DNA from: Candidatus Proelusimicrobium volucris
Lineage (GTDB): Bacteria > Elusimicrobiota > Elusimicrobia > Elusimicrobiales > Elusimicrobiaceae
Assembly (NCBI GenBank): GCA_944324665.1
Contig: CALUXD010000002.1
Coordinates: 352,694 to 416,693, forward strand
Reading direction: 5' to 3'
Length of the DNA stretch: 64,000 nt
Made by a program: the position numbers and the translations under genes. The notes beneath the pieces are model-generated. The model saw only the letters and a list, made by a program, of their open reading frames with translations, had not been told where the DNA came from and ran no database searches. This document shows positions 1 through 64,000 of the stretch, one piece after another (the first letter of the stretch is position 1; each line of letters begins with the position of its first letter).

Positions 1-300
1 AGGCGTAAATGATGGCGTTTCTTTGGAGGTCTTAAAAGTTTTGTATAAAATTAAATACCTTTTGATGTTTAAAAATCCGGCTATTGCATTGGGAAATCGC
101 TTTTTCCCCCACTTGCCAGGAGAAAGTTTTTTATAGAAAATATTGATCTACCTGGAAATACTTTTCTGATAATGACTCGTTTTCCTTTCCCTTCGAAGAT
201 ATTTTCTAGTTACTTAAAATTCTTCTGCCGCTTTGATTTTACTAGAGAGGGGCAGGGTTTGTTTTAGAGGTGTTTAAATTATATTAGCCCTTAGTCAAAT

Positions 301-336
301 AAAAAAATCCCCGCTTTTAAGAGCGGGGATTTTTTG
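301..336. terminator. Rho-independent terminator hairpin downstream of the OmpA-family gene (looks bidirectional)
   Basis: Stem atccccgc (307-314) / gcggggat (323-330) with an 8-nt loop. It is flanked by an A-run (301-307) and a T-run (331-335). Confidence 0.7.
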
Positions 337-347
337 GGTAAAAACTT

Positions 348-983
348 TTATATTAAGTCTTTATTGGCCGTTATGTTAAGTTCCACGCGGCGGTTTTTCG
401 CTCTGCCCTCGGCGGTAGCGTTGCTGGCTACGGGGTTTTGTACGCCATAGCCGACATAGCTTATGGAGCTTGTCTTAAGGCCGTTATTCAAGATGAAATC
501 ATAAACGGCTTTAGCGCGTTTTTCCGAGAGAGTTTTGTTATAAGCTGCCGTACCGGTGGAATCTGTGTAGCCTTCTACTACTATAATATTGGCGGGATAT
601 TTCTTGAGAACTTTGTTAAGGTCCATTAAAGTATTCCCCGCCTCGTACGACAAGACTGCACTGTCGGTATCAAAAAGAATTTCGTTCTTTAAGGTTACGA
701 TAATACTGCCGTCTTCGGCGCGAGTTACATCGGCTATAGCTGCTAGTTCTTTGGCTTGTTTATCCAAATAGTTGCCGATTCCCCCTCCTAAAGCCGCGCC
801 TGCCAAAGCTCCGTAAATAGCTCCGCTTTCGGCCTTGCCGCCTGTGTTATGGGCGATTACCGCTCCGGCTATTGCGCCAGTCGCGGCGCCGGCCCCGGCA
901 CCTATCGCCGTTCTTTTGCCGGGCGTGGTGCAGGCGCTTAATACTAAAGCGCACAATACTGCTGTAAGTAAACCTTTTTTCAT
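348..983 (-). CDS. OmpA-family lipoprotein with an N-terminal glycine-zipper region
   Basis: Lipobox LVLSAC after a signal peptide. Gly/Ala-rich segment IGAGAGAATGAIAGAV. C-terminal OmpA-like domain (VEGYTDSTGTAAYNKTLSEKRAKAV ... NRRVEL). Confidence 0.85.
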   Translation of the reverse strand: MKKGLLTAVLCALVLSACTTPGKRTAIGAGAGAATGAIAGAVIAHNTGGKAESGAIYGALAGAALGGGIGNYLDKQAKELAAIADVTRAEDGSIIVTLKNEILFDTDSAVLSYEAGNTLMDLNKVLKKYPANIIVVEGYTDSTGTAAYNKTLSEKRAKAVYDFILNNGLKTSSISYVGYGVQNPVASNATAEGRAKNRRVELNITANKDLI

Positions 984-1044
984 TAGCTTTTACCTTCCTT
1001 GTCTAAAGTTTTACAGATGTTATTATACAAATTTTATCCGATTT

Positions 1045-1851
1045 TTATCCGTTAATAAGGATCCTCTCCGCCGCAGTATATGCCTTGGCCGTACCGCTTT
1101 GCGTTATTATATAATCTCTGTTCCGTTTGCTCCCCTCGTAAACAATGGTTCCTTCTTTTATTTCCGCAGATAAAACTCTGTCCAGGCGTTCATTATCTTT
1201 AAGATAGCCGGATAGTTTCATGGATTTTGAAAGCTCAAGAGCGCTCATTTTAGATGAGTTCCTCAGCATTTTGGCGCTGCCAAGTATTATCAGTGCGGCC
1301 AAGGCGGCGTTTAAGCTTTTGTCTTTTCGTCTTATAATAATATGTTCCTGTTCGCAGTAGGCTATTCTGTCCCATACGGAACTTTCCGGTCTGGGGATTG
1401 GAGGCGGCACCTTTCCGACAGTTCTTTTGCGAATTTCACCTCTAGGCGAGGGGGTTTTGCCAAAGTATTCCGGATTGTACTTGTCGGATAAGGTTTCTTC
1501 GGCACTTCTGTAAGTTTGTGGAATGGGCATTTTTGGAGAACCCCATATATCAGTTTTGGGTGTGTAGACTTTTCTTTCCCCACTATCCAAAAAGCTCGTT
1601 TTGCCGTTGATATATGCAGCTTTTTCCTGCTCACTTCTTGAGATTGTGAGGGAGGGCCTAAAGTCCGTTGGAATTATTTTTTGTTCATAATAATTTCCCG
1701 CTTCGGAAGTCGATTTTGAGTCAATATTTGCAAGTTTTAAAAACTCTTCTTTTTGTTTTTCAATAAAGGAAAGATTCCCTTCTGCTTCAAACTCCTCTCC
1801 ACTTTTCAGCTTTAATCTTAATTTGAAGATTTTCTCTTCGCTTTCAGGCAT
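1045..1851 (-). CDS. Hypothetical protein (268 aa), with a possible C-terminal winged-helix-like region
   Basis: Long ORF. I chose the internal ATG at 1851 because GGAGG lies 7 nt upstream, whereas the track start at 1935 has no SD. No family recognised. Confidence 0.55.
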   Translation of the reverse strand: MPESEEKIFKLRLKLKSGEEFEAEGNLSFIEKQKEEFLKLANIDSKSTSEAGNYYEQKIIPTDFRPSLTISRSEQEKAAYINGKTSFLDSGERKVYTPKTDIWGSPKMPIPQTYRSAEETLSDKYNPEYFGKTPSPRGEIRKRTVGKVPPPIPRPESSVWDRIAYCEQEHIIIRRKDKSLNAALAALIILGSAKMLRNSSKMSALELSKSMKLSGYLKDNERLDRVLSAEIKEGTIVYEGSKRNRDYIITQSGTAKAYTAAERILING

Positions 1852-1921
1852 AAGGCAACCTCCGATAGAGTTATCCAACGGTGTTATTAACAGCTTTTGA
1901 CATATAATAGCAATAATTGGA

Positions 1922-2028
1922 TTATATGTCAACATATGTTTTTACTATGTTTTTATATGTCACAAACTGTTTATAACCCTATTTCTCAGACGAGAATTTA
2001 CAAGATTGTTCTCCTTGATTATATGTCA
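1922..2028. repeat. Three direct copies of TTATATGTCA in the AT-rich region upstream of the 1045-1851 gene
   Basis: Exact decamer at 1922-1931, 1953-1962 and 2019-2028 (GATTATATGTCA in copies 1 and 3). A 10-bp palindrome AACATATGTT lies at 1931-1940. Confidence 0.6.
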
Positions 2029-2384
2029 TAGTCACCAGGAAACCGGAATTTATGCTGGAAAAATAAAAAACAACCTCTCTTTTTGTAAAGAATGAATCAT
2101 TTTTTAGATATTAAAATATATAATATTTTTGTTATAATCCATGGTTGAAATGTAAATAAAAATAATAGTTTTTCCCCTTACTTTTCTTATAAAAATATAC
2201 AGTTTTTATAATATTGTGGAATAATAAAATGCTTATAATGCTTGATTTTAGTTGCTTAATTGTGGAATTGATATTTTTCCATAAGTTTAAAATATGGCGC
2301 AAAATTAAAAAATGCTTAGATTTGGATTTTATGATTTTGGAATATATTTGGGTATACTAAAAACGGGATTTTTTAATTTTGGTT

Positions 2385-2393
2385 TGCTATAAT
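2385..2393 (+). promoter_or_regulatory. Extended -10 element TGCTATAAT directly in front of queH
   Basis: TGnTATAAT match. The hexamer ends 6 nt before the ATG at 2400 and there is no SD in between. Confidence 0.4.
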
Positions 2394-2399
2394 AATTAT

Positions 2400-2948
2400 A
2401 TGGCAAAGATGTTATTGCTTTCCTGCTGTGCGCCGTGCAGCTGTGGCGTAATAAAGAAACTCTCACGGGAGGGCAGGGATTTTGCCGTACTCTTTTATAA
2501 TCCGAATATTGCGCCGGAAGATGAATATAAAAAACGTCTAGCCGAGAATAAAAGGTTGTGCGATGTTTGTAAAGTGCCTTTTTATGATTTGGAATATCAA
2601 CCTGCTCTCTGGGCTGAGGCGATAAAAGGCTGTGAGAAAGACGCTGAACGCGGCGAACGCTGTTTTAGATGTTTTTTGATGAGGCTGCGCCGTGCGGCGG
2701 TATTTGCCAAGCATAACGGCTTTGATACTTTCAGTTCCGTTTTGGGCGTTTCCAGACATAAGGATATGGACCAGGTAAATAAAGCCGGGCTTATGGCGGG
2801 CGAGCTTGAAGGAATACCTTACGATACTTTCAATTGGCGCAAGGGCGGGCTTGAGGAGTTGCGCCGCGCCGTCAATAAAGAATTGACTTTGTACAATCAG
2901 AATTATTGCGGTTGCCCCTATTCCAAAAGAAACAAAGACATTGAGTAG
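2400..2948 (+). CDS. queH: Epoxyqueuosine reductase QueH (DUF208 family)
   Basis: N-terminal LLLSCCAPCS motif, a C-terminal CGC cysteine cluster, and ~180 aa size typical of QueH. The start could also be the ATG at 2409. Confidence 0.8.
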   Translation: MAKMLLLSCCAPCSCGVIKKLSREGRDFAVLFYNPNIAPEDEYKKRLAENKRLCDVCKVPFYDLEYQPALWAEAIKGCEKDAERGERCFRCFLMRLRRAAVFAKHNGFDTFSSVLGVSRHKDMDQVNKAGLMAGELEGIPYDTFNWRKGGLEELRRAVNKELTLYNQNYCGCPYSKRNKDIE

Positions 2949-3325
2949 TATAAATTTTCGCTTAAGGAAATTCTTCCGTGCTTTTTCCTCCGTTAAATAA
3001 AGTTTTTCCCCTACACAGTAAGGGCTTTGTATTGATTGCCGATAAATCTAAGGGGCATATCTTTCCCTTGGTGTAATAAGTGACTGTCGTAATCCTGTGA
3101 TGCTTATCCGGATACGTTGGGTGTGTCGGATATACGTTCCGACGGGGAAAGTTCATATCTGTTCTGCTTTATATTGTGGTAAAAAGTTTCAAATATAGTC
3201 TTTAAGAGGCAAATAACACAAGCAAATAGGCCTTTTTTCCCCATAGTAAAGGCTAAAAAATTATTTGCGAGAGAGTATTGCCCTAAAAAATAGTTTTTTA
3301 TACCGCCGCAGAGGTGTTTTTCCCT

Positions 3326-4747
3326 TTATTCTGTCGGATCTTCAAAACCTACCAGCCACGTGGCGATAAAGCCCGCCGCCGCGGCGGTTAATAAGCCTAT
3401 AAAATAGAATATCGTACTGTGCCAATCGCTCATAGCCAATAAAAGTACAACGCCCGATACTCCAAAGGGTATAGCAGCCGTAGCGTGCAACGCCGATATT
3501 ACCGCTCCGCCGAACGCCGCGCCTACGCAGGCGGTTATGAACGGTTTGAATAAAGGCAAAGTAACGCCGTATATCAGCGGTTCGCCTATACCTAATATCC
3601 CGACGGGCAAAGCGTTTTTTATTATTTGTTTCAGACGGCTGTTTTTAGTTTTTGCCAGCACCGCTATACTCGCGCCGACTTGCCCCGCCCCCGCCATGCA
3701 TAGTATAGGGAAAAGCGGGTTATTGCCCAAAGTGTCGATCAGCTGTTGGTATAAAGGTATTAGGCTTTGATGTATCCCCAGCATTACCACTGGGAGAAAT
3801 CCGCCCGCCAAAATAAAACCAGTGAATGCCCCACCGTGTTCAATGGCCTTTTGCGTGAACAGCGCCAATTTATCGGATAAATAACCCGCGGCGGGCTGTA
3901 TCGCTATAAGCGATAAAAATCCTATTACAAGGACGGTGAATGTAGGAGTTAGGAACATATCCGTACTGCCCTTAAAGCGTTTTTTTATGAATTTTTCAAA
4001 CATACTGCCGAAGTAGCATACCGCCAATACGGCTATTATCCCCCCCTTGCCCGCGGAAAGCTGCATTCCGAATAAACTTACCTCGCTCAGTGACGGGATA
4101 TTTAGTATCCCCGCGAATACCACGCCCAATGCGGGCGTGCCGCCAAATTCTTTGTTGGCGTTATATCCTACTATCGCGCTTAAATAAAAGAATATACCAT
4201 TGCCGAATACGGAAAGCAAAGCGTTTATGTTTGAATAATCAGTTGGCAACAGTTTGGATAAAATATTGTTTATGCCAAGTATCAGGCCGCAGGCGATATA
4301 GGCGGGTATCAGAGGCAGGAAAATATTACCTATTTTGGAGCATATCTTGCTTAAAACGCTGGAATATTTCTTTTTTATTTCAGCTTTTACCTCTTTGTTT
4401 TTTCCTATTTGCTTGGCTGCTGTATTTGGTACGGAGCTATTTGCTTGTTTTTCTGCGCTTTGATTATTTGTTCCATCTAAATTAAGCGGAGCTATTTTGT
4501 GCTTTGAGTGTATATAGTCTGCAAGTTCACCGCATATGCCGGGGCCTAAGATTAGCTGATGTTGGCGTCCGTTCTTTAGGTATCCCATTACGCCGGGTAT
4601 TTTCTTAAAATTTTCAGGAGAGATAACGTCTTCGTTATTAAGAGTAAAGCGCAGTCTTGTCATACAGCTGCCTAGAGATGTTATGTTGTCCGCGCCGCCG
4701 GCGGCTTCTATTATTTTTAAGTAAAGCGTCTGTATTTTATTTTCCAT
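3326..4747 (-). CDS. PTS sugar transporter subunit EIIBC (EIIB-first, sucrose/trehalose/MurNAc-type glucose superfamily)
   Basis: EIIB phosphocysteine motif GSCMTRLRF near the N-terminus, followed by a linker and a polytopic EIIC domain. SD AAAGGA lies upstream. Confidence 0.85.
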   Translation of the reverse strand: MENKIQTLYLKIIEAAGGADNITSLGSCMTRLRFTLNNEDVISPENFKKIPGVMGYLKNGRQHQLILGPGICGELADYIHSKHKIAPLNLDGTNNQSAEKQANSSVPNTAAKQIGKNKEVKAEIKKKYSSVLSKICSKIGNIFLPLIPAYIACGLILGINNILSKLLPTDYSNINALLSVFGNGIFFYLSAIVGYNANKEFGGTPALGVVFAGILNIPSLSEVSLFGMQLSAGKGGIIAVLAVCYFGSMFEKFIKKRFKGSTDMFLTPTFTVLVIGFLSLIAIQPAAGYLSDKLALFTQKAIEHGGAFTGFILAGGFLPVVMLGIHQSLIPLYQQLIDTLGNNPLFPILCMAGAGQVGASIAVLAKTKNSRLKQIIKNALPVGILGIGEPLIYGVTLPLFKPFITACVGAAFGGAVISALHATAAIPFGVSGVVLLLAMSDWHSTIFYFIGLLTAAAAGFIATWLVGFEDPTE

Positions 4748-4820
4748 ATTTTATCCTTTTAGTATTGCCTATATGCGGTATTTTTTGAATAGTTTTTTCG
4801 GCAAAGCCCTATCTTTTATT

Positions 4821-4857
4821 AAAGAAGCCCGCATCTTTTGGGGACGCGGGCTTCTTT
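4821..4857 (-). terminator. Hairpin terminator between the TPR gene and the PTS gene
   Basis: 12-bp arms aaagaagcccgc (4821-4832) / gcgggcttcttt (4846-4857). Confidence 0.5.
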
Positions 4858-4871
4858 GCAAAAATATAAAT

Positions 4872-5522
4872 TTATTTTATTTTGTCGGCTTGAAGTTTGG
4901 CCAAAGAAGCACTGTAACTTGAAGGATATTGTTCCGCGATTTCAAGATACATAGCTTTAGCCTCCTGCGGTTTGCCTGATAATTCAGTAGCCAAAGCCTT
5001 GTGTGTTTTTACTTGCGCCAAAATAAAGTGATTGGGATATTTAGCCTCGAAGGCGGAGGCTTGTTCTATGGCTTTATCGTACATATTCTGCGCTATATAA
5101 GCAGCTATCAAAGAGCTTTCCGCCAATGCCTGCAATTCTTTGTTGCCGTTCTTTAAAGCCTGCTTAAAATAGAGTTCCGCCTTTTCGTAATTCTTATTTT
5201 GATAATAAGCGTTGCCCAGCGTCAGGGCTGCATAGGCGCCGGCGGGTTTTTCCTCATTGGCGGCGGCGTAAATTTCCAATTCGGAGAAGTCTGTATTTTC
5301 TTCTTCGGTCTGTAAGGCCAAAGGCAATTCCGCCAAGAATAAATCCCCCCATTGTTTTTGATAAGCTTGATTTTTAAGATGGGCCGTAAGCGCGCCCGCG
5401 GCGATAGCCAGGAGTACTATGCCAACCATTATCAAAATTTGTTTTTTATAGAGTTTGATTTTCTGCTCCAATACATCGATAATTCCTTTTTCGTTTATAT
5501 TTTGCTGATTGTTGTTTTTCAT
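4872..5522 (-). CDS. Membrane-anchored tetratricopeptide-repeat protein (YfgM-like layout)
   Basis: One N-terminal TM helix (ILIMVGIVLLAIAAGALTA), then TPR-like repeats (ALTLGNAYYQNKNYEKAELYFKQALK etc.). Confidence 0.7.
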   Translation of the reverse strand: MKNNNQQNINEKGIIDVLEQKIKLYKKQILIMVGIVLLAIAAGALTAHLKNQAYQKQWGDLFLAELPLALQTEEENTDFSELEIYAAANEEKPAGAYAALTLGNAYYQNKNYEKAELYFKQALKNGNKELQALAESSLIAAYIAQNMYDKAIEQASAFEAKYPNHFILAQVKTHKALATELSGKPQEAKAMYLEIAEQYPSSYSASLAKLQADKIK

Positions 5523-5552
5523 AATTGTTTTACACCCGTTACCTTTAAATTT

Positions 5553-6059
5553 TTATAACAAATCTTTTTCCTGCAGATGAATACATTCAACCCCGTTTTT
5601 GCCCAGCAGGTTTACGCCCTCCAAAGAGCGGTCGTAAAGTTCGGAGAAGTAAACTCTTTTTATGCCCGAGGCTATTATTACTTTGGCGCAGTGCACGCAA
5701 GGCGAAAAGGTTATATATAAGTCGGAGTTATCGGTAGCTATACCGCTTTTTGCGGCGAACAAAAGAGCGTTTTGTTCGGCGTGCAGTTCATTATCGTTTG
5801 AAAACGCTCCGTGTATCTGATAGAAATCCTGACTTCTGAAAAAGTCTTCCAAGGTTTTGTATTTATCGGCGAAATCGTGTTCGTATATTTTTTTAAAGTG
5901 GTCCTCGCAGTGTTCCCTGCCGGAAGGGACTCCATTAAAGCCTATGCTTATCACGCGGTTGTTTTTGACCAAAACCGCCCCCACTTTAAGACGCGCGCAA
6001 GTAGATTGCTGCGCCACGAGCTTGGCCATACTTATAAAAAGTTTGTTCTTATTCTTCAT
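5553..6059 (-). CDS. Deoxycytidylate (dCMP) deaminase, ComEB-type
   Basis: Zinc-binding motifs HAEQNAL and PCVHCAK of the cytidine/deoxycytidylate deaminase fold. ~168 aa. Confidence 0.85.
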   Translation of the reverse strand: MKNKNKLFISMAKLVAQQSTCARLKVGAVLVKNNRVISIGFNGVPSGREHCEDHFKKIYEHDFADKYKTLEDFFRSQDFYQIHGAFSNDNELHAEQNALLFAAKSGIATDNSDLYITFSPCVHCAKVIIASGIKRVYFSELYDRSLEGVNLLGKNGVECIHLQEKDLL

Positions 6060-7839
6060 TATTGACCTCTTTCTTTTTCTTGAACTGAGCGTTATATAAG
6101 GCTTTATAGGCGCCGTTTCCTTCTTTCATAAGTTGCTCGTGCGTACCGCTTTCCACTATTCTGCCTTCGTTTATTACTATTATTTTATCGGCGTTCTGTA
6201 TCGTGCTTAAGCGATGGGCTATTACGAATACCGTGCGGTCCTTCATAAGATTGTCTATCGCTTTTTGTACTATCGCTTCGGATTTATTGTCCAGCGCGCT
6301 GGTGGCTTCGTCCAATATCACTACGGGCGCCTGCTTTAAGAACGCTCTGGCTATCGCTATGCGCTGTTTCTGTCCGCCCGATAACATTACGCCGCGTTCG
6401 CCGACATAAGTGTCAAGGCCGTCTTTAAGGGAAGCTATAAAATCCTCCAAATGCGCGCTCTTTACCGCTTGTTTTATATCCGCTTCGGCGGCATAGGGGT
6501 TCCCGATCATTATATTTTCCCTAATAGTGCCGCTGAATAGGAAATTATCCTGAAACACTACCGCAATCTGCTTCCTTAAAGAATAGAGATCGATATCTTT
6601 TACGTCTATGCCGTCTATTTTGACGCTTCCCCTTGTCGTATCGTAAAAGCGCGGGATAAGGTTGACGAAAGTCGTTTTTCCGCCGCCGCTGTTGCCTACC
6701 AAAGCTATAGTTTGACCGACGGGCACTTTTAAAGAAATGTCTTTGAGTACGGGCAGGCCTTCTTTATATTCGAAAACGACATCGTCAAATTCTATATCCT
6801 TGCGGATAGAGTCTATTTTTACGGCGTTTTTCGCGCTTTTTATCGAGGTTTTGTAGTTTAGCATTTCAAATACGCGCTCAATGGCGAGGAACGCTTTTTG
6901 TATGTCTATATAATTGTTGCCTATTGATTTAAGCGGGGTATAGAGCATTAACAACGCCGCTATGAAAGAGGCGAAGTTACCGCTTGTTATGGTCCCTTTT
7001 ATTATCAAATTGTTGCCGTACCATATTACGCCCGCCACTCCGAAGGATATTACCACATGCATTACAGGCGAAAGCCAGTTGGTGTGTTTTACCATCTTCA
7101 TGGAGAGATAAAACAGTTCGTCCAAAATGCCGTATTGCTTCTTTAATTGATAGTCCTGCAAATTATAAGAGGTTATCGTCTTATAGCCCGTGCAGGTTTC
7201 GTTATAGGAAGTTATTACGTCTGAGCCTGAAGTCACTATCTTGGGCGTTATCTTTTTTATCTTCTTTCTGACGTATTGCATCGGCAGGGCGGCTATGCCC
7301 AAGACCATTATCGCTATTATCGTAAGCTGCCAGGAGTTGTATACTAGTACGCATACCAAACCTATCGAGGAAAATAATCTCGTCAGGAATTGCTTTACAT
7401 TGTTGATTAAGGCGTTGCTGGCGGTATCGGCGTCGCTGTAAAAGCGGTATACGACATCGCCGGAATTGTGGTTGTCAAAGAAGCCCGGATCAAAGGTAAG
7501 CAGTTTTTGATAGAGCTTTTTCTTTAAGTCGGTGGTGATTTTCGTGCCGACCCAGCTGTTAAGATACGTGGAGGAGAAATTCAACACTCCCTGCACTATG
7601 GCGAAAAGCACTATCAGCAACGGGATATATCCCGCCCAGTCCGCGTTTTTGGCCACCACTACATTATCGACGTAATATTTAAGGAACATCGCTACCGCGC
7701 CGTCCAATGCACCGGCGGGTATAGTCAGGGCTATTCCCAAAAGCGTTCGAAACCAATAGGGCTTTATCAAGGGGCCCATTCTTCGTACGAAGTCTTTTAG
7801 GGTAGTTGGATTAAGTTCCCTGTTAAAATTATTGTCCAT
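6049..7839 (-). CDS. ABC exporter, fused permease/ATPase (MsbA-like lipid/multidrug exporter family)
   Basis: Six-helix N-terminal TMD. Walker A GNSGGGKTT, signature LSGGQKQRIAIARA, Walker B VVILDEATSALD. Confidence 0.85.
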   Translation of the reverse strand: MDNNFNRELNPTTLKDFVRRMGPLIKPYWFRTLLGIALTIPAGALDGAVAMFLKYYVDNVVVAKNADWAGYIPLLIVLFAIVQGVLNFSSTYLNSWVGTKITTDLKKKLYQKLLTFDPGFFDNHNSGDVVYRFYSDADTASNALINNVKQFLTRLFSSIGLVCVLVYNSWQLTIIAIMVLGIAALPMQYVRKKIKKITPKIVTSGSDVITSYNETCTGYKTITSYNLQDYQLKKQYGILDELFYLSMKMVKHTNWLSPVMHVVISFGVAGVIWYGNNLIIKGTITSGNFASFIAALLMLYTPLKSIGNNYIDIQKAFLAIERVFEMLNYKTSIKSAKNAVKIDSIRKDIEFDDVVFEYKEGLPVLKDISLKVPVGQTIALVGNSGGGKTTFVNLIPRFYDTTRGSVKIDGIDVKDIDLYSLRKQIAVVFQDNFLFSGTIRENIMIGNPYAAEADIKQAVKSAHLEDFIASLKDGLDTYVGERGVMLSGGQKQRIAIARAFLKQAPVVILDEATSALDNKSEAIVQKAIDNLMKDRTVFVIAHRLSTIQNADKIIVINEGRIVESGTHEQLMKEGNGAYKALYNAQFKKKKEVNNEE

Positions 7840-7841
7840 AG

Positions 7842-9110
7842 TTATTTATAGCTTTCTATGATGTCGTAAGTATCCATAAAGCCCATCTGTACGGCGACTG
7901 TGGACGCATCTAGCTTTTGACGGTTTTGAAGTCTGGGGCTTGCACCATTGTCCAATAAGAATTTTGCCATCTTTTTATCGTCGTTTTCCGCGGCTATGAA
8001 CAAAACGCTCTCGCCTTTATTGTTCCTGGCGTTTATATCGGCGCCTTTAGCTATTAGATTTTTTATCAATTGCTCATTTTTGGCTCTTACGGCATAGAAC
8101 ATCGGCGTTTCGCCTTTTAGATCCACAGCGTTTACGTTCGCGCCGTTTTCTATTAAGAACATTGACATATCGTTCATATTGCCTGAATTGCTGCCGGACT
8201 GTTCTATTAAAGTCATTAAAACCGTTTGGCCTTTTGTGTTAAGCTGGTCGATATTCGCGCCGGCTAAGAGAATCATTGTAACTATCTCTTTATTGCCGCT
8301 TAAAGCCGCGTCGGTCAGTACGGGGTTGCCTTTGGAATCGGTTTGGTTTGGATCTGCTTTTGCCGTATCGATTAGAAGCGTAATCATATCTTTATCTCTT
8401 TCTTTTATGGCTTTTTCCAAGGGCGGGAGAGAATCGGAAATGTCTATGCCGTTTTTGGCGGCGTATTCGATGAGGAGTTTTGTCGTTTCGGTGTCATTTG
8501 ATTCTATCGTTTGCGCCAAATAATTTGTTGTAGACGAGAATAATACCGAGGCGTCCGCCCCGTTCTGCAAAAGCAAGGGAATTGCTTTTTTGTGGCCGTT
8601 TTCCAGGGCGCCCTCTATCGGCAATTTACCGCCTATACTGGGTTTATTGAAATTGACTTCCCTTTCCGCCAAGAATTGCAATATATACAGGCCGTTATTT
8701 CTCTCAGACGCCGCCAAGTATGCCAGCGTCAAATCGTTTGTGGTTCTTTTTATGTTGTTATAAAGGAATTTTCCTTTCGGCAGGCTTTCGCGGAACGCCA
8801 GCAGATTTTCCATATCCTGCAGGCTTAAATAAGCTTCCGGATTAATGTGATTTTCGTCTACTTGTTTCTTTATAAATCCCAAGTCGCCCCTCATTGCGGC
8901 GCCGATTAAATCCGCCTGGAGTTTTGAGTCGGGCAACTTATATTCCGGCTTAACACATTTGCAGTCCGGATAATCCGTTCTGGTTTCCCAGCTTTTGCAA
9001 GTATTTGTGCATACTTTTGGAGCTTCTTCCTGTTTTGGAGCTTCTTTCTTGCCGCAAGCACCTAAAACAAAAGCAAGAAGGCATAAAGAAAATAAGTATA
9101 AATTTTTCAT
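7842..9110 (-). CDS. Ankyrin-repeat lipoprotein
   Basis: Start at the ATG at 9110 gives MKNLYLFSLCLLAFVLGAC (lipobox). There are multiple ANK repeats, e.g. GETPMFYAVRAKNEQLIKNLIAKGADINARNNKGESVLFIAA. Confidence 0.8.
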   Translation of the reverse strand: MKNLYLFSLCLLAFVLGACGKKEAPKQEEAPKVCTNTCKSWETRTDYPDCKCVKPEYKLPDSKLQADLIGAAMRGDLGFIKKQVDENHINPEAYLSLQDMENLLAFRESLPKGKFLYNNIKRTTNDLTLAYLAASERNNGLYILQFLAEREVNFNKPSIGGKLPIEGALENGHKKAIPLLLQNGADASVLFSSTTNYLAQTIESNDTETTKLLIEYAAKNGIDISDSLPPLEKAIKERDKDMITLLIDTAKADPNQTDSKGNPVLTDAALSGNKEIVTMILLAGANIDQLNTKGQTVLMTLIEQSGSNSGNMNDMSMFLIENGANVNAVDLKGETPMFYAVRAKNEQLIKNLIAKGADINARNNKGESVLFIAAENDDKKMAKFLLDNGASPRLQNRQKLDASTVAVQMGFMDTYDIIESYK

Positions 9111-9179
9111 TTTGGGTTCCCCTTTAATGCGATATATTACATATATCATTTTAGCAAAAAAAACCTTAACTGTGACGGT

Positions 9180-9208
9180 TTGACTAAATTTTTTAAATTA
9201 GCTATTAT
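9180..9208 (+). promoter_or_regulatory. Sigma70-like promoter TTGACT-N17-TATTAT for the M15 peptidase operon
   Basis: -35 TTGACT at 9180-9185, a 17-nt spacer, and -10 TATTAT at 9203-9208. The track's TTG start at 9180 is the -35 box itself. Confidence 0.5.
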
Positions 9209-9266
9209 AAAAATAAGCGGAGAGCCTTATAAACTGCCGAAAAACCACGGCTTTTTACAGGTGTTT

Positions 9267-9683
9267 ATGAAAAAACTTTCTCCGCACTTCTCTTTTGAGG
9301 AACTCTCCTATACTTCGCTGCTATGTTTTAAGGATCAAAATACTTTTTGCGCTTCCTTCTATTTGCAGGAACTTACGGCCTTGTCTTATTATGTTCTTGA
9401 GCCTATCCGCGCGCTGCTTGATACTCCGCTAGTGATAACCAGCGCTTATAGATGTCCCGCTCTCAACGATTATGTAAAAGGGGTGCCAAACTCCCAGCAT
9501 ATAGGGGGCGAAGCGGCAGATTTTATTCCTTTAAACTGCTGTTTGGAAAAAGCATTTGATAAAATCAGGATTTGCAAGTTTATTCATTTCGGGCAGTTGA
9601 TAATGGAGCCAGGCTGGATACACGTATCTTTAGGTTTCCCCTTCAGGCCATTAAAAAAATGCGGCGAGGTTATCGTCAAATGA
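9267..9683 (+). CDS. Peptidase M15A-like (DUF882/phage-type D-Ala-D-Ala carboxypeptidase fold) protein
   Basis: Motifs SAYRCPALN, SQHIGGEAADF (H-x-x-G-x-A-x-D zinc site) and GWIHVS. Start taken at MKKLSPHFSFEEL. Confidence 0.75.
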   Translation: MKKLSPHFSFEELSYTSLLCFKDQNTFCASFYLQELTALSYYVLEPIRALLDTPLVITSAYRCPALNDYVKGVPNSQHIGGEAADFIPLNCCLEKAFDKIRICKFIHFGQLIMEPGWIHVSLGFPFRPLKKCGEVIVK

Positions 9684-10234
9684 AAAACCTTGCTATTATC
9701 ATTCTGATTGTTTGTTGCTGTTTTTTGCTTTTTGCGATATTTGCTAAAAGGGAAGCGGTAGAGGGCGCCAAAATTCCAAACGATTATTTGGATACGGGAT
9801 TAAAAAGGATGATAGAATTAAAGGATCGAACTCTTATTCATAAAGTACGCGTGCCCGAAGTTGGGCAGGGCACTAAAGAAGGACAAAGCCTCCTGGCGGC
9901 AAAAACGGAAAATTTTTATATTCCCCCCGAAGGATCCTTCTCTTATATAGAGCGGGAAGACGGCGAATATAAACTTGACGTCAAAGATTACGGCTTTATT
10001 TTTAAATTGTATTTTGGGTTTTCTTCTAATCTTGAGGGCAAATTCTCGCCTTTGCTGGGCGCGCGTCTTTTTTATTACGGACGCTGGGGCGTTGGGTGCG
10101 GCTACTCTTTAAACGACGGCGCGGCGCTGCTGTTTGAGAGGCGTATAGACGATTTTTTCCCCTTGGATAATACGATATTATTTTTTGGTGCAAATAAAAA
10201 TACGGCCGTTTTTGGGGCGGCCGTGTTTTTGTGA
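9680..10234 (+). CDS. Hypothetical membrane-anchored protein (184 aa)
   Basis: The ATG at 9680 overlaps the upstream TGA (ATGA). N-terminal TM LAIIILIVCCCFLLFAIF. The C-terminal half is aromatic/Gly-rich and looks beta-rich. Confidence 0.55.
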   Translation: MKNLAIIILIVCCCFLLFAIFAKREAVEGAKIPNDYLDTGLKRMIELKDRTLIHKVRVPEVGQGTKEGQSLLAAKTENFYIPPEGSFSYIEREDGEYKLDVKDYGFIFKLYFGFSSNLEGKFSPLLGARLFYYGRWGVGCGYSLNDGAALLFERRIDDFFPLDNTILFFGANKNTAVFGAAVFL

Positions 10235-10246
10235 GATAAATTCCCA

Positions 10247-11185
10247 TTAACTTAACAAAATCCTTATACAGGAAGTGCAGTCGTAACTTTTTGCGTAATC
10301 CAAAGCGGTACGTTGGTGCCTGTCGGTCAATTCTTCGTTGGCGCCAGATTCTATAAGGAATGTCATTATATTGCCCTTATGTTCTTGGGCTGTTATCATT
10401 AACGGGGTAACCCCGTCTTTTTGGGTTCCCTGGTTAATGTCTGCTCCATATTCCAAAAGCACCTGTATCATTGTATTTGCGGGATATGGCGCGGAAGCGG
10501 TATAGTTTTCCCCCGTTACGGCGCGATGTATTGGGGCATAGCCTTTATCGTCGTAGATATCCATTGAGGCTCCTTTCTCTATCAACATTCTTAGCATATC
10601 CTCACTGCCGTTTGATATTGCCATAAATATAGGAGTAAAAGAGGTATTCTTTTCCGGCGAATTTACCGGTGCGCCTCTGTTTATTAAAGCCATAGCTTTT
10701 GGAATATCGTCGAAGTATACCGCGTCCATAAGTTCGCTGAAGAGTTCGTCCTTGGTCATTTTCTTGTTTCTATACTCGTTTTCAAAAGCGATGACTTGTT
10801 TTTTCTGTTTTTCTTTTAGGAAGTATTTTCTCTTGTCTTCCTTTTTTGCTGTATCTATGGTGTTTTGTTCCGTAGAGCCGCCCGTTATGTCTATGTAATT
10901 ATGTTGGGCGCTGCCGTCTATAAAGACCTCATCTATGGTTTCCTCTTTGTTTATGGAAGGCTTATATGTAAAGTTGGCATCTTTATCTTCTTGCGGCGCG
11001 GCTTGGGGTTCCGGCTGGATTTGAGAGGTCTGCGTCGGTGGCGTGGTTGTGGAAGACACCGACATTCCTACAAGTTCCTCCACGGCGGAAGATTGTTGCT
11101 TGCCGCTCTTTATTAAAGTATTCCAAAATCCCCAAACCACCCCTAACGCACAAAGCGCTATTATAATCTTTAATATGGTACGCAT
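10247..11185 (-). CDS. Ankyrin-repeat protein with an N-terminal signal anchor
   Basis: N-terminal TM ILKIIIALCALGVVWGFW, then a low-complexity linker. ANK repeats, e.g. GVTPLMITAQEHKGNIMTFLIESGANEELTD. Confidence 0.8.
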   Translation of the reverse strand: MRTILKIIIALCALGVVWGFWNTLIKSGKQQSSAVEELVGMSVSSTTTPPTQTSQIQPEPQAAPQEDKDANFTYKPSINKEETIDEVFIDGSAQHNYIDITGGSTEQNTIDTAKKEDKRKYFLKEKQKKQVIAFENEYRNKKMTKDELFSELMDAVYFDDIPKAMALINRGAPVNSPEKNTSFTPIFMAISNGSEDMLRMLIEKGASMDIYDDKGYAPIHRAVTGENYTASAPYPANTMIQVLLEYGADINQGTQKDGVTPLMITAQEHKGNIMTFLIESGANEELTDRHQRTALDYAKSYDCTSCIRILLS

Positions 11186-11332
11186 TAAAATTGTCCCCTT
11201 ATGTATTTATAATCTATTATTTTAAGAATAAAAACGCTTTAAAATCAATACCCGCGCGGCTTGACAAATTGAAAGCCTGCTGCCCTTTTATATAAAATAT
11301 ATATAAAAGTAGCAAATATAAAGGGAGTTAAA

Positions 11333-12757
11333 ATGCATAGAAACAAAAATTTATGTAAAATCGTAGCGACGATAGGGCGTATTGACGGACGCGAAGACCT
11401 TATCGAGAAGCTTTATTTGGCGGGAGCGACGGTATTCAGAATGAATCTCAGCCACGCCTCCGTAGCGGAAAATGCAAGAAAGATAGAGATAATCCGCGGC
11501 CTGGAAAAGAAGTACGATTGCGCTTTGGGCGTGATCTTTGATTTGCAGGGCCCTAAACTTAGGGTCGGCGTTTTTGAAAACGAGTCGGTAGTTTTAAAAG
11601 ACGGTCAAGAATTTATCTTAGATATGAATCCTAAACCGGGCGACGAAACACGCGTAAATCTGCCGCATAAGGAAATTTTTGAAGTCATAAAGCCGGGCAA
11701 CGTTTTGCTTTTTAACGATGGTCTTATAAGGGTGGAAGTTTTGTCCGTAACGCCCGAGGAAATAAAAACCAAAGTTATAAACGGCGGAGTATTATCCGAC
11801 CATAAAGGCGTGAATGTTCCCGATGTTTCACTTCCCATATCGGCATTGACTGAAAAGGATATGGAACAAATAAAGCAAGCGGCGGAGTTGGATGTCGATT
11901 GGTTTGCTCTTTCGTTCGTGCAGAAGCCTGAGGATGTTGTCTTTGCGCGTCAGTTGATAAAGTCCAAAGCGGGCATAATATCCAAGATAGAAAAGCCTTC
12001 GGCGATAGAACATCTTGATAAAATTATAGAGTACTCCGACGTAATAATGGTGGCGCGCGGCGATTTGGGCGTAGAACTAAGCCCCGAAAAAGTACCCGTA
12101 ATGCAAAGGCGCATAATAACCAAGTGCCGCGAGGCGGGCAAACCTGTGATAGTGGCCACACAGATGTTGGAATCTATGATAACCAACGTTAATCCGACCA
12201 GGGCGGAAGCTTCCGACGTGGCGACTGCTGTATATGAAGGAGCAGATGCCGTTATGCTTTCGGCCGAAACGGCCAGCGGGCAGCATCCGGTGGAAGCGGT
12301 AAGTACTATGTGCCGTATAATAAAGACTGTGGAAGCCGAGCCTATGTTTAAGGATAATATGAAGCTCAATACGGCGAGCCTTGGCGACGACAGTTCTTCA
12401 GCCGCGGCGATAACTACTGCAGCCGGCGTGGTAGCAAATTTGATAGCTTTAAGCGATTTTATAATTAACTTTACCGATTCAGGCACCACGACGTTAAGAA
12501 CGGCGCGTCAGCGCCCGTGCCTGCCGATACTTTCGCTTACGCCGCATATAGACGTAGCGAGAAAGATGTCAGTAGTATGTGCCGTTACCGCCATGGTGGT
12601 AAACGACTTGACCCGCTTTGAAGATATAGAACGCGAGACCAGAGCTGCGGCCAAGAAATTTGGCTTTGGCGAGAAAGGTACCCAAGTGGTAGTGACAGCC
12701 GGTATACCTTTTGGATCTTCGGGCGATACTAATCTGCTGTATGTTATAACTTTATAG
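11333..12757 (+). CDS. pyk: Pyruvate kinase
   Basis: Full-length match to pyruvate kinase hallmarks (KIVATIG, FRMNLSH, MVARGDLGVE, ATQMLESM). SD AAGGGAG upstream. Confidence 0.95.
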   Translation: MHRNKNLCKIVATIGRIDGREDLIEKLYLAGATVFRMNLSHASVAENARKIEIIRGLEKKYDCALGVIFDLQGPKLRVGVFENESVVLKDGQEFILDMNPKPGDETRVNLPHKEIFEVIKPGNVLLFNDGLIRVEVLSVTPEEIKTKVINGGVLSDHKGVNVPDVSLPISALTEKDMEQIKQAAELDVDWFALSFVQKPEDVVFARQLIKSKAGIISKIEKPSAIEHLDKIIEYSDVIMVARGDLGVELSPEKVPVMQRRIITKCREAGKPVIVATQMLESMITNVNPTRAEASDVATAVYEGADAVMLSAETASGQHPVEAVSTMCRIIKTVEAEPMFKDNMKLNTASLGDDSSSAAAITTAAGVVANLIALSDFIINFTDSGTTTLRTARQRPCLPILSLTPHIDVARKMSVVCAVTAMVVNDLTRFEDIERETRAAAKKFGFGEKGTQVVVTAGIPFGSSGDTNLLYVITL

Positions 12758-12780
12758 ACAACTATGGCCATAAACGTAGA

Positions 12781-12809
12781 ACGCCCTATATGATATAGGG
12801 CGTTTTTTT
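12781..12809 (+). terminator. Rho-independent terminator of pyk
   Basis: 10-bp stem acgccctata / tatagggcgt with a 3-nt loop, followed by TTTTTT. Confidence 0.85.
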
Positions 12810-12833
12810 GTATCTCATAGGATATATGGCAAT

Positions 12834-12901
12834 TAGGTCTTAGGACCTATTGAAGATTGGGCCTTTAAACTCTTGAGAAAAGAAATACTCTCTGTTAAAA
12901 T
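12834..12901 (+). promoter_or_regulatory. Promoter region of giant gene 1: inverted-repeat box, -35 TTGAGA and extended -10 TGTTAAAAT
   Basis: IR TAGGTCTTAGGACCTA at 12834-12849, -35 at 12873-12878, a 17-nt spacer counted to the hexamer, and TGnTAAAAT at 12893-12901. The layout is mirrored upstream of giant gene 2. Confidence 0.45.
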
Positions 12902-12964
12902 ATAAATAGAAGAAGTATAAATTTAACGGTGAAATTTATATTGTTGTCGAAAACGGTGAAAATT

Positions 12965-15900
12965 ATGAATAAAAAAATTATGTCGGCAAGTATGAAATTT
13001 GTATCTTTAATTCTCAGTGCTGTTATGGTGTTTGAAAGCAGCGCTCCCGCCTATGCGCAAGCCAGAAGGCTGCCTTATGAAGGCGGGCGCCAGATAATGG
13101 TTTTTGACGGTAAGAAACTTCTGGAAGAGAAAATGAAGATGGATATGGTAATCCCCGCAGACAATACCAGAGTGGTTCGCCCCAAATATATCAGACCGCA
13201 AATACTGGATAACCCCATTTGGCAAAAAGCTGAAAGGATAAAGATGGAGTTGCTTTTGGGATCTAAAGGCTCCGCGAAGGAGAGCGAAGAAACTTCATAC
13301 GAACCGTTAAACTACAAGCAATTTTATGCCGAGTACGAAAAAGCGGTAAATTCGCAAGCCGACAAATATAAAAAGGATAATGAATCGTTAAAGAAGCAGG
13401 CGTTGCTTGAGATGAATATGCAGGCTGAAAAATATCTGCTGAGCGGCGAATATTCCGAGGCCGATATCGCCGCTTGGAAAACTCAAGAAACAGCCAATAT
13501 AGACAAATGGCTTAAAGAAGAGCAAGGCAAAATAGAGAAAATAAGGACGCAGGAACTTTCAAAAGCAAAAGCCAGCTTTGAAGAATATACAAATGAAGTA
13601 AATGCCGCGGCGGACCTCTATAATAAAGAGATATTTGAGGAAGTTCAAGGCAAAATAAACGAACTGTTCACCTTGTATAAGAATAATCCCAATTTGGAAA
13701 AGGAATTGAGATACACTTTATTTACCACAGTTCCTTTGTTTATCTCCATGAATTATAACGGCGAAAATTTGTTAAACGCCGAGCAGGAAAAAATCATTTT
13801 TGATTTTGCCTTGGATCAATTGGAAAAGCCTATAACGCTGCAAACGGATTCCGCCAACCCGTATATATCCGCGTTGACGGTTTTTGCCGCTTTGGGCCAA
13901 GTTGGCGACGGCGGATCCACGGCGGTAAAGAGAATGGTTTTCAGCAGTGTTGAGGCCCCGCAATTTCATTCTTATTTGCTTCTTACGGCCGTTTCGGCCC
14001 TTCTCGCGGTAAAGGATTATGGCGCGATAAGGGATATTTTAAGCTACTTTAATCAGCAAGAGTCCATATTTGAAACTATGGATTTACTCAGCGTTGCAAA
14101 TTGGGTGGATTACTTCCAAACGATAAACGGCAAATATTTAGGCAATATGTCTTCATTGGCTCAATACCAGTTGGAAGACGGCACTGTTGCCAACGCCTAT
14201 ACCGATATAGCTTTGATGTTGGCGGAAGAAGGCAGCCCTCAAGCACTGGAATTGCTTAAGAATTTCGGCGTTGATAAATGCGTTATGACGCTTGATTTTG
14301 CCTTTAATCTTAAAGACCATTTCTCCCCCCGCTGCGGCGGCATAAAACCTTTTGTGGCAGGAGCCTTAATGAGCGGCAAGGCTGGCGCGGAGAGATATAC
14401 CGGCCCGTTTGTTAAGAAAACTGTCGGGCAGCAGGAATTTACTTCCGACGGGCGTGTAAGAATGGTGACGTCCGATGAAGTAAATAGGGTTGCCTCTGCC
14501 ATAGATACAAATATGAGCAGATTTAAAGCTGGGCAGAAAGAAAGCGGAATGAGCGCCAATGCTTTTATGGCTTTGAATTTGATTAACGAAGCGCTGGGCG
14601 ATATAGGCGTCGCACAAGAATCTTTCATAGATACGGCAATGCTTAAGCAGTACAAGAGCGAGATAGCCAATACCATGCTTGGTAAAGGCGCGATAGTAGA
14701 TGACGCCCGCCGCGCAAGCAAAGAAAAAGGGCAAACTATTTACAAATATGCAAAAATTACGGGCAATATTTTGGATGTGGGCATATTGGTATGGTGTGCC
14801 TGGGACTTGGCTAAACTGGCCCGCGGTATTTACTCTTTAGGCCGCGGAGCTTATGCCGCTTTCAGATTGTCCAGAGTAGGAACTTCGGCGCAGAGAATGG
14901 CCTATATAACCAGCCATTTGCCGCATTTGCGCAAATATTCCTCTGCCGCCAAGTCTGTTGCCAAATTTACGGCCCGCGTCAAGAACGGCATGGAGCCCGT
15001 GGTCTTGGCTCAGAGGGCTTTGTATACTTCTGCGCCGCTGCCTAAGATTGCCGGTGTGGGCTATGAAGGCACCGCAGTCGCTAAAACTTTGGCTACGGCT
15101 TCTTTTGATGCGGCGAAAGGCGGATATGTTATAAACGCGGCTGAGGCTTACAAATCTTCTGCGGGCCAACCCGGAAGAGTGCTTGATATCGTCAATACGA
15201 GAAAAGCCTTAGACGCTGGTGCCGCTTCGGCCCAAGAGTCTTTTGCAAACAGGGGTTTCTTTGAAAAATACAGAGGATACAGAGGTTATCTCTCCGATGC
15301 TACGAAGGAGGCCTTTAATGCAGGTAAATTTGATCAATACTCTTTGTCTGCGGGAATAGATTTCTCTAACGGTATTGCCAGTGCCAGAAACGTAAAGTGG
15401 AGAGCGCCCGTAACTTCCAATAACGTAAATTATTTGGCCAGACCTTTAGGCACTTCGGCTATGCCGGGCACTTTGGAACTGCATCATAGAAGCGCAGTTG
15501 GAATGGACGCAGAGCCTTTGCCGGTAAACGTAACGATTGAAAAGAAAATCCCCACCATCAAATCCAATGAGGTAACCAATGTCCTTTTAACCGGGGAAGA
15601 CGATGTAATGCTTTCCATAACGAAACAGCAGAAGCTTCCTTTCTATTACAGATGGATGTCGAAAGCGGCCGAATCCAAATTGATGCCGCAGAGCTGGTCT
15701 AACGGGATAGAAAGATGGGTAAGCAATTGGCGCGCCGAAAAAGAGTTTAAACTTGTAGACCCGGACTTCTTTAAGATAGGGTTAGACAATGAAAGTTTTG
15801 CCAATTTAGCCAAGATGTCTTATGCCGGTTCTACACCTTTAAACCTCAAATTTATGGGTGAGCGCACTGGCTTTGCCGGCAAGGTCGGCGGTTGGTTTAC

Positions 15901-17872
15901 CAACTCTTTTGCCGGGAAGAAGAGTTTATTCCCCGGTACGGGAACGGTTTTCGTAAGGGAAGGCGAGTTGTTGAGGCCGACTTCAATCAAACTTTCCACG
16001 CAGAAGCCTTTCGACGGAATACAGCTTATAGTAAACGAGAATAATACCATTTCATTGCTTGGCAAGGGCGCCAGCGGCACGATGACGGGCTTGAATGTTC
16101 CGTTCTCCTTGTCTTTGCCCAAGGGAGAGCTGCCTAACTTCCTTAAATATGCTTCCAACGGCAATTTTAACAATCCGTTTAATCTCTCTCTTACTGGCGC
16201 GAAGAATAAACTCAATACATTGTTTGCGGTGCAATTTCTCTCCTTGAGTGCGGCGTCTACCAGCTTGGTGGGCCCGTTAAGACAAAACTATCCCGATATA
16301 TCTAACACCGAGGTTGCATTGATATCAATAGTCTTGCCTTATGCATCGAGTTTCTTGTCTCCGTTCTGGGCGCCTTTTGTAAAGAGATACGGTTCGGCGA
16401 ATATGGTTAAGGCGAGTTTGGGTTTAGCCGGTCTTTCACTTACGATACCGATGTTCTCCGGCTTCCACGGCTTTGGCGACGTAAATTATATGAACCCCAA
16501 TAAACCGTCCATCACGCCCTTGCTTATCAGCGGAACTTTGATAGGTTTATCTTCTTCGATAACCAGGGCCTCGTTTAACCCCTTGATGGACAAGATGGGC
16601 GGCGGTGCAGGGTTGCTTAAAGGTATGGCTTTTAAGAATTTAAGTTCCTTTGCGATGTTGGCGCCTTCCTTGGGCGCGGCGTTATGGGACGCGGCCGATC
16701 CCAGATATTATACTGATGCCGACGGCAATTTCCTCTATAACGACAAGGGCGAAAAGATATTGCATTCTCATACAGACTTCTCGCTGTACAATCCCTTGTT
16801 GCTGGGTATTACGGGCGGAGTATTCTTGGCGTTCCAATCGGCTAGAATGCCTTCGCAGATAGGGAAGGTAAAAGGATATACGATGTCGCAGTTCGCCAAA
16901 GGCTTAAACGGTACGAATATGTTTGCAAGAGGATTTAACAGCGTTTACAGACCTGTTGCCGGCACATTGGCGGAAACTTGGAATGCCACAAAAGTTTTGG
17001 GCAAAAAAGGTGTTTGGCCGATAGCTTTAGCTTCTACGGCGGCTTTGGGTGTGGAATCTTCGTTGCTTTACAACTACAGCCAAACCGAGTCTAACAGATA
17101 TACGGCTAACTATATTTCCAATGATGCCGTTAAACCGGTAATAGCCACTTTGGCCCTTACGATACCGCCTTTCTTGGTAAGGCTTGAATCCAAACCGATA
17201 CTTAAACTGTTTGGCGGAGCGAACAATCCCGAAACATATAAACGTTTGATAGGTGCTTCGTTGGGATCCGCGGCCGTTGGAACAGCCTTATTGGCTACGG
17301 AAGATAATCTTGCCACATTTATACCAGGTATGGCTTTGGTAGGTATGGGTTTTGCCAATACGACTAACGGACTTTTGAAGATAGGCGAATATAATCTTAA
17401 AGCCGCTAAAGCTACGTCAAGTATGCTGACGGGGTATAAAGTAGCTTATCCTGGCGTGCATATAGGTATGGCAATATTCCCTAAAATGTTCAGCGGTGCG
17501 GCTGACAGCCAACTCGAAAAAGATCCTACTATCGAGAAATACGAAGCTTTGCAGGATAATATCTGGATACCCGCTTTGACTTTGGGCGGCTCAGCTTTCT
17601 TCTATGGATTAGGATCGGGATTATTCAAGTTTAAGTCTTTACCAAAGCCTTCACTTAGAATACCCACCGGCTTGCCCGCTTTTGCAAGATTCGGAATCGG
17701 ATCTCCCTCGGTGATGATGCAAGATTGGAGAAATAACGGGTTATTGCTCAATAACGACTTTGGTCAAATGAACATAACAACCCCCTCCGCCGAGCTGGAA
17801 GATATATTGTCAACCGACGAGGCAGAAGCTGAAGAAGAAATTCAATCTTCCGATGCGGCCGCTGCCGAATAA
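12965..17872 (+). CDS. Giant envelope protein (1,635 aa): signal peptide, long N-terminal region and a C-terminal 12-helix MFS-like domain (family member 1)
   Basis: Uninterrupted 4.9-kb ORF. Signal-like N-terminus MNKKIMSASMKFVSLILSAVMVFESSAPAYAQ. The C-terminal ~520 aa contain 6+6 hydrophobic helices. Paralogue of 18153-22841. Confidence 0.8.
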   Translation: MNKKIMSASMKFVSLILSAVMVFESSAPAYAQARRLPYEGGRQIMVFDGKKLLEEKMKMDMVIPADNTRVVRPKYIRPQILDNPIWQKAERIKMELLLGSKGSAKESEETSYEPLNYKQFYAEYEKAVNSQADKYKKDNESLKKQALLEMNMQAEKYLLSGEYSEADIAAWKTQETANIDKWLKEEQGKIEKIRTQELSKAKASFEEYTNEVNAAADLYNKEIFEEVQGKINELFTLYKNNPNLEKELRYTLFTTVPLFISMNYNGENLLNAEQEKIIFDFALDQLEKPITLQTDSANPYISALTVFAALGQVGDGGSTAVKRMVFSSVEAPQFHSYLLLTAVSALLAVKDYGAIRDILSYFNQQESIFETMDLLSVANWVDYFQTINGKYLGNMSSLAQYQLEDGTVANAYTDIALMLAEEGSPQALELLKNFGVDKCVMTLDFAFNLKDHFSPRCGGIKPFVAGALMSGKAGAERYTGPFVKKTVGQQEFTSDGRVRMVTSDEVNRVASAIDTNMSRFKAGQKESGMSANAFMALNLINEALGDIGVAQESFIDTAMLKQYKSEIANTMLGKGAIVDDARRASKEKGQTIYKYAKITGNILDVGILVWCAWDLAKLARGIYSLGRGAYAAFRLSRVGTSAQRMAYITSHLPHLRKYSSAAKSVAKFTARVKNGMEPVVLAQRALYTSAPLPKIAGVGYEGTAVAKTLATASFDAAKGGYVINAAEAYKSSAGQPGRVLDIVNTRKALDAGAASAQESFANRGFFEKYRGYRGYLSDATKEAFNAGKFDQYSLSAGIDFSNGIASARNVKWRAPVTSNNVNYLARPLGTSAMPGTLELHHRSAVGMDAEPLPVNVTIEKKIPTIKSNEVTNVLLTGEDDVMLSITKQQKLPFYYRWMSKAAESKLMPQSWSNGIERWVSNWRAEKEFKLVDPDFFKIGLDNESFANLAKMSYAGSTPLNLKFMGERTGFAGKVGGWFTNSFAGKKSLFPGTGTVFVREGELLRPTSIKLSTQKPFDGIQLIVNENNTISLLGKGASGTMTGLNVPFSLSLPKGELPNFLKYASNGNFNNPFNLSLTGAKNKLNTLFAVQFLSLSAASTSLVGPLRQNYPDISNTEVALISIVLPYASSFLSPFWAPFVKRYGSANMVKASLGLAGLSLTIPMFSGFHGFGDVNYMNPNKPSITPLLISGTLIGLSSSITRASFNPLMDKMGGGAGLLKGMAFKNLSSFAMLAPSLGAALWDAADPRYYTDADGNFLYNDKGEKILHSHTDFSLYNPLLLGITGGVFLAFQSARMPSQIGKVKGYTMSQFAKGLNGTNMFARGFNSVYRPVAGTLAETWNATKVLGKKGVWPIALASTAALGVESSLLYNYSQTESNRYTANYISNDAVKPVIATLALTIPPFLVRLESKPILKLFGGANNPETYKRLIGASLGSAAVGTALLATEDNLATFIPGMALVGMGFANTTNGLLKIGEYNLKAAKATSSMLTGYKVAYPGVHIGMAIFPKMFSGAADSQLEKDPTIEKYEALQDNIWIPALTLGGSAFFYGLGSGLFKFKSLPKPSLRIPTGLPAFARFGIGSPSVMMQDWRNNGLLLNNDFGQMNITTPSAELEDILSTDEAEAEEEIQSSDAAAAE

Positions 17873-17900
17873 TATATAGAAATGTCATAAGAAGTTTTAA

Positions 17901-17930
17901 AAATTCCCCGGTAAAAACCGGGGAATTTTT
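17901..17930 (+). terminator. Rho-independent terminator of giant gene 1
   Basis: Stem aaattccccgg / ccggggaattt with a 6-nt loop and a T-run. Confidence 0.85.
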
Positions 17931-18034
17931 ATTGGGAAAGATATCTTTGCAATAGAATATTTTCCCCCCTTAAAGAGTATTTATATAAACCTAATTGAAG
18001 CGGAAACGGATTATTTTTTATGATCGTTAAGGCT

Positions 18035-18102
18035 TGGGTCTTAAGTCCTAATTGTCAATGGGTCTAAATTCTCTTGTGTCAAGCCTTGCTTGCTGATATA
18101 AT
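18035..18102 (+). promoter_or_regulatory. Promoter region of giant gene 2: IR-like box, -35 TTGTGT and extended -10 TGATATAAT
   Basis: Box TGGGTCTTAAGTCCTA at 18035-18050, -35 at 18074-18079, a 17-nt spacer, and TGnTATAAT at 18094-18102. Confidence 0.5.
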
Positions 18103-18152
18103 GATAATAAGGAGTATAAGGTTTTCTCTTCTTTTCAAAGGTGATAATTATT

Positions 18153-21100
18153 ATGAATAAACATATGTATAATATAGCAAGGAAATCAATATCATTGATA
18201 TTATCCGGTGTATTGCTTTTTGAGTGCAATGCTCCGGCATTGGCGTTAGACTATGGGAATATTTCTTATGATTCGCAAGCGCTTGAGCTTGAAGAAAAAA
18301 TAGATAATGCTTATATAAAAGAAAACACTTCCGTAGGGCAATATGATGCCGTAATCGCTAAGGAAGTAGCCAAGCAGAAAGAAATAATAAAGCCTTTGGC
18401 AGAAAAGATGGTTTCATATAGGGCGGCCGGCAATAAGAAGTATGGCGGCAACTTTTTTAGGGCTTCGGCTTATACAGGTGCGGTTTCTACGAATACCGTG
18501 GGAAAATTGGTCTATGAATTAAAGAGGTTCTTAGCCGGTTTTTATGCCCAACGCAGAATAATGCCTTTTAACGAATTTAAGAAACAATATTCCGAATTTA
18601 TCACTAATGAAGCTAAGCAGTATGCTAAAGAGAATAACTACACCTTTAACTCCAATAACTCTACCGTAAACGATATCGTCAAGGAAATAGAGAAACAGTA
18701 TCCTGCGCAGAAGATGTATAAGGAGTATGTAAGTATAGCGCAGAAAGAACTTAATTGGTACAAGGCCCACGAACAGAAACTAAACGAAGCCGCTTACCAA
18801 ATTTTGAGAGAATATGTAAAAGCCTTGGGCGTCAATATGAATTATGAAGCCGCCCGCTTGCTGTTAAACTTAAAGATTAACAATAAAGACGTGGTAACCT
18901 CTGCCGAAAAGCAGGAACTCTACAACTATATAACCTCTAGAATTAAAGAAGTAGATTTAAAATCTGCTTTTGACTTTGGCATTTTAAAATCCAATAAAAA
19001 AGGCAGAACGAAAGTCGCTGGCAAAATGCTTCAGGACATCATAGACCTTATGATGTTGGGCGTTTATGTAGTTCCGCAGAACGATTCCGCCTATTCGGAA
19101 GCGGTAGTATCTTTAATAGATAAAAGTATGGATACGGCGGCGTTTCCGCATATTCTTAATGCCGGTTTTTCCGCATTGCTGACATTAAAACGTTATGATA
19201 AATTAAATATTATTTTAGATAAATATACGAATATTGAAGCGAAGGGAACATCTTTTGTTGATGCGCTCTCTTTTCAATTTTTTGTAGATTCTTTTAACAA
19301 TATTCAAGGCAACTATTTGCGCGGCGCCGCTTCAAAGGGGGCGCAATACACCACGGAATATGGGTACAGAAACGCGTTTGAAGATATTGCCGTATTGTTG
19401 GCTGAGGAGGGCTCTAAAGACAGCTTGGCTCTTTTAAAGAAATACGGCGTCAATAATAATAGGCCGATAATGCCGTTCCTGGCGGGCGCGTTGCTGGCCG
19501 GTAAAGCCGGGGCCCAAGCCAGTGAATCTTCTAAGAAGATGGGTTTGGATCCCGATTCCTACTTGGCGTTGAAAATCGCCAACACTTCAATGGGAGATTT
19601 GACTTTGACGCAGGAAAGCGATTTGGATATGGCTTTACTGTTGAAGTATCCCGCTATCAAATCGCATTTGGGCAGCGGCGCGATAGTAAATCAAAACAGC
19701 AAAAATTCCAAAAAGACTTCCCGTAAGGTTTATGATTACGCCAGTAACGCGGCAATGGCCGGTGATGTGGCGTTTATGGTATGGGCTACCTTTGACTTGG
19801 TAAGGCTGGCCGGTAAAGCCGTATCTTTGGGCAAAGCGACATATATGGCCGGGAAGATAGCGAAAATAACCGATCCTGCGCTCAGGCTTAAAGCTACTTT
19901 GGGCAATATGTCAAAAATTAGGCCCTACGTATCTGCGCGTTTGGCATTGAGAGGTTTTTCTGGACGTGTTAAAGGCGCGATGGCTGGCGTTGTTCTTGCC
20001 CAGAGGAATTTATATACTTCCGAGGCTTTGCCTGCGGTAGTTGGCGGCGGCGCGGCGAATACGACCGTGGCCAAGGCTTTGGCTACTACTTCATTCGATA
20101 TGGGAAAAGGCGGTTTGGTAATAGACAAAGCGGCGGCTTATAAGGCCTCGGCCGGCGCTCCTAACAGAGTGTTGGACATAATGAATACCCAGAAGGCTTT
20201 AAACGTAGCAAATGCTAATGCGACGCAGAAATTCTTTGCCAAGAGCTTCTTTGAGAAATATAAAAAATATCCCAATATCCTTGCCAGAGAAACCAGAAAC
20301 GCTTTCCGTCAGAGCAATTTCAGAGGCCGCAATTTTGAAGCGGCGATGGATTTCGGTTATAACTTAAAGGGCTTGGTACCCGGTATCCAAACACCTGAGA
20401 GAGCTTCCGCCATGGCACATATAAATTGGCTTTCCAGACCTTTAGGCACTACTGCGAAAGGTACCGGTTCCTTGGAGCTTTTCTACAGAGCGTCTGAGGC
20501 GGACGACCCTATGCCTTTGCCCGTGAATATAACTTTGGGCGAGAAGAAAATCCCCAACATTAAAGCCGATAAAGTAAGCAATGTATTATTGACCGGTCAA
20601 GAAAATGCGGCTTTCAAATTGGCTTTTGAACATGAAAATGTACTCGTCAACCCGACATTCTTTAAAGTCGGATTGGATAACGAAAATTTCGCGAATTTGG
20701 CCAGATTGACTTTGGGCGGCACAAAAGAGCTTAAAATCAAACTTTTGGCGGAAAATACCAGCCTTGCCGCCAGAAGCAAGAACTGGTTTTTAGATCTGTT
20801 CCGCAATAAGGACAAAATAATGTCCGGTACAGGTTCGGTCTGGATAAAAGAAGGTTCTGCGTTGCGCTCTACGCCTATCAAGTTGTCTACGCACAAGGAT
20901 TTTAACGGCGTAAAGGTTCTAATAGATGAAAACAATAAGGTAAGCATACTTGGAAGGAGTGCTATGGGCGCGAAACCTACTCCTTTTACCTATCCTTATT
21001 CTTTCTCTATACCTAAGAGTGAGCTGCCCGTATTTACGCAGTATGCTAAACTGGGCAATTTCAATACTCCGCTCAATATAACGCTTAACGGCGCCAGAGA

Positions 21101-22841
21101 TAAGGTAAACACCTTATATGCCGTACAGTTCCTTTCGCTCAGTGCGGCGTCTACGGGTCTTATCGGGCCTTTAAGACAGAACTATCCGGAAATGAGCAAT
21201 ACTCAGGAATCCTTGATAACGGTAGCTTTGCCTTATCTTCCGAGTTTCCTTTCTCCGTTTTGGGCGCCTTTCGTAAAGAGATTCGGCTCCGCAAATATGA
21301 TGAAGGTCAGCTTGGGCCTTGCGGCCAGCTCTTTGGCACTTTCTACGGCGACAGGGTTTGGCGGCTGGAGCGACGCTAATATTTACAACTTGGACAAACC
21401 GTCCTTGACGCCTTTGCTGTTTAGCGCGGGTTTTATAGGATTGTCTTCCTCTTTAACGAGAGCCGCTTTTAACCCCTTGATGAAAGAAATGGGCGGCGGC
21501 GGCGGATTGCTCAGGGGTATGATGTATAAAAACTTGAGCTCTTTTGCTATGCTTTTGCCTCCGGCGGTTTTCACAGTTTGGGATGCGGTTGATCCCCGCT
21601 ATTATACCGATACCGGCAAGATAGACGGAAATCCGATTGTTTTCCAAGGCGATGATGTTTACGGGACGGACGGTTCTTTGGTAATTGCAAAAGGCCAACC
21701 GATAGTTGACAAAGACGGATTACCCTTAAAACACAGTCATGTTGACTTCTCAATATCCAATCCCGTACTTTTGGGTATAACCGGTGCTATCTTATATAAA
21801 TTCCATACGGCGCACATGTCCAGGCTGATAGGCGCTGTTCCGGGCTATACTCTTGGCCAATCTATAAAGCCTTTGGCCGGCAATTCCAAATTCATGTATT
21901 ATTTCAACAATAACTTATACAGGCCTACTTTTGGGGTGTTGAAAGAAAGCGTGAATTCCACAAAAGTAATGTTCAGGAAAGAAGTGTGGCCGATAACGGC
22001 AGCCGGATTTGGCGCTTTGGGCGTGGAAGCCTCGTTATTTAACAAATATAGTCAGAACGAGGCAAACAACTACCTTACGGATGTGCGTTTATTGGGAGTA
22101 AATGTGGGCGATCCGGTTCTGAGGCCTATAGCCGCAACTTTCTTGCTGGCGGTGCCGCAATTCTTAGTAAGATACAAATCCAAACCGCTGATTGCGAAAC
22201 TTGGCGGGGAGTCTAATCCTCTTACTTATAAGAAACTGATAGGGCTCTCATTGGGTTCGGCCGCGGCCGGTACGGCGCTGTTGGCGACGGAAGATAACTT
22301 CTGGACTTTCGCGGCGGGTATGTCCTTGCTGGGTATGGGTTTTGCCAATACGACTAACGGCTTCTTGATGATCGGCGAAAACAACCTTAAACGCGCAAAA
22401 GTGGCCGAAAGTATTCTTACGGATTGGAAAGTTGCCTATCCTGCGGTACACGTCGGTATGTCTTTAATACCGCTGGCGCATAACTACGTTTCCGATAATG
22501 AAGTGGCAAACAACCCAGAAGGCGTTACCAAACTGCAGGCTATGCAGAACAACATTTGGATACCGGCCGCGGTATTGGGCGGTACCACTTTGGGATTCCT
22601 CAAAGGTGCGGACTTGATAAAAGCGGGACGCGTAGCCAATATGTTTACGCCGGTCAAACATGGTGCGGCGATGGGTGTTCCGTACTTTATGTTAGACAGG
22701 TGGAATACCAATTTGTTCAAACCGAGTTTTACGCCTAATTTTGCTCAGCCTAGTTTTGACTTCAAACCTTTGGGCGTACCGGCTTATAATTTGAACAATA
22801 TAAACACATCTTCTTTAAATCTTGAAGAAAGCGAAAAATAA
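18153..22841 (+). CDS. Giant envelope protein (1,562 aa), family member 2
   Basis: Uninterrupted 4.7-kb ORF. AAGGTGA SD before the ATG at 18153. Collinear similarity to member 1, including LYAVQFLSLSAAST, FLSPFWAPFVKR.GSANM and GMGFANTTNG. Confidence 0.8.
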   Translation: MNKHMYNIARKSISLILSGVLLFECNAPALALDYGNISYDSQALELEEKIDNAYIKENTSVGQYDAVIAKEVAKQKEIIKPLAEKMVSYRAAGNKKYGGNFFRASAYTGAVSTNTVGKLVYELKRFLAGFYAQRRIMPFNEFKKQYSEFITNEAKQYAKENNYTFNSNNSTVNDIVKEIEKQYPAQKMYKEYVSIAQKELNWYKAHEQKLNEAAYQILREYVKALGVNMNYEAARLLLNLKINNKDVVTSAEKQELYNYITSRIKEVDLKSAFDFGILKSNKKGRTKVAGKMLQDIIDLMMLGVYVVPQNDSAYSEAVVSLIDKSMDTAAFPHILNAGFSALLTLKRYDKLNIILDKYTNIEAKGTSFVDALSFQFFVDSFNNIQGNYLRGAASKGAQYTTEYGYRNAFEDIAVLLAEEGSKDSLALLKKYGVNNNRPIMPFLAGALLAGKAGAQASESSKKMGLDPDSYLALKIANTSMGDLTLTQESDLDMALLLKYPAIKSHLGSGAIVNQNSKNSKKTSRKVYDYASNAAMAGDVAFMVWATFDLVRLAGKAVSLGKATYMAGKIAKITDPALRLKATLGNMSKIRPYVSARLALRGFSGRVKGAMAGVVLAQRNLYTSEALPAVVGGGAANTTVAKALATTSFDMGKGGLVIDKAAAYKASAGAPNRVLDIMNTQKALNVANANATQKFFAKSFFEKYKKYPNILARETRNAFRQSNFRGRNFEAAMDFGYNLKGLVPGIQTPERASAMAHINWLSRPLGTTAKGTGSLELFYRASEADDPMPLPVNITLGEKKIPNIKADKVSNVLLTGQENAAFKLAFEHENVLVNPTFFKVGLDNENFANLARLTLGGTKELKIKLLAENTSLAARSKNWFLDLFRNKDKIMSGTGSVWIKEGSALRSTPIKLSTHKDFNGVKVLIDENNKVSILGRSAMGAKPTPFTYPYSFSIPKSELPVFTQYAKLGNFNTPLNITLNGARDKVNTLYAVQFLSLSAASTGLIGPLRQNYPEMSNTQESLITVALPYLPSFLSPFWAPFVKRFGSANMMKVSLGLAASSLALSTATGFGGWSDANIYNLDKPSLTPLLFSAGFIGLSSSLTRAAFNPLMKEMGGGGGLLRGMMYKNLSSFAMLLPPAVFTVWDAVDPRYYTDTGKIDGNPIVFQGDDVYGTDGSLVIAKGQPIVDKDGLPLKHSHVDFSISNPVLLGITGAILYKFHTAHMSRLIGAVPGYTLGQSIKPLAGNSKFMYYFNNNLYRPTFGVLKESVNSTKVMFRKEVWPITAAGFGALGVEASLFNKYSQNEANNYLTDVRLLGVNVGDPVLRPIAATFLLAVPQFLVRYKSKPLIAKLGGESNPLTYKKLIGLSLGSAAAGTALLATEDNFWTFAAGMSLLGMGFANTTNGFLMIGENNLKRAKVAESILTDWKVAYPAVHVGMSLIPLAHNYVSDNEVANNPEGVTKLQAMQNNIWIPAAVLGGTTLGFLKGADLIKAGRVANMFTPVKHGAAMGVPYFMLDRWNTNLFKPSFTPNFAQPSFDFKPLGVPAYNLNNINTSSLNLEESEK

Positions 22842-22859
22842 GTTTGCTTTAGAGATAAG

Positions 22860-22888
22860 AAGGGCCGCATTTGAGGCGGCCCTTTTTT
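22860..22888 (+). terminator. Rho-independent terminator of giant gene 2
   Basis: Stem aagggccgc / gcggccctt with a 7-nt loop and a T-run. Confidence 0.85.
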
Positions 22889-23036
22889 ATCGGGCTTTTT
22901 AATAAGGCGATAAAACCTTTGTAAACTAGAATTTTTTGTTTTTCCGCATATTTCGATTAAGGCAAAGGGCAAATTTTGGAATCCCCCCTCTGCCTTGCGG
23001 TCTTTGCCAGATTTATTTAATATAATTTAAAGTGAT

Positions 23037-23780
23037 ATGAATATTATGCTTGAATTATACAGAAAAATAAAAAAAAGAGCTTACGCCCTGCTTAACGCGG
23101 GCTGGTTTGTAAGTTTCATATTGGTATTGATATTCCTCAATATCCCGCTTTCGATTTTTTCGCTTTCCGGCAGTCTTACGCCAGATGATATTATCGCGAT
23201 AGAATTTTGCGATCTTCTTATAACGATAGTATTTTCGATTGAATATATTTTAAGGCTTTGGACGGCGGATTTATCTCCGTATTACAAGGGCAGCCGTCTG
23301 CGTTTTGCCCTGCGCCCGGAAATGATTATAGACTTTTTGGCTATAGTTCCGATGGTATACATCAACATTAAGCCTTTAAGAGCGCTTAGATTTTTAAGAC
23401 TCTTCAGAATATTGAAACTTGTAGAATATTCCCAGCCGCTTAAATTAATGCTGAAGGTAATATATCAGAATATGGACTCGTTGGTAACCACTGCTTTTGT
23501 TATGGGTTTTCTGCTTACGATAAATTCGTTTTTGATTTATTATTTTGAGCATGATGCCCAACCTGAGGTTTTTAAGAATATATATGACGCCATTTGGTTT
23601 ACGGCTATGACGTTTTGTCAGGCGGGTGCGGATATATCGGTTGTAACTCAGGCGGGAAAATTCCTTAAGATACTCACGGCGTTTTCCGGGATAATGCTTT
23701 TTGCGGTATATTCCGGTATATTTTCTTCTGGTTTTATGAATGCGCGCAAGGCCGCCAAGGAGAAGAAGGAAAATGCCTGA
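23037..23780 (+). CDS. Six-TM voltage-sensor-type ion channel family protein with an atypical pore
   Basis: S4-like LRALRFLRLFRILKLV with a basic residue at every third position. The pore region reads WFTAMTFCQAGAD where K+ channels have TVGYGD. Confidence 0.75.
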   Translation: MNIMLELYRKIKKRAYALLNAGWFVSFILVLIFLNIPLSIFSLSGSLTPDDIIAIEFCDLLITIVFSIEYILRLWTADLSPYYKGSRLRFALRPEMIIDFLAIVPMVYINIKPLRALRFLRLFRILKLVEYSQPLKLMLKVIYQNMDSLVTTAFVMGFLLTINSFLIYYFEHDAQPEVFKNIYDAIWFTAMTFCQAGADISVVTQAGKFLKILTAFSGIMLFAVYSGIFSSGFMNARKAAKEKKENA

Positions 23781-25188
23781 TGGCGGATTTATAGAGAACT
23801 ACACAAGGAACAGAACTTTTGCTTTTTTCATAGTGGTTATAGGCAATTTTATAGGCGCGCTGGATTCCAGCGTGGTAAATATAGCTTTGCCGGTGATGTC
23901 GAAATATTTTAATGTCGGCCTGATAGAAATACAGTGGATAGTAACAATATACTGTTTGGGGATAGTAAGCATTTTGCCCATAAGCAGCAAGTTGGGCAAC
24001 AAATATGGACAGAACAGGGTATACAGCTGGGGTTTTATGCTTTTTGGGGTAGGCTCCTTATTATGCGCTTGTTCGACTTTTCTTTTGGCTTTGATAGTAT
24101 CTCGTTTTATACAGGCTTTGGGCGCGGCGATGCTGTTTGCTTTGGCGCAGGGCGTGGTGGCGAGTATGTTCACCGGTGTGAAGCGGGGCCAATTTTTGGG
24201 TATGATAGGCTCCGTAGTGGCTTTGGGCAATATAACGGGGCCTAGTTTGGGCGGTATGCTTTTGGATGCGTTTGGCTGGCAGTCTTTATTCTACATAAAT
24301 TTGCCTTTGGCGGCCTTTGGCGCCTATTTCGCATATAAGACGCTGCCAAGCGTAAAAAGACGCAAATTAGGTAAAATAAACTTAAATTCGGCCATTCTGT
24401 TTATAGTTTTGAGCATGTGCTTCTTTACCGCGCTTTCTTTGGCTGAAAAAGCCGGTTTTACCAGCCCGCACATATTGTTTATGTTAACGCTCTCGGCTAT
24501 ATTGGGCATAGTGCTTTACAGACACGAAAGAAAAACCAAAACCCCTCTTTTAAATTTGAGTTTATATTCCAACAAGGTGTTTGCTTACGGCAATATGGCG
24601 ATGATGTTGGTGTTCATCGCGATCAACGTCAACGGTCTGCTGATACCGTTTTATTTGCAGGATATATACGGTTTAAGCGCGTTCAAAACGGGTACTTTAA
24701 TACTGTTTTACTCTGTTCCTTTGATAGTTGTGGCGCCGATAAGCGGTTGGCTTTCTGGCAAAATAGGTTCAAGGAAACTTACCGTTTGTTCGATGATAGT
24801 AGTTATCTGCGGTTTATTGTGGTATATGGGATTGGGGGCGGAGTTTAAGGAATATCAAATTATTCTTGGACAAATGATATTGGGTATAGGTAACGGAATG
24901 TTTAATTCTCCCAATAATAACAGCATAATGAGTGCGATAGAACGAAAATACTACAATGACGCCAGCGGTTTAAACTCTTTGGCGAGGAATACGGGGATAG
25001 TCGTGGGGGTGGCTCTTACGGTGAATATTTTTGACGGTTTGCTTAATTTGTTTCAAAATGGCGGGGCGGACCATATTTCTGCGTTTATATCGGCCTATCA
25101 TTTAACTTTGATTTTGGCGATAGTTACCGCGGCTGCGGCGGGAGTGCTATCGTATCTCGGCAAGGAGCCCGACAGAAAGCTGCTTTAA
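23773..25188 (+). CDS. MFS transporter, DHA2 (14-TM, EmrB/QacA-like) family
   Basis: ~14 hydrophobic helices with MFS-like loops (LGNKYGQNRVY). The ATG at 23773 follows AAGGA and overlaps the upstream stop. Confidence 0.8.
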   Translation: MPDGGFIENYTRNRTFAFFIVVIGNFIGALDSSVVNIALPVMSKYFNVGLIEIQWIVTIYCLGIVSILPISSKLGNKYGQNRVYSWGFMLFGVGSLLCACSTFLLALIVSRFIQALGAAMLFALAQGVVASMFTGVKRGQFLGMIGSVVALGNITGPSLGGMLLDAFGWQSLFYINLPLAAFGAYFAYKTLPSVKRRKLGKINLNSAILFIVLSMCFFTALSLAEKAGFTSPHILFMLTLSAILGIVLYRHERKTKTPLLNLSLYSNKVFAYGNMAMMLVFIAINVNGLLIPFYLQDIYGLSAFKTGTLILFYSVPLIVVAPISGWLSGKIGSRKLTVCSMIVVICGLLWYMGLGAEFKEYQIILGQMILGIGNGMFNSPNNNSIMSAIERKYYNDASGLNSLARNTGIVVGVALTVNIFDGLLNLFQNGGADHISAFISAYHLTLILAIVTAAAAGVLSYLGKEPDRKLL

Positions 25189-25205
25189 TTTGCCAGATGA
25201 AAAGC

Positions 25206-25236
25206 AAAACCGCCTGCCCAAAAAGCAAGCGGTTTT
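25206..25236. terminator. Hairpin between the convergent MFS and permease genes
   Basis: Arms aaaaccgc / gcggtttt with a 15-nt loop and T-rich flanks. Confidence 0.55.
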
Positions 25237-25241
25237 ATTTT

Positions 25242-26591
25242 TTAAGAACGGGTTGATAGCCTCTCTTTCTTCGCTTTTAGAAATATCGGTATTCCTATCG
25301 CAAAGAATATTGCCGCCATTGCCAAATATTTAAGATTGGCCGCGTAAATCAGCCATATCGCATATATGGAGCCCAATATTCCTGTAATCATTATTTTGAC
25401 GCGGCTTATCCCCCATTCGCTTTTATAATGTTTTCTGCGGCCGTTTTGAATCAAATAGATAGTGGTTACCAGATAGGCGGGCAAAATCATTACGGCGGTT
25501 ATGTTTAGCATAGTTTCCCAAGCATTTGCCGAGAAAAACGCTATAAAAAGGGCCGCCTGCATACATATCGTGGTAATCAGTAGAGAGAAAGTCGGCGCGG
25601 CGTTTTCGTTCTCTCTGGCGAAGGCTTTGGGGAATGTGCCCTCTTTTGCCGCCGCGTAAGGCGCTTCTATTGAGATCAACTCCCAAGAAAGCCAAGCGAA
25701 AAGCACCGATATAATCAAGCCCAAATTCATTATAATCGCACCCGCCTTGCCTATCGCCGCCTCCAATACCCCGGCGGTCGAAGGATTGGCGTAGGAGGCT
25801 ATGTCCTCTCTTGCCAAAAAGCCGAAAGGAAGCAGGGAAATTAACATATATACGGCCAAACAGGACAAGAATCCCAACAAAGTGGCTTTGGCTACATCGC
25901 TTTGCTTTTTTGCTCTGCCGGAGAGCACCACCGCCGATTCTATCCCGATAAAGCACCACAGCGTTACCACCATAGTGGAACGGACATTTCCCATCAATTC
26001 TTTTACGCTGAAAGAGCCCGATAGAATATTGGCCGTCAAAGCCTCTTTGAAGACGTCCCACTTAAACATTACGAAAGCCGCAATTATAAAAAATATCAGC
26101 GGCATAATTTTTGCTATCGTGCCGAATAAATTCACCAAAGCCGCCGTTTTTATACCCTTTCTTATCAAGATCATAAAAGACCATATTATCAGGCTTGAGA
26201 GCAGAAGCGCATTTAAATTGTTCCCCCCTTCGAAATAGGGCGGGAAGAAGTAATTTAAGGCTTCCATCATGATTACCGCCATCGCTATATTGGAAAATAC
26301 GTTCGAAAGCCAATATCCCCAAGCGATAAAAAAGCCCGTCCTTTTGCCGAACCCGTCCTTTGCATAGGCGAATATACCTGCCGTCAGCTTCGGCTTAATG
26401 TTGGATAATATTCTAAAGGTTTCTGCTATAAAGAACATACCCAGCCCGGTTATAATCCATGCCGTAAGTACGGCGTCGGCCGGGGCAGCCGCGGCCATAT
26501 TCTGCGGAAGCGAGAATACGCCCGATCCCATCATGGAGCTTACGACAAGCCCGCAAAGGCCCGCTATGCCAAGTTTCATTGAGGTTTTCAT
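25242..26591 (-). CDS. APC-superfamily basic amino acid/polyamine antiporter (APA family, ArcD-like), copy 2
   Basis: N-terminal SSMMGSGVFSLPQNMA signature and ~12-13 TM helices. The ATG at 26591 overlaps the upstream TGA (ATGA). Confidence 0.85.
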   Translation of the reverse strand: MKTSMKLGIAGLCGLVVSSMMGSGVFSLPQNMAAAAPADAVLTAWIITGLGMFFIAETFRILSNIKPKLTAGIFAYAKDGFGKRTGFFIAWGYWLSNVFSNIAMAVIMMEALNYFFPPYFEGGNNLNALLLSSLIIWSFMILIRKGIKTAALVNLFGTIAKIMPLIFFIIAAFVMFKWDVFKEALTANILSGSFSVKELMGNVRSTMVVTLWCFIGIESAVVLSGRAKKQSDVAKATLLGFLSCLAVYMLISLLPFGFLAREDIASYANPSTAGVLEAAIGKAGAIIMNLGLIISVLFAWLSWELISIEAPYAAAKEGTFPKAFARENENAAPTFSLLITTICMQAALFIAFFSANAWETMLNITAVMILPAYLVTTIYLIQNGRRKHYKSEWGISRVKIMITGILGSIYAIWLIYAANLKYLAMAAIFFAIGIPIFLKAKKERLSTRS

Positions 26592-27973
26592 TTGCTTTCC
26601 TTTCTTTGTTTGGCGGCGGCCCAATATACGGGTATGCCCGCGGCGAAGAATATAACCGCCATCGCCAAATATTTGAGATTGGCCGCATAAATCAGCCATA
26701 AAGAGTATATTATCCCGACAGAGCCTATAAATATCGCTTTGGGACGGCTGACTTTACAGGTCTGGCTGAATTTCTTCTTGCGTGATATTTTAAACAGGTA
26801 CAATGTCGTTATAAAATATACCGGCAGTATCATAACGCTGGTAATGCTGAGCATGGTATTCCACGCGTCGGCGGAAAAGAAGGCTATCAACAAAGTTATT
26901 TGCGTGGTAATAGTGGTTATCAGAAGCGAAAACACTGGTACTTCTTTTTTGTTTTCTTTCAAGAAGGCTTTTGGGTACAAGCCCTTGCCCGCCGCGCTGA
27001 AAGGTACTTCCGTAGCGATTATTACCCAGGACAGCCAAGAAAATAAAACCGATACCATAAGCCCCAATATCATTATCAGTCCGCCGGTTTTGCCGATAAT
27101 TTGCTCCAATACGCCCGCCGTAGAGGGGTTGGGAAAAGCCGCTACCGCCCCCCTTTGCAGTATGCCCAGCGGCAAAAGCGAGATAAGAATATAACATATC
27201 AGGCAGATAAGAAAGCCGCCCAAGGTGGCGCGGGAAACGTCCTTTTTCCGTTTCGCCCTGCTGGATAATACCACCGCCGTTTCCACCCCGATAAAAGCCC
27301 ATATCGTTACCAGCATGGTATTCTTTATTTCCGCCATCATAAAAGAGAAGCTGAACTCCGGTGAATGTATGGTGTTTAGTATGTCGGTTTTTATTGTGTC
27401 GAGGTCAAAAGCTATTAAACATACGGCGATGAAGATGAATACCGGCACCAATTTGAAACAGGTACCTATGAAATTGACTATCGTGGCGGTTTTTATCCCT
27501 CGGAGAATTAAAATATAAAACAGCCATATTATCGCGGTGGAAAGCAAAAGCGAGTTTAAATTGTTTCCGCCCTCAAAATACGGCGGGAAGAAATAATTTA
27601 AAGCTTCCATCAAAATTACGGCAAGCCCCGTGTTTGCGCATATATTGCAAAGCCAATAGCCCCACGCTATAAAAAAGCCTGCCCCCGGCCCAAAGCCTTC
27701 CTGCGCATAGGCATATATCCCGGAAGCCATTTCCGGCTTGATTTTGGCCAAAAGATGAAAAGTATACACTATGCAGAACATTCCCAGCCCGGTAATCAGC
27801 CAGGCCGCTATTATAGAGGCCGCGCCCGCGCCCTGCGCCATATTTTGCGGCAGGGAGTAAACGCCCGAACCTATCATAGAACTTATTACCACTCCGATTA
27901 AACCCCAAAGAGTGAGTTTAACGGTATAATTTTTGTCTGTTTTTACAGCCGCTTCGTCAGGATACTCTTTCAT
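26588..27973 (-). CDS. APC-superfamily basic amino acid/polyamine antiporter (APA family, ArcD-like), copy 1
   Basis: SSMIGSGVYSLPQNMA signature. Collinear paralogue of the downstream gene. I prefer the ATG at 27973; the track's TTG at 27997 is possible. Confidence 0.8.
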   Translation of the reverse strand: MKEYPDEAAVKTDKNYTVKLTLWGLIGVVISSMIGSGVYSLPQNMAQGAGAASIIAAWLITGLGMFCIVYTFHLLAKIKPEMASGIYAYAQEGFGPGAGFFIAWGYWLCNICANTGLAVILMEALNYFFPPYFEGGNNLNSLLLSTAIIWLFYILILRGIKTATIVNFIGTCFKLVPVFIFIAVCLIAFDLDTIKTDILNTIHSPEFSFSFMMAEIKNTMLVTIWAFIGVETAVVLSSRAKRKKDVSRATLGGFLICLICYILISLLPLGILQRGAVAAFPNPSTAGVLEQIIGKTGGLIMILGLMVSVLFSWLSWVIIATEVPFSAAGKGLYPKAFLKENKKEVPVFSLLITTITTQITLLIAFFSADAWNTMLSITSVMILPVYFITTLYLFKISRKKKFSQTCKVSRPKAIFIGSVGIIYSLWLIYAANLKYLAMAVIFFAAGIPVYWAAAKQRKESK

Positions 27974-28123
27974 CTCTCGTAACTTTACACCTTCCAATAA
28001 AAAAAATAAGCGTTTAAAAAAACGCTAATAGAAATTTTACTAAATTTTGATATTTTCTTTTATATATTTTTCCCAATCTTTTTAAAGCTCCTTGTGCTGT
28101 ATATAATATCTAAAACTGCAATA

Positions 28124-28157
28124 AAAAAGAGTCCCCCAACGGCGGGAACTCTTTTTT
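28124..28157 (-). terminator. Terminator hairpin downstream of lexA
   Basis: Minus strand reads AAAAGAGTTCCC...GGGGACTCTTTT, with one bulge, followed by a T-run. Confidence 0.6.
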
Positions 28158-28174
28158 ACCCTCTTTCCCTTTTT

Positions 28175-28780
28175 TTACAAACCTCTTTTTAACACGCTCC
28201 TAACAATCCCAGCTATCTTAAAAGATTCCTTATCGGCTATTATGGGGGCATAATGTTTATTGTCTGATACCAAAAGGACATTGCCGCTGCGTTTATCGGG
28301 GACGAAACGTTTTATCATCGTTTCGCCATTATTGGAGCAGACTATAACATCGCGCTCGCGCGGGGCGTCGTTCTTTTCCACTATTATCCAATCTTTGGGG
28401 TGTATAAGCTCCGTCATGGAATCCCCCTTCGCCTCCACCATAAATCCTTTAGATACAGGGAAATTCACCATAGATGGATCCACCGGGACAACTCTGCTAG
28501 GGGTGCCGTCTAGTATTGTACCGGCTGGGCCGCATTTGGCCATACCGTAAAGCGGCAGATAGAGGACATTATCCTCCGTATTCTTTATATAATACTGCTG
28601 GGAGTTTGCGGCGCTGCGCGTTATATAGCCTTTCTTTTCCAGCTGGGTTATATGATAGTGAACCACGCTCTTGCTGGAAATATCCATTTGCAAGGCGAGC
28701 TCTTCCATCGTGAGAGGATTATCCTGGTGTTCCTTTAGAAGTTTTAGAAGTTTCTCTTGGTTTGGATGAAGTTTCTTCAT
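28175..28780 (-). CDS. lexA: LexA repressor (S24 peptidase)
   Basis: N-terminal wHTH (ELALQMDISSKSVVHYHITQLEKKGYI). Ala-Gly cleavage-site candidate (GPAG). Catalytic GDSM serine and MIKRF lysine. SD GAGGGA. Confidence 0.85.
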   Translation of the reverse strand: MKKLHPNQEKLLKLLKEHQDNPLTMEELALQMDISSKSVVHYHITQLEKKGYITRSAANSQQYYIKNTEDNVLYLPLYGMAKCGPAGTILDGTPSRVVPVDPSMVNFPVSKGFMVEAKGDSMTELIHPKDWIIVEKNDAPRERDVIVCSNNGETMIKRFVPDKRSGNVLLVSDNKHYAPIIADKESFKIAGIVRSVLKRGL

Positions 28781-28813
28781 ACTATCCCTCTAATTGCAAA
28801 GTGAAAAGATTTT

Positions 28814-28843
28814 ATTGTTTTAATTGTTCTATATATTGTTCTA
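28814..28843 (-). promoter_or_regulatory. Direct-repeat candidate LexA operator in the lexA promoter region
   Basis: ATTGTTTTA (28814-28822), ATTGTTCTA (28823-28831) and ATTGTTCTA (28835-28843). These read (G/A)AACAAT repeats on the lexA strand, ~35-65 nt upstream of the ATG. Confidence 0.4.
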
Positions 28844-29020
28844 ATAATATAATAAAAAAATTTAATATTTGCAATATTTTTCTGGAATTATTCTGAAGAT
28901 ATCCCAAAGGTTTATATATCCTTATAAATATAGCCCGTTATAGTTTTTGGAAATATTTGCGTTTTATAGGGGGCATATTTTCTATACTGCCAATATATTT
29001 TTATACGGAATTATGAGAAT

Positions 29021-29054
29021 AAAAAAAGCCCCCGCTTGAACGGGGGCTTTTAAA
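29021..29054 (-). terminator. Rho-independent terminator of the sugar-phosphate antiporter gene
   Basis: Stem aaagcccccg / cgggggcttt with a 6-nt loop and A/T runs on both sides. Confidence 0.8.
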
Positions 29055-29064
29055 AAGACTTTTA

Positions 29065-30444
29065 TTATTTGTGGGCGTCCGGTGCAGCTTCCTTTTTCCA
29101 CGTGATGGAAATCAAGATGCCGGCTATAATACAAGCGATGATGCAGGATATAAATACACCCTGCCAACCATAATGCTTGCTTATAAACGCCGCGCCGCTT
29201 GAGGAAAGCATAGCGCCGAAGTATCCGAACATACCGGTAAAACCGCAGGCCGCGGATACGGATTCCTGGGTTACGATACGGCTGGTTTGAACTCCGCCGG
29301 CCAAGTTTTGGGGGCCGTCTACGAAGAACCCGATGAAAGCGGCCAACAAAGAAGTCCAGAAGAAAGCGTCGGTGCCGGCAACTTTATAAAATCCCCAGCA
29401 GCTGGCGGCTAAAATAGCCAAATAGATTAAGTTCATCTGGGTGCAGCGGCCCTGGAAGAATTTATCCGCCAAGTAGCCCGCTACGATACCGCCCGGCATA
29501 CCGAGGAACGGCATCCATTTCAAAGCGGAAACGGCCGCATCCTGAGCGAAGCCTCTATCTTCCACCAAGAATAAGGTACCCCAGTCCAAAGTGGCGAAAC
29601 GTACATAGTAAACGAATACGTAAGAAAGCGCCAAAGCCCACAGGAACGGGTTGGCGAATACGTGTTTTTTAAGAACTTGCCAGTGGGTAAGGCCGGTATC
29701 TTTCTTAATTGGCATAGGGTCATTTTTATATTCATCGATAGGCGGCAGACCGACGGTGGTCGGTTTATCGGTAAGGAAGAACAACAGGAAAATGCTGTAG
29801 CAGATACCCATAATTGCAGGTATGATGAACGCCATTTTCCATAAGTCGAATTTAAGTAAATATGTTATCAATACGCCGACGAAGAACGCGCCGAACGTAT
29901 GGCTGGAGGACCATAAAGTCCATTTTGTCGCCCTCTCGCTGGGGGAGAACCAATAGACCAAACCTTTAGCGACCGGAGGAAACCCCATGGATTGGAAAAT
30001 ACCGTTTAAACCCCATGCAAATGCCGCAAAGGCTACCAAGGGGATTGTCATATGGGTTTTGGCTACCCAAGCCTGCAAATCGGGCAGGAACGGAAAGGCC
30101 AAGTTTACCAACGAAGAGCAGAACAGACCCAAAGCCATTACGGATCTTATATTGCATTTATCTGCCATTACGCCGCTGAGGAACTTGCCTACGCCGTAAG
30201 TCGCGTAGATGGTCGTGCCGATAATACCTAATTGTATTACGTCAAAACCGAAATTGTCTTTAAGCGCAGGTTTTACGAAGTCAAGGTTTTTCCTTGTGAA
30301 GTAAAAGAGCGCGTAGCCGAAGTACATGCCGAAGAACATCTTTATACGCCACATCGTATATGTTCTTTTTATTACTTTTTCGTCTGTTAATCTTTGGTCA
30401 GCATCTTTGAGAGGCTTCATCCAGTTGATAAACTTTGATAACAT
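29065..30444 (-). CDS. MFS organophosphate:phosphate antiporter (GlpT/UhpC/UhpT family)
   Basis: N-terminal WRIKMFFGMYFGYALFYFTRKN pattern typical of the OPA family. 12 TM helices, ~459 aa. Confidence 0.85.
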   Translation of the reverse strand: MLSKFINWMKPLKDADQRLTDEKVIKRTYTMWRIKMFFGMYFGYALFYFTRKNLDFVKPALKDNFGFDVIQLGIIGTTIYATYGVGKFLSGVMADKCNIRSVMALGLFCSSLVNLAFPFLPDLQAWVAKTHMTIPLVAFAAFAWGLNGIFQSMGFPPVAKGLVYWFSPSERATKWTLWSSSHTFGAFFVGVLITYLLKFDLWKMAFIIPAIMGICYSIFLLFFLTDKPTTVGLPPIDEYKNDPMPIKKDTGLTHWQVLKKHVFANPFLWALALSYVFVYYVRFATLDWGTLFLVEDRGFAQDAAVSALKWMPFLGMPGGIVAGYLADKFFQGRCTQMNLIYLAILAASCWGFYKVAGTDAFFWTSLLAAFIGFFVDGPQNLAGGVQTSRIVTQESVSAACGFTGMFGYFGAMLSSSGAAFISKHYGWQGVFISCIIACIIAGILISITWKKEAAPDAHK

Positions 30445-30680
30445 ACTTTCTCCTGTCTATAATATACAAGAACAAGACAAAACAAACACAAAACATCATT
30501 ATCCCCGCAGTTGGCGAGAAGTAAGCCTTTCTTTTGCCTTGTTGTTGTGTCTACAAAAAGAATTGTAACATAATATAGCCCCAAATACAAACAACTTTTT
30601 TATTTAAATTACCGTCGTCAAAAGCGATAAAAAAAGGTCCTATTGATTTTTCCCGCCCTATTTGATAACTTTATCGTTAT

Positions 30681-31409
30681 ATGTTACAGGAAGCCATAAA
30701 AACTATTAAGAACGCCAAAGCGCTTGTCGCTTTTACGGGTGCGGGTATTTCCGTGGAGAGCGGCATTCCCCCCTTCCGCGGCGCGGGCGGGCTGTGGGAA
30801 CGTTACGACCCTTCCGCCATTGATATCGATTTCTTTTACTCTAATCCAAAAGAGTCTTGGCGCGAGATGAAAAAGATTTTTTTCAATTCCATGGGGCAGG
30901 CCGAACCAAATACCGCACATAAAGTCCTTGCCGATTGGGAAAAAAAGGGCCTGCTTAAAGGGATAATAACGCAGAATATTGATAATTTGCACCAGCGGGC
31001 GGGCAGCGTCAACGTAAAAGAGTTCCACGGTACGATAAATTATTTGCTGTGTACCGGCTGCGGGAAGCGCTATCATTTGGGTGAAGTCGATTTGAATGCG
31101 GAACTGCCGTCGTGCAAAGCGTGCGGCGCTTTTCTTAAACCTGATTTTATATTTTATGGAGAGGGTATCAATCCTAAGGTATATCAGGAAAGTTTGGATT
31201 TGGCCTACACTGCCGACGTTATGCTTGTAATAGGTACATCCGGCGAGGTAATGCCCGCGTGCGCCCTGCCGTTGACGGCTAAGCAAAACGGGGCTAAAAT
31301 AATAGAGATAAACACCCTGCCCTCTACCTATACCGATTCGATATCGGATTTTTACTTCGAACGTAAGGCGGGCGAGTTGTTTGGGGAGATTGCAAAAGTC
31401 TTTAGATAA
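30681..31409 (+). CDS. cobB: NAD-dependent protein deacylase, Sir2 family (CobB)
   Basis: GAGISVESGIPPFRG, QNIDNLH, the Zn ribbon CTGCG...CKACG, and a GTSG motif. Confidence 0.9.
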   Translation: MLQEAIKTIKNAKALVAFTGAGISVESGIPPFRGAGGLWERYDPSAIDIDFFYSNPKESWREMKKIFFNSMGQAEPNTAHKVLADWEKKGLLKGIITQNIDNLHQRAGSVNVKEFHGTINYLLCTGCGKRYHLGEVDLNAELPSCKACGAFLKPDFIFYGEGINPKVYQESLDLAYTADVMLVIGTSGEVMPACALPLTAKQNGAKIIEINTLPSTYTDSISDFYFERKAGELFGEIAKVFR

Positions 31410-31465
31410 ATTGTATATTTTAAATTCCACAGGCCCTGCCCTTACCCCCGGCGGGGCCACCCATT

Positions 31466-31500
31466 AAAAACCCGGCTTGAATTAACAAGCCGGGTTTTTT
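31466..31500. terminator. Bidirectional terminator between convergent cobB and cdd
   Basis: 14-bp stem aaaaacccggcttg / caagccgggttttt with a 6-nt loop. Confidence 0.85.
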
Positions 31501-31510
31501 AGGAGAAATT

Positions 31511-31969
31511 TTACTTTTTCGTTTTCTTTTTTGATGTTTTCTCCAAGGCCTTAGGAGTGAAAGGGAAAGGATAGAAATCCTTTAATTTCCTGCAGGATAT
31601 CCGCGCCGGTTTACCCGATGATAAATCGGCCGTACATATCGGCATATCGGGTTTTGCAAATTCCGCCATAACCTGCCTGCATGCTCCGCAAGGCGTGCTT
31701 AAAGGGCCTAAATCTTTTTGGCTGAAAACTATTACCAATGCCTTTATTTCCCGCTCGCCTGACACTACCGCGGAGAAGATGGCGTTCCTTTCCGCGCATA
31801 CCGTAAGGCCGTAGGAGGCATTTTCTATATTGGTGCCTCTGTATATTTTTCCGCTTTCGGCCAGGACCGCGGCGCCCACTTTAAATTTTGAGTAAGGAGA
31901 GTAAGAATTATTCATAGCCTGCGCCGCGTTTGATAGTAATTCGTCCAAAAGCTTTTTGGAAAGTTTCAT
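31511..31969 (-). CDS. cdd: Cytidine deaminase (homotetrameric type)
   Basis: CAERNAI and PCGACRQ zinc motifs. ~150 aa. Confidence 0.9.
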   Translation of the reverse strand: MKLSKKLLDELLSNAAQAMNNSYSPYSKFKVGAAVLAESGKIYRGTNIENASYGLTVCAERNAIFSAVVSGEREIKALVIVFSQKDLGPLSTPCGACRQVMAEFAKPDMPICTADLSSGKPARISCRKLKDFYPFPFTPKALEKTSKKKTKK

Positions 31970-32048
31970 AAATACGCTCCTTGTTTAAGTGTCTTTAGAT
32001 TATAGCATAAAGAGCGTAAATTTTTTAAACAATATCGTATCGGAGAAT

Positions 32049-33110
32049 TTAAATTTTCTGGAGCGTTGCTTTTGCTATTTCTTCCCAAGGAAGTTCCGAA
32101 AATTCGTCCGGCGCCTGCAGTATCGTCGCCTTATCGGATAAAGGCGCCCATACTTTTTGGTTGGCCTTGTCGCTTGCCTTGTATATACAAATTTGTTTTT
32201 TGTCCAGAGCCGCAGCCGCGTGTACGAAAGCCGTATCGGGCGTTATCAGCAAATCGCTGACGGCCAGTATAGCGAAGTTCATAAATAGATTATCTTGGGG
32301 CGTTATAAATAGATTATTTGCTTGTATCCGATTGGCCAGCGCTTCGGTTTTGGCGTGCTGCCCCAGCAAAATTATATTGTATTTATCCAATGCGGCACAA
32401 AGCGCTTTGATTTGAGTTTCCCCCAAGCAGCGGTGTTTGCTTGCCGCAAAAGCGTTTAAGGCGATATTGCCTTTTTTGTGAGGCAGTTTGGAAAAATATT
32501 TTAGAACTTCTTTTTTTAGAGCATTGGGTACAAATAAATCATAAGATATGTTTTGGGGCTTTTCCAAGCGTAAAGTCCTAAACATAGCTTGGTGCCACGC
32601 CGTTATATGGGAGCCGTCCAAATCAAATGTACAGCCTAGATTATAGGATTTAAACTCCCCTCTATTAAACCCGAACGCGAAACGAGGATTTATAAGCCTT
32701 AGCAGGAGCAAGGTGTCAAAAGTGGGGTGTTTATCCATATCTATGTATAAATCTATATTTTGGCGCCTTAGGGCTAAGCCCGTTTTGATTATCGGCCACA
32801 GGCCTTTTTTGCATATTATTATTTGGGATATATTGCGATTGTTTTCTATTATTTGCGCCGAGGCGGGCCCCGCTATTACGGTTATTTCCGCTTTGGGCAG
32901 GGCTTTTTTAATTTCCCTAAAGGCAACGGTGTTGACTATCATATCGCCGAGTTTGTTATCGTTTCTCAAAAATACGATTTTCTTTATGGTCTTTAGCTGG
33001 TGGGGCGTAAATCTGTTTTTGTTTTTTTTGTCAAAAAGGAATTTGCCCGCTTTGGCTTTAAGCCCGCGCAAATACAAATTTTTTCTTCTGTTCCATTCTC
33101 TGAAGGTCAT
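32049..33110 (-). CDS. Glycosyltransferase family 9 (LPS heptosyltransferase-like)
   Basis: GT9 layout: N-terminal ...LRNDNKLGDMIV..., C-terminal ...TPDTAFVHAAAAL. ~350 aa. Confidence 0.8.
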   Translation of the reverse strand: MTFREWNRRKNLYLRGLKAKAGKFLFDKKNKNRFTPHQLKTIKKIVFLRNDNKLGDMIVNTVAFREIKKALPKAEITVIAGPASAQIIENNRNISQIIICKKGLWPIIKTGLALRRQNIDLYIDMDKHPTFDTLLLLRLINPRFAFGFNRGEFKSYNLGCTFDLDGSHITAWHQAMFRTLRLEKPQNISYDLFVPNALKKEVLKYFSKLPHKKGNIALNAFAASKHRCLGETQIKALCAALDKYNIILLGQHAKTEALANRIQANNLFITPQDNLFMNFAILAVSDLLITPDTAFVHAAAALDKKQICIYKASDKANQKVWAPLSDKATILQAPDEFSELPWEEIAKATLQKI

Positions 33111-33121
33111 AATAACCGATA

Positions 33122-34156
33122 TTATATCTTATTATGAAGCAGCTTTCGTATGGAAGCAACAGCCTTTTCAACGGGGAGGGCTTTTATTTCTTTTACTGGA
33201 GCACTGGCCGATATCTCCGATTGAATGGCTATGGCATTATCGGCTTTCAGCGGAGCAAACAGTTTAAAGTTTCTTTCCCATCCCGAATAAAAAGCGAGCA
33301 AGTCTTTGCGATAGGCGCAGGCTATATGTACGGCGGCGCTGTCGACGGAGATAATCATATCGGTGTTTTTTATTAAAGCGAAGAATTCTTCCGTACTCAG
33401 CGGCGGCGTTTGCGAGGGGCGGAGATCCCGTAAAACGGATATGTATTCCGCCGAATCTCTTGTAAAGGGAATAATTAGATTTACTTGATCTTCTTTCCCC
33501 TCAAAAGCGGATTTTAAAATTTCCCGTATTTCTTCCAGGTTAATTTTTCTGTCCGTACCGCTTGGGCTAAGAACGATGTTGGCTTTCTCTTTGTGTAAGA
33601 GTTTTTTCGCCTTCTCCTCACATTCTTTTGGAATTTCAGGCAAAGAATATTCGGGATCGGCGGTTTTGATATAAGGTTTTAACGGAGTCAGTTCCAGGCT
33701 TTTGCTTAGATGTGTCCGCGCCAAATCGGGAATGTAATAATCTATGTTTTGTATGGTGTTTATGTTGTAATATTTTTTCTCTTTCTTCTGGAAAGAGATT
33801 GTATATTTAGGTTTTAAAATGAAATCAAAAATTATATTTCTTGTAGTAAACGATGGAATGTAATCTATGAATATCTGCCATTTCCCGCGGTTGGAGAAAT
33901 AGCCGATAAAATTGTCTTTTATGACTTTGTCTACGAAGGGATTGTTTCTGAAAACAATTTCGTTTCTTTTGACTGCTAAAACCCCCGTTTTAATATTAGG
34001 ATAGGCCTCTTTAAGCTGTTTTAAAACGGCGGTTAATATAACGGCGTCGCCAAGGCCGGTGCCGATAGGACGGATAAGCACGGATTTTATCGAGGAGAAA
34101 TCAAAATCTTCAAATTTCTTTTTTCTGGCGAATATTTTTGAGATTATAGCTTTCAC
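33122..34156 (-). CDS. Glycosyltransferase family 9 (LPS heptosyltransferase-like)
   Basis: IRPIGTGLGDAVILTAVLKQLK N-terminal motif and ISVDSAAVHIACA C-terminal motif typical of GT9. Confidence 0.75.
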   Translation of the reverse strand: MKAIISKIFARKKKFEDFDFSSIKSVLIRPIGTGLGDAVILTAVLKQLKEAYPNIKTGVLAVKRNEIVFRNNPFVDKVIKDNFIGYFSNRGKWQIFIDYIPSFTTRNIIFDFILKPKYTISFQKKEKKYYNINTIQNIDYYIPDLARTHLSKSLELTPLKPYIKTADPEYSLPEIPKECEEKAKKLLHKEKANIVLSPSGTDRKINLEEIREILKSAFEGKEDQVNLIIPFTRDSAEYISVLRDLRPSQTPPLSTEEFFALIKNTDMIISVDSAAVHIACAYRKDLLAFYSGWERNFKLFAPLKADNAIAIQSEISASAPVKEIKALPVEKAVASIRKLLHNKI

Positions 34157-34317
34157 TTTTTTTTCTCCTCAGGTAATATTTGGGATATTTTAGGAAATAG
34201 CAGATGTCGTCAAACAGCAAGGCGCTGTCGAACAATAGTGTTTGCCTAAAATCCAATATGGTTCTTGGGCCGTGAATATTTCTTGGGTAATTATTGTATT
34301 TTATTCTGTTCGTTTTA

Positions 34318-34418
34318 AACCTGTTTTTGTTTTTTTTGTCAAAAAGGAATTTGCCCATTTTAGCTTTAAGCCCGCGCAGGTAGAGGTTTTTTCTTCTGTT
34401 GCATTCTCTGAAGGACAT
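34318..34418 (-). pseudogene. 5' remnant of a GT9 gene, duplicating the first ~34 codons of the 32049-33110 gene
   Basis: ~101 bp align to 33010-33110 with 11 mismatches by hand alignment (MSFRECNRRKNLYLRGLKAKMGKFLFDKKNKNRF vs MTFREWNRRKNLYLRGLKAKAGKFLFDKKNKNRF). Similarity stops after that, and the ORF runs into the next gene. Confidence 0.6.
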
Positions 34419-34430
34419 AAAGTTAATATC

Positions 34431-35423
34431 TTATATTTTTTTAATCATTTTGTTGTAATAGTTTCTGTATTGTTTTTTTATGTAATGAAAAAATATCTTA
34501 GCAAATATATTCTTACGATATTTATAATATAGGGCCATTTTCGGGGTTATAATATTATTATCCGTTAAATAACGGATAAGCTTTTCCGGAGGTAGTTTTT
34601 CTTTCGCTTTTTTAGAAACAAATTTAGTATGATTTGTTATTGCGTTTCCCACGCTTTGAAAGAAGTAGACTTTACGCAAATAATCGTTTGTTTCGGAAAA
34701 ATGTTTATATACTTTTAGCCAATTGGTTAAATTCTCAATAGAAATACTGGTGCTCTCATTAAAACTGTCTTGTCCTTTATGCAATCTGTAAAAGATACAA
34801 TTCCCATCAACAAATATTATTGCCTTGCCTACTTTCATAGTTTCTATCATCATAGGCCAATCAAAAATCTTGCCAAACTTTTTTTGAAGCAGTGAGATAT
34901 CCGCATTTTTATAGAACTCTGATTTGATAATGCTGCCACTCCAAGAAGGTGACGGTGACGTCCAAAAACCTAGGGCAAAATCGGCCTGATTGTCTATAAG
35001 ATAATGTTTGTCGTTAAGACTTCTAGGCATAGTATATTCTTTTGGTGGGATATTGGTATAAAAACAGAAAGATTTAGCACTTATAAAAGATATATCCCGG
35101 TATTTAGTTAAAGCTTTTAAGGCGAGGCCCAAATATTGCGGGTGGATTAAATCGTCATCGTGCAATACCATAGTATAGGGCTTAGACATCAAACTTTGCG
35201 CCGTTATAAAATTGGCGAAAGGTTTATCGGGCTGAGTGCGTATATACTTTACTTGCGGATAGTTTTTGATAAATTCTTCTGTTTTGTCGTCGGTAGAGTT
35301 ATCCAGCAGAAAAATATCGCCTAGGCTTTTTTGCGCCAAAACGCTTTCAAGCGCCTGTCTGCACATTGCGGGGCGGTTTCTGGTAAAAATAAAAATTTCT
35401 ATGTCTTTGGAAGTAAAAGCCAT
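34431..35423 (-). CDS. Glycosyltransferase family 2
   Basis: GT-A motifs: IFTRNRPAMCRQALESVLAQ, LLDNSTDD, LHDDDLI. Confidence 0.8.
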   Translation of the reverse strand: MAFTSKDIEIFIFTRNRPAMCRQALESVLAQKSLGDIFLLDNSTDDKTEEFIKNYPQVKYIRTQPDKPFANFITAQSLMSKPYTMVLHDDDLIHPQYLGLALKALTKYRDISFISAKSFCFYTNIPPKEYTMPRSLNDKHYLIDNQADFALGFWTSPSPSWSGSIIKSEFYKNADISLLQKKFGKIFDWPMMIETMKVGKAIIFVDGNCIFYRLHKGQDSFNESTSISIENLTNWLKVYKHFSETNDYLRKVYFFQSVGNAITNHTKFVSKKAKEKLPPEKLIRYLTDNNIITPKMALYYKYRKNIFAKIFFHYIKKQYRNYYNKMIKKI

Positions 35424-36275
35424 TTAAATCTCCGTTGTTTTGGCGAGATATTCGTAAAATCTTTTTATGCCGTCCTCGTATGAGGTAAACTTGAAATCGG
35501 GCAGTTCCGCTTTCAGCAGGGCGTTATCGCCCGTATATTCATTGGCCAGGCCTTCTTTGGCGGATATAATCTCGCTTTTGTAAGAAGATATTTTGTTTAT
35601 TGTTTGCGCGATTTCCATAAGCGATATGCCTTTGTCGGGCGTTATGTTGATAAACCTCGCTTTTGGCTTTTTTTCAATGAAGCGCAGTACTATTTCGCAT
35701 AAATCTTCTACGGGGATATAGTCAAATACGACATTTTGGCGCATAGTTATCGGTTTATGCGCCAAGTTGCATTTTGAGGCGTGTGTTATAAATCTGGAGT
35801 CAAACTCATACGGCCCGTAAACGCCAAACAACCTTAAATTAAGTACATTGGGGTATTTTTGTATTTCTTGGCTTATTTTGTATTTGGCGCGGCCGTATAA
35901 ATCTTTGGGGATAACTTCCCCCCATTGGCTTTCCTTGATTTTTTTTATCGGGCGGCTTTTGTCGTATTCCGCGCCCGAGCCGAAGGTTATTATATCGCGC
36001 CCGTCGGCCGCTTTGACGAAGTTTTCAAATATGGCCAAGTTCTTTCCTTCAATGTCCGAGGGTATGTTTTTAGGGTCGCTTATTCCGTAAAAGCCGGAAA
36101 GTATGTATAAATCGGGCTGATAGGTATCGGCCAAAGCCTTTACGGTTTTAGCGTTGGTAAAGTCGTAGTCTTTGCTTTTTGGCGCGATTAGTTTAAAGTT
36201 TTTATCTTCCAAGAAGGGTTTTAAATTGCGCCCCACAAATCCGCCTGCGCCGGTCATTAATATTGTTTTACGCAT
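35424..36275 (-). CDS. NAD(P)-dependent sugar epimerase/reductase (extended SDR)
   Basis: Rossmann motif TGAGGFVGRNL and catalytic YGRAK. Confidence 0.8.
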   Translation of the reverse strand: MRKTILMTGAGGFVGRNLKPFLEDKNFKLIAPKSKDYDFTNAKTVKALADTYQPDLYILSGFYGISDPKNIPSDIEGKNLAIFENFVKAADGRDIITFGSGAEYDKSRPIKKIKESQWGEVIPKDLYGRAKYKISQEIQKYPNVLNLRLFGVYGPYEFDSRFITHASKCNLAHKPITMRQNVVFDYIPVEDLCEIVLRFIEKKPKARFINITPDKGISLMEIAQTINKISSYKSEIISAKEGLANEYTGDNALLKAELPDFKFTSYEDGIKRFYEYLAKTTEI

Positions 36276-36278
36276 AAA

Positions 36279-37250
36279 TCATCTCTTTTTAGGCCATATT
36301 TTGGTTTTTATGAAATAGAACAGCCTTATGTTTATCCCTTTGTCGGTTCTATAAAACCATATTATGGGATTTTTGCTCAATATGTATTTAAATACCGCCA
36401 ATATAAGGAGCAGTTTCTTTTTAAAACCAACCGCCATAAAAATATCGCATAAATTTTGTATTTTGAAAGGAGGCCAGCCCATAAAATCATTCATAGAACC
36501 GAAAAAATTCTTTCCCAAAACCAACACATCAAAACATTGTTCCCTTAATTTTTTATCTTTTATCATTCTGTAAGAGTCTATATATCCCCATAGCAAACTG
36601 AATGTATTTGTCCTATAAAACAAGTCTTTATTTTCTTTTTTGACTTGATGGGATTTTTCCTCGCTGGATTGTAATACAAGCCTGCCTTGCGGAATGAAGA
36701 TTTTTCCTTCCTCATTTATTATTTTGCAGGAAAGAGCGTGAAACGGGAATAAATTATAAGCCATCATATACGCATTTCTTATAACGGTATCGGTTATGTG
36801 CTTAGTATTGTATATGGCGCTGGGCAGGAAGCACATTTCGTTTAAAAGATATGGTATCTCCTCGCTTCTGAAGTTTGGGGTATGGCTTGTCATTATTATG
36901 TCATAGTCCAGCTCTATGGCTTTTTCCACTTCGTTCCAAGCGGACCAGTTATAATTGTCGTCGTCGCAAAGTATCCACAGATATTGTTTTGAAGCGGTTT
37001 CCATGGCTTTGATTATATTTCCGCTTAAGCCCGCGTTGTATTTGTTCTTTATGTGTTTCAGGTTTCCGTATTCTTTGCGATAGGCTTTAACTATTGCGGC
37101 GGTGCCGTCGGTGGAGTTATTATCCAAAACGGTAATGTCAAAATCTTTTACGGGCGAATTATCGGCCAGCAGCTGTTTTAGGGTAGCGTCCAAAAAATTG
37201 GCCCTGTTATAGGTTATTACTATTATTTGCAGTTTGTTTTTTATAGACAT
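36279..37250 (-). CDS. Glycosyltransferase family 2
   Basis: VITYNRANFLDATLKQLL, VLDNNSTDGT, and a CDDDNY DxD-type motif. Confidence 0.8.
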   Translation of the reverse strand: MSIKNKLQIIVITYNRANFLDATLKQLLADNSPVKDFDITVLDNNSTDGTAAIVKAYRKEYGNLKHIKNKYNAGLSGNIIKAMETASKQYLWILCDDDNYNWSAWNEVEKAIELDYDIIMTSHTPNFRSEEIPYLLNEMCFLPSAIYNTKHITDTVIRNAYMMAYNLFPFHALSCKIINEEGKIFIPQGRLVLQSSEEKSHQVKKENKDLFYRTNTFSLLWGYIDSYRMIKDKKLREQCFDVLVLGKNFFGSMNDFMGWPPFKIQNLCDIFMAVGFKKKLLLILAVFKYILSKNPIIWFYRTDKGINIRLFYFIKTKIWPKKR

Positions 37251-37251
37251 T

Positions 37252-38148
37252 TCAGTTATCCGTATAGGGTATATTATTGCTTTGCAAAATTATTTTTACC
37301 GCATCGGGCAAAGGCGTAAAAGAATTAAATCCGACTTCATTTAACAGTTTGTAGTTATCGCCCAGATAAAGGCTTGGCTGGGTTGAGGGCTCGTCGGATA
37401 AGGAAAGCAGATCCTCTTTGTCCGCCGGTTTGAAAAACAACTTGGCGTAATCGGCCAAAGAAACCGCCTCCCCCGTACATATGTTAAGCGCGCCCTGCGC
37501 CTTGGAAAATAAGGCTTTTACAGTCGCCGCCGCGCAGTCGGGCGCAAAGACAAAATCCCTCTTAAGCCGGGAATGCCTTAAATTTAATACTGTTCCCCCC
37601 TTTAAGGAATTTATTATCTGCGCCGTCAAACGGGGAAGAACCTCGTCTTTGCCGAATATTTGGAAAGGCCTTATCCACAAAAATTCAATCCCGTTAGCCT
37701 TAGAGTAATCAAGCGCCTGCCGATAAAGGCGGGTTTTGCATTCCTCATAGGCGTTGGCGGCCTGCAAAGGAGAATCTTCCGCTAAAGGATTATCGGAGGC
37801 GGCGTATTCAAACATACTGCCGAAATATACCGCCCGTTTCCCCCCGTTGGCGTGGAAAGCTTTAAGCAAATTCATTCCAGCTTGCAGAAATTTAAAATTT
37901 AACGGGGAATCGGCATAATCGCCCGATACTTTCCAAGCCAGATTGATAAGATAATTCGGCTTTACCCCGCCGAGAATATTTTTGACGAAAGTTTCGTCAA
38001 ACAGGTCGCCTTGTATGTATTCTATGCCGGGCAGTTTGTTTTTGGGCGGCAGAATATCCAAAGCCCAAATTTTCGGTCCGCATGCCGAAAGACGGGGCAA
38101 TAGTTCCTTGCCCAGCAATCCGCTCGCGCCCGTCAGCAAAATATTCAT
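37252..38148 (-). CDS. NAD(P)-dependent sugar epimerase/reductase (extended SDR)
   Basis: LLTGASGLLGKEL Rossmann motif and YEECK catalytic pair. The stop/start overlaps the upstream ThDP enzyme gene. Confidence 0.8.
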   Translation of the reverse strand: MNILLTGASGLLGKELLPRLSACGPKIWALDILPPKNKLPGIEYIQGDLFDETFVKNILGGVKPNYLINLAWKVSGDYADSPLNFKFLQAGMNLLKAFHANGGKRAVYFGSMFEYAASDNPLAEDSPLQAANAYEECKTRLYRQALDYSKANGIEFLWIRPFQIFGKDEVLPRLTAQIINSLKGGTVLNLRHSRLKRDFVFAPDCAAATVKALFSKAQGALNICTGEAVSLADYAKLFFKPADKEDLLSLSDEPSTQPSLYLGDNYKLLNEVGFNSFTPLPDAVKIILQSNNIPYTDN

Positions 38149-39902
38149 TTGTAAATATTTTCCTCCATTTCTTCTTTGGGCAGGAACGGGAACATATCTT
38201 CCAAAGTAGGCGACACCATACTGCCGTCGGGCAGTTTTTTGGAGGATAGTTTAGGCGTAAAGATATAATCGTCCTTTAAAACTATCTCGCACAAAACGGG
38301 CCCTTTAAGGCTCAGCGCTTTCTCTATTTGCTTTTTTAAGTTCTTGGGCGAGCTTATTTGAGCGGTTCTCAGGCCGAACGCCTGCGCCAGTTTGATAAAA
38401 TCCGGCATTTTTACTCCGCTCTCTTGCCCGCAGGCGGTGTACCTTCCGAAGAAATTCCTCTGCGTCTGTTTTATGGATATGTAGCCGTCATTGTTAAACA
38501 GGAATATCTTTATCGGCAGATTATAGGTTTTTACCGTTTGCAGTTCCTGCAGGTTCATCATTATGCTGCCGTCGCCCTCAAGGCAGATTGTCTCTTCCTT
38601 CCCGGCCGCTATGCACGCGCCTATCGCGGCGGGCAGGCCGTAACCCATTGAGGCGTTGCCCGAGTTCAAAAACATTCTCTTCCCCTCTTTTGACGCCCCC
38701 GCCTGATATAAAGCCAAACACGCCGTCGCGTTTGAGGCTACCGTCGTAGTAAGCCCCGAGCATTGTGTTATCAGTCTGGCACATTCGTAGGGATTGAGTT
38801 TTTCTTTCAAATCTTTAAATTCGCTTAAGGGTGTGTATTTCTTTACACGCGCGCGGCACCAATTAAGCCATTTCTCGGCTTTTAAATCTTTGGCTTTGGA
38901 AAGCAACGCCTTTATAAAATCTTTTACATCGGCTTTGACGGCGATATCGGGCTTTACCGTTGGTTTTTTAAGTTCCGCCTCGTCAATATCCACGATAATT
39001 TTTACCGCTTTTTTAGCGAAGTTTTCCCAATTATAGCTGGCTTGGCGGATATTGTTCCTTGTGCCCAAGAACAAAACGCAGTCGGCGTTTTGCAGGGCGA
39101 AGTTCCCCGCTCTCTGCCCTACGGTTCCTATTCTCCCGGCAAACAGGGGATTATCTTCCGAGATTAAATCAAACCCGTTAAAGGTTGTTGCAATCGGGAT
39201 ATTGAGCTTCTGGGCGAGTTTTTTAAAATCGTTTTGCGCGCCCGCCAGCCTTATGCCGTGCCCCGCGACAATAAGCGGCGCTTTGGCTTTTTTTAAGGCT
39301 TTTATTATTTGTTCCGTCTTTAAATTGTATTTGGCTTTTGCCGGTATTTTAAAGCCCTTTAGTTTCTTCTCGTCTATCAAGGCGGCTTGAATGTTTATCG
39401 GTATATCAAGCCAAACGGGGCCGGGACGCCCGTTCTTAGCCAGATAGATGGCTTTTTCCAGGTGGAATTTTATATCCTCGGCTTTGGTTATCGATACGGC
39501 GTATTTGGTAAAAGGTTTTACGGCCGCTATAATATCGGCCTCCTGGTCGCCCAGCTGCCTAAGGGGTATATCGGGGCACGAGGCTTTGCAGGTGCTGAAT
39601 TTTACCTGCCCCGAAAAATATATCACCGGTACGCTGTCCGTCCACTGTCCGAAAAGGCCGTTTAGGCAGTTAAGCCCGCCCGGGCCCGTTGTTACGCATA
39701 CGGCGGCCAAATCCTGGTTGAGGCGGGCGTATCCCTCGGCTTCTATGGCGAGGGCCTGCTCATTGTGGGCGCAGTAATATTTCAGCTTGGAGTTGCCGAA
39801 AGAATCGTTTAAGTGCATCGCCCCACCGCCCGATATCATAAAGATGTCCTTTACTCCATGGGCGGATATATATTTGGCTATATAATCCGATACTTTTATC
39901 AT
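38145..39902 (-). CDS. Thiamine-diphosphate-dependent enzyme, acetolactate-synthase-large-subunit-like (YerE-like candidate)
   Basis: Three-domain ALS-like length (585 aa). N-terminal HNEQALAIEAEGYAR (catalytic Glu) and the ThDP motif GDGSIMMNLQEL...NNDGY. Confidence 0.85.
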   Translation of the reverse strand: MIKVSDYIAKYISAHGVKDIFMISGGGAMHLNDSFGNSKLKYYCAHNEQALAIEAEGYARLNQDLAAVCVTTGPGGLNCLNGLFGQWTDSVPVIYFSGQVKFSTCKASCPDIPLRQLGDQEADIIAAVKPFTKYAVSITKAEDIKFHLEKAIYLAKNGRPGPVWLDIPINIQAALIDEKKLKGFKIPAKAKYNLKTEQIIKALKKAKAPLIVAGHGIRLAGAQNDFKKLAQKLNIPIATTFNGFDLISEDNPLFAGRIGTVGQRAGNFALQNADCVLFLGTRNNIRQASYNWENFAKKAVKIIVDIDEAELKKPTVKPDIAVKADVKDFIKALLSKAKDLKAEKWLNWCRARVKKYTPLSEFKDLKEKLNPYECARLITQCSGLTTTVASNATACLALYQAGASKEGKRMFLNSGNASMGYGLPAAIGACIAAGKEETICLEGDGSIMMNLQELQTVKTYNLPIKIFLFNNDGYISIKQTQRNFFGRYTACGQESGVKMPDFIKLAQAFGLRTAQISSPKNLKKQIEKALSLKGPVLCEIVLKDDYIFTPKLSSKKLPDGSMVSPTLEDMFPFLPKEEMEENIYK

Positions 39903-39907
39903 TTAAA

Positions 39908-40729
39908 TCAATATCCGGTTTCGCCGCCGGCTTCCTCAATCAATTTTTTGTAACGGGCTTCCAGCATATCAATCCTTTTTGCGTCCTCTTTATGTATACA
40001 GCCGTAGAAATCGCGCTTGTTTTTAAGCCACATAAGTTCAAAGCCGACGGCTTTCAAAATGCCTTGAGGCGCTTTTTCGTCGGCCAGAGAGGCTTGCGCG
40101 CCAAAGATTATTTTCCTTGTTTCAAAGCGGTCAAGGGTATTAGGCGGAAGGTTTTTAAAAAACGGCAGAGAATGGGCCGATACACCGCCGCCGATACAAC
40201 ATTCAAGGCCGCGCGCTTTGCATTTGGTCAAAATGTCTTTGGCTATTTCAAAAATTCTGTCGGAGTTGATGTCTTCCCTAGTCAAGCCGAGCGATCCGCA
40301 CATATCAACCCTGCCCAAAACTATGCCATGTATGCCTTTTATGGCTTCGCAGTCGAGCATGGCCTGAAGGTTTTTATGGCCGGTTTCAGTTTCTATATTG
40401 ACCAGAAATTTAACGTCGTCGCCGTATTCCTTGGGGAAGGCCAGCTTCGCGGAATTGACGAATTTGCTTAAAGCGTAAGGCGTTTCTATCATCGGGCCGA
40501 CTATCCTTGATACCCCTATGATTTTAGCGTCGTACATATCTTTAAGGGCTTCGCAGCCGCCTACTTTTATCGTAAGCTCCAACCCCGCCGTAGTTACCAC
40601 TTCTTTCAGGCGCATGGCTTCTTCCAGGCGGGTGCCTTCGGCTTCAAATTCCGCCTTTACGCCTTCAACATGATGATTATGTTTTAAATCCGTCAGGATG
40701 TCAACCATCTTTTTTTCAAGATAATTCAT
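39908..40729 (-). CDS. HpcH/HpaI aldolase / citrate-lyase-beta-like TIM-barrel protein
   Basis: LVNIETETGHKNL ... GIVLGRVDMCGSLGL resembles the IET / G-x-x-D-L-s-x-S-x-G pattern of that family. The assignment is tentative. Confidence 0.55.
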   Translation of the reverse strand: MNYLEKKMVDILTDLKHNHHVEGVKAEFEAEGTRLEEAMRLKEVVTTAGLELTIKVGGCEALKDMYDAKIIGVSRIVGPMIETPYALSKFVNSAKLAFPKEYGDDVKFLVNIETETGHKNLQAMLDCEAIKGIHGIVLGRVDMCGSLGLTREDINSDRIFEIAKDILTKCKARGLECCIGGGVSAHSLPFFKNLPPNTLDRFETRKIIFGAQASLADEKAPQGILKAVGFELMWLKNKRDFYGCIHKEDAKRIDMLEARYKKLIEEAGGETGY

Positions 40730-40730
40730 T

Positions 40731-42092
40731 TTATTTCTCCTGTTTTGTCTTTCCGGTTACAAATTGTTTAATCGCGGCTATTGTTTTGTCTATATCGTCC
40801 GCTCCGAGCCCGGGCCATACGCCCACCCAAAAACTGCCGCGCATAACTTCTTCGGTATTGGGGAGCAGGGCGTATTCTTTATCCGTCAAATCGCGCGAGT
40901 TCAACACTATGGAATTTTTAATTCTCAAAGGGATATCGTCGTCGGTGAAGGCGGGCTGCCTCAAGATATTGCCGGCGAACACCTGCCTTGTGCCTATGCC
41001 TTGGCTTTCAAGGTATTTGCAGAGTTCTATTTTGTCAAAGCCCGCGTCTTTGCGTACGGTCAGGATAAAGCCGAACCAGCTCGGCTCGGCCTGCGCCTGC
41101 CAGGCGGGCAGAATAAAGTATTTGTCAAAGGGTTTAAGCGCCATAAAAAGGCGGGTAAAATTTTCCTTGCGCTTGGCGATGAAGCCGTCAAGTTTTTTAA
41201 GCTGGGCCAAAGCGCAGGCGGCCTGCCAGTCGGTTATTTTAAGGTTATAGCCCAAGTGGGAATAGGTATATTTATGGTCATAGCCGAAGGGCAGTTTGCC
41301 AAGCTGCATATTAAAGCGGTTTTTGCATGTATTGTCTTTGCCAGGCGGGCACCAGCAGTCGCGGCCCCAATCCCTAAAGGACATCAAAATCCTGTACAAA
41401 ACGGGGTCATCGGTGACGACGGCGCCGCCCTCGCCCATCGTTATATGGTGGGCGGGATAGAAGCTGAAGGTGCCTATATGCCCGAAAGTACCCGTATGTT
41501 TGCCGCCGAATTTGGCGCCCAAGGCGTCGCAGTTGTCCTCAATGAGCCAAAGGCCTTTGTCTTGGCAGATTTGTTTTATCTTTTCCAGATTGAAAGGATT
41601 GCCCAAAGTATGCGCGACGAAAACCGCCTTGGTTTTTGGTGAAAGAGCTTGCTCGATTTCGCTTTCCAAAATATTGTGGGTGTTTATATCCACGTCAACA
41701 AACACGGGTATAAGCCCGTTTTGTATTATCGGCGCTACGGTAGTCGGGAAACCCGCCGCCACGGTGATAACCTCGTCGCCCCTTTTAAGGCGTCTGTCGC
41801 CCAGTTTGTGGGAAGTGAGCGCGCTCAAAGCCAGCAGATTGGCGCTTGAGCCCGAATTTACGCTTAAAGCGTATTTTGAACCCAAATAAGCCGCAAATTG
41901 CTTTTCAAATTGTTCATTAAAACGCCCCGTCGTCAGCCACATATCCAAAGTGGCGTCGAGCATATTGTCCAGCTCTTCCGTGCCTAGCACCTTACCCGAT
42001 GCGGGGATATAAGTCCTTTGCTGTTTTTTTTGCTGGGCTCTGTAATATTTGCGCCCTAAAGTTTTAATCAATTTCCTTGTTAAGTTTTCCAT
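40731..42092 (-). CDS. rfbH: CDP-6-deoxy-L-threo-D-glycero-4-hexulose 3-dehydrase (E1; RfbH/DdhC)
   Basis: DegT-fold protein with His where the Schiff-base Lys would be (FYPAHHITMGEGG). By my count it has an exact C-X57-C-X1-C-X7-C cysteine pattern (DNC...DCWCPPGKDNTC). Start taken at MENLTRK (the ATG at 42092). Confidence 0.85.
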   Translation of the reverse strand: MENLTRKLIKTLGRKYYRAQQKKQQRTYIPASGKVLGTEELDNMLDATLDMWLTTGRFNEQFEKQFAAYLGSKYALSVNSGSSANLLALSALTSHKLGDRRLKRGDEVITVAAGFPTTVAPIIQNGLIPVFVDVDINTHNILESEIEQALSPKTKAVFVAHTLGNPFNLEKIKQICQDKGLWLIEDNCDALGAKFGGKHTGTFGHIGTFSFYPAHHITMGEGGAVVTDDPVLYRILMSFRDWGRDCWCPPGKDNTCKNRFNMQLGKLPFGYDHKYTYSHLGYNLKITDWQAACALAQLKKLDGFIAKRKENFTRLFMALKPFDKYFILPAWQAQAEPSWFGFILTVRKDAGFDKIELCKYLESQGIGTRQVFAGNILRQPAFTDDDIPLRIKNSIVLNSRDLTDKEYALLPNTEEVMRGSFWVGVWPGLGADDIDKTIAAIKQFVTGKTKQEK

Positions 42093-43158
42093 AATTCTCT
42101 CTATATTCAGATATCTGTTTAAGCGTGAAGGCTTTGATGTCCGCGCCTTCGTAGAAATTTTTGTACCACAGCGCCGTTTCCTTAACGGCTTTGTCAAAGT
42201 CGTAAACGGGGCGCCAGTTAAGAAGTTTAAAAGCCTTCTCTATATCAAGGTGAAGGAGTTTCGCCTCGTGCAGTTTGGCGCAGGGCTCAACTCTGTAAGA
42301 GCCGCCCCCCCACGTCTTTAAAAACAGTTTTACCAAATCCTCAACGGTGCGGACGTCGCTTGGGTTTGGGCCGAAGTTCCAGCCCTGCGCCAGAGAAGGA
42401 TTATCCCACATCTTTTTGCCCAAGAGCATATAGCCAAAAAGCGGCTCCAGCACATGCTGCCACGGCCTTGTGGCAAGCGGGTTTCTCAGCACTATTTGCT
42501 CGCCTTTGCTTAAGGCGCGGGCGCAGTCAGGTACGATTCTATCCAAGGCGTAATCTCCGCCGCCTATTACATTACCGGCCCTGCAGCTTGCCAAGGCAGT
42601 ATTGTGGCTTTTGCCGTACTCTTTAATATTGAAAAACGAATTTCTGTAACAGGAGGTAAGCAGTTCCGCCATGCCTTTTGACGCGCTGTAAGGGTCATAG
42701 CCGCCCATGGGCGAAGTTTCTTTATAAGGAATATCCGTTTCCTTATTTTCGTAGCATTTGTCGCTTGTTATGTTTATCAGAACTTTTACGCTGGGCGTTT
42801 GGCGTACGGCCTCAAAAAGATTCGCCGTGCCGATAACATTGGTTTGTATCGTTTCCACCGGCTCTTTGTAGGAAAGCCTTACCAGAGGCTGCGCCGCCAA
42901 GTGGAATACTATATCTGGCTTAAAAGAAAGTACTTCTTTTTTAAGTTTATCGGCGTCCAAAATATTGCCTATTACGCTTTGCGTCGCTTTTTCAAGCCCG
43001 AGCAGTTCGTATAAAGAAGGATTGGTATTGGGCGCCAAAGCGTAGCCTTTAACTTCCGCGCCCATATCTGTAAGCACGGCGCTGAGCCAAGAGCCTTTAA
43101 AGCCAGTATGCCCCGTCAGAAATATCTTTTTGCCTTTATAAAATTGTTCCAATGTCAT
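42064..43158 (-). CDS. rfbG: CDP-glucose 4,6-dehydratase
   Basis: FLTGHTGFKGSWLS N-terminus, the Y-x-x-x-K pair YSASK, and ~360 aa. It sits between rfbF and rfbH. Confidence 0.9.
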   Translation of the reverse strand: MTLEQFYKGKKIFLTGHTGFKGSWLSAVLTDMGAEVKGYALAPNTNPSLYELLGLEKATQSVIGNILDADKLKKEVLSFKPDIVFHLAAQPLVRLSYKEPVETIQTNVIGTANLFEAVRQTPSVKVLINITSDKCYENKETDIPYKETSPMGGYDPYSASKGMAELLTSCYRNSFFNIKEYGKSHNTALASCRAGNVIGGGDYALDRIVPDCARALSKGEQIVLRNPLATRPWQHVLEPLFGYMLLGKKMWDNPSLAQGWNFGPNPSDVRTVEDLVKLFLKTWGGGSYRVEPCAKLHEAKLLHLDIEKAFKLLNWRPVYDFDKAVKETALWYKNFYEGADIKAFTLKQISEYRENYGKLNKEID

Positions 43159-43173
43159 ATAATTTTTCGGCCT

Positions 43174-43950
43174 TTACCATTTTTTCCAAGGGGCTTTGCC
43201 CTCCGCCCATAATTGCTCAAGCTGGTTTTTGTCGCGCAGAGCGTCCATCGGCTTCCAAAAGCCTTCGTGCTTATAGGCGGCTATTTGGCCGTCGGCGGAC
43301 AATTCCTCCATAGGCTCCTTTTCCCATACGCAGGCGTCGTCGCCTTCCTTTATGTATTTAAGAACTTCCGGCTCCAATACGAAAAAACCCGCATTTATCC
43401 AGCCGCCGTCGCCTTTTGGCTTTTCCTTAAAGGACTTGATTATGCCGTTCATATCTATATCCATCGCGCCAAAACGCCCCTCGGGCTGTACGGTAGTAAC
43501 GGTGGCCAGTTTGCCCGTCTTTTTGTGGAAGGCTATTAAATCTTTGATATTTACGTCGCTTACCCCGTCGCCGTAGGTTAAAAGGAAAGTTTCGTCCCCG
43601 ATATATTTTTCCGCCTGTTTTATGCGTCCGCCGGTCATAGTGTTTAGTCCGGTGTCCAAAATGGTAACTTTCCACGGCTCGGCTTTATGGTTCAGGGTTT
43701 GTATGGTATTTGCCGCCAAATCTATTTGCAAATCGGAATTGTGCAGAAAATAATCGGCGAAATATTCCTTTATTATATATCCTTTATAGCCCGCCAATAT
43801 TATAAATTCGTTTATACCGTAATGGGAGTATATCTTCATTATGTGCCACAGTATCGGCTTGCCGCCTATTTCTATCATCGGTTTAGGGCGAAGGTGGGAT
43901 TCTTCCGCTATACGCGTACCCATCCCGCCCGCCAATATAACAGCTTTCAT
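43174..43950 (-). CDS. rfbF: Glucose-1-phosphate cytidylyltransferase
   Basis: MKAVILAGGMGTRI...RPKPMIEIGGKPILWHIM. GGAGG lies 7 nt upstream of the ATG at 43950. Confidence 0.9.
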   Translation of the reverse strand: MKAVILAGGMGTRIAEESHLRPKPMIEIGGKPILWHIMKIYSHYGINEFIILAGYKGYIIKEYFADYFLHNSDLQIDLAANTIQTLNHKAEPWKVTILDTGLNTMTGGRIKQAEKYIGDETFLLTYGDGVSDVNIKDLIAFHKKTGKLATVTTVQPEGRFGAMDIDMNGIIKSFKEKPKGDGGWINAGFFVLEPEVLKYIKEGDDACVWEKEPMEELSADGQIAAYKHEGFWKPMDALRDKNQLEQLWAEGKAPWKKW

Positions 43951-44153
43951 AAAATATGCCTCCAAATGGTTTTATATATTATACATAATTAAGTTGTGGC
44001 GAAATATATAAGTAAAAAGGATTATCAGAAAGGTTATCTTATCTTTATTTGCGATATTCTTTCTATGACGGAACTATCCAAACAGTTTGCCTTGGCTTTC
44101 AATTTTAATGCTACAATACAAAATAAGTATATGTACAGATGAGGTTTTGTTTT

Positions 44154-45428
44154 ATGGGGAGATTGCTTCGCGCCGTTTTGTTGGCGTGTTTTTTAACTTT
44201 CGGTTTTGTTGTTTCAGCTTTTTCGGGAACCGATAAAAATCAAACGGGGAAAGAGAGCGTTTTTTATGAACAGGTACTCTTGGAGGAAGCCATCTCTGCG
44301 CAAAAGGTTTCAGCCAGGCATGAGAGGCGGATTTCTCAGAATAAATCTTTTAGCGAGTACGGTGATTTCCTTTCCTTTTATTCCGAAGCCAAAAAAATGG
44401 CGGAAGACAAATTGGGGCTGCAATTCGGCATTGACGTTTCTTTTATGGCTCAGCGTGCCGCGCCGAACGGAAAGAACACCGCAATACAAGCTATTTATTA
44501 CCCCTATGCCACGTGGAATTTATTTAAGAGCGAGCGCTGGGGTTCCGGCCAAATAGATTTTAACTACACTCTTACGCGTTATTGGGGCGGAGAAGCTGCG
44601 GCTTTAAACAATAGGGTTAATGTAGTTGCCGGTATAAACGACGGCTTATCGGACGGAGATACTTTTTCCCAAGCTACCTATACACACACCATGCCCGGCA
44701 AATTAAGCTGGCTTAGTTTGACGGTGGGGCAATATCCTCTATACAATTTTGACGGGACGACTTATGATTCAAACCCTCAAACGGCGCTTATAAACTATGC
44801 TCTTGCGCAGAACGCTAGCGCGAGTTACCCTGCGGCTAGTTTGGGCGCTTACCTGCAAGCCGCTTTAAACGAGAAAATAACCTTAAGCGCAGGCTATCAG
44901 GACGCCACAAATATCAGCGGCAGTCAAATAAGGTTTAAGGACGCCTTTCCCGGCGAATATACGGCGTTCGCTTCTTTAAGTTATGCGGACAATTCCGCCC
45001 AATATTCGGCGATGGCGTATTATCAGCCGTCGGTGGAAGATCAGGAGGGTTACAGCTGGGGCTGGTCTTTAAACGCGGAGCGAGACCTCGGCAAAAAATG
45101 GAATATATTTGGGCGCGCAAACGGCTCCAGCGATAATATAACTTCTATAAAACAATCCTATGTTTTGGGGATTTCTTTCCTGAATCCGCTTGAAAGAAAT
45201 CCGTTGGACGTCATTACCATAGCCGCGGCTTATAACCGCTTGAGCGAAGATGCATTGCTCCTGCCTTATGTCCGCTCGGCCGAAACGGTTATAGAAGCAC
45301 AATGGGTTTGGGGAATAAGCAAATATTTTACTCTTACGCCCGATATACAGCTTTATCCGCGCGCGGGTTTAAGTTCTGAGCAAGAGTGGGTTAGCGTAGC
45401 CTCGCTTAGGACAACTTTTATGTTCTAA
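44154..45428 (+). CDS. Outer-membrane beta-barrel porin, possibly OprB-type carbohydrate porin
   Basis: Signal peptide, alternating beta-strand pattern, and a C-terminal aromatic residue (...TTFMF). GAGG SD before the ATG at 44154 and TGCTACAAT at 44109-44117. Confidence 0.55.
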   Translation: MGRLLRAVLLACFLTFGFVVSAFSGTDKNQTGKESVFYEQVLLEEAISAQKVSARHERRISQNKSFSEYGDFLSFYSEAKKMAEDKLGLQFGIDVSFMAQRAAPNGKNTAIQAIYYPYATWNLFKSERWGSGQIDFNYTLTRYWGGEAAALNNRVNVVAGINDGLSDGDTFSQATYTHTMPGKLSWLSLTVGQYPLYNFDGTTYDSNPQTALINYALAQNASASYPAASLGAYLQAALNEKITLSAGYQDATNISGSQIRFKDAFPGEYTAFASLSYADNSAQYSAMAYYQPSVEDQEGYSWGWSLNAERDLGKKWNIFGRANGSSDNITSIKQSYVLGISFLNPLERNPLDVITIAAAYNRLSEDALLLPYVRSAETVIEAQWVWGISKYFTLTPDIQLYPRAGLSSEQEWVSVASLRTTFMF

Positions 45429-45534
45429 GTCCATATTGAGTTTATATTGTAAAAATTGGGCTAATAAACGCATTTCCGCATCAAAAAAACCCGCGCCTTA
45501 ATCGCGCGTTTTTTTATTTGTTATTAACAAAATT

Positions 45535-45996
45535 TTATTTGCAAACATCTACCCAAATGCCGCGGGTGATATTCTGCAGTTCTTCTATCGTAAGTTTTAC
45601 CGCATTATTGGCCGCGCCAGCCGCGGGATAGGTATAAGGGTATTTCTTTAAAGATTCGTCCAAGTAAATCTTTACCCCCTCTTTAAGACCGAAGGGGCAT
45701 ACTCCGCCTATCGGGTGGCCGGTAAGGTTGGGGACTTCCTCACCTTTTAAAAAGGAGGCTTTCTCCTTAAAATATTCCTTAAATTTTTTATTGTCAATGC
45801 GTGCCGTACCCATAACCACTATGACTATCGGGCCGCTTTTTGTGTTGAAGGAAAGTGTTTTGGCTATAAGCCCCTCTTCGCAGCCTATGGCTTGGGCGGC
45901 CAAAGCCACCGTCGCGGTGGAGGCGGGCAATTCAATATATCTGTCTTCAAGATGATGTTCTTTAAGCTGTTGTTTTACTCTTTCTATATTTTCCAT
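45535..45996 (-). CDS. YbaK/EbsC-type aminoacyl-tRNA editing (deacylase) domain protein
   Basis: ~150 aa with the KTL.F....P..VVV pattern and a GGVCPFG motif typical of the YbaK/ProX family. Confidence 0.8.
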   Translation of the reverse strand: MENIERVKQQLKEHHLEDRYIELPASTATVALAAQAIGCEEGLIAKTLSFNTKSGPIVIVVMGTARIDNKKFKEYFKEKASFLKGEEVPNLTGHPIGGVCPFGLKEGVKIYLDESLKKYPYTYPAAGAANNAVKLTIEELQNITRGIWVDVCK

Positions 45997-46096
45997 AAAT
46001 ATATCATATCAATTTAAAAAAGCCTTGAAAGGGCCCGTTTTTTCTTTGTTTAAAGCGCTTTTTCCGGCTCTTTGTACGGTGTTGAACCCGAGCTTT

Positions 46097-46130
46097 AAAA
46101 AGCCCCGTTTCTCAAAGAGGAACGGGACTG
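46097..46130 (-). terminator. Rho-independent terminator of giant gene 3
   Basis: Minus strand reads cccgttcctc-ttt-gagaaacggg (one mismatch), followed by GCTTTTT. Confidence 0.7.
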
Positions 46131-46142
46131 TTAATTTACATT

Positions 46143-49100
46143 TTATTTGTTTTCAGTGTCTGTTTTGGTAAAGAGTTCCTTTTTTTCTTCCGTTTTATTA
46201 TCGGTTTGGAGTTCTTCCCCTTCTTTTTCGCCGCTGGCGTATACCACTTCCGTAGAGAAGTCAAAAGAAGTCGTATTTTTTGGGGCGGTCTGCGCGGCAT
46301 TTGCCTTCTGTTTTTTGAATATGGACTGCGCTAAAGCCAAAGCACCGCCGCTCAAGGCAACCGGGACAAGCACCGCTACCTGCAAAGAGCCCGTCAAATC
46401 CGATACGAAGCTGAGCAGCGTTCCCGCGGCGGCCGCCGCTACCGAAAAGCTGAATATAAGCAAAGTGGTGTTTGCCGCTTTTTCGCCTCTGCCTTGCAGT
46501 GCCGCGTTAAATAAAGGCGGGAAGAGATTCGCATCGCCAATAAAGAATAAAGCCGCACCCGTAAGCCCCAAAGGCGATATTCCCTCCAAGGCGAAAAGGG
46601 TTAAACCCGATAAAACCAATCCGCCCGATATTTTGTAAGTGGAGGTCGAAGAGAGTATCCCCCTCTTCTGCAGTTCGCCGCATAAAGCCCTGGCAAGGCC
46701 CATGGCAGTATATATCAGTACGCCGCCCAATATATTAGGCATATCAGATAGAGCGCCGTAATGCTCCTGCGCCATGGAAAATACCAATAAAGAAGTTGTC
46801 AGCTCGCCCGCTTCTATCAAAGAGAAAGAGATGGCGGCTTTTCGGGCTTCGGCATCTTTAAAGAACATTTCAACAAGGCCTTTTAGCCCGCCGTCTTCTT
46901 TGGATTCGGGCAAGGGTACGTCTCTGAAGTTCCCCCTGAAGATGCTGGTAAGCGCGATAAGGCTTAACGGCGCGAGAAGTAAAGGAAACGTAATCGCGTT
47001 GTTTACTTCCCCAAAGCCCAAAGATTGCGACGCAAAGTTAAGCAAGGGCCCAAACTCAAGGAACAATATGGTTCCCAAACTTCTGGCCATAGCCGTTTGC
47101 GTGGTAAGGCCGAGCGCTCTTTGCGCGTCGAAATTGACGTCTATCAAAGGATATATCGTCGAGTATTTTATCTCGTTGGAAAGCGATACCAGCGATATGC
47201 CCGCCAGAGAACTTATCAGGCCGGCCGTACTGCCGTCATTGGTAAAGCCGTTAAGGCCGCCCAATACCGTCAGCCCGACGCCGAGGAAAGTGCCGACCGC
47301 GGCCGTCCTCGCCATATTTATTACGCCCCATCTGTTAAAGAAGTATCCCATAAACGGCACCAAACCCGCGGGCAGATAACTTATTAAGCTGATTATCGTG
47401 TTTGTAGTGGAAGTATCCAGCCCGTATACTTGGCTTATCATGGGTGCGGTGGCTGTTACCGTCGTCGCCGCGAGGAAGTTATACAAGAAAGCCGAAGGCT
47501 TTACTATATCGTCCTTCTTCTTTAAGAATGCCGCTATTTTGCCTAACAGGCTTTTGGGTTCTTCTTTAGCTTGAGTGGAATTTTCCGCCGCTTCATTGGC
47601 ACTGTTGCCGACCGATGCGGAAGAGTAAAAATCTCCCAATATTTCCGCTACGGCGGCGGGGCTTTCCCTTAAAAGATGAGGCCTGCCGGGTACTTCATAG
47701 ACCCAAGACGACGGATCTGTTCTGTTTTCTATAAAACCGTAATTGTAATCCTTTGTTATTCTTGCCGTAGGGGCTTGCGTTTGCCCGTATGAACCTGCCA
47801 AGAGTTTGCCATCGGCGTATCCGTATATGTCGCGCGCCAGCATTACGGGCAAAGCTACGCCCGCCGCGGCGTTTTGCAGCCCGGAGGCAAGTTTAGCCGT
47901 CCAATAAGCCGCACCCCGCCCTTGCAGTATATTTCCGCCTATTAATGGAATGCCGTTGTAGAAACTTAATATCTTGGGGTCTACTACGTCTACGGGCCTT
48001 ATATTCTTTATGCTTATGCCCGTTTTGGCCGCGATATCGTAAGCGCTAAGATTAAATACATTGGCCGCTTTAACGCCGCCGCGCGTAAAATTAGCCACCT
48101 GTTCCGTCGCCGCCAGAACTCTGCCTCCGTTTAACATTCCAGGCGTTACGGTGGCTACATTATAATTGAACAGTAAGGTCGTGCCCAGCACGGTGGCTTT
48201 GTTGTTTACTATTCGCAGGGTTTTGCTCGCTAAGCCAAGGTGGTGATTATCAAGCCATTTATATAGATTGTCAATACGGTTGAGCGGAGATATTTTTGGC
48301 GAGTCCGATAAAGTAGGCGCTTTATACTCTCCTTTTATGTTAAAGGCTTCGGCCAAAGTCGTTTCCGTTTTGCCCGAGTGGTTAAATATCAATCCGTTTC
48401 CGCTTTCGCTGTTCCACCAGCGGCCGAGTTTGCTGTTTTTTAGCCAATCTCCAAATCTGTTGGCGCGTGCTGTTTTTAAAGCCTCTGAGCTTTTGGCGTA
48501 CTTTGCCAAATTGGCCTCGTAGCTGCGGTAGCGGGCGATATAATCTGCCGATGCTTTGCTAAGCTGTACCGCTTTAGGGGCTTGAGGTTTTATCGAAAGT
48601 TCGGCTTTAAGCGTTTCAAGTTCTTTTAGAATCTGCTGCGCTTTTGCGTTCTCGCCGCTTGCGGCCAAAGCATTATACTGCGCCGCTTTGGTATTATAAA
48701 GATTTACTTTGGCGTTATAGGACTTAGTGGCGGCGATATATTTTTCATACATGCTTTTGTTTGTTTGATTTACGGTGTTTATCTCTGCCTCTATCGCGGC
48801 CTTTTCCTGAGCGGATATATTGCGCTGTGCTTTTGCTATATCGTGTTCGCTTTTGGCCAATTTATATTCGGCCGTTGCTTTATCGGCTTTGGCTTGGCGG
48901 TATGCGCTTACCTTTTTGCCGCCGCTGCGCCGCGCTCTTAGTTTGCTTATCGCGCTTTTGCGCCCGTCGTAGAGTTTCTTAATTCTAAGATTATCGGCTT
49001 TTATCGCGGCTATGTTTATACCCTCGCCGCGTATCTTTACCGCCTTTAACAAACGGCTTTTTCCAGCCAATTTTATTTTGCTTAAACGGTATGAAGTCTT

Positions 49101-50837
49101 TGCCAAATTTGCCCCGCCGCGGATAAGAGAAGGTATACTCTTGATAAGTGCGGGCGTCAAAACCACCATTAGGGCCATATCCGTCCAATAACCGGCGGAT
49201 TTTATTTTTTGGTTGTCATTGTATCTTGTGGCTTTCTTGTCGTTGAGGGCCTTTTTAGAGAGGCCTTCCCCCCCTTCCGTAAAAGCCAAATTGTTTACGC
49301 GCGTCTGCGTGGCGGCGTTAAGGTCCCACCAGTCGAGATTATTTAGCAGTTTCCTTGCGCTTAAGGACAAGGCGTCTTTTCTGGCTTTGTTCTTTAACAC
49401 TCCGCTTACCAAAGGCGTGTGTATTTTGTTGCCCGTATCTCTCTTTAGCAGCATTAAGAGGAAATTGCCTTGCGCGGCGGCAGTTTTGGCTAAAGCGTAG
49501 CTCCGTGCTTCCTCCCGCACATATTTATTTATGATTTTCCGCGAAAGTGCGGCGGCGTATTTGGATTTGTTTACGCTTATCGAATAACCTATATCTTCAA
49601 GGACATTGCCGTATATATTGCCGTATTTGTTTTGGCCTTTTTGTATAAGATATTGCGTTTTTTCCCCGTATCCGTTAAGATAATTGCCGCCGCCGCCTCT
49701 TATGTATCTGTTAAATACCCCTATGCCTTTTTCTGCGGCGTTTTCTATGCTGAGGAGCTCTAAAACAGCTTTCGCTTTACCCTTTATCCCTTTGTTTTTT
49801 AAAGTTTCACTTAAAAGCAGATGCTCTATTTTGGCCCAAGAGTCTTTATCGTTTATCAGCGATAAGGCTGTTACGCCCGATTCCAAAGCTATGGCGCCGT
49901 AGTCGCCGTCCCAGGCTTCTGAGACGGAATCATATATTATCCTCCCGTTGGCGGCGGGATTTTTGCCCAACAAGGCAAGCAGGACCATAGCCTCGCCGGA
50001 ATTTATGCAGTCGAGCTGTCTTTTTTGCTTACCCTTGGCGCTTTTTTCTTTTAGGCCGCGGCTCTTCCCGCTAAAAGAGTATTCTATGCCGGGCATATAA
50101 TCTACAAGGTAAATGTCATTATCGCAGTATTGCGGCGCTTTTTTGGCTATGGCGCTTATATAGTTTATAAAACGGGCATAATCTTTATCGTTCACTCCGC
50201 CTAATAAAGCCAGATCCCGTACTTTGGCAAATACACCGTTATTGCTTGCGGGCGTATCGCCTTTTTCCAAAATGCCTTTTTGTATTTCTGATTTATAGAA
50301 TTTATCGTTTAGAACGCCGTTTAGCAAACCTTGTATGAAGGCGGGGCACTCGTATGTGTTTTTATTGTATTGGGTTTGTTCTTTCCCGGAACAGGCTTTA
50401 AGGTAATACTTTTCGACGTCGTAACTGCCGTCTGGCGCTTTGCCACGCGCGTAGGCTGAACGCCCTGCTTGATAAGAAGCCGAGTTAAGACGTTGAAGCT
50501 CTTTGTACGCTTGGTAGGCAAATTCTATTTCCGCCGCAAGTTCTTCGGCCGTAAGCTCTATTCCTTTATATTCCTCTTTGATGAGCTTAGAGAGTGCCGC
50601 TATCGTGTCGGCGTCTTGCGCGCGATTGTATGCCCCGTTTAATATGTCGGATATGTCAAACTCGAACGAGTTCTCCTTTTGCCAAGCGGCAAAATCGTAT
50701 CCGGTTTTAACCGGGAGCAGCTGGGCATAACTTCCCGCCGTTAAGTTCAGCAGAATCGCCAAGCTGATAGCTATCGATATAGCTTTGTTTAAGCTCTTGC
50801 TTAAACGTTTTTGTAACCACGATACTCTGTTCTTCAT
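46143..50837 (-). CDS. Giant envelope protein (1,564 aa), divergent family member 3
   Basis: Uninterrupted 4.7-kb ORF with a signal-like N-terminus, a Lys/Ala-rich coiled-coil-like stretch and a C-terminal polytopic domain. It shares blocks with members 1 and 2 in both the N-terminal region and the membrane domain. Confidence 0.8.
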   Translation of the reverse strand: MKNRVSWLQKRLSKSLNKAISIAISLAILLNLTAGSYAQLLPVKTGYDFAAWQKENSFEFDISDILNGAYNRAQDADTIAALSKLIKEEYKGIELTAEELAAEIEFAYQAYKELQRLNSASYQAGRSAYARGKAPDGSYDVEKYYLKACSGKEQTQYNKNTYECPAFIQGLLNGVLNDKFYKSEIQKGILEKGDTPASNNGVFAKVRDLALLGGVNDKDYARFINYISAIAKKAPQYCDNDIYLVDYMPGIEYSFSGKSRGLKEKSAKGKQKRQLDCINSGEAMVLLALLGKNPAANGRIIYDSVSEAWDGDYGAIALESGVTALSLINDKDSWAKIEHLLLSETLKNKGIKGKAKAVLELLSIENAAEKGIGVFNRYIRGGGGNYLNGYGEKTQYLIQKGQNKYGNIYGNVLEDIGYSISVNKSKYAAALSRKIINKYVREEARSYALAKTAAAQGNFLLMLLKRDTGNKIHTPLVSGVLKNKARKDALSLSARKLLNNLDWWDLNAATQTRVNNLAFTEGGEGLSKKALNDKKATRYNDNQKIKSAGYWTDMALMVVLTPALIKSIPSLIRGGANLAKTSYRLSKIKLAGKSRLLKAVKIRGEGINIAAIKADNLRIKKLYDGRKSAISKLRARRSGGKKVSAYRQAKADKATAEYKLAKSEHDIAKAQRNISAQEKAAIEAEINTVNQTNKSMYEKYIAATKSYNAKVNLYNTKAAQYNALAASGENAKAQQILKELETLKAELSIKPQAPKAVQLSKASADYIARYRSYEANLAKYAKSSEALKTARANRFGDWLKNSKLGRWWNSESGNGLIFNHSGKTETTLAEAFNIKGEYKAPTLSDSPKISPLNRIDNLYKWLDNHHLGLASKTLRIVNNKATVLGTTLLFNYNVATVTPGMLNGGRVLAATEQVANFTRGGVKAANVFNLSAYDIAAKTGISIKNIRPVDVVDPKILSFYNGIPLIGGNILQGRGAAYWTAKLASGLQNAAAGVALPVMLARDIYGYADGKLLAGSYGQTQAPTARITKDYNYGFIENRTDPSSWVYEVPGRPHLLRESPAAVAEILGDFYSSASVGNSANEAAENSTQAKEEPKSLLGKIAAFLKKKDDIVKPSAFLYNFLAATTVTATAPMISQVYGLDTSTTNTIISLISYLPAGLVPFMGYFFNRWGVINMARTAAVGTFLGVGLTVLGGLNGFTNDGSTAGLISSLAGISLVSLSNEIKYSTIYPLIDVNFDAQRALGLTTQTAMARSLGTILFLEFGPLLNFASQSLGFGEVNNAITFPLLLAPLSLIALTSIFRGNFRDVPLPESKEDGGLKGLVEMFFKDAEARKAAISFSLIEAGELTTSLLVFSMAQEHYGALSDMPNILGGVLIYTAMGLARALCGELQKRGILSSTSTYKISGGLVLSGLTLFALEGISPLGLTGAALFFIGDANLFPPLFNAALQGRGEKAANTTLLIFSFSVAAAAAGTLLSFVSDLTGSLQVAVLVPVALSGGALALAQSIFKKQKANAAQTAPKNTTSFDFSTEVVYASGEKEGEELQTDNKTEEKKELFTKTDTENK

Positions 50838-51506
50838 TTTATTTACCTTTTAGTTCTTCTTTAATGCTTGCGGAAACCATTAATCTTTACTTTGCCTTTG
50901 TGTCCCCGCGTAAAAAATTGTATTTTTGCGCCGCTATCGCCTAATCATAAAATGAATGAACATCGACATCAGATAATATGTCGCTCTATATATATAAGGA
51001 AAAACGTAAAAATAATTTTTTAAAAATAGTGTTCTCATAAAATAACCTCAAAACAAAAAAATAATAAGATCTGCCGCTTCTTTTATTAAGTCCCGCAGAT
51101 CTTACGTATAATAAATTAAAATTTTGGATTATCTCGTGAGAATCTGCATCATATTCTTCCTAAGGGATAACTTATATCCTAACCTGCACATCAACATGGT
51201 GTAATATAAGCCCTTGGAGAATAGACGCATAATGGAAGTGATATAATTATTAAAGGAATATATGCCGAATAATATAAAAGAATATCCGCCGCAAATAGAT
51301 TTGCGGATATCCGCCTTTTCAAAAGCACTTATTATATTATAGGTAATGCTGTTTGACATAATTATTTCCTTCTCTTCCAATATTATATAAAATTTCGAAA
51401 AGCGAATATAATATTTTTTTAAGAATTGTGCAAATATTTTGCAAATATAGTAAAATTTATCTAGTAAGGACAATCTGTATTACAAAAAAACAGGAGTAAA
51501 AAGTAA

Positions 51507-52052
51507 ATGAAAAAAATAACTGCATTAATGTTTGCTTTCTTGATGCTCGTGACGTTTGCTTCCGCTCAGAAGACAAATGCCGCCGCCGAGAAAGCGACCG
51601 CGTCCGAAACATCAATAACCACCGATGGCCAAAAAGATACCACGGTAGAATATAACGGTATAGTTATTTCTATCCCTAAAGGGGTAAAAGCTACGGTGTC
51701 CAAAGATGCTAAGGGCAATATCATTGTTTCAGGTTCTGATCTCAATGGGGTAAAAATTGACGGAGAAACTGTAAACAGCACCGGTAAAACGACTCTTTCA
51801 ATCAATGCTTCCACCAAAGTGATGACAGTAAAGGAAGGTAATAACGTAACGGTAACCAATGCCAAAGGCCAAACGTATTCCGTAAAAGCCGGGCAAACTA
51901 CCGCCCAAGCTGCCGCGACCGTTACAACGGCTAAGCCGGCCGCGAAAGCGGAAGTCGTTCCCGCTTTCGTATTGCCCAGCACGGAAAGTGCTGCTAACCA
52001 GCAGACCGTGCAGAACGTGGAAGAAACGTTGAGCCCGTCTTCACCGCGTTAA
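51507..52052 (+). CDS. Secreted Thr/Val/Lys-rich hypothetical protein
   Basis: AGGAG SD and signal peptide MKKITALMFAFLMLVTFASAQ. No family recognised. Confidence 0.6.
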   Translation: MKKITALMFAFLMLVTFASAQKTNAAAEKATASETSITTDGQKDTTVEYNGIVISIPKGVKATVSKDAKGNIIVSGSDLNGVKIDGETVNSTGKTTLSINASTKVMTVKEGNNVTVTNAKGQTYSVKAGQTTAQAAATVTTAKPAAKAEVVPAFVLPSTESAANQQTVQNVEETLSPSSPR

Positions 52053-52076
52053 TTATAGGAGACTTTGTAGAAACAT

Positions 52077-53204
52077 ATGAAAAAGTTATTATTATTGGCA
52101 GTATCTTTATTGGTCGTCAACTCGGCCTTTGCGGGTGACGTAAAGTTCCTCGTATCGGAAGATCTCAGCTACGACGACAATATTTACCTTACCGACGGTA
52201 ATGAGAAGGATTCTTTCATAAGCAAGACTCAGGCCGGTGTGACTTATGCCAACCCCATAGCCGGCAGCGGCTTGGAATTAAACGCCACCGCTTTGGGCGG
52301 TTATAACGCCTATACCGAAGACAATGGCAAGAACGGCTTCTGGAATGCTTATGCCAACGTCGACGTTAAAAATGATCTCTTGAAAATCGGGGATTCTTTC
52401 CTCTATACGTCTGATCAGGCCAACTCCGAACTTACCGAAAGAGCTAAAAGATTGAACAACAACTTCTATCTTTCGGCCAAGACTTCCACCGATAAGAAAT
52501 TCGGTTTCGGCGTTGTAGCCAACGATTCCTACGATTACTATATCGATAATCCGTGGAAATATGATTTGACCCGCAACCGCTTAAACGCCGGCGTGCAGGC
52601 TTTCTACAATATTTCCTCCAAGACCAGCGCTTTCGTCGAGTATGTTTACACCAACATCGCTTATAGAGACAACACCAACAATGATTCCGACGGCAGTGCG
52701 GTAGCCCTCGGTGTTGAAGGCAAAATCGCTCAGAAAGTTTCCGGCGTAGCTAAAGTTAACTATGTAATGCGCGATTACAGCCACGATATGGAAGGTTACA
52801 GCAGCTATGAAGACCTCGTCGGTTATTATGTAGCTTTGTCCTGGAACCCGACCGAAAGAAACACCGTTCGCTTGTCCGGTGAAAGAAGATTCGAAGAATC
52901 TGTATATGAAAATAACAGATACTTTACCGATACTTTGGTATCCTTATACGGTTCTCACAAACTCTCCGACAAACTTACCGCCGGTTTGACCTTAGCCTAT
53001 GAAAATATGGCTTATGACCGCGCTAACAATAACGGAGTAAAGAGAAGCGACGACCTCTTCACCGTTCGCCCGGAATTGGATTACCAGTTCCAAGAGTGGC
53101 TTTCCGCCGGTGTATGGTATCAGTTCAGGAACAGAGATTCCAACACCAACGGCAATGATTATGCCAGCAACAAAGGCGGCGTATTCGTAAAAGCCTTGTT
53201 CTAA
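52077..53204 (+). CDS. Outer-membrane beta-barrel protein (BBP2-like putative porin)
   Basis: Signal peptide, an N-terminal LSYDDNIYLT motif, alternating strands and a C-terminal ...FVKALF. Confidence 0.65.
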   Translation: MKKLLLLAVSLLVVNSAFAGDVKFLVSEDLSYDDNIYLTDGNEKDSFISKTQAGVTYANPIAGSGLELNATALGGYNAYTEDNGKNGFWNAYANVDVKNDLLKIGDSFLYTSDQANSELTERAKRLNNNFYLSAKTSTDKKFGFGVVANDSYDYYIDNPWKYDLTRNRLNAGVQAFYNISSKTSAFVEYVYTNIAYRDNTNNDSDGSAVALGVEGKIAQKVSGVAKVNYVMRDYSHDMEGYSSYEDLVGYYVALSWNPTERNTVRLSGERRFEESVYENNRYFTDTLVSLYGSHKLSDKLTAGLTLAYENMAYDRANNNGVKRSDDLFTVRPELDYQFQEWLSAGVWYQFRNRDSNTNGNDYASNKGGVFVKALF

Positions 53205-53220
53205 TTTTAAAATTAGAGAA

Positions 53221-53249
53221 AAAGCCCTCCTTCAGGAGGGCTTTTTTTT
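53221..53249 (+). terminator. Rho-independent terminator
   Basis: Stem aaagccctcc / ggagggcttt with a 4-nt loop and a T8 run. Confidence 0.9.
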
Positions 53250-53494
53250 GTCTCTTATAATTGGGGTTATTTTATTATCTTATCAACTTGTATAAATTGT
53301 TTTAAAGTTTATCCAATTCCTACAAGCCAATAATAAAGTAGAATATAATTAACTTCCTAGTAAAAGCGCAGTATCCATTAGATGAAAATAAAAAATCTCC
53401 CAAAACGTAAATATATTATTTAAAAAGTTAATTCCGAGCATTTCCCCCCCTTTTTGCAAAAAAAGCTGCAAGAGGCATTTTCCCCCGTTGTTAA

Positions 53495-53755
53495 AGAGAA
53501 GTCCAAAAAATCACAGCCGAGGTCGCTTGGCACACCATAGAAGCCAAATATTCCGATACCCTTATTTGGGAAACCGTAACCCCTTATTTTGAGCAAAGAA
53601 ATATTCACTTTTACGTTAATAAATGCGGCTTTCGCATAGAGGAGTTTTTTTACGAGAAGCATAAAGAGAAAAATATCCATAGCGCAAACCAAGTAAGTAA
53701 ACCTGAGATTGGCACTGATGTTTATTTTCGTTTTGAAAAGGATATGAGGAAATGA
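53495..53755 (+). pseudogene. Possible C-terminal remnant of a GNAT-type acetyltransferase
   Basis: Start-less open frame ending ...RNIHFYVNKCGFRIEEFF..., which resembles the N-x-x-A-x-x-FY-x-K-x-GF end of the GNAT fold. C7 and A-runs lie just upstream. Not on the ORF track. Confidence 0.3.
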
Positions 53756-53828
53756 TTTCCTATGCTTGCAAGCAATGTTTCCAATAGAATATATTAAAAT
53801 ATTTACGGAGTATAAAACGTAAGCAAAA

Positions 53829-53860
53829 CAAAAAATACCCCCGAATATTCGGGGGTATTT
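53829..53860 (-). terminator. Rho-independent terminator of the 53876-56581 operon
   Basis: Stem aaataccccc / gggggtattt around the loop gaatattc, with a T-run on the minus strand. Confidence 0.8.
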
Positions 53861-53875
53861 AGCAAATATACAGCC

Positions 53876-55168
53876 TTATTTATGGGGCCAAATTACTCCG
53901 TTTACCGATCTGGGGTGATTGAGTCTCACCTTGCCGGATTCAGCGTCCATATTCTGTATCGCTTTTAAGGCTTTTAATAGTTCGGGCGTTCTTTTTATAA
54001 GTCTGCCCGTTCCAACGTCTACGATATTGCTGTTGTTTTGATAGTGTTTGCCGTTTTCATCAATAATCGGCCTGGTAAAGACATTTTCATCAAATTCCAC
54101 TTGTTGGGCATCGCTGAAAAGATTGATTATATCCAACAGTGCCATATCGTATTTAATCGGATCGGAGGAATATTGTAATTCCGTTCTTATAACTATCAAA
54201 CCGTGTAGACGAATGATGGATTCCTCTTTGGCTATATTATCCAACCAACGGGTGGAACGGGTAATATTGGGAAGCTGAGGTTTTTCACAAGATTGCGGCT
54301 GAGGAAGCTCCACGATATTTTCGTTCGCGATGGAGGCTTTGGCGGCACTCCCGGTTAAATCTTGAGCGTATTGGCTATTGGTTAAATAGTTGTATTTTAC
54401 CAAGCGCTGGGTGAGATCTTCGTAGAGATTATCCACTATTTCAGAACCTAAAAAAGTCATCATCTCAAGCATAATTACGGCGGCCAAACCTTTTGTTATG
54501 CTGGCGGAGGCTAGAGTCATTGAAGTAACCGCGGCGGAAGAGCCAAACCAAGTAGCCACCAATGCCCCTTCTGCGCCGAGCGTCGCCCCTGCCGTATATA
54601 CCGCCGCTACCGTAAGCAAGCCCAAAACTATTCCTTGCAGACAGGCAGAACCGTATTCTTTTACTTTCGCTTTCTTTAACTCTTTTTGGTAGCGAGGATT
54701 CTTCTTCAGCAGTTCAGATATTACTTTAGTTTCTCTGCTCATGGCGTTCATTACTTCATACGGGGTATAATTTGCAAACTCGCTGTCATGATAATCTTTG
54801 ATCGCCGCTTGATATTTATTCCATGCGGGTTTAATGTAATACACATCGTGAAAGCCCGAAAGATTACCGTTGGGATTAAGTTTTTTATATAAGGATATTG
54901 CCTCAAAATAGTTTAACCCTTGATAAGGATGAAGGAAATTTAAGGGACTAGGGCTTTTTGCTTTTTGAGGTGGCGCCATAAGGACATTTCCCGTATTGCC
55001 AAAAGACGGAGCGGTAAAGCCCGAATTAAACCCGCCAAAAGAATATACGCCCGTCTGATTGTAGGAAGGAACCTCCTTTTTACGAGGTATAGGCTGCGCG
55101 TTTAAGGGTATTGACCCTCCGATTAAAGTAAGACAAAGCATTATAGAAACCGTTTTTTTGTATATCAT
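53876..55168 (-). CDS. Exported hypothetical protein with a central small-residue-rich hydrophobic block
   Basis: GGAGG SD and a signal peptide. Internal segment ACLQGIVLGLLTVAAVYTAGATLGAEGALVATWFGSSAAVTSMTLASASI. Confidence 0.65.
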   Translation of the reverse strand: MIYKKTVSIMLCLTLIGGSIPLNAQPIPRKKEVPSYNQTGVYSFGGFNSGFTAPSFGNTGNVLMAPPQKAKSPSPLNFLHPYQGLNYFEAISLYKKLNPNGNLSGFHDVYYIKPAWNKYQAAIKDYHDSEFANYTPYEVMNAMSRETKVISELLKKNPRYQKELKKAKVKEYGSACLQGIVLGLLTVAAVYTAGATLGAEGALVATWFGSSAAVTSMTLASASITKGLAAVIMLEMMTFLGSEIVDNLYEDLTQRLVKYNYLTNSQYAQDLTGSAAKASIANENIVELPQPQSCEKPQLPNITRSTRWLDNIAKEESIIRLHGLIVIRTELQYSSDPIKYDMALLDIINLFSDAQQVEFDENVFTRPIIDENGKHYQNNSNIVDVGTGRLIKRTPELLKALKAIQNMDAESGKVRLNHPRSVNGVIWPHK

Positions 55169-55180
55169 AATTTCCTCCCG

Positions 55181-56581
55181 TTATTTGGGTTGAAACCTCA
55201 TCAATTCAAAAGGGATATTCTTGTGTACAGCCGTATTGTCCTGAGGAATTACCAAATCCCTTTGTATTCTTTCATTAAATTCTTCCTTTTCCATCTCGGT
55301 AGTTATGGCTTTAATGTCGGAGAGATACGCTTTCAAAGCTTCATCATTAGTTGCCAATGTGTGTATTCTATCGCCCCAGTCCTCTATATATGGCAGGAGT
55401 TTCTCTGCCGAAAGAGAGTTTTCGCTTTCGCTTTGGAAAAGCTCGCTTACCATATTCCGTACTTCTTTCCCCCCTGTATATATTATACCGATATTATCGG
55501 GATTGTTTTGTACGGCTGTTAAAATTTCTCTTTTCAGTTCAGTTCTGTTTGATACCGCATTTATTATTTCCAGTTCGCTGTTAGATGTGTTTGCCGCATT
55601 CGCTTGGCTGGTATATAATGTTAAGAACAATCCCGCGCCTATGGCTAAAGGCAATACGCTCTTTAAAGATTTTAAACCCATTTTTGTTTTACTGGTCAAT
55701 TCCGCCTTTGATACCCTTTGTGCCAAACCCGGTATCATACTTATTTCTGCTTTATTGGTTTGTTTTGCTATTGCGACTATATTATCTATCCCTTCATCTC
55801 CTACGGAATAGAGCAATGTTCTAAAAGGATCGTCGTAGATTCTTTTAAGATCCAAAAGCTCTTTTTGCGCGTTTGATATTTCTCTTCTCCAAGCGGTTAC
55901 TTGTCTGTCTGCTCTGGCGCCCGCTTTTCTTATCAGGACTTTGTTTCTGGCAATTCTGCCCCTTAACGCCGCTATCCTGCCGCCAAGAAGGCTTTGCGCA
56001 TATTGTATTTCCGCCGATAAGGCCAAAGAGACGGCTTTAACGCGGGGAAGATTAAAAGTTCTTTGTATTTTGTTGACTAAAAACTCAAAATCTACGGAAC
56101 TTTTATCAAGGATATCTTTCGCTATTTTATTGAAGAAATCAGGAGTATCTTTCAATACGGTCGCCGCAGAACGAGGGGTTTGCCCCGAAGAAAGCGCATT
56201 TACCGCATTTTTCGTATACATCAAGGAAAATCTGCTCTTACTGCTATATCTGTTATCGGCGATGGCTAAAGAATTGTAAAGGTCGTAAATAAAATCGTCG
56301 TTGGCAAGATTTGCTTTCAATACTTTATTTATAAGGTTTTCGCTTTCTCTAAGCGATTTTGTCATTGCGTCTAATTCCGCCTGGGAAGCCGAAGGCTTTG
56401 CCAATAAATATTGTTCAGATTTGGCTACATAATTGTTTATGTCTTCGGCAAAGAGCCCTGGCCATATTTCGTATAATTTCATTCTATTGTGCAAGGCCGA
56501 GGCGGCGTCTTGTGCAAATACCGTCGTAAGGTTTGAGCTAATGATCCCTAAGGCAAGAATTAGCGAAATTATTCTTTTCAT
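55181..56581 (-). CDS. Exported hypothetical protein (helical) with one internal hydrophobic segment
   Basis: AGGAG SD and signal peptide MKRIISLILALGIISSNLTTVFAQ. Internal VLPLAIGAGLFLTLYTSQANA. Confidence 0.65.
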   Translation of the reverse strand: MKRIISLILALGIISSNLTTVFAQDAASALHNRMKLYEIWPGLFAEDINNYVAKSEQYLLAKPSASQAELDAMTKSLRESENLINKVLKANLANDDFIYDLYNSLAIADNRYSSKSRFSLMYTKNAVNALSSGQTPRSAATVLKDTPDFFNKIAKDILDKSSVDFEFLVNKIQRTFNLPRVKAVSLALSAEIQYAQSLLGGRIAALRGRIARNKVLIRKAGARADRQVTAWRREISNAQKELLDLKRIYDDPFRTLLYSVGDEGIDNIVAIAKQTNKAEISMIPGLAQRVSKAELTSKTKMGLKSLKSVLPLAIGAGLFLTLYTSQANAANTSNSELEIINAVSNRTELKREILTAVQNNPDNIGIIYTGGKEVRNMVSELFQSESENSLSAEKLLPYIEDWGDRIHTLATNDEALKAYLSDIKAITTEMEKEEFNERIQRDLVIPQDNTAVHKNIPFELMRFQPK

Positions 56582-56717
56582 TTTAGTTAAATCTCCTGTG
56601 TTACGCTTTAATATATAGTATAAGTTATGGAAGATAAAATGGAAGAGTCTTTATTCCCATTGGAAAATGGGTCTAAAGTCCTAAAATCCGCCAAAATCGG
56701 TTGAGGTATTTTATTTT

Positions 56718-57737
56718 TTAATTCGCTTTGCTTTTTAATACCGCAGCGGTATATGGGGGCACAACTCTGTTGTTTTTACCGAAAAGATTTTTATATTTTT
56801 TCTTTTCAAATTCTTTAGGCAAAAGGAGGTCGCCGTCCGATATGTTTAAAATTATATCGTAGTAGTACCCTTTATAGAGGCGTCTTTGCGTTTTTAAATT
56901 ATTCTCCCCCTCAAGCGGAGAGGCCGTTTGCAAGCCCTTTTCGAATACGGGAAGCATTTTGTTTATTTCTTTGGCGACTTTTTTTAGTCTTTTCCAATGT
57001 TCCGGCTTGGACTGGGGCAAAGGAATGCTTTGTGAATTGAAAGTGAAAAAGAATAAACCTTCCGCACCTTCCAAAAGGCCGTCATAAGCCATAAACCGCA
57101 TTTCCTCAACCGTAGGGAATCGGCCTATCCTTTTGTCATCGGGGCGGTATTGTTTAAATTCACGCCAGTCGAAAGATTGCACCACCCCCCATACGGGCTT
57201 CTCGGGCAGGCCGCCCTCTTCTAAAATATTTTTTACATCTTTCACTTGCTCCCCGAAAGAAGTTAAAGGCAGATGTGGTACGGGGTACCAATCCACCATC
57301 AAAATATCCGCCGTATCATAATAGGGCTTTGCGTGGCTTCCCTTGCCTACCACAAAGGCGGTTTTCTTATCGGGGAAAGCCTTGTTTGCGGCATTTTGAA
57401 GGTTTTTTAAATAGGAATTGTCTTTTTTATTTACGTCCGGTTCGTCGTATAAATAGAGGGCTAGTATAGGCCAGGAACGCGCTTCTTCCAGGTATGGCGA
57501 ATTTATTATTTTATCGGGATATACAACGATTTTAACTCCGCGTTTTTGGGCCTCTAAAGCCAAGTCTTTTATTTTTTCGGGGTTTTGCGTGTATGTCTGA
57601 ATACAATTAAATCCCGCCTTTTTGACGGTTTTTATATATTTAGCTTCATTTACCTCGTAAAGGCATAATGGGAAACCTGCGGCTTGGATAACAGCAGCCG
57701 AAACTATAAACGAAATAGTTAAAATAATTTTAAACAA
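56718..57737 (-). CDS. Secreted hypothetical protein, possibly a TIM-barrel glycoside-hydrolase-like enzyme
   Basis: TTG start preceded by AAGGA, overlapping the upstream stop. Signal peptide present. Alternating beta/alpha pattern with acidic residues. The family call is weak. Confidence 0.5.
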   Translation of the reverse strand: MFKIILTISFIVSAAVIQAAGFPLCLYEVNEAKYIKTVKKAGFNCIQTYTQNPEKIKDLALEAQKRGVKIVVYPDKIINSPYLEEARSWPILALYLYDEPDVNKKDNSYLKNLQNAANKAFPDKKTAFVVGKGSHAKPYYDTADILMVDWYPVPHLPLTSFGEQVKDVKNILEEGGLPEKPVWGVVQSFDWREFKQYRPDDKRIGRFPTVEEMRFMAYDGLLEGAEGLFFFTFNSQSIPLPQSKPEHWKRLKKVAKEINKMLPVFEKGLQTASPLEGENNLKTQRRLYKGYYYDIILNISDGDLLLPKEFEKKKYKNLFGKNNRVVPPYTAAVLKSKAN

Positions 57738-59052
57738 TGTTTTTATCCTTAATAAAAGCCCTTTTGGCTGTTTTGAACATTATTTCCAAGTCCAAAAACA
57801 GGGAGCGGTTTTTTATGTACCATACGTCATAGGAAAGGCGTTTGTAAGCGGCGTCGAAAGTGGAATCGGGGATAGACTCTTTATTTTTAAGATCTTCCCT
57901 TACGCAATAATTTGGCGGTGCTTTAAAGTTAAGCTGAGCCCATCCCGTAAGGCCCGGTTTTATTACGCTTCTTATATTGTGGCAACTTAAATGTTTATTC
58001 AGGAAGTAATAATCTTCTGTCCATAACGGTCTTGGGCCGACTATGGAGATATCGCCTTTTAGTATATTGATAAGCTGGGGTATTTCGTCCAGCCTAAACC
58101 GTCTTAAAATCGCGCCGATTTTGGTAATATCTTCGCTGCCTGGCTTCATCGTGCGGAATTTGTAGATGTATATCTTCTTTTCGTTCTTGCCGATGCGTTC
58201 CTGGAAGAAAAAGGGTGGTATCCCGTCGATAAATTTTATCGCGAAATAAGTTAAAATCCCAAGCGGAAGCATAATCGGCATAAGCACCAGGCAGAAAAGA
58301 ACGTCCAAGGCTCTTTTGATAAAAGGATAATATTTTTCTTCCTGCCTTGCGGCGACGCCGCGTATAAGCCACATCGCGTCTTTTAGGCTGCCCTTGCTTG
58401 AGCGCATAAACAGATGTTCGTAAAAATTATAGTCCGTTGTCAGCAAAACGCCCTTATTTAGGAATAAAGTGGATATTACCGCCCAAGTTTTTTTATTCTC
58501 GCTCAGCATTTTGCTGGCCATCACAATAAGGTCTATATTTTCCGGCGGGATTTCTTTGATGTCGTCGGGGTTTTCAAAGCGGCCCAGGACTTCCAAATTG
58601 TCGTAAGAGGCCAAATCTTTCTCTATTTCCTTTAAGGTATTGCTTTTGCCAAGCAGCAATATTCTTTGTTTGACAAAAGTGAAAGAGGCATATAACTTTC
58701 TGGATATGTACATATAGGAAAAATAGATAATAAACACCAACAGCAAGATAAATTTAGGGGTAGCTACGTTGAAAAATGACGTGGTAAAATATATCCCGAA
58801 AGCGGAAGTAATCAAAGATATGGTAAAAGCTATTATTATGTTGCTGTAGTCCAAGCGTCCTTTTTTTATCAGCTGAGTGTCATAAAAAGAAAATATCCAC
58901 AAAATTAGCGAAGTTACGCCAAACACCGGCAAAAGAACTTTTATAGTCGGGTCGAAAACATTGTGGGAAAATTTCCCGTATCTCAAAGTAACAACGAGTG
59001 CCGTTGTCAGCGTGAATGAAATTAAATCCGCAATAAAAAATAGTAATCTCAT
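57730..59052 (-). CDS. Polyprenyl-phosphate glycosyl-1-phosphate transferase (bacterial sugar transferase, WbaP-like)
   Basis: N-terminal TM helices plus the C-terminal catalytic domain with RRFRLDEIPQLINILKGDISIVGPRP. Confidence 0.9.
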   Translation of the reverse strand: MRLLFFIADLISFTLTTALVVTLRYGKFSHNVFDPTIKVLLPVFGVTSLILWIFSFYDTQLIKKGRLDYSNIIIAFTISLITSAFGIYFTTSFFNVATPKFILLLVFIIYFSYMYISRKLYASFTFVKQRILLLGKSNTLKEIEKDLASYDNLEVLGRFENPDDIKEIPPENIDLIVMASKMLSENKKTWAVISTLFLNKGVLLTTDYNFYEHLFMRSSKGSLKDAMWLIRGVAARQEEKYYPFIKRALDVLFCLVLMPIMLPLGILTYFAIKFIDGIPPFFFQERIGKNEKKIYIYKFRTMKPGSEDITKIGAILRRFRLDEIPQLINILKGDISIVGPRPLWTEDYYFLNKHLSCHNIRSVIKPGLTGWAQLNFKAPPNYCVREDLKNKESIPDSTFDAAYKRLSYDVWYIKNRSLFLDLEIMFKTAKRAFIKDKNIV

Positions 59053-59055
59053 AAT

Positions 59056-59976
59056 TTAAGCTTTAAGTATCTCTTTTAAGCCTTCTTTAAGCGAAACTTT
59101 TGCCTTGTAGCCCAATTGCGTTATTTTTGTTATATCGGCGGCGGAATTTTTTACGTCGCCGGCTCTTTTGGGCTTAAAAACGCGCTTCATTTTTTTGCCG
59201 GCGATAGCCTCTATTTCTTTTGCCAGCTTGAGCAGAGTATATGTTTTGCCTGAGGCTACATTGTAAACTTCCCCCGCTTTGCCCTTTTCCATAACCAAAA
59301 TTGTGGCGTCGGCGACGTCGTCTATAAAGACAAAATCTCTGCTTTGTTTGCCGTCCCAATCGATAAAGAAGGTATTGCCGCGTTTAGCTAAATCCATAAA
59401 TTTGGCTATAACGGCGGCGTAGGGGGAGTTGGGGTTCTGCTTCGGCCCAAAAACGTTGAAATAGCGCACGCATACGGTTTCAAGGCCGTATGCCTTAAAA
59501 TAGCATTTAAGCAGTTCTTCCCCTATCAATTTGCTGGCGGCGTAAGGCGATCGGCAGTCAGTTAAAGCTGTTTCTTTGTAAGGAAGTTCTTTACCGTTGC
59601 CGTATACCACTCCCGAAGATGCCAACAAAACCCTTTTTACGCCGTTTAAGCGGGCGGCTTCCAAGACATTATTGGTGCCCTCTATGTTGATTTTATGGGT
59701 TTTTGCCGGTTCCTCCATAGACTGTGCGACCGAAACCAAAGCCGCATGGTGGTAAACGCAATTAACGCCTTTCATAGCTTGCTTTAATTTTTTAAAATCG
59801 GTTATGTCGCCTTTTACTATTTTGATTTTATTTTTAATTTTTGAAAGGTTTTTTACGTCGCCGGAAGAAAAATTATCGTAAACGATGACTTTGTGCCCCT
59901 TTTCTGCCAGTCTTTCGGCCAAACGAGAGCCTATAAAGCCCGCTCCGCCCGTAATAAAGGATATCTTCCCGCTCAT
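59056..59976 (-). CDS. NAD-dependent nucleotide-sugar 4-epimerase (extended SDR)
   Basis: ITGGAGFIGS Rossmann motif and YAASK. Start set to the ATG at 59976, because the track's TTG at 59982 lies 1 nt from the -10 box. Confidence 0.85.
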   Translation of the reverse strand: MSGKISFITGGAGFIGSRLAERLAEKGHKVIVYDNFSSGDVKNLSKIKNKIKIVKGDITDFKKLKQAMKGVNCVYHHAALVSVAQSMEEPAKTHKINIEGTNNVLEAARLNGVKRVLLASSGVVYGNGKELPYKETALTDCRSPYAASKLIGEELLKCYFKAYGLETVCVRYFNVFGPKQNPNSPYAAVIAKFMDLAKRGNTFFIDWDGKQSRDFVFIDDVADATILVMEKGKAGEVYNVASGKTYTLLKLAKEIEAIAGKKMKRVFKPKRAGDVKNSAADITKITQLGYKAKVSLKEGLKEILKA

Positions 59977-59983
59977 ATTCAAA

Positions 59984-60021
59984 ATTATACCATTTTTGCA
60001 ATCTCCCCTAAATGGTATAAT
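59984..60021. promoter_or_regulatory. Mirror-symmetric divergent promoter: two back-to-back extended -10 boxes (AAATGGTATAAT) forming a perfect 12-bp inverted repeat
   Basis: attataccattt (59984-59995) is the exact reverse complement of aaatggtataat (60010-60021). Each TATAAT lies 7 nt from an ATG (59976 on minus, 60029 on plus), with no SD. Confidence 0.55.
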
Positions 60022-60028
60022 ATATTAA

Positions 60029-60850
60029 ATGAAGAACAGTACCCCATTTTCAGTTTTGATGTCGGTTTACGCCAAAGAAAAGGCCTCTTGGCTTAAAGAG
60101 TCGCTTGAAAGCGTTTTTAATCAGACTTTTCCCCCTTCCGAGACGGTTTTGGTGGCCGACGGTCCTTTGACGCCGGAGCTTGAAAGCGTAATATCTTCCT
60201 TTAAAGATCGGCTTAAACTTGTCCGCCTGCCTGAGAACAAGGGGCTGGGCACTGCGCTTAATGAGGGGCTTAAGGCTTGTTCTTATCCTTTGGTAGCGCG
60301 TATGGACAGCGACGATATCGCAGTTGCCAACCGTTTTGAACTGCAAATTGCGGCTTTTGAGAGAGATAAAGATCTTTCCGTATCGGGCGGAGCCATTGAG
60401 GAAATTGATTCCCTTACCAAAAAGAGCATAGCATTCAGGCGTCTTCCGCTTGGCGACGGGGAACTTAAGTCTTTCCTAAAGAAGAGATGTCCGTTTAATC
60501 ACATGACGGTTATGTTTAAAAAGGAAGATGTCTTATCGGCCGGCGGCTACTTGCATTTACACTATATGGAAGATTATTATCTTTGGACGAGAATGGCGGA
60601 AAAGGGTTTTAAATTCGCCAATTTGCCGCAAATCCTTGTTCGCGCCAGGACAGACAAGGCTTTATATGGTCGGCGCGGCGGCTTTGAATATTTTTTGAGC
60701 AACAAAAAGCTGTATTCTTATATGAAAGAGCACGGTATGATAGGCCTTAAAGACTATATCTATATACTTTCCATCCGCTTTTTTGTACAAACCCTTATGC
60801 CCAATTCTTTAAGGAGTTTCTTTTATACTCGGATACTGAGGAAGTTATAG
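60029..60850 (+). CDS. Glycosyltransferase family 2
   Basis: SVLMSVYAKEK...SVFNQT, VLVADGP, ARMDSDDIA. Confidence 0.85.
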   Translation: MKNSTPFSVLMSVYAKEKASWLKESLESVFNQTFPPSETVLVADGPLTPELESVISSFKDRLKLVRLPENKGLGTALNEGLKACSYPLVARMDSDDIAVANRFELQIAAFERDKDLSVSGGAIEEIDSLTKKSIAFRRLPLGDGELKSFLKKRCPFNHMTVMFKKEDVLSAGGYLHLHYMEDYYLWTRMAEKGFKFANLPQILVRARTDKALYGRRGGFEYFLSNKKLYSYMKEHGMIGLKDYIYILSIRFFVQTLMPNSLRSFFYTRILRKL

Positions 60851-60851
60851 T

Positions 60852-61958
60852 ATGAAGAAAGTCCTTTATATAATTTCCACCTTGAGACGAACGGGCCCCA
60901 CAAATATTTTGGCGGGTACGGCACTAAATTTGGACGGAAGGGTTTTTAAGCCTATGGTTCTAACTCTTTCGCCTGAGGAAGACGAGAATAATTCTTGGAA
61001 ACAAGAACTGCAGTCTAAGGGTATAGAAGTCCATTCTTTAAATTTAAGCCGCATAAAGGGGATTTTTTGTGCGGGGCGGGCTTTAAAACGCAAAATTGAG
61101 GAAATTAAACCCGATATAATACATACGCATTGTTTCCGTTCGGCGGTATATTGCGCGTTATTTGTTAAGGGATATAAGCGGGTGTCGGAAATTCATTGCG
61201 ATTATGAGGAAGATTATGCTTTGGCCTACGGCGGAATTAAAGGGGCTATAATGGCTAAAGTGTTTACCTGGGCTTTGTCTAGCGCGGATAAGAGAGTATG
61301 TTGTTCGCAAATGTTGGCGGCTATTTTAAGGCGCAAAAAACCGGACGTCGATTACGCTTATGTAAACAATGGCGTGGATACGGAAAAATTTAAGCCTTAT
61401 GACGGAGATAAGGCCGCTTTGCGGCGCGTTTTGAAATTGCCGCTGGATAAAAGAGTTTTTATATGGGCAGGGGTATTTATAAAGAGAAAAGATTTCCCCA
61501 CCCTTGCAAAAGCGGTAATGGCTTTGAAAGAGGAAAAGGACTTTTTCGTTTTTTGCGGCGATGGGCCTTTGCTTTCGGAAATGCAAACGATGTTGGACGG
61601 GCAGAAAAACATAATGTTTACGGGTTTTTGCCCTGAGATACACAAATATTTGCAGTCTGCGGATTTTTACATATCCACATCGCTTACGGAGAGTTTCCAC
61701 CTTACGGTGTATGAGGCTCTCTCCTGCGGGCTGCCCGTAATTTTAAGCGATATAGAGGCTTACGCCAATTTGCGCGGCAATGAGGCTGTTTCCTTTTTCA
61801 AGACGGGCGATTACAAAGAGTTGGCTAAAGCGATAGGAATTGCCGCGCAAGAATATTCCCCCGCCAAGAGAGAGGCCGCAGTTAAAATGATAAGGGACTC
61901 TTACTCCCTGCAAAAGATGGCGGAAGGTTACGGAGATTTATATCTAAACGGACTATGA
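60852..61958 (+). CDS. Glycosyltransferase family 4 (GT-B, Glycos_transf_1 type)
   Basis: C-terminal E-x7-E region ESFHLTVYEALSCGLPVILSD. GAGGAAG SD. Confidence 0.85.
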   Translation: MKKVLYIISTLRRTGPTNILAGTALNLDGRVFKPMVLTLSPEEDENNSWKQELQSKGIEVHSLNLSRIKGIFCAGRALKRKIEEIKPDIIHTHCFRSAVYCALFVKGYKRVSEIHCDYEEDYALAYGGIKGAIMAKVFTWALSSADKRVCCSQMLAAILRRKKPDVDYAYVNNGVDTEKFKPYDGDKAALRRVLKLPLDKRVFIWAGVFIKRKDFPTLAKAVMALKEEKDFFVFCGDGPLLSEMQTMLDGQKNIMFTGFCPEIHKYLQSADFYISTSLTESFHLTVYEALSCGLPVILSDIEAYANLRGNEAVSFFKTGDYKELAKAIGIAAQEYSPAKREAAVKMIRDSYSLQKMAEGYGDLYLNGL

Positions 61959-63040
61959 TTTATTTTCTTACCATTTATTCGGCGGTGGCCGCGTTAAGTT
62001 TTACCGATTTTATACCCAAATTGCGCAAATTCGGCGCGCTGATGTGCATAATATTGCTTGCGATGCTTGCGGGGTGGCGCAATATGGGCGGGAGCGATTT
62101 CTATGTTTACCAAGATATATATTACGGCTTAACGCTTAACTATATGTCTGCGGAAGCTGGCTATGCCATAATAAATAATCTATTTTCCGGATTGGGGTTT
62201 TCTTATAACGCTTTTCTGTTTGTTTACAGCTTGGCTGCGATAAGCATAATGGTGATTTTTTTGGAAAAACACGTAAAATACCCTAAATTCGCCTTGCTGT
62301 TCTATATGGCGTGTTACTTCTTCTTTTACAATATGGTTCTTAACAGGCAGATGCTTTGTATGTCGATGTCCTTATGGGTAATATACTTTTGGGACAAGAA
62401 CAAACTCTATTCTCTTTTGTGCCTGCTTACCGGGTTCCTATTCCACCAATCCATAATAGTTTTGCTTCCCCTGCTGTTGGTTTTTGAAGTTTTAAAGCAT
62501 ACCAAAGGCATAAAATATTGGCTATTGTTTTTTGTTGCCGCGATAGGTTTTACGGCTTTAATCACTCCGCAAATGCTGCTTGGCATTACGGCTTCTTTAC
62601 CGGGGCTTTCTTCAATGTCCGCGCGCCTTCTTAACTATTTGGAAAACGCCGGTGGAGAGTATGCCCTTAATTTAGTCGAATACGTGAAAATGGCCGCGGC
62701 TTTATGCATTATTCTTCCTTTCGCCAAAAAGATACTTGCCGATAAAGGAAACCACATTTGGGCGTTCTTTTACTTTTTCGGGATAATTTTTCTGTTTTGG
62801 ACAAGAAATATAGAAATATTGTTCCGCGTTTTCGCTTATTTTGATTTAAGTTTATTGGTTTTGATACCTTATGCCGTCAATATTGTGGCAAACAGATTTT
62901 CACCCTCTCAGCGCAAGCCGTTTTTGATATTAACTTATGCCGCCGTGGGGGCATTATCTATTATGGCGATACTTTACCGCGCGGCGAATTTTGGGGACGG
63001 CTCCTTTTTGTCCTATCAATTTTATTTTATGGATATTTGA
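61955..63040 (+). CDS. EpsG-family polytopic membrane protein (putative Wzy-type glycan polymerase)
   Basis: ~11 TM helices with aromatic-rich loops, located between glycosyltransferase genes. ATGA overlap with the upstream gene. Confidence 0.75.
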   Translation: MIYFLTIYSAVAALSFTDFIPKLRKFGALMCIILLAMLAGWRNMGGSDFYVYQDIYYGLTLNYMSAEAGYAIINNLFSGLGFSYNAFLFVYSLAAISIMVIFLEKHVKYPKFALLFYMACYFFFYNMVLNRQMLCMSMSLWVIYFWDKNKLYSLLCLLTGFLFHQSIIVLLPLLLVFEVLKHTKGIKYWLLFFVAAIGFTALITPQMLLGITASLPGLSSMSARLLNYLENAGGEYALNLVEYVKMAAALCIILPFAKKILADKGNHIWAFFYFFGIIFLFWTRNIEILFRVFAYFDLSLLVLIPYAVNIVANRFSPSQRKPFLILTYAAVGALSIMAILYRAANFGDGSFLSYQFYFMDI

Positions 63041-63042
63041 TT

Positions 63043-63912
63043 ATGATAACGATATTCACCCCCGCTTATAATCGTGCGCACACTTTGGGCAAATTGTACG
63101 AAAGCCTTAAAAGGCAGAGCAGCCATAATTTTGAGTGGCTTGTAATAGACGACGGCAGCAAGGACGGCACGCAAGAACTTTTTAAAACTTGGCTTGAGCA
63201 ACGCAATCCCTTCAAAATAACATATATCAAGACGGAAAACGGCGGCAAGCATAAGGCGATAAATTTAGGCGTTTCAAAAGCGGGCGGGGAAGCCTTTTTT
63301 ATAGTAGACAGCGACGATTTCCTTCCACCAGACTCCGTTGAAAAGATAGAGAAGGCTTTTTCCTCCGTAGTTGATAATGAAAGATTTGCCGGCATTTGCG
63401 GTTTAAAGGCAGGGGCTTTTGACAAACAGCCTTTGGGCAATAGCGCGGCTTCGGCTGGTTTGGATTGCTCAATGGCGGATATAAGGTATAAATATCATAT
63501 CCGCGGTGATATGGCGGAAGTGTTTAAGACCTCGGTATTAAGACAATATCCGTTTCCCGTATTTGAGGGCGAAAAATTTATGAACGAGGCCGTCGTCTGG
63601 GGCGAAATAGCCAAAAAACATCTTATGCGCTATACAGGCGATATTTTGTATTACTGCGAGTATATGCCAGACGGATTAACCCGTTCGATACGCCGCCAAT
63701 ATCGCCGCAGCCCCAAAGGAACAAAACTTTATTACGGCAGGCTGATAAAGGATAAGTCCATCCCGCTGAAAGAACGGGCAAAGGCGGGCGTATTGTATTG
63801 GCGGTATTTGTGTTTTAATGGGGAAGGATATAAAAATATGCCGTCATTTTTGGTAATATTTTGGCCCGCGGGCGTGTTTTTTTATTTTATGGATTGCTTT
63901 TTAGGGGCGTAA
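63043..63912 (+). CDS. Glycosyltransferase family 2
   Basis: ITIFTPAYNRAHTL, WLVIDDGSKDGT, IVDSDDFL. I prefer the ATG at 63043 over the TTG at 63037. Confidence 0.8.
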   Translation: MITIFTPAYNRAHTLGKLYESLKRQSSHNFEWLVIDDGSKDGTQELFKTWLEQRNPFKITYIKTENGGKHKAINLGVSKAGGEAFFIVDSDDFLPPDSVEKIEKAFSSVVDNERFAGICGLKAGAFDKQPLGNSAASAGLDCSMADIRYKYHIRGDMAEVFKTSVLRQYPFPVFEGEKFMNEAVVWGEIAKKHLMRYTGDILYYCEYMPDGLTRSIRRQYRRSPKGTKLYYGRLIKDKSIPLKERAKAGVLYWRYLCFNGEGYKNMPSFLVIFWPAGVFFYFMDCFLGA

Positions 63913-63978
63913 AATAAAGTGTTCCATCTTTTAACAGTTGACGTCTATCATTACTTTGTATGAAGGATAAAATAAATT

Positions 63979-64000
63979 ATGAAAAAAATTGCGATATTAA
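63979..64000 (+). CDS. 5' end of a further gene, truncated by the window edge (MKKIAIL...)
   Basis: An ATG after a GAAGGA-containing spacer, on the same strand as the glycan operon. Only 7 codons are visible. Confidence 0.25.

Follow-up and report, generated by a model that had tools for sequence, protein, structure and literature searches.

Tandem paralogues with a divergent MFS-fold domain and an N-terminal extension of about 1,000 residues in Candidatus Proelusimicrobium volucris

Results

Genes A and B are intact, constrained paralogues

Two adjacent genes of the bird-gut Elusimicrobium Candidatus Proelusimicrobium volucris, termed A and B here, encode members of a small, unnamed and lineage-restricted protein family, in which the last ~500 aa are modelled as a highly divergent 12-helix MFS fold. 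We read them, at a rough probability of 0.55, as lineage-restricted secondary transporters that carry accessory modules of their own in the periplasm and the cytoplasm. The reality of the genes, their paralogy, the MFS fold, the rarity of the family and the constraint over the whole length can be regarded as established, and what is speculative is the transport activity itself, its substrate and the part played by each accessory module. The genes are located as follows in the window, which is the whole stretch of 64,000 nucleotides that was analysed.

12965..17872, + strand: gene A, 1,635 aa (RefSeq WP_428066227.1, "hypothetical protein", Ca. Proelusimicrobium volucris)
18153..22841, + strand: gene B, 1,562 aa (RefSeq WP_428066228.1, "hypothetical protein")
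46143..50837, - strand: gene C, a third, remote paralogue sharing this architecture, 1,564 aa (WP_428066263.1, "MFS transporter")

The ORF coordinates agree with the two same-strand ORFs of 1,635 and 1,562 aa that were noticed in the preliminary description; A is counted from an ATG, and its longest ORF opens at GTG 12929. A and B are collinear paralogues, as had been proposed, with 43% identity and 59% positives over 1,315 columns by BLASTP (E = 0). The conserved blocks VVLAQR.LYTS, FFK.GLDNE.FANLA, AVQFLSLSAAST, FLSPFWAPFVKR.GSANM, DPRYYTD, LLATEDN and GMGFANTTNG were all recovered in this alignment, but A has LFAVQF where LYAVQF had been quoted.

The preliminary description had named an assembly artefact or a frameshift as a possible refutation. 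That the long ORFs are products of misassembly, fusion of neighbouring genes or pseudogene decay found no support other than variable start-codon calls (B is called at 1,548, 1,562 or 1,579 aa and A at 1,635 to 1,649 aa), and can be ruled out for practical purposes. Clustering at 90% identity places the exact sequences of A, B and C in groups of 35-43 members, which come from many assemblies and contigs of up to 647 kb, and A and B are intact across dozens of independent Ca. Proelusimicrobium volucris assemblies, in which identical full-length proteins recur. Orthologues of the same length are present in at least four other lineages, and length and domain order are common to nearly all complete family members. 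Furthermore, both genes are under strong purifying selection over their entire length, with dN/dS of ~0.1 (0.09 for A and 0.11 for B against the L001 orthologues) and values below 0.2 in all 150-codon segments with estimable dS (three segments in the N-terminal part had saturated dS). The lowest dN/dS (0.03-0.06) was found in the TM domain, and the N-terminal part R1 evolves fastest (dN 0.22-0.31).

Each gene ends in a strong terminator

The following transcription signals were located around A and B.

12873..12901, + strand: promoter-like site 5' of A, TTGAGA-17-TAAAAT, TG-extended, the top-scoring site of the region (10/12)
17898..17931, + strand: intrinsic terminator 3' of A, 15-bp stem, -22.3 kcal/mol, U-tract
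22854..22891, + strand: intrinsic terminator 3' of B, -22.7 kcal/mol, U-tract

Of the proposal that each gene has its own promoter-like element and strong terminator, the second part was confirmed. Together with a strong hairpin and U-tract after the upstream pyruvate kinase gene (-18.4 kcal/mol), the terminators gave z values of -4.8 to -6.1. The promoters, however, did not stand out: 18 promoter-like hexamers were observed against 19.2 expected from shuffles, and because the total does not exceed chance, the site 5' of A is only suggestive.

The C-terminal domain is modelled as an MFS fold

16208..17632, + strand: A MFS-fold domain, residues 1082-1556, 12 TM, assigned through 50-60% identity to the modelled B domain
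21102..22607, + strand: B MFS-fold domain, residues 984-1485, assigned by AF2 and Foldseek

In the AF2 model of B residues 940-1562 (pLDDT 74, pTM 0.70), the C-terminal ~500 aa form 12 helices in two six-helix bundles round a central cavity, as expected of MFS at the fold level, with a periplasmic beta insert (DPRYYTD..., residues 1147-1198) between TM5 and TM6. When the PDB was searched with Foldseek, 369 matches were obtained at E<=1e-3. The best 50 of the 369 were all MFS-type transporters, with SLC15A4 first (2.7e-8), then SV2A, NorC, DtpC and EfpA, and with TM-scores, normalised to the target, of 0.50-0.69. The model and these matches bear out both the 6+6 arrangement of 12 helices and the assignment of the last ~520 aa as MFS-like. 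The Pfam MFS_1 (PF07690) matches that were expected for this region appeared in the family, where 8 of 10 TM domains touch the profile at E<=0.1 (best 7.8e-9) and one member (P0017) has a precomputed PF07690 match, but A (12.6 bits, E 0.064) and B (16.8 bits, E 0.0035) themselves stayed below the gathering cut-off of 33.4. An hhalign comparison with a neighbouring bona fide MFS_1 gene was not significant.

The segment WAPFVKRFG does lie in the TM2-TM3 loop, at the motif A site. The motif of this loop, PFVKRFGSANMMK, retains the basic residues and Gly of motif A, with its Asp replaced by Lys (FVKRFGS). In the loop 8-9 motif, VRYKSKPLIAKLGGE, R1340 and the first Gly of the LGG pair are invariant and the second Gly is nearly so. 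R1103 (TM4), K1126 (TM5), E1292 (TM7) and N1399 (TM10) are invariant buried polar residues. Since these buried residues are kept along with basic-plus-Gly half-motifs in loops 2-3 and 8-9, the sequence suggests that the MFS core is functional.

The N-terminal extension probably spans periplasm, membrane and cytoplasm

12965..13057, + strand: A signal peptide, residues 1-31, cleavage between SAPAYA and Q, with n-, h- and c-regions and AxA by inspection
13058..14755, + strand: A predicted periplasmic all-alpha region, residues 32-597, variable R1 and conserved R2 (homology to the B model, region HMMs and topology argument)
14756..14821, + strand: A linker hydrophobic helix, residues 598-619, ITGNILDVGILVWCAWDLAKLA, probable single membrane pass
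14822..16207, + strand: A predicted cytoplasmic alpha/beta region, residues 620-1081, helical R3 and beta-rich R4 (by homology to B)
18153..18245, + strand: B signal peptide, residues 1-31, cleavage between NAPALA and L (by inspection)
18246..19754, + strand: B predicted periplasmic all-alpha region, residues 32-534, R2 at about 300-534
19755..19823, + strand: B linker hydrophobic helix, residues 535-557, MAGDVAFMVWATFDLVRLAGKAV
19824..21101, + strand: B predicted cytoplasmic region, residues 558-983, with a basic low-confidence stretch, a helical part and a beta-rich domain at ~770-983

The signal-peptide-like starts were upheld by inspection of 20 aligned family members, which share a K/R n-region, a hydrophobic h-region and an AxA cleavage motif, as expected for Sec export, with P28, A29 and A31 nearly invariant. 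At the other end, counts on the modelled helices gave K/R-rich loops 2-3, 4-5, 6-7, 8-9 and 10-11 and acidic loops 1-2, 3-4, 5-6, 9-10 and 11-12, in agreement with the positive-inside rule for an N-in/C-in MFS topology. The moderately hydrophobic segment noticed between the two halves was found in both proteins and is conserved as D(I/V)AFMVWATFDL. It has a Kyte-Doolittle value of 1.2-1.5, two Asp, basic residues flanking both ends and a modelled pLDDT below 50; the 30 residues after it contain 3-8 K/R and 0-1 D/E in 20/20 sequences. Most likely, this segment does cross the membrane, because an exported N-terminus and a cytoplasmic start of TM1 need one pass for parity, which would place the first ~500 aa in the periplasm and the next ~420 aa in the cytoplasm. 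From the signal peptide, the loop charges and this one conserved hydrophobic helix, we infer the order of an exported ~500-aa all-alpha module, a linker membrane helix, a ~420-aa cytoplasmic alpha/beta module and the MFS domain.

The N-terminal 1,000 aa had no match in Pfam, NCBIfam, PADLOC, PDB or BFVD, consistent with the earlier statement that no characterised protein has this architecture; the PADLOC anti-phage defence models gave 0 families for A, B and C, and the literature search found no publication on a protein of this type. The N-terminal model of B (pLDDT 67.6, pTM 0.43) was built at an alignment depth of 20 sequences. In this model, B ~280-530 appears as stacked helix-turn-helix pairs resembling HEAT/ARM/TPR alpha-solenoids, and the best Foldseek matches were designed helical repeats, beta-catenin, importin/CRM1 and TPR proteins, all non-significant (best E 5e-3 to 0.4, TM-score <0.25). 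However, Foldseek gave 0 matches at E<=1e-3 and Pfam found no HEAT, ARM or TPR repeat, so the HEAT-like stretches of the preliminary description were not supported; the module also differs from these repeat proteins in its predicted periplasmic location.

R1 is modelled as long charged helices of 20-35 residues each. By region HMMs, R2 is the most widely conserved N-terminal module, found across most relatives, with invariant polar residues Y348, E362, S394, Y399, N407, D411, D482 and D492. Such residues are expected of a ligand site, and large conserved soluble modules on both sides of the membrane, joined via a conserved helix, could also belong to a transceptor, in which R2 senses an envelope or gut signal, the MFS domain acts as a ligand-driven switch without transport, and the output comes from the ~420-aa cytoplasmic module. 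The lost motif-A Asp and the very weak MFS sequence signature would fit as well. We consider such a sensor unlikely, since no output domain (kinase, GGDEF, HTH etc.) was recognised in Pfam or NCBIfam and no conserved regulator gene adjoins. The conserved residues of the cytoplasmic module are mostly hydrophobic, Gly, Pro or Lys, giving no mechanistic hint; none of them is acidic, His, Cys or Ser. The strongest constraint falls on the TM domain, whose buried charges are retained, and this fits transport equally.

The family is rare and its neighbourhoods vary

When 1.84 billion representatives were searched by profile, no more than 81 relatives came up. The complete ones measure 1,400-1,830 aa, nearly all of them 1,400-1,800 aa, and have a C-terminal TM domain; no clear case of an ordinary-length MFS was seen among them. 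Gene C matched the A/B profiles by hhalign in the N module (97.9%, E 4e-13) and the TM domain (95.7%, E 9e-9), and with a fourth paralogue elsewhere, the family has at least four members in this genome. The A-B tandem is kept in L001 and L005, and L004 has B only. Conservation of the gene neighbourhood does not extend past close relatives.

The organism is diderm, because OprB and BBP2 porin genes are within the window, and gene C lies between two polysaccharide-synthesis clusters, adjoining porin genes. In such a cell, the fused helical module might act as an EmrA-type adaptor reaching the outer membrane or peptidoglycan, so that a lipid, glycolipid or drug is exported or two membranes are tethered. 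The long charged helices and fast evolution of R1 are as expected of a surface- or partner-facing part, and the best Foldseek matches include the lipid/drug exporters NorC, EfpA, MHAS2168/Rv1410 and Spns2. That list, however, mixes importers and exporters at similar scores and does not discriminate. No HlyD/MFP, lipoyl, beta-barrel or alpha-hairpin adaptor signature was found in Pfam or NCBIfam, no adaptor or TolC-docking hairpin was among the Foldseek matches listed, no outer-membrane-factor gene is adjacent, and the cytoplasmic 420-aa module would be left without a role. This proposal is therefore improbable, slightly more so than the sensor.

Discussion

Compared with MFS transporters such as SLC15A4/POT, SV2A, NorC, EfpA, MHAS2168, NarK and FucP, the A/B family has several common features: the 12-helix 6+6 fold (modelled outward-open), the N-in/C-in charge pattern, the half-motifs, and a conserved TM4 Arg and TM7 acidic residue. 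It differs in the absent motif-A Asp, in the ~1,000 preceding residues, and in an identity of 10-15% between solved MFS structures and the modelled B domain among the Foldseek matches listed. Soluble modules are added to an MFS core in other proteins also. For example, SV2A has a luminal domain, PepT1/2 have extracellular Ig-like domains, YajR has a C-terminal YAM domain, and LplT-Aas and TLC-HEAT fusions exist. Each of these additions is one domain of ~60-300 aa on one membrane side, in a loop or at the C-terminus. In contrast, the A/B addition is N-terminal and ~1,000 aa long, and is predicted to have its own signal peptide, an extra membrane pass and large modules on both sides. SV2A and YajR were among the structural matches listed, and Pfam and Foldseek found no sequence or fold similarity between the accessory domains of known fusions and the A/B modules. 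EmrAB-TolC tripartite efflux, in which the MFS pump of a diderm cell works with a periplasmic component that is elongated and helical, is alike by analogy only; its adaptor is a separate HlyD-family protein.

Several observations were counted against the favoured reading of A and B as secondary transporters with accessory modules. These are the sub-threshold MFS_1 scores, the replaced motif-A Asp and the non-significant hhalign result for the MFS domain; the moderate hydrophobicity, two Asp, basic residues at both ends and low pLDDT of the linker; the modest confidence and 20-sequence depth of the N-terminal model; the uninformative conserved residues of the cytoplasmic module; and the unconserved neighbourhoods.

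In conclusion, A and B are real genes, probably transcribed separately, and we propose that they encode inner-membrane proteins of a small, very divergent MFS branch, in which every complete gene carries the ~1,000-residue extension. A Sec signal peptide would lead into an all-alpha, solenoid-like module of ~500 aa in the periplasm, in which the outer part, R1, evolves fast and the inner part, R2, is conserved and bears a conserved polar patch. One conserved membrane helix with two Asp and a Trp would connect it to a ~420-aa cytoplasmic alpha/beta module, which ends in a conserved juxtamembrane "PK" element and precedes the predicted N-in/C-in, 12-helix MFS domain. This domain is most likely still an ion-coupled secondary transporter working by alternating access, which is speculative. 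In addition, at the mouth of the outward-open cavity, the periplasmic module may capture the substrate or provide a docking site for a partner in the envelope, and the cytoplasmic module may gate or regulate the inner face. We also speculate that the paralogues A, B, C and the fourth could each handle a different substrate.

Results

Reality, paralogy and constraint of genes A and B

The tandem consists of two long genes on the same strand:

12965-17872, +, gene A, 1,635 aa from its own ATG (RefSeq WP_428066227.1, 'hypothetical protein')
18153-22841, +, gene B, 1,562 aa (RefSeq WP_428066228.1, 'hypothetical protein')

BLASTP aligned the two proteins collinearly across 1,315 columns (43% identity, 59% positives), beginning at about residue 315 and reaching the C-terminus; the signal-peptide regions are alike, and the rest of the first ~300 residues is hardly alignable. 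The shared blocks quoted in the preliminary description were all found in this alignment, with one slip in the quotation (A has LFAVQF). The exact proteins A, B and C (a remote third paralogue in the window) are present in a collection of 15 billion proteins, and their 90%-identity clusters contain 38, 43 and 35 members, respectively, from many independent assemblies with contigs up to 647 kb. The orthologues of A and B at locus L001, in an unclassified MAG, show 85% and 82% amino acid identity, with dN/dS values of 0.092 (A) and 0.107 (B). In this comparison, dN/dS was below 0.2 in all 150-codon segments with estimable dS, three N-terminal segments being dS-saturated; the minimum (0.03-0.06) was found in the membrane domain, and dN was highest in the first 300 residues. 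An artefactual or frameshifted origin of the long ORFs, raised beforehand, is exceedingly improbable: A and B are intact in many independent assemblies and evolve under purifying selection, and both misassembly and pseudogene status are in practice excluded. A and B are real, constrained genes and are paralogous. The G+C content of the window is ~41-49%, and no tRNA gene was found in it.

A hairpin terminator with a U-tract was detected behind each of three genes, namely the pyruvate kinase gene upstream of the pair (-18.4 kcal/mol), A (-22.3 kcal/mol) and B (-22.7 kcal/mol), and no shuffled sequence folded equally well; A and B therefore look monocistronic. Each gene had been credited with a promoter-like element and a strong terminator, of which the terminators were recovered and the promoters were not, as the hexamers showed no enrichment (18 found versus 19.2 expected from shuffles).

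A divergent MFS domain at the C-terminus

When A and B were searched with Pfam, MFS_1 and MFS_2 were matched below threshold only (E 0.0035-0.064; cut-off 33.4 bits), and Pfam, NCBIfam and PADLOC gave nothing beyond sub-threshold MFS matches for A, B and C. Scanned singly, the TM domains of family members matched MFS_1 at E<=0.1 in 8 of 10 cases (best E 7.8e-9). Residues 940-1562 of B were modelled by AlphaFold2 with the 19-sequence family alignment as input (mean pLDDT 74, pTM 0.70), and the model gave 369 Foldseek matches in the PDB at E<=1e-3. The best 50 listed were all MFS-type transporters, including SLC15A4 (2.7e-8), SV2A, NorC, DtpC, EfpA, MHAS2168, MelB, NarK and FucP; outward-open states are common among the best matches, and sequence identity was 10-15%. 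Taken together, the model, the Foldseek matches and the MFS_1 matches make the MFS-fold assignment of the modelled domain sound, in line with the MFS-like domain first read from the sequence, and place it in an extremely divergent branch. Kinship of the TM-domain profile with the bona fide MFS_1 gene 900 bp downstream (23740-25188) was also considered, and the hhalign comparison was not significant.

On the modelled helices, loops 2-3, 4-5, 6-7, 8-9 and 10-11 are rich in K/R and loops 1-2, 3-4, 5-6, 9-10 and 11-12 are acidic or neutral, which is the pattern of a standard N-in/C-in topology as predicted from the model. The motif-A-like sequence pointed out earlier lies in loop 2-3 (WAPFVKRFGSANMMK), where motif A belongs, and the canonical Asp of the motif is replaced; loop 8-9 carries an echo of it (VRYKSKP...LGGE). 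The model also contains one insert:

B residues 1147-1198, beta-rich insert (DPRYYTD..., ~52 aa) in the predicted periplasmic TM5-TM6 loop, shorter in A

Because R1103 (TM4), K1126 (TM5), E1292 (TM7) and N1399 (TM10) are polar, buried and invariant in the family, a working transporter or a conformational switch fits better than a mere membrane anchor. One rival reading is a transceptor that does not transport, which we consider unlikely; an ion-coupled transporter is preferred.

The N-terminal 1,000 residues and their predicted topology

A typical signal peptide (basic n-region, hydrophobic core, P-A-x-A) is present in 20/20 aligned family members, and a single, moderately hydrophobic middle segment (linker helix; D(I/V)AFMVWATFDL, Kyte-Doolittle 1.2-2.1) is found in B (535-557) and A (598-619) and conserved in the family; a signal-peptide-like start and such a segment in A and B had been named in the preliminary description. 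In every aligned sequence, the 30 residues after the linker helix contain 3-8 K/R and 0-1 D/E. Since the N-terminus is predicted to be exported and the residues before TM1 of the MFS domain must be cytoplasmic, an odd number of passes is needed, and the linker helix, which is the sole candidate in between, is taken as a membrane pass; its pLDDT is <50 in the AlphaFold2 model. We thus infer a layout of signal peptide, ~500-aa periplasmic module (parts R1 and R2), linker TM, ~420-aa cytoplasmic module (helical part R3 and beta-rich part R4) and MFS domain. A further rival reading, in which the protein spans the envelope as an exporter or tether and contains its own adaptor, seems quite improbable to us beside the ion-coupled transporter.

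The AlphaFold2 model of B residues 1-1000 (pLDDT 67.6, pTM 0.43) comprises the following parts:

B residues 62-530, all-alpha, pLDDT 75-88; long charged helices, then stacked helix pairs
B residues 534-632, low confidence
B residues 640-760, mostly helical
B residues 770-985, beta-rich

Using Foldseek, no match of this model to PDB and BFVD was obtained at E<=1e-3, with weak likeness to alpha-solenoids and designed repeats only, and the alpha-solenoid label is therefore descriptive only. The HEAT-like stretches suggested at first were not recovered by Pfam or by this structural comparison. Sequence and profile searches of Pfam, NCBIfam, PADLOC and PDB gave no relatives of the N-terminal region, and in PDB sequences neither phmmer with A as query nor hmmsearch with the full family profile gave anything meaningful. 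In R2 (B ~300-535), many of the conserved residues are polar (Y348, E362, S394, Y399, N407, D411, D482, D492). Those of the cytoplasmic module are mostly hydrophobic, Gly, Pro and Lys, a composition that speaks against a classical enzyme active site in this module.

Paralogues and the reach of the family

A third gene in the window lies between two polysaccharide-synthesis clusters and near two porin genes:

44139-45428, OprB porin
46143-50837, -, gene C, 1,564 aa (WP_428066263.1, 'MFS transporter'), with signal peptide, hydrophobic helix at ~552-572 and C-terminal TM helices
52077-53204, BBP2_2 porin

The database protein P0018 bridges B and C: over its N-terminal 600 aa it shares 34% identity with B, and over its C-terminal 450 aa 73% with C. 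With P0018 left out, C-type and A/B-type profiles still matched in hhalign over R2 plus linker (97.9% probability, E 4e-13, 247 columns) and over the TM domain (95.7%, E 9e-9, 337 columns). Judged from sequence profiles, C is remotely paralogous to A and B and has the same predicted architecture. A fourth member from the same species, P0092 (WP_428065110.1, 2,029 aa), is encoded outside the window and resembles A at its N-terminus (residues 1-474) and C in the middle (615-1055).

A word-indexed search of 5.8 billion proteins with B gave 19 matches, all of them unnamed proteins of 1,460-1,653 aa, and when the TM-domain profile was run exhaustively with HMMER against 1.84 billion representatives (50% identity), 81 were obtained at E<=1e-3. 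Complete relatives among the 81 are 1,400-1,830 aa long and carry the TM domain C-terminally, and no clear MFS protein of ordinary length was seen among them. Stand-alone short versions of the TM domain were considered and discarded: the short matches inspected were mostly contig-edge fragments, several without a Met start or ending within the TM region. By region HMMs, R2 is the commonest N-terminal module of the family; R1 (residues 30-300) varies, and R3 and R4 are recognisable in closer relatives. Identified hosts are Ca. Proelusimicrobium volucris (Elusimicrobiaceae), an uncultured Elusimicrobium sp. (locus L002) and the unclassified MAG of L001, and a scan of genome contigs found two loci. 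The family is rare and has a fixed giant architecture, with N-terminal modules that have no known relatives. The weakest matches, P0084-P0095 (E 1e-6 to 1e-4; 700-1,280 aa), have a shorter N-terminal part (~550-650 aa) and sub-threshold MFS_1, and the start of P0084, which was inspected, has a similar signal peptide. They suggest a possible broader superfamily of N-terminally extended MFS proteins.

Gene neighbourhood

L001 and L005 keep the gene order pyruvate kinase, A, B, Ion_trans channel, MFS_1; in L005, A has a 66% orthologue in the upstream gene and B a 54% orthologue in the downstream gene. In L004 (8341-15820, compared with 11333-23780 of the window), a B-type gene stands alone between pyruvate kinase and Ion_trans, and an obligate A-B heterodimer as a requirement is thereby rejected. 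It follows that the duplication is old and that A and B need not occur together, and the L004 state represents either lineage-specific loss or later gain. When the neighbourhoods of L001-L005 were compared, no operon partner could be inferred, because synteny was seen only among close relatives and the neighbours in L002 and L003 are unrelated.

Other genes of the window were recorded as follows:

7842-9149, -, and 10247-11185, -, ankyrin-repeat proteins, conserved in place in L004 and L005; 10247-11185 with an N-terminal hydrophobic leader
23037-23780, +, Ion_trans, 247-aa voltage-gated-type ion-channel homologue
23740-25188, +, canonical MFS_1 ORF, overlapping Ion_trans by 41 nt
25242-26699, -, and 26588-27997, -, amino-acid permease paralogues in tandem; 112-nt overlap between the ORFs as listed
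53876-57737, -, and 51507-52052, +, four ORFs (430, 466, 339 and 181 aa) with no Pfam match at E<=1e-3, adjoining a sugar-transferase/glycosyltransferase/EpsG cluster (57730-63912)

In bacteria, ankyrin repeats are uncommon and often directed at the host. The Ion_trans/MFS_1 pair is kept in L004 and L005, with ORFs of matching size and position in L001; because of the overlap and this conservation, the two genes are probably co-transcribed. The permease overlap most likely reflects an over-extended start of the downstream ORF (25242-26699).

Discussion

We propose that A and B are ion-coupled MFS transporters, with a probability of roughly 0.55. The MFS domain would perform ion-coupled transport, the periplasmic solenoid would capture substrate or dock an envelope partner, and the cytoplasmic module would gate or regulate the inner face; the paralogues may handle different substrates. 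More speculatively, the family could represent a new class of MFS machine that bridges compartments with a single polypeptide, in which an exported solenoid, a charged linker helix packed on the transporter and a cytoplasmic module are mechanically coupled to alternating access, both N-terminal modules being new folds or families restricted to Elusimicrobiota-like bacteria; we regard this as doubtful. If it were true, one chain would connect the cytoplasm with events in the periplasm or at the outer membrane, acting either as a transporting receptor or as a self-contained exporter across the envelope.

The core fold is already known, so the proteins are not categorically new; curated models nevertheless miss this branch. 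For the ~1,000-aa N-terminal extension, which is two-sided and has its own signal peptide and linker helix, no counterpart was found in Pfam, NCBIfam, PDB, BFVD or the searchable literature, in line with the initial remark that no characterised protein is known to have this architecture, and no description of the family was found in literature on Elusimicrobium/MFS, Proelusimicrobium or fused periplasmic-domain MFS.

MFS transporters are among the best-studied membrane proteins. Here, a branch missed by curated sequence models is joined to ~1,000 residues of unknown sequence, on both membrane sides, in every complete member examined. The present analysis provides structural annotation (MFS fold, proposed topology and domain boundaries) for proteins that RefSeq calls hypothetical. 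Should the transport cycle and the accessory modules be coupled, the family would represent a natural transporter with built-in capture, gating or signalling modules and would also yield two new domain families. One Elusimicrobium devotes roughly 20 kb of DNA to four or more such genes and keeps them under strong purifying selection, so a role central to its envelope or nutrition is probable for the giant MFS genes.

Follow-up and report, generated by a model that had tools for sequence, protein, structure and literature searches.

The window analysed here, a stretch of 64,000 nucleotides from Candidatus Proelusimicrobium volucris, raises the question of which sugar is made by an operon that combines CDP-3,6-dideoxyhexose genes with a ThDP-dependent enzyme, an HpcH/HpaI-like protein and short-chain dehydrogenases/reductases (SDRs). 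The preliminary description had suggested a branched or extended sugar other than yersiniose, which is reasonable, and had noted the aldolase-like gene as an extra to the known yersiniose pathway. That gene is not without precedent: an aldolase beside a YerE-like enzyme has already been published for erwiniose, caryophyllose and gastriose, which are formed by an aldolase, a ThDP enzyme and a reductase (Steitz et al. 2022, PMC9306805). In the published scheme, the aldolase makes a 2-oxoacid, the ThDP enzyme joins it to CDP-4-keto-3,6-dideoxyglucose and the reductase completes the sugar (PMC9306805). The aldolase for caryophyllose, MMAR_2331, belongs to the aldolase/citrate-lyase family (PMC9306805), and its loss abolishes caryophyllose incorporation (PMC9306805, PMC5706390). 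The ThDP enzyme ErwE rejects pyruvate (PMC9306805).

The genes rfbF, rfbG and rfbH (E1), a 273-aa HpcH/HpaI-superfamily gene, a 585-aa ThDP gene and an SDR form a tightly coupled minus-strand series (Table 1). The spacing between genes is -4 to +5 nt, which indicates a single operon, and the stop codon of the ThDP gene overlaps the start of SDR1 as ATGA. Downstream of SDR1 the order is GT2-SDR-GT2-GT9-GT9, and the operon runs on to 32049. Every gene named in the preliminary description was found at its coordinates and on the minus strand, and the rfbFGH core that it had proposed holds, all three proteins scoring above their equivalog cut-offs. The RfbF model begins at the ATG at 43950, the end coordinate given there. 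Separately, the GT2a allele shares 44-45% identity with its counterparts in same-genus genomes, the core genes of which are 93-100% identical.

Table 1. Genes of the operon, with coordinates in the window and the supporting family matches.
Gene	Product	Coordinates	Strand	Evidence
rfbF	Glucose-1-phosphate cytidylyltransferase	43174..43950	-	TIGR02623 equivalog, 425 bits vs cut-off 300
rfbG	CDP-glucose 4,6-dehydratase	42064..43158	-	TIGR02622 equivalog, 465 bits vs cut-off 278
rfbH/E1	CDP-6-deoxy-L-threo-D-glycero-4-hexulose 3-dehydrase	40731..42092	-	NF011936 equivalog, 679 bits vs cut-off 423
HpcH-like	HpcH/HpaI-superfamily TIM-barrel protein, putative class II pyruvate aldolase	39908..40729	-	PF03328, 39 bits vs cut-off 25
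ThDP	YerE/JanthE-like ThDP-dependent carboligase (predicted)	38145..39902	-	TPP_enzyme_N, M and C domains all found
SDR1	Extended SDR, Rmd-like nucleotide-sugar ketoreductase, role uncertain	37252..38148	-	Pfam Epimerase
GT2a	GT2 glycosyltransferase	36279..37250	-	PF00535, 78 bits
SDR2	RmlD-like SDR	35424..36275	-	Pfam Epimerase and RmlD_sub_bind
GT2b	GT2 glycosyltransferase	34431..35423	-	PF00535, 51 bits
GT9	GT9-family glycosyltransferase	33122..34156	-	PF01075, 28 bits
GT9	GT9-family glycosyltransferase	32049..33110	-	PF01075, 51 bits

Eighty loci from other genomes, spanning many phyla, were fetched with the HpcH-like protein as the query. The ThDP gene is present in 69 of the 80, SDR2 in 58, mostly sited between rfbH and the HpcH-like gene, and rfbF/G/H in 44-51, and the arrangement is therefore no chance neighbourhood. 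The resulting cassette, namely the HpcH-like gene, one ThDP clade and SDR2 together with rfbFGH, occurs in Melainabacteria, Margulisbacteria, spirochaetes, Rickettsiales, some Firmicutes, Actinomycetota and archaeal MAGs.

These counts bear on the choice of reductase. The SDR directly downstream of the ThDP gene, previously listed with the pathway genes, occurs in only 6/80 loci, four of them outside the genus of the window; the conserved partner is SDR2, not SDR1. The top PDB match of SDR2 is dTDP-4-dehydrorhamnose reductase, and SDR2 is most likely the candidate reductase of the branch ketone, a YerF-like role. SDR1 (298 aa) belongs to a narrow family and is best matched in the PDB by the GDP-6-deoxy-D-lyxo-4-hexulose reductase Rmd (2pk3). 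A tentative but distinct possibility, which would supplement rather than replace the main explanation, is that two sugars are drawn from one intermediate: SDR1 would act as a C4 ketoreductase, resembling abequose or paratose synthase, and draw off some of the CDP-4-keto-3,6-dideoxyglucose for a conventional 3,6-dideoxyhexose. The branched sugar would then fall to SDR2, and a separate GT2 gene comes after each SDR. The kinship of SDR1 to a nucleotide-4-keto-6-deoxyhexose reductase, its rarity among cassette loci and the local order ThDP-SDR1-GT2-SDR2-GT2 are consistent with such a division, as is the RmlC-like epimerase gene that adjoins SDR1 in three of the four loci outside the genus and recalls the AscE/AscF pair of ascarylose. 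However, the overlap of SDR1 with the ThDP stop codon suggests a joint function of these two genes, no family model names SDR1, and the substrate of an extended SDR is not assignable from sequence alone.

The ThDP enzyme carries GDG-X24-NN at residues 443-471 and the cofactor-activating Glu48 within HNEQ. Its top PDB match, over the full length, is the YerE-like JanthE (8rph; 391 bits, 37% identity); PpYerE (PDB 5AHK; 232 bits, 32% identity only) scores no nearer than the acetohydroxyacid synthases (AHAS; 218-235 bits, 29-30% identity), and the YerE-like grouping rests on JanthE and the tree. The comparison set comprised JanthE, PpYerE and AHAS. With AHAS as the outgroup, the tree has the form (PpYerE clade, (JanthE clade, HpcH-linked clade)) with support of 99-100, and the window enzyme lies in the HpcH-linked clade (support 99), the sister of the JanthE clade. 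The enzyme is thus YerE/JanthE-like and not an acetolactate synthase; its predicted activity is to transfer an acyl group from a 2-oxoacid onto a keto-sugar.

The HpcH-like protein is the candidate source of that 2-oxoacid. Its PF03328 match covers residues 48-177 only, half of the protein. The AF2 model (pLDDT 94) finds HpaI/HpcH aldolases as its nearest neighbours in Foldseek (TM 0.55-0.60), and identity to characterised aldolases is 12-16%. The class II pyruvate aldolases HpaI/HpcH, YfaU and GarL are its top structural and profile matches and share its TIM-barrel fold and Glu/Asp metal ligands, the sequence alignment being limited to the beta5-beta6 region. Glu113 (NIET) and Asp142 (GRVD) align with the metal ligands of YfaU/HpaI (E149/D175 in HpaI) and are nearly invariant across a family of 5641 members that retains 65-70% identity between phyla; its invariant residues are E31, K55, G58, P79, E82 and S146. 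At the site of the catalytic Arg70 of HpaI, the residue that polarises the carbonyl of pyruvate, the alignment is weak, and the invariant Lys55 (IKxGG) occupies the equivalent strand end. Sequence and model together suggest a putative divergent, metal-dependent (class II) pyruvate aldolase that may make the 2-oxoacid donor, although the Arg70 position is apparently taken by Lys55.

Taken with the published scheme, the operon probably makes a CDP-activated 3,6-dideoxyhexose bearing at C4 a carbon side chain of more than two carbons, which is passed to the GT2 and GT9 transferases for an envelope (LPS-type) glycan. Gene identities, operon structure, the clade of the ThDP enzyme and its distinction from AHAS, and the linkage of the cassette across phyla are direct results; the catalytic steps, their order, the aldehyde and the electron source we infer as follows. 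RfbF and RfbG would make CDP-4-keto-6-deoxyglucose, from which RfbH would remove the 3-hydroxyl with electrons presumably from ferredoxin or flavodoxin. The HpcH-like enzyme would condense pyruvate with an aldehyde to a 4-hydroxy-2-oxoacid; the ThDP enzyme would decarboxylate this acid and attach the resulting acyl anion at the keto group on C4 of the CDP-sugar; and an SDR, most likely SDR2, would reduce the new side-chain ketone before the GT2/GT9 transferases receive the branched sugar. The aldolase is placed before the ThDP enzyme by analogy, since ErwE refuses pyruvate.

The donor might also be phosphorylated, as hinted by inserts in related loci, which carry a HAD phosphatase in some cases and a FabG-type SDR with an AroB-like enzyme (TIGR04425) in others. 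On the tree of ThDP enzymes, the loci switch between the two insert types 21 times or more, and the aldolase is equally conserved throughout. A rather unlikely extension of this hint is that the HpcH-like family couples pyruvate with the aldehyde of a sugar phosphate, erythrose-4-phosphate for example, giving a DAHP-like 2-keto-3-deoxy acid phosphate that the ThDP clade grafts onto the CDP-sugar, with E1 working without E3; the exchangeable neighbours would then deal with the terminal phosphate, whether through hydrolysis, an elimination that leaves a methyl end or the closure of a ring. Neither insert is found in the window cluster, although FabG-type and AroB-like genes accompany many related cassettes, and an AroB-like gene is also absent from the rest of the genome. 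If this were the chemistry, the insert-free form would expose a long polyhydroxy side chain at the cell surface, perhaps with the phosphate retained, since the window lacks an AroB-like gene and, in the cluster itself, a HAD phosphatase.

A yersiniose-type route, in which the ThDP enzyme takes plain pyruvate, adds a two-carbon acetyl branch and leaves an SDR to reduce it, is unlikely but conceivable, since JanthE, the nearest characterised relative, takes pyruvate in addition to longer donors and its loci lack an HpcH-like gene. YerE is moreover the founding member of the ThDP group and the aldolase role of the HpcH-like protein is putative; the latter might instead extend the acetyl branch later, supply pyruvate through acid cleavage or decarboxylation, or serve the pathway of another sugar. 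The linkage of the HpcH-like gene to one particular ThDP clade in 69/80 loci, together with its absence from JanthE-type loci, nevertheless fits a dedicated supplier of the donor, and ErwE, the one tested ThDP enzyme with an adjacent aldolase, does not use pyruvate.

The acceptor was previously ascribed to the established CDP-3,6-dideoxyhexose pathway. The rfbFGH genes of that pathway are present, but its E3 (AscD/DdhD/RfbI; Fer2-FNR) is missing, which had gone unnoticed: no NAD_binding_1 (FNR-type) domain was found in the genome, which is 99.7% complete. The domain is likewise absent from 5/20 other cassette genomes, and in related loci the 8 kb around the cassette contain none. In place of E3, a general ferredoxin or flavodoxin presumably supplies RfbH with electrons. 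These absences could also mean that 3-deoxygenation stays incomplete, the acceptor being CDP-4-keto-6-deoxyglucose or an amino derivative and the product not a 3,6-dideoxy sugar. We consider this improbable: RfbH scores far over its equivalog cut-off (679 against 423 bits), its Fe-S motif is intact (C188-X57-C246-X-C248-X7-C256) and a His replaces the PLP lysine in FYPAHHITMGEGG (PAHH), a combination that is typical of E1 (RfbH/DdhC/AscC) and would serve no purpose if no electrons were transferred. The hosts are, furthermore, ferredoxin-rich anaerobes, and other reductases can stand in for E3 in vitro.

One further reading, a metabolic acetolactate synthase or similar enzyme placed in a sugar operon by chance, is practically refuted for the ThDP enzyme. 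Although AHAS models are its highest NCBIfam matches, it misses every AHAS cut-off (347 bits on TIGR00118 against 538, with true AHAS of the same phylum above 800), the genome has no ketol-acid reductoisomerase (KARI) and no other full-length AHAS-like ThDP gene, and its clade is linked to rfbFGH across phyla. The tree splits AHAS from the sugar-linked clades (support 100) and sets the 585-aa enzyme on the JanthE side, and the enzyme thus passes the clustering test named in the preliminary description.

The window operon is therefore most likely an uncharacterised member of the pathway type published in 2022, and since that type is known, its value lies in scope and enzymes rather than in a new principle. 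Long-branched sugars of the caryophyllose and erwiniose kind are rare, immunologically active components of bacterial envelopes, and their ThDP enzymes are sought as biocatalysts for chiral tertiary alcohols. Gut Elusimicrobia are predicted to carry a pathway of this kind, within a highly conserved cassette. The cassette defines a ThDP clade sister to JanthE and pairs it with a specific candidate donor-making enzyme, and thereby opens a direct way to approach the physiological donor. The window is also a natural test case for an E1 3-dehydrase without its textbook E3 partner.

Among known systems, yersiniose A of Yersinia pseudotuberculosis (DdhA-D, YerE, YerF) uses the same acceptor genes, rfbF/G/H corresponding to ddhA/B/C, and shares with the proposed route ThDP-dependent branching at C4 followed by ketoreduction; it does without an aldolase and includes DdhD (E3), whereas the window has an aldolase-like gene and no E3. 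The erwiniose cluster of Pectobacterium atrosepticum (ErwI/ErwJ/ErwE/ErwF) follows the same logic of aldolase, ThDP enzyme and reductase and provides experimental proof that a ThDP enzyme of this kind uses the aldol product rather than pyruvate, but its aldolase ErwI is of the BphI/DmpG type, has an acetaldehyde dehydrogenase as partner and differs in fold family from the HpcH-like protein. The Mycobacterium marinum LOS caryophyllose module (MMAR_2331, the ThDP enzyme MMAR_2332 and a reductase) and its Rhodopseudomonas palustris counterpart (PMC9306805) have the same parts as the window; the likeness, at the level of the parts list, covers CDP-3,6-dideoxyhexose genes, an HpcH/HpaI family protein, a YerE-like ThDP enzyme, an NAD(P)H reductase and glycosyltransferases. 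The window differs from that module in its host, a gut Elusimicrobia member rather than a mycobacterium, and in having no E3. JanthE of Janthinobacterium sp. HH01 (PDB 8RPH/8RPI/8RPJ), the physiological substrates of which are not established (PMC12188165), has a CDG motif in place of GDG and falls in a separate sister clade, and its loci contain neither an HpcH-like gene nor an RmlD-like SDR2, unlike the window; it nevertheless shares the C-terminal tail FxPKL...DGxxVSPxLED with the window enzyme and, as in the window, is encoded behind rfbF-rfbG-rfbH.

The genes on the minus strand between 43950 and 32049 form a single tightly packed operon, with junctions that lie between a 4-nt overlap and a 5-nt gap. 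Promoter and terminator scans found no strong terminator inside the operon and were otherwise uninformative. Profile matches and the operon map showed the genes and coordinates of the preliminary description to be correct. The neighbouring cytidine deaminase may be linked to CMP/cytidine recycling.

Genes of the operon, its flanks and examples of the insert found in related loci
Feature	Coordinates	Strand	Position	Match or description
RfbF		(-)	first gene of operon	TIGR02623, 425 bits
RfbG		(-)	second	TIGR02622, 465 bits
RfbH/E1		(-)	third	NF011936, 679 bits
HpcH-like protein (273 aa)	39908-40729	(-)	fourth	HpcH_HpaI match weak and partial, 39 bits, residues 48-177
ThDP enzyme (585 aa)	38145-39902	(-)	fifth	complete set of three ThDP domains
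SDR1	37252-38148	(-)	sixth	298-aa extended SDR
GT2a	36279-37250	(-)	seventh	GT2
SDR2	35424-36275	(-)	eighth	283 aa, RmlD-like
GT2b	34431-35423	(-)	ninth	second GT2
Two GT9 genes		(-)	end of operon
OprB-family carbohydrate-selective porin	44139-45428	divergent	upstream of operon	model matched by C-terminal 160 residues only
Cytidine deaminase	31511-31969	same as operon	directly downstream of operon
Insert examples	L032:8813-10539; L009:8791-10558; 40 other related loci			HAD phosphatase or FabG-type SDR plus AroB-like

The best PDB match of the ThDP enzyme is JanthE (8RPH; 391 bits, 37% identity, full length), followed by PpYerE (5AHK; 232 bits) and plant acetolactate synthase (AHAS; 218 bits). 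JanthE has been described by the Müller group as YerE-like, broad in its choice of donors and with physiological substrates still to be established (PMC12188165, PMC12247030). The two enzymes have a C-terminal tail in common, and the ThDP motif is the canonical GDG-X24-NN, in place of which JanthE has CDG. In a maximum-likelihood tree rooted on AHAS, the PpYerE clade stands outside a pair formed by the JanthE clade and the ThDP enzymes linked to an HpcH-like gene (SH-aLRT 99-100); this tree is a quick search of 69 sequences with long branches, YerE, ErwE and MMAR_2332 not being among them. Membership of the JanthE family proper was rejected, as the identity is 35-40%, the HpcH-linked enzymes form their own clade and the JanthE-type loci, which read rfbF-rfbG-rfbH-JanthE and also lack SDR2, are without an HpcH-like gene. 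Identity as AHAS was rejected as well. With 347 bits, the enzyme falls short of the cut-off of the AHAS equivalog model (538), on which genuine AHAS of other Elusimicrobiota score above 800 bits and the class holding the window gene scores 330-400. It is the sole full-length AHAS-like gene in the genome (1.5 Mb, 99.7% complete), which contains no ketol-acid reductoisomerase and therefore lacks branched-chain amino-acid synthesis. Model score, PDB ranking and the separate position in the tree all place it away from true acetolactate synthases. A phosphonate reading of the TIM barrel and the ThDP enzyme, as PEP mutase and phosphonopyruvate decarboxylase, was discarded given the absence of a PEP_mutase match and the full three-domain ThDP form. 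Two loci of Pseudomonas spp. (L100:8202-11779 and L101:8203-11764) carry tandem ThDP genes after rfbF-rfbG-rfbH. One of each pair resembles PpYerE and the other JanthE, an arrangement suggestive of two branching steps, successive or alternative.

AlphaFold models the HpcH-like protein with confidence (pLDDT 94) as a TIM barrel plus a long helix at the C-terminus. The class II pyruvate aldolases HpaI and HpcH occupy the top Foldseek ranks (TM 0.55-0.60, identity 12-16%), followed by SbnG, pyruvate kinase barrels and malyl-CoA lyase. The metal ligands E113 and D142 are both nearly invariant, sequence and profile alignment to the aldolases covers the metal-ligand part only, and an invariant Lys55 seems to lie at the strand end that carries the catalytic Arg70 in HpaI. 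From the fold ranking, the metal-ligand alignment and the apparent Lys55 at the Arg70 site, the protein belongs to the pyruvate/PEP-binding barrel superfamily as a divergent member; judged by sequence and model, its chemistry is most likely that of a pyruvate aldolase. The family is large and markedly conserved: at E <= 0.001 it counts 5641 cluster representatives, and the 120 top-ranked ones are all at least 66% identical and are named from Elusimicrobiota, Margulisbacteria, Gastranaerophilales and others. In a library clustered at 50% identity, 287 representatives were found at E <= 1e-30.

Eighty loci from named genomes were fetched with the HpcH-like protein, the window proteins were mapped onto them and all open reading frames were clustered. 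The cassettes repeatedly read rfbF-rfbG-rfbH-SDR2-HpcH-[insert]-ThDP. Of the 80 loci, 69 carry the ThDP gene, 58 SDR2 and 44-51 rfbF/G/H, counts that are lower bounds because many contigs are short. The closest of the fetched loci belong to Elusimicrobiales MAGs, and high-GC cassettes occur in Actinomycetota MAGs and a Halobacteriales MAG. Among cultured bacteria, Effusibacillus consociatus CCUG 53762 (L051), Pseudanabaena cinerea FACHB-1277 (L194) and Helicobacter zhangjianzhongii XJK30-2 (L220) carry the family. The matches to a GC-rich family member used as query were a Sericytochromatia protein and relatives of it, and a search with GC-rich codons for FEAEG(A/T)R gave actinobacterial MAG cassettes, with no Mycobacterium or Rhodopseudomonas among the matches listed. 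Two archaea-labelled contigs carry the cassette or at least the HpcH-like gene: L305, from a Halobacteriales MAG, with HpcH-like, AroB-like, FabG-type, ThDP and rfbF genes, and L209 ('uncultured archaeon'). In many loci a GtrB-like GT2 follows, together with a GtrA-like protein, and this suggests lipid-carrier transfer.

The insert between the HpcH-like and ThDP genes is absent from 23 loci, as in the window. It consists of a HAD phosphatase, at times with an Acyl_transf_3 gene, in 15 loci, and of a FabG-type SDR and an AroB-related enzyme (TIGR04425, 'putative sugar phosphate phospholyase (cyclizing)'; 395 bits) in 27. These forms are thoroughly mixed, with at least 21 switches on a 68-row ThDP tree, and the HpcH-like proteins are as similar between forms as within them (69-70%, up to 94%). 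These sequence comparisons make it probable that the aldolase-like and ThDP steps do not vary from locus to locus, with the inserts as interchangeable accessories. AroB-like enzymes open their reaction with a phosphate elimination. The alternation of a phosphatase with such an enzyme beside a constant aldolase suggests, at low odds, that the donor chain might bear a phosphate and derive, for example, from erythrose-4-phosphate. The window cluster was found to hold neither a HAD phosphatase (searched for in the cluster) nor an AroB-like gene, and on this low-odds reading the chain end would set its product apart from the products of the other insert forms. No AroB-like or dehydroquinate-synthase-like gene was found anywhere in the genome, and the shikimate pathway is thus apparently missing, like branched-chain amino-acid synthesis. 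A literature search combining CDP-glucose, dehydroquinate synthase, thiamine, aldolase and rfbH found nothing relevant.

Of the two SDRs, SDR2 is the conserved partner in the cassette and is assigned a YerF-like reduction of the side-chain ketone, because reduction at C4 before branching makes no sense. SDR1 belongs to a narrow family, occurs in six of the 80 loci and takes no name from its homologues, which are few and unnamed. It is most similar to the 4-ketoreductase Rmd. Four loci beyond the window's genus hold it, and in three of these it adjoins an RmlC-like epimerase. SDR1 may serve a second, unbranched dideoxyhexose or a further tailoring step, and the order ThDP-SDR1-GT2-SDR2-GT2 fits both readings alike.

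The hallmarks of the RfbH 3-dehydrase (E1) are intact, namely C188-X57-C246-X-C248-X7-C256 and the replacement of the PLP lysine by His. Its usual reductase partner, E3, was not found in the 1.5-Mb genome, which has no FNR-type NAD_binding_1 domain at all, and no neighbouring E3 was found in the related cassettes. The FNR-type domain is missing from the entire genome in five of 20 cassette carriers. In these anaerobes, E3 is presumably replaced by a low-potential electron carrier of general function.

The GC content is 0.37 at 34001-36000, within the GT2-SDR2-GT2 block, versus 0.46-0.49 from rfbF to the ThDP gene and approximately 0.42 in the window, which fits a mosaic origin of the transferase end. 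In two loci of the same genus (L001 and L002) the core genes of the operon are 93-100% identical to those of the window and GT2a just 44-45%; in L001, GT2b is 54% and GT9b 62% identical to the window alleles. From these identities, the glycosyltransferase alleles look as if they are swapped in serotype style within a conserved sugar operon.

A unifying scheme for acyl-branched sugars has been proposed and partly proved (Steitz et al., 2022; PMC9306805), in which the hydroxylated 2-oxoacid formed by an aldolase is attached to CDP-4-keto-3,6-dideoxyglucose by a ThDP enzyme of the YerE type before a reductase finishes the product. ErwE accepts 4-hydroxy-2-oxopentanoate and refuses pyruvate (PMC9306805). 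The caryophyllose genes of M. marinum include MMAR_2331, of the aldolase/citrate-lyase family (PMC9306805), the deletion of which abolishes caryophyllose incorporation (PMC9306805, PMC5706390). The preliminary description is partly supported. Clustering of the ThDP enzyme with true acetolactate synthases, which would have counted against it, was not seen, but its placing of the aldolase outside known pathways does not stand, since the published scheme already joins aldolase, ThDP enzyme and reductase and the window fits this known kind of pathway. By its list of parts the window is closest to the caryophyllose type, the HpcH-like protein and MMAR_2331 being likened by their family descriptions. 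The operon is an uncharacterised addition to the published aldolase, ThDP and reductase pathways to branched 3,6-dideoxyhexoses, notable for its wide spread, a ThDP clade sister to JanthE, a divergent aldolase-like enzyme and an E1 without E3.

Follow-up and report, generated by a model that had tools for sequence, protein, structure and literature searches.

The window (the whole 64,000-nucleotide stretch of DNA that was analysed) contains three genes encoding very large proteins. G1 (12929..17872, plus strand; 1,647 aa from a GTG codon, with a likely ATG start at 12965) and G2 (18141..22841, plus strand; 1,566 aa from GTG, with a likely ATG start at 18153) are tandem paralogues with 43% identity over about 1,300 aa. 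G3, the subject of this analysis, lies 23 kb distant on the opposite strand (46143..50837, minus strand) and encodes 1,564 aa followed by a stop codon. The ORF list and the translation confirm the earlier report, made from the sequence alone, of an uninterrupted 1,564-aa ORF at this position. The three genes total 14,292 nt when the first ATG is used as the start in G1 and G2 and 14,340 nt with the listed GTG starts; the figure of 14,292 nt given previously is therefore exact for the ATG starts, and the accompanying share of the window (~22%) holds with either choice.

A word-indexed protein search with G3 as the query returned two full-length orthologues, with 98% and about 85–86% identity, and a contig index queried for G3 itself gave no exact match. 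Comparison with the ~85%-identical orthologue (in L001) gave a whole-gene dN/dS of 0.09, on which a pseudogene or a spurious ORF was rejected, and purifying selection acts on every module of the protein. The closer orthologue, P0001 (98% identity, likewise 1,564 aa), falls into one 90%-identity cluster with the RefSeq entry WP_428066263.1 (`MFS transporter', Candidatus Proelusimicrobium volucris), which probably represents the G3 gene itself, either from this strain or from a sister strain. The name of this entry fits the C-terminal quarter of the protein alone; the head domain, the middle module and the family relationship described below are unrecorded there. Scans of the window for tRNA genes and Rfam families returned no match, and searches of NCBIfam and PADLOC gave nothing meaningful; a phage or defence element was rejected on the PADLOC result. 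A literature search found no paper on proteins of the G1/G2/G3 type.

Modular organization of G3

The N-terminus of G3 resembles a Sec-type signal peptide (aa 1–38; 50724..50837, minus strand), with a basic n-region, a hydrophobic core (hydropathy peak at aa 19–37) and the residues S-Y-A followed by Q. We infer that this putative signal peptide is cleaved. A lipoprotein was also considered and was rejected because there is no lipobox Cys. The region that follows (aa 39–265; 50043..50723, minus strand) is variable and has no similarity to G1/G2 that was detectable with hhalign: a ten-sequence profile of this region aligned with the G2-type profile through the signal peptides alone, and the N-terminal region without its signal peptide matched with a probability of 0.3%.

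Residues 266–553 (49179..50042, minus strand) form an all-helical head domain that is predicted to be periplasmic. An AF2 model of aa 200–650 has a pLDDT of 78 and a pTM of 0.72. Both the head model and a pair of co-varying cysteines, C238 and C277, reach upstream of residue 266. Foldseek searches with the head gave best E values of 0.35 against the PDB and 0.12 against BFVD (TM-score of 0.21 or less), and a sequence-profile search of the PDB gave no match. Pfam likewise matched nothing in the head and middle module of G3 and 18 relatives, and in G3 these parts contain none of the PAS, Cache, 4HB, HAMP, kinase or MCP output domains of classical membrane sensors that Pfam describes. The head is thus a previously undescribed domain, without a match in Pfam, the PDB or BFVD.

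The head carries the motif WWDLNAATQTR (aa 503–513; 49299..49331, minus strand), which is the G3 version of a clade signature, [WY]WDLNEGTQRR. The columns of the signature are highly conserved across the clade (W in 85–87% of members, D in 100%, N in 90%, T in 95% and Q in 92%). G3 departs from it at two positions: the E found in 85% of members is replaced by A, and the R found in 80% is replaced by T. Together with a change elsewhere in the head, three near-invariant residues are replaced in G3 (E508 by A, R512 by T and D398 by I), and the head of this particular protein could be degenerate.

The head is followed by a membrane-spanning helix (aa 554–572; 49122..49178, minus strand) with a Kyte–Doolittle hydropathy of 1.85, in agreement with the clearly hydrophobic mid-protein helix noticed in the sequence-only reading. 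Nearly all clade members have a hydrophobic segment ~45–50 aa past the signature motif. The net charge around the helix is +1.7 before and +4.6 after it, the value after the helix exceeding that before it in 34 of the 39 members.

The helix leads into a predicted cytoplasmic segment (aa 573–800; 48438..49121, minus strand) that comprises a basic juxtamembrane stretch (nine Lys or Arg residues and no Asp or Glu in aa 573–602) and a helix-prone stretch rich in Lys and Ala (about aa 640–800; 14% Lys, 21% Ala and 3% Gly plus Pro). A crude home-made heptad score was sustained across the Lys/Ala-rich stretch, yet it did not exceed that of shuffled sequences; a coiled coil is plausible from the sequence. 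Next comes a middle domain (aa 801–1095; 47553..48437, minus strand; dN/dS of 0.12), which on a phmmer domain map is common to G3, P0017/18/19, P0025, P0042, P0043, P0050 and P0051 and is absent from G1/G2. A search of the PDB by sequence found no match to it.

The C-terminal domain (aa 1096–1515; 46293..47552, minus strand) has the 12 helices that had been counted in the sequence, and these are arranged as 6+6 in the AF2 model (pLDDT of 80, pTM of 0.79). Foldseek matched this model to PDB structures of human FLVCR1/FLVCR2 (8ubz and 9qu4), Escherichia coli MdfA (4zow) and FucP (3o7p), and human SPNS2 (E value of 2e-8, TM-scores of 0.72–0.78). There were 390 PDB matches at an E value of 0.001 or lower, and the best 50 of the 390 are all MFS transporters. 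As judged from the model, the C-terminal domain of G3 has the MFS transporter fold. Fold comparison alone made this connection to the PDB, as a search with the sequence profile of the domain returned no match. Pfam MFS_1 matches all 12 aligned relatives (best E value of 2.3e-12), and G3 by itself scores 14.6–16.3 bits against a cut-off of 33.4. The loop that joins helices 2 and 3 carries the motif A region (G-x-L-a-D-r-x-G-r-k in the MFS), which reads GYFFNRWGVIN in G3 (family consensus G-x3-K-K-Y-G) and is degenerate: both glycines and the basic residue are kept, and the Asp is replaced by Asn. The domain is the most constrained module of the protein (dN/dS of 0.05), and two charged residues do not vary among the aligned G3-type sequences, namely E1345 in TM7 and R1383 in TM8. 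The fold of the C-terminal domain qualifies the earlier description of a family of unknown function. The protein ends in a charged tail (aa 1516–1564; 46146..46292, minus strand), which is the least conserved part in the comparison with the orthologue (57% identity, dN/dS of 0.26).

Relationship of G3 to the tandem pair

Deep profiles were needed to expose the homology between G3 and G1/G2. In pairwise BLASTP comparisons the sole significant segment is G3 aa 1122–1233, which covers the first membrane helices (E values of 3e-5 with G1 and 1e-3 with G2), and a shallow profile built from G3 and two close orthologues matched the G1/G2 family with 58% probability at the start of the MFS domain alone. 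With deeper profiles, the head and following helix of G3 (aa 266–578) align with G2 aa 286–570 (hhalign probability of 97.8%, E value of 1.1e-12), the head itself corresponding to G2 aa 286–545. The E value is still 1.6e-10 when the hydrophobic helix is removed, compared with 0.16–0.97 for 20 column-shuffled controls and 0.08 for a reversed control. An HMM of the G1/G2 family scores 14.0 bits on G3 aa 236–605, whereas the best of 600 shuffles reached 4.5 bits. The sequence-only reading had quoted blocks shared with the tandem pair, and these are in register in the same profile–profile alignment: G3 `GEAMVLLALLG...GRIIYDSVSEAWDGDYGAIALESGVTALSLIN' lies opposite G2 `IIDLMMLGVYVV...SEAVVSLIDKSMDTAAFPHILNAGFSALLTLKR' (the G1 counterpart of which, in the G1/G2 alignment, is `STAVKRMVF...SYLLLTAVSALLAVKDY'), G3 `PLVSGVLKNKARKD' pairs with G2 `PFLAGALLAGKAGA', and the G3 helix `YWTDMALMVVLTPALIKSIP' pairs with G2 `MAGDVAFMVWATFDLVRLAG'.

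The MFS domains are homologous as well (hhalign probability of 98.7%, E value of 2.1e-16), with G3 aa about 1101–1439 aligned with G2 aa 976–1405. The G3-type MFS profile matches G1 with an E value of 3.5e-15 and G2 with an E value of 5.5e-12, and the G2 residues opposite E1345 and R1383 are likewise Glu and Arg. One relative, P0025, is intermediate between the two types: it has 43% identity to G3 over G3 aa 324–1564 and 32% identity to G2 over aa 7–600, and its residues 347–595 match G3 and G2 alike. On this sequence evidence G3 is a true, although very divergent, paralogue of G1/G2 within one superfamily, as had been proposed when it was described as a third, divergent family member. It had been suggested that similarity at chance level outside the membrane domain would speak against a single family; instead, a stretch of ~310 aa that is not part of the 12-helix domain proves to be homologous.

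G1/G2 and G3 therefore have in common a signal peptide, a homologous head and helix, a homologous C-terminus with an MFS fold, the same order of modules and a similar overall size. The shared overall plan that was claimed for the three proteins stands for two of about five G3 modules (the head with its helix and the MFS domain, in the same order), but it does not extend to aa 39–265 and about 640–1095 of G3, for which no similarity to G1/G2 was detected. When the middle module of G3 was compared with the G1/G2 family by hhalign, including G2 aa 620–975, nothing was found beyond 50 juxtamembrane residues, where G3 aa 592–641 align weakly with G2 aa 566–616 (52% probability). The middle module (about aa 640–1095) is thus an exchanged module rather than an insertion into a framework common to all three proteins. 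The Lys/Ala-rich, coiled-coil-like insert that was described previously keeps its composition but not its status as an insert, since the module is shared with P0017, P0025, P0043 and others. The heptad score of the stretch is no higher than that of shuffles. Different middle modules are a difference within the superfamily and are no evidence against a common origin of the head and the MFS domain.

Further differences distinguish the two types. The WWDLN motif is missing from the G1/G2 clade, whereas G1/G2 have an additional loop of ~70 aa, not present in G3, that follows MFS helix 5. The helix after the head is clearly membrane spanning in G3 but only weakly hydrophobic in G1/G2 (Kyte–Doolittle hydropathy of 1.33–1.35), so that a shared topology is less certain for the tandem pair.

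Family distribution and possible function

The family was revealed by an exhaustive phmmer search; a word-indexed search with the head alignment gave one protein and is uninformative for distribution. All 28 loci found belong to Elusimicrobiota or to unclassified `uncultured bacterium' records, and the relatives trace to one bacterial order. There are several paralogues per genome, and a single related assembly yielded as many as four loci that encode the head. The MFS domain is missing from about half of the head-bearing proteins. In such relatives the head and helix are joined instead to a Zeta/AAA_33 P-loop kinase, a Response_reg receiver domain (in P0033 only), TPR arrays or a Trypsin_2 protease. 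These combinations suggest, from domain content, that the head is sensor-like and that its outputs are exchangeable. Across 30 loci no neighbouring genes are conserved beyond synteny among close relatives, which gives no pointer to a pathway; the gene downstream of G3 encodes an aminoacyl-tRNA editing domain (tRNA_edit).

The topology that best accommodates these data would place the head outside and the middle module and both termini of the MFS domain inside. It draws on the signal-peptide-like N-terminus, the co-variation of C238 and C277, the positive-inside bias in 34 of the 39 members and the presence, in the region after the membrane helix in relatives, of an ATP-using P-loop kinase or a receiver domain. 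The usual orientation of MFS proteins has the N-terminus inside the cell. The predicted plan common to the three proteins would then run from the signal peptide through the variable region to the conserved all-helical periplasmic head (~300 aa), and onwards through the single membrane helix and the exchangeable cytoplasmic middle module to the 12-helix MFS-fold permease domain.

We consider it moderately probable that G3 is a modular inner-membrane protein, paralogous to G1/G2, in which a working transporter is regulated by the head. The MFS domain would act as a secondary transporter, and the periplasmic head would set its activity or placement via the intervening helix and cytoplasmic linker, making G3 a ligand-responsive or envelope-responsive, `transceptor-like' permease. 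The strongest constraint in the protein and the invariant E1345 and R1383 suggest that the transporter still functions and is not a relic. The MFS_1 score below the cut-off, the degenerate motif A, the lost head residues and the lack of a recognisable ligand-binding fold count against a regulated transporter. A broader proposal can be made more tentatively: the head and helix may be a new Elusimicrobia-specific sensor module wired to interchangeable outputs, with G1–G3 as single-chain ligand-gated transporters or `transceptors'. To our knowledge such a signalling architecture has not been described in bacteria.

The same weaknesses in motif A and in the Pfam score would also fit an envelope scaffold, in which a non-transporting MFS-like anchor links a head that is bound to the outer membrane or the cell wall with a helical or coiled-coil scaffold in the cytoplasm. 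The long Lys/Ala-rich helical segment of G3, the weak hydrophobicity of the membrane-domain helices in G1/G2 and the absence of the MFS domain from about half of the head-bearing proteins, which leaves the head and helix as the constant unit, are all consistent with this. A mere anchor, however, would not need invariant intramembrane charges, and the dN/dS of 0.05 and the complete 6+6 fold modelled at TM-scores of 0.72–0.78 also count against it; we regard a scaffold as rather unlikely.

A polymorphic effector family, in which the head serves trafficking or delivery, the variable C-termini are payloads against competitors or the host and the 12-helix domain inserts into a target membrane, would account for the Zeta_toxin/AAA_33 and Trypsin_2 modules, the several paralogues per genome and the lineage-specific, gut-associated distribution. 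It is improbable nevertheless, as neither a 12-helix MFS domain nor a receiver domain is a payload for secretion, purifying selection between orthologues is seen in every module, no known secretion-associated or trafficking domain was found with Pfam, NCBIfam or PADLOC, and the position downstream of G3 is occupied by the tRNA-editing gene and not by a conserved small immunity-like gene. Least probable are independent fusions, by which G3 and G1/G2 would have gained similar membrane domains separately and resemble each other N-terminally by chance: the weak BLASTP similarity (~110 aa, in the membrane domain only), the 58% probability of the shallow comparison and the unrelated middle modules and aa 39–265 are outweighed by two homologous modules in the same order (E values of 1e-12 and 2e-16, with clean controls), by P0025, in which one and the same stretch matches both G3 and G2, and by the origin of all relatives in a single bacterial order.

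Comparison with known MFS systems

Few membrane proteins have been studied as thoroughly as MFS transporters, which almost always stand alone as proteins of 12 or 14 helices. Here the MFS domain is the final quarter of a protein of 1,500–2,000 residues, the first third of which is a predicted periplasmic domain new to Pfam, the PDB and BFVD. The recombination of this head with modules of the kinase, receiver, TPR and protease types makes up a lineage-specific toolkit, which fills about a fifth of the window. If the head does sense, then these proteins would offer a compact model for the passage of a periplasmic signal to a transporter and a first handle on the envelope biology of gut Elusimicrobia, which have barely been cultivated. 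If the head senses nothing, a new domain family is still defined, together with module shuffling among giant paralogues.

The C-terminal domain of G3 resembles the MFS (Pfam PF07690, MFS_1) in its two six-helix bundles, which align over their full length at the TM-scores given above, in the motif A remnant G-x3-N-R-x-G after the second helix and in the basic residues ahead of the first helix, which fit an N-terminus inside the cell. G3 differs from the solved MFS proteins in its sequence (13–17% identity), in a score below the Pfam gathering threshold and in the missing Asp of motif A. It also differs in the ~1,095 residues upstream, which comprise the putative signal peptide, the predicted periplasmic domain, the additional membrane helix and ~520 aa of predicted cytoplasmic sequence. 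An MFS fold that is linked with sensing or with a part outside the membrane is known from E. coli UhpC and from mycobacterial Rv1410/MHAS2168, the latter of which (8pnl) ranks 18th in the Foldseek list for the C-terminal domain of G3. No sequence relationship between G3 and UhpC or Rv1410/MHAS2168 was found beyond the MFS fold. Unlike G3, these proteins lack a fused 500-aa periplasmic head, an extra membrane helix and a large cytoplasmic module.

Homology of G3 and the tandem pair

Three ORFs in the window exceed 1,500 codons: the tandem genes G1 (12929-17872, + strand; first ATG at 12965) and G2 (18141-22841, + strand; first ATG at 18153), and G3 (46143-50837, - strand), which encodes 1,564 residues. 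The sequence-only reading had placed this last ORF on the strand opposite the pair and counted 14,292 nt for the three genes, some 22% of the window; the strand is as described, and the total is exact when the first ATGs of G1 and G2 are used. A spurious ORF was ruled out for G3 by the full-length orthologues in public assemblies (98% and 86% identity), by the gene order kept around it in L001, a locus from another assembly, and by the overall dN/dS of 0.09 when its codons are compared with those of the L001 orthologue. In the same comparison the individual modules range from 0.05 (membrane domain) to 0.12, with 0.26 for the C-terminal tail.

G1 and G2 plainly read as paralogues (43% identity across about 1,300 residues). 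Pairwise BLASTP of G3 against G1 or G2 gave a sole significant segment, G3 residues 1122-1233 in the membrane domain (E values of 3e-5 and 1e-3), and a shallow profile comparison added nothing further. An HMM of the G1/G2 type, built from 17 proteins, gave collinear weak matches within G3; residues 236-605 scored 14.0 bits, compared with a maximum of 4.5 bits for 600 global and local shuffles. An exhaustive phmmer search with G3 residues 1-1110 against 1.84 billion cluster representatives returned 49 proteins, to which a core at G3 residues 200-650 is common. When a 41-sequence profile of this core was compared by hhalign with one of the G1/G2-type N-terminus (20 sequences), G3 266-578 aligned with G2 286-570 with 97.8% probability and an E value of 1.1e-12 (1.6e-10 without the hydrophobic helix), as against 0.16-0.97 for 20 column-shuffled targets and 0.08 for the reversed target. 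Similarity outside the membrane domain is thus better than chance, the controls all having E values of at least 0.08, and the blocks previously matched by eye each lie opposite their proposed partners. The C-terminal domains are also related: a 12-sequence G3-type profile aligned with G2 976-1405 with 98.7% probability (E value of 2.1e-16) and matched G1 and G2 directly with E values of 3.5e-15 and 5.5e-12, respectively. P0025, a cluster representative from the protein searches, is a natural intermediate between G3 and G2. Its identity is 43% with G3 (over G3 324-1564) and 32% with G2 (over G2 7-600), so that both resemble it significantly across its residues 347-595; its cluster includes a protein from Candidatus Proelusimicrobium excrementi. 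The homology and architecture of the three proteins are therefore near certain, and the earlier description of G3 as a divergent family member stands for both the head and the membrane domain.

Domain organization and topology

The model of G3 residues 200-650, which contain the head (266-553), is all-helical (pLDDT 78, pTM 0.72). Searches with the head found no significant match among PDB or BFVD structures (Foldseek), with a PDB sequence profile or, for 18 members, in Pfam. A signature, [WY]WDLNEGTQRR, marks the G3-type clade and lies about 45 residues ahead of the hydrophobic helix. In G3 (residues 503-513; window 49299-49331, - strand) the usual Glu and Arg are absent: the sequence in G3 and its close orthologues is WWDLNAATQTR against a consensus of WWDLNEGTQRR, and at residue 398 they have QYLI rather than the clade consensus QYID. 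Whatever role these near-invariant residues play may have been altered or lost in the G3 head.

Six observations agree on a topology in which the head would be periplasmic and the middle module cytoplasmic, placing the N-terminus of the MFS domain inside, the normal orientation for such transporters. The N-terminus of G3 resembles a Sec signal peptide (S-Y-A followed by Q, with no lipobox). Cys238 and Cys277 are both present in 29-30 of 41 sequences and are otherwise both replaced, the pattern expected for a periplasmic disulfide. The mid-protein helix previously called clearly hydrophobic is indeed so (residues 554-572, Kyte-Doolittle value of 1.85), and the net charge is +4.6 after it and +1.7 before it, being higher after in 34 of 39 members. 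Zeta_toxin/AAA_33 P-loop kinase domains follow the helix in P0043, P0050 and P0051 and a receiver domain does so in P0033; both kinds of domain work in the cytoplasm. The equivalent helix of G1 and G2 is less hydrophobic (1.33-1.35), and the topology is therefore less secure for these proteins.

G3 residues 39-265 have no detectable counterpart in G1 or G2, the alignment being limited to the signal peptides, and neither does the middle part (about residues 640-1095). The latter includes the Lys/Ala-rich segment (residues 640-800; 14% Lys, 21% Ala, 3% Gly plus Pro) that the sequence-only reading had described as a coiled-coil-like insert. The composition is as described. However, this middle part is common to P0017, P0018, P0019, P0025, P0042, P0043, P0050 and P0051, several of which have a G2-type N-terminus, so that what had looked like an insert is an alternative to the middle module of G1 and G2, and the family is a mosaic. 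A crude heptad score is high along residues 626-785 but not above that of shuffles, and the segment is therefore called helix-prone and not coiled coil.

The 12-helix C-terminus noted earlier is reproduced in the model of residues 1095-1520 as 6+6 helices (pLDDT 80, pTM 0.79), which superpose over their full length on MFS transporters, among them FLVCR1/2, MdfA, FucP and SPNS2 (E value of 2e-8, TM-score 0.72-0.78). G3 alone scores 14.6-16.3 bits with Pfam MFS_1 (threshold 33.4); all 12 aligned relatives match it (best E value of 2.3e-12). Of MFS motif A, G3 retains only G-x3-N-R-x-G. Glu1345 in the seventh helix and Arg1383 in the eighth are invariant and align with Glu and Arg in G2. The membrane domains of G1 and G2 (window 12929-22841, + strand) have, compared with G3, an extra loop of ~70 residues (WDAVDPRYYTD...HSHVDFS) after the fifth MFS helix, and their helices are unusually weakly hydrophobic (Kyte-Doolittle values mostly 1.1-1.5).

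Gene neighbourhoods

No neighbouring gene conserved across the loci was found. On one side of G3 lie genes for an OprB-type porin and a tRNA-editing domain, and on the other a gene for a BBP2_2 barrel. Two adjacent genes (53876-55168 and 55181-56581, - strand; 430 and 466 residues), each with a signal peptide, a hydrophobic mid-protein stretch and no Pfam match, are kept beside the G3 orthologue in L001. Directly downstream of G1-G2 lies an ordinary stand-alone MFS_1 transporter gene (23740-25188, + strand; 482 residues, E value of 1.8e-64). A sugar-nucleotide modification cluster (38145-43965, - strand; nucleotidyl transferase, 4,6-dehydratase-type epimerase, DegT-type aminotransferase and more) adjoins the porin gene. 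The listed TTG start of its aminotransferase (42197) probably lies too far upstream, as it gives a 134 nt overlap with the upstream gene and 488 residues compared with 453 in L001. Scans of the whole window returned neither a tRNA gene nor an Rfam family reaching gathering score.

In five loci of a divergent subclade a gene for a polytopic membrane protein of ~265 residues abuts the giant gene, upstream in L020 (4595-5389), L021 (4652-5446), L026 (4758-5522) and L029 (4554-5378) and downstream in L025 (9246-10061); G3 has no such neighbour. P0017 represents a 2,029-residue paralogue type (L030-L033) with a G2-like head, a G3-like middle and an MFS domain. Its gene directly precedes an SSF symporter gene and galK-galE-galT, which may hint at a link to sugar uptake or may be coincidence.

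Exchangeable outputs and a possible role of the head

A pattern scan limited to a single genome for each species located 28 loci. Of these, 25 are in records labelled Elusimicrobiota (Elusimicrobiaceae/Elusimicrobiales MAGs of gut, rumen and termite origin) and the other three in records given as unclassified 'uncultured bacterium'; four lie in a single MAG, and the closest record is 88% identical. An MFS-type C-terminus is present in 31 of about 68 cluster representatives collected. Many have nothing recognisable there, and some short ones may be fragments. In others the same unit of head and membrane helix is fused, in place of the MFS domain, to a Zeta_toxin/AAA_33 kinase (P0043, P0050, P0051), Response_reg (P0033), long TPR arrays (P0045, P0047) or Trypsin_2 (P0020, P0040).

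The head and membrane helix form the constant unit and whatever follows is exchangeable, as in a receptor whose outputs can be swapped. In G1-G3 the output would be an MFS permease, which looks functional, being under the strongest constraint of all modules and retaining invariant charges inside the membrane. We infer that the periplasmic head would govern the activity or location of this permease by way of the connecting helix and cytoplasmic linker; the constant head and helix with exchangeable outputs, together with the functional-looking MFS domain, favour this, and the explanation as a whole, homology and architecture included, is rather probable. The same constraint and charges count against the unlikely alternative that the proteins are structural envelope tethers in which the MFS domain is a relic anchor. 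A polymorphic effector family, which the variety of C-terminal domains might bring to mind, is very improbable. Independent fusions of G3 and of G1/G2 are contradicted by the present data and scarcely credible.

The family had earlier been described as one of unknown function; its C-terminal quarter has the MFS transporter fold. The 1,095-residue extension, the head domain, the three-gene relationship and the module shuffling appear undescribed in the literature and domain libraries searched. What is already known is the ordinary MFS fold of the last quarter and the RefSeq label 'MFS transporter' on an orthologue, WP_428066263.1 from Candidatus Proelusimicrobium volucris, which belongs to the 90% cluster of P0001 (98% identical to G3).
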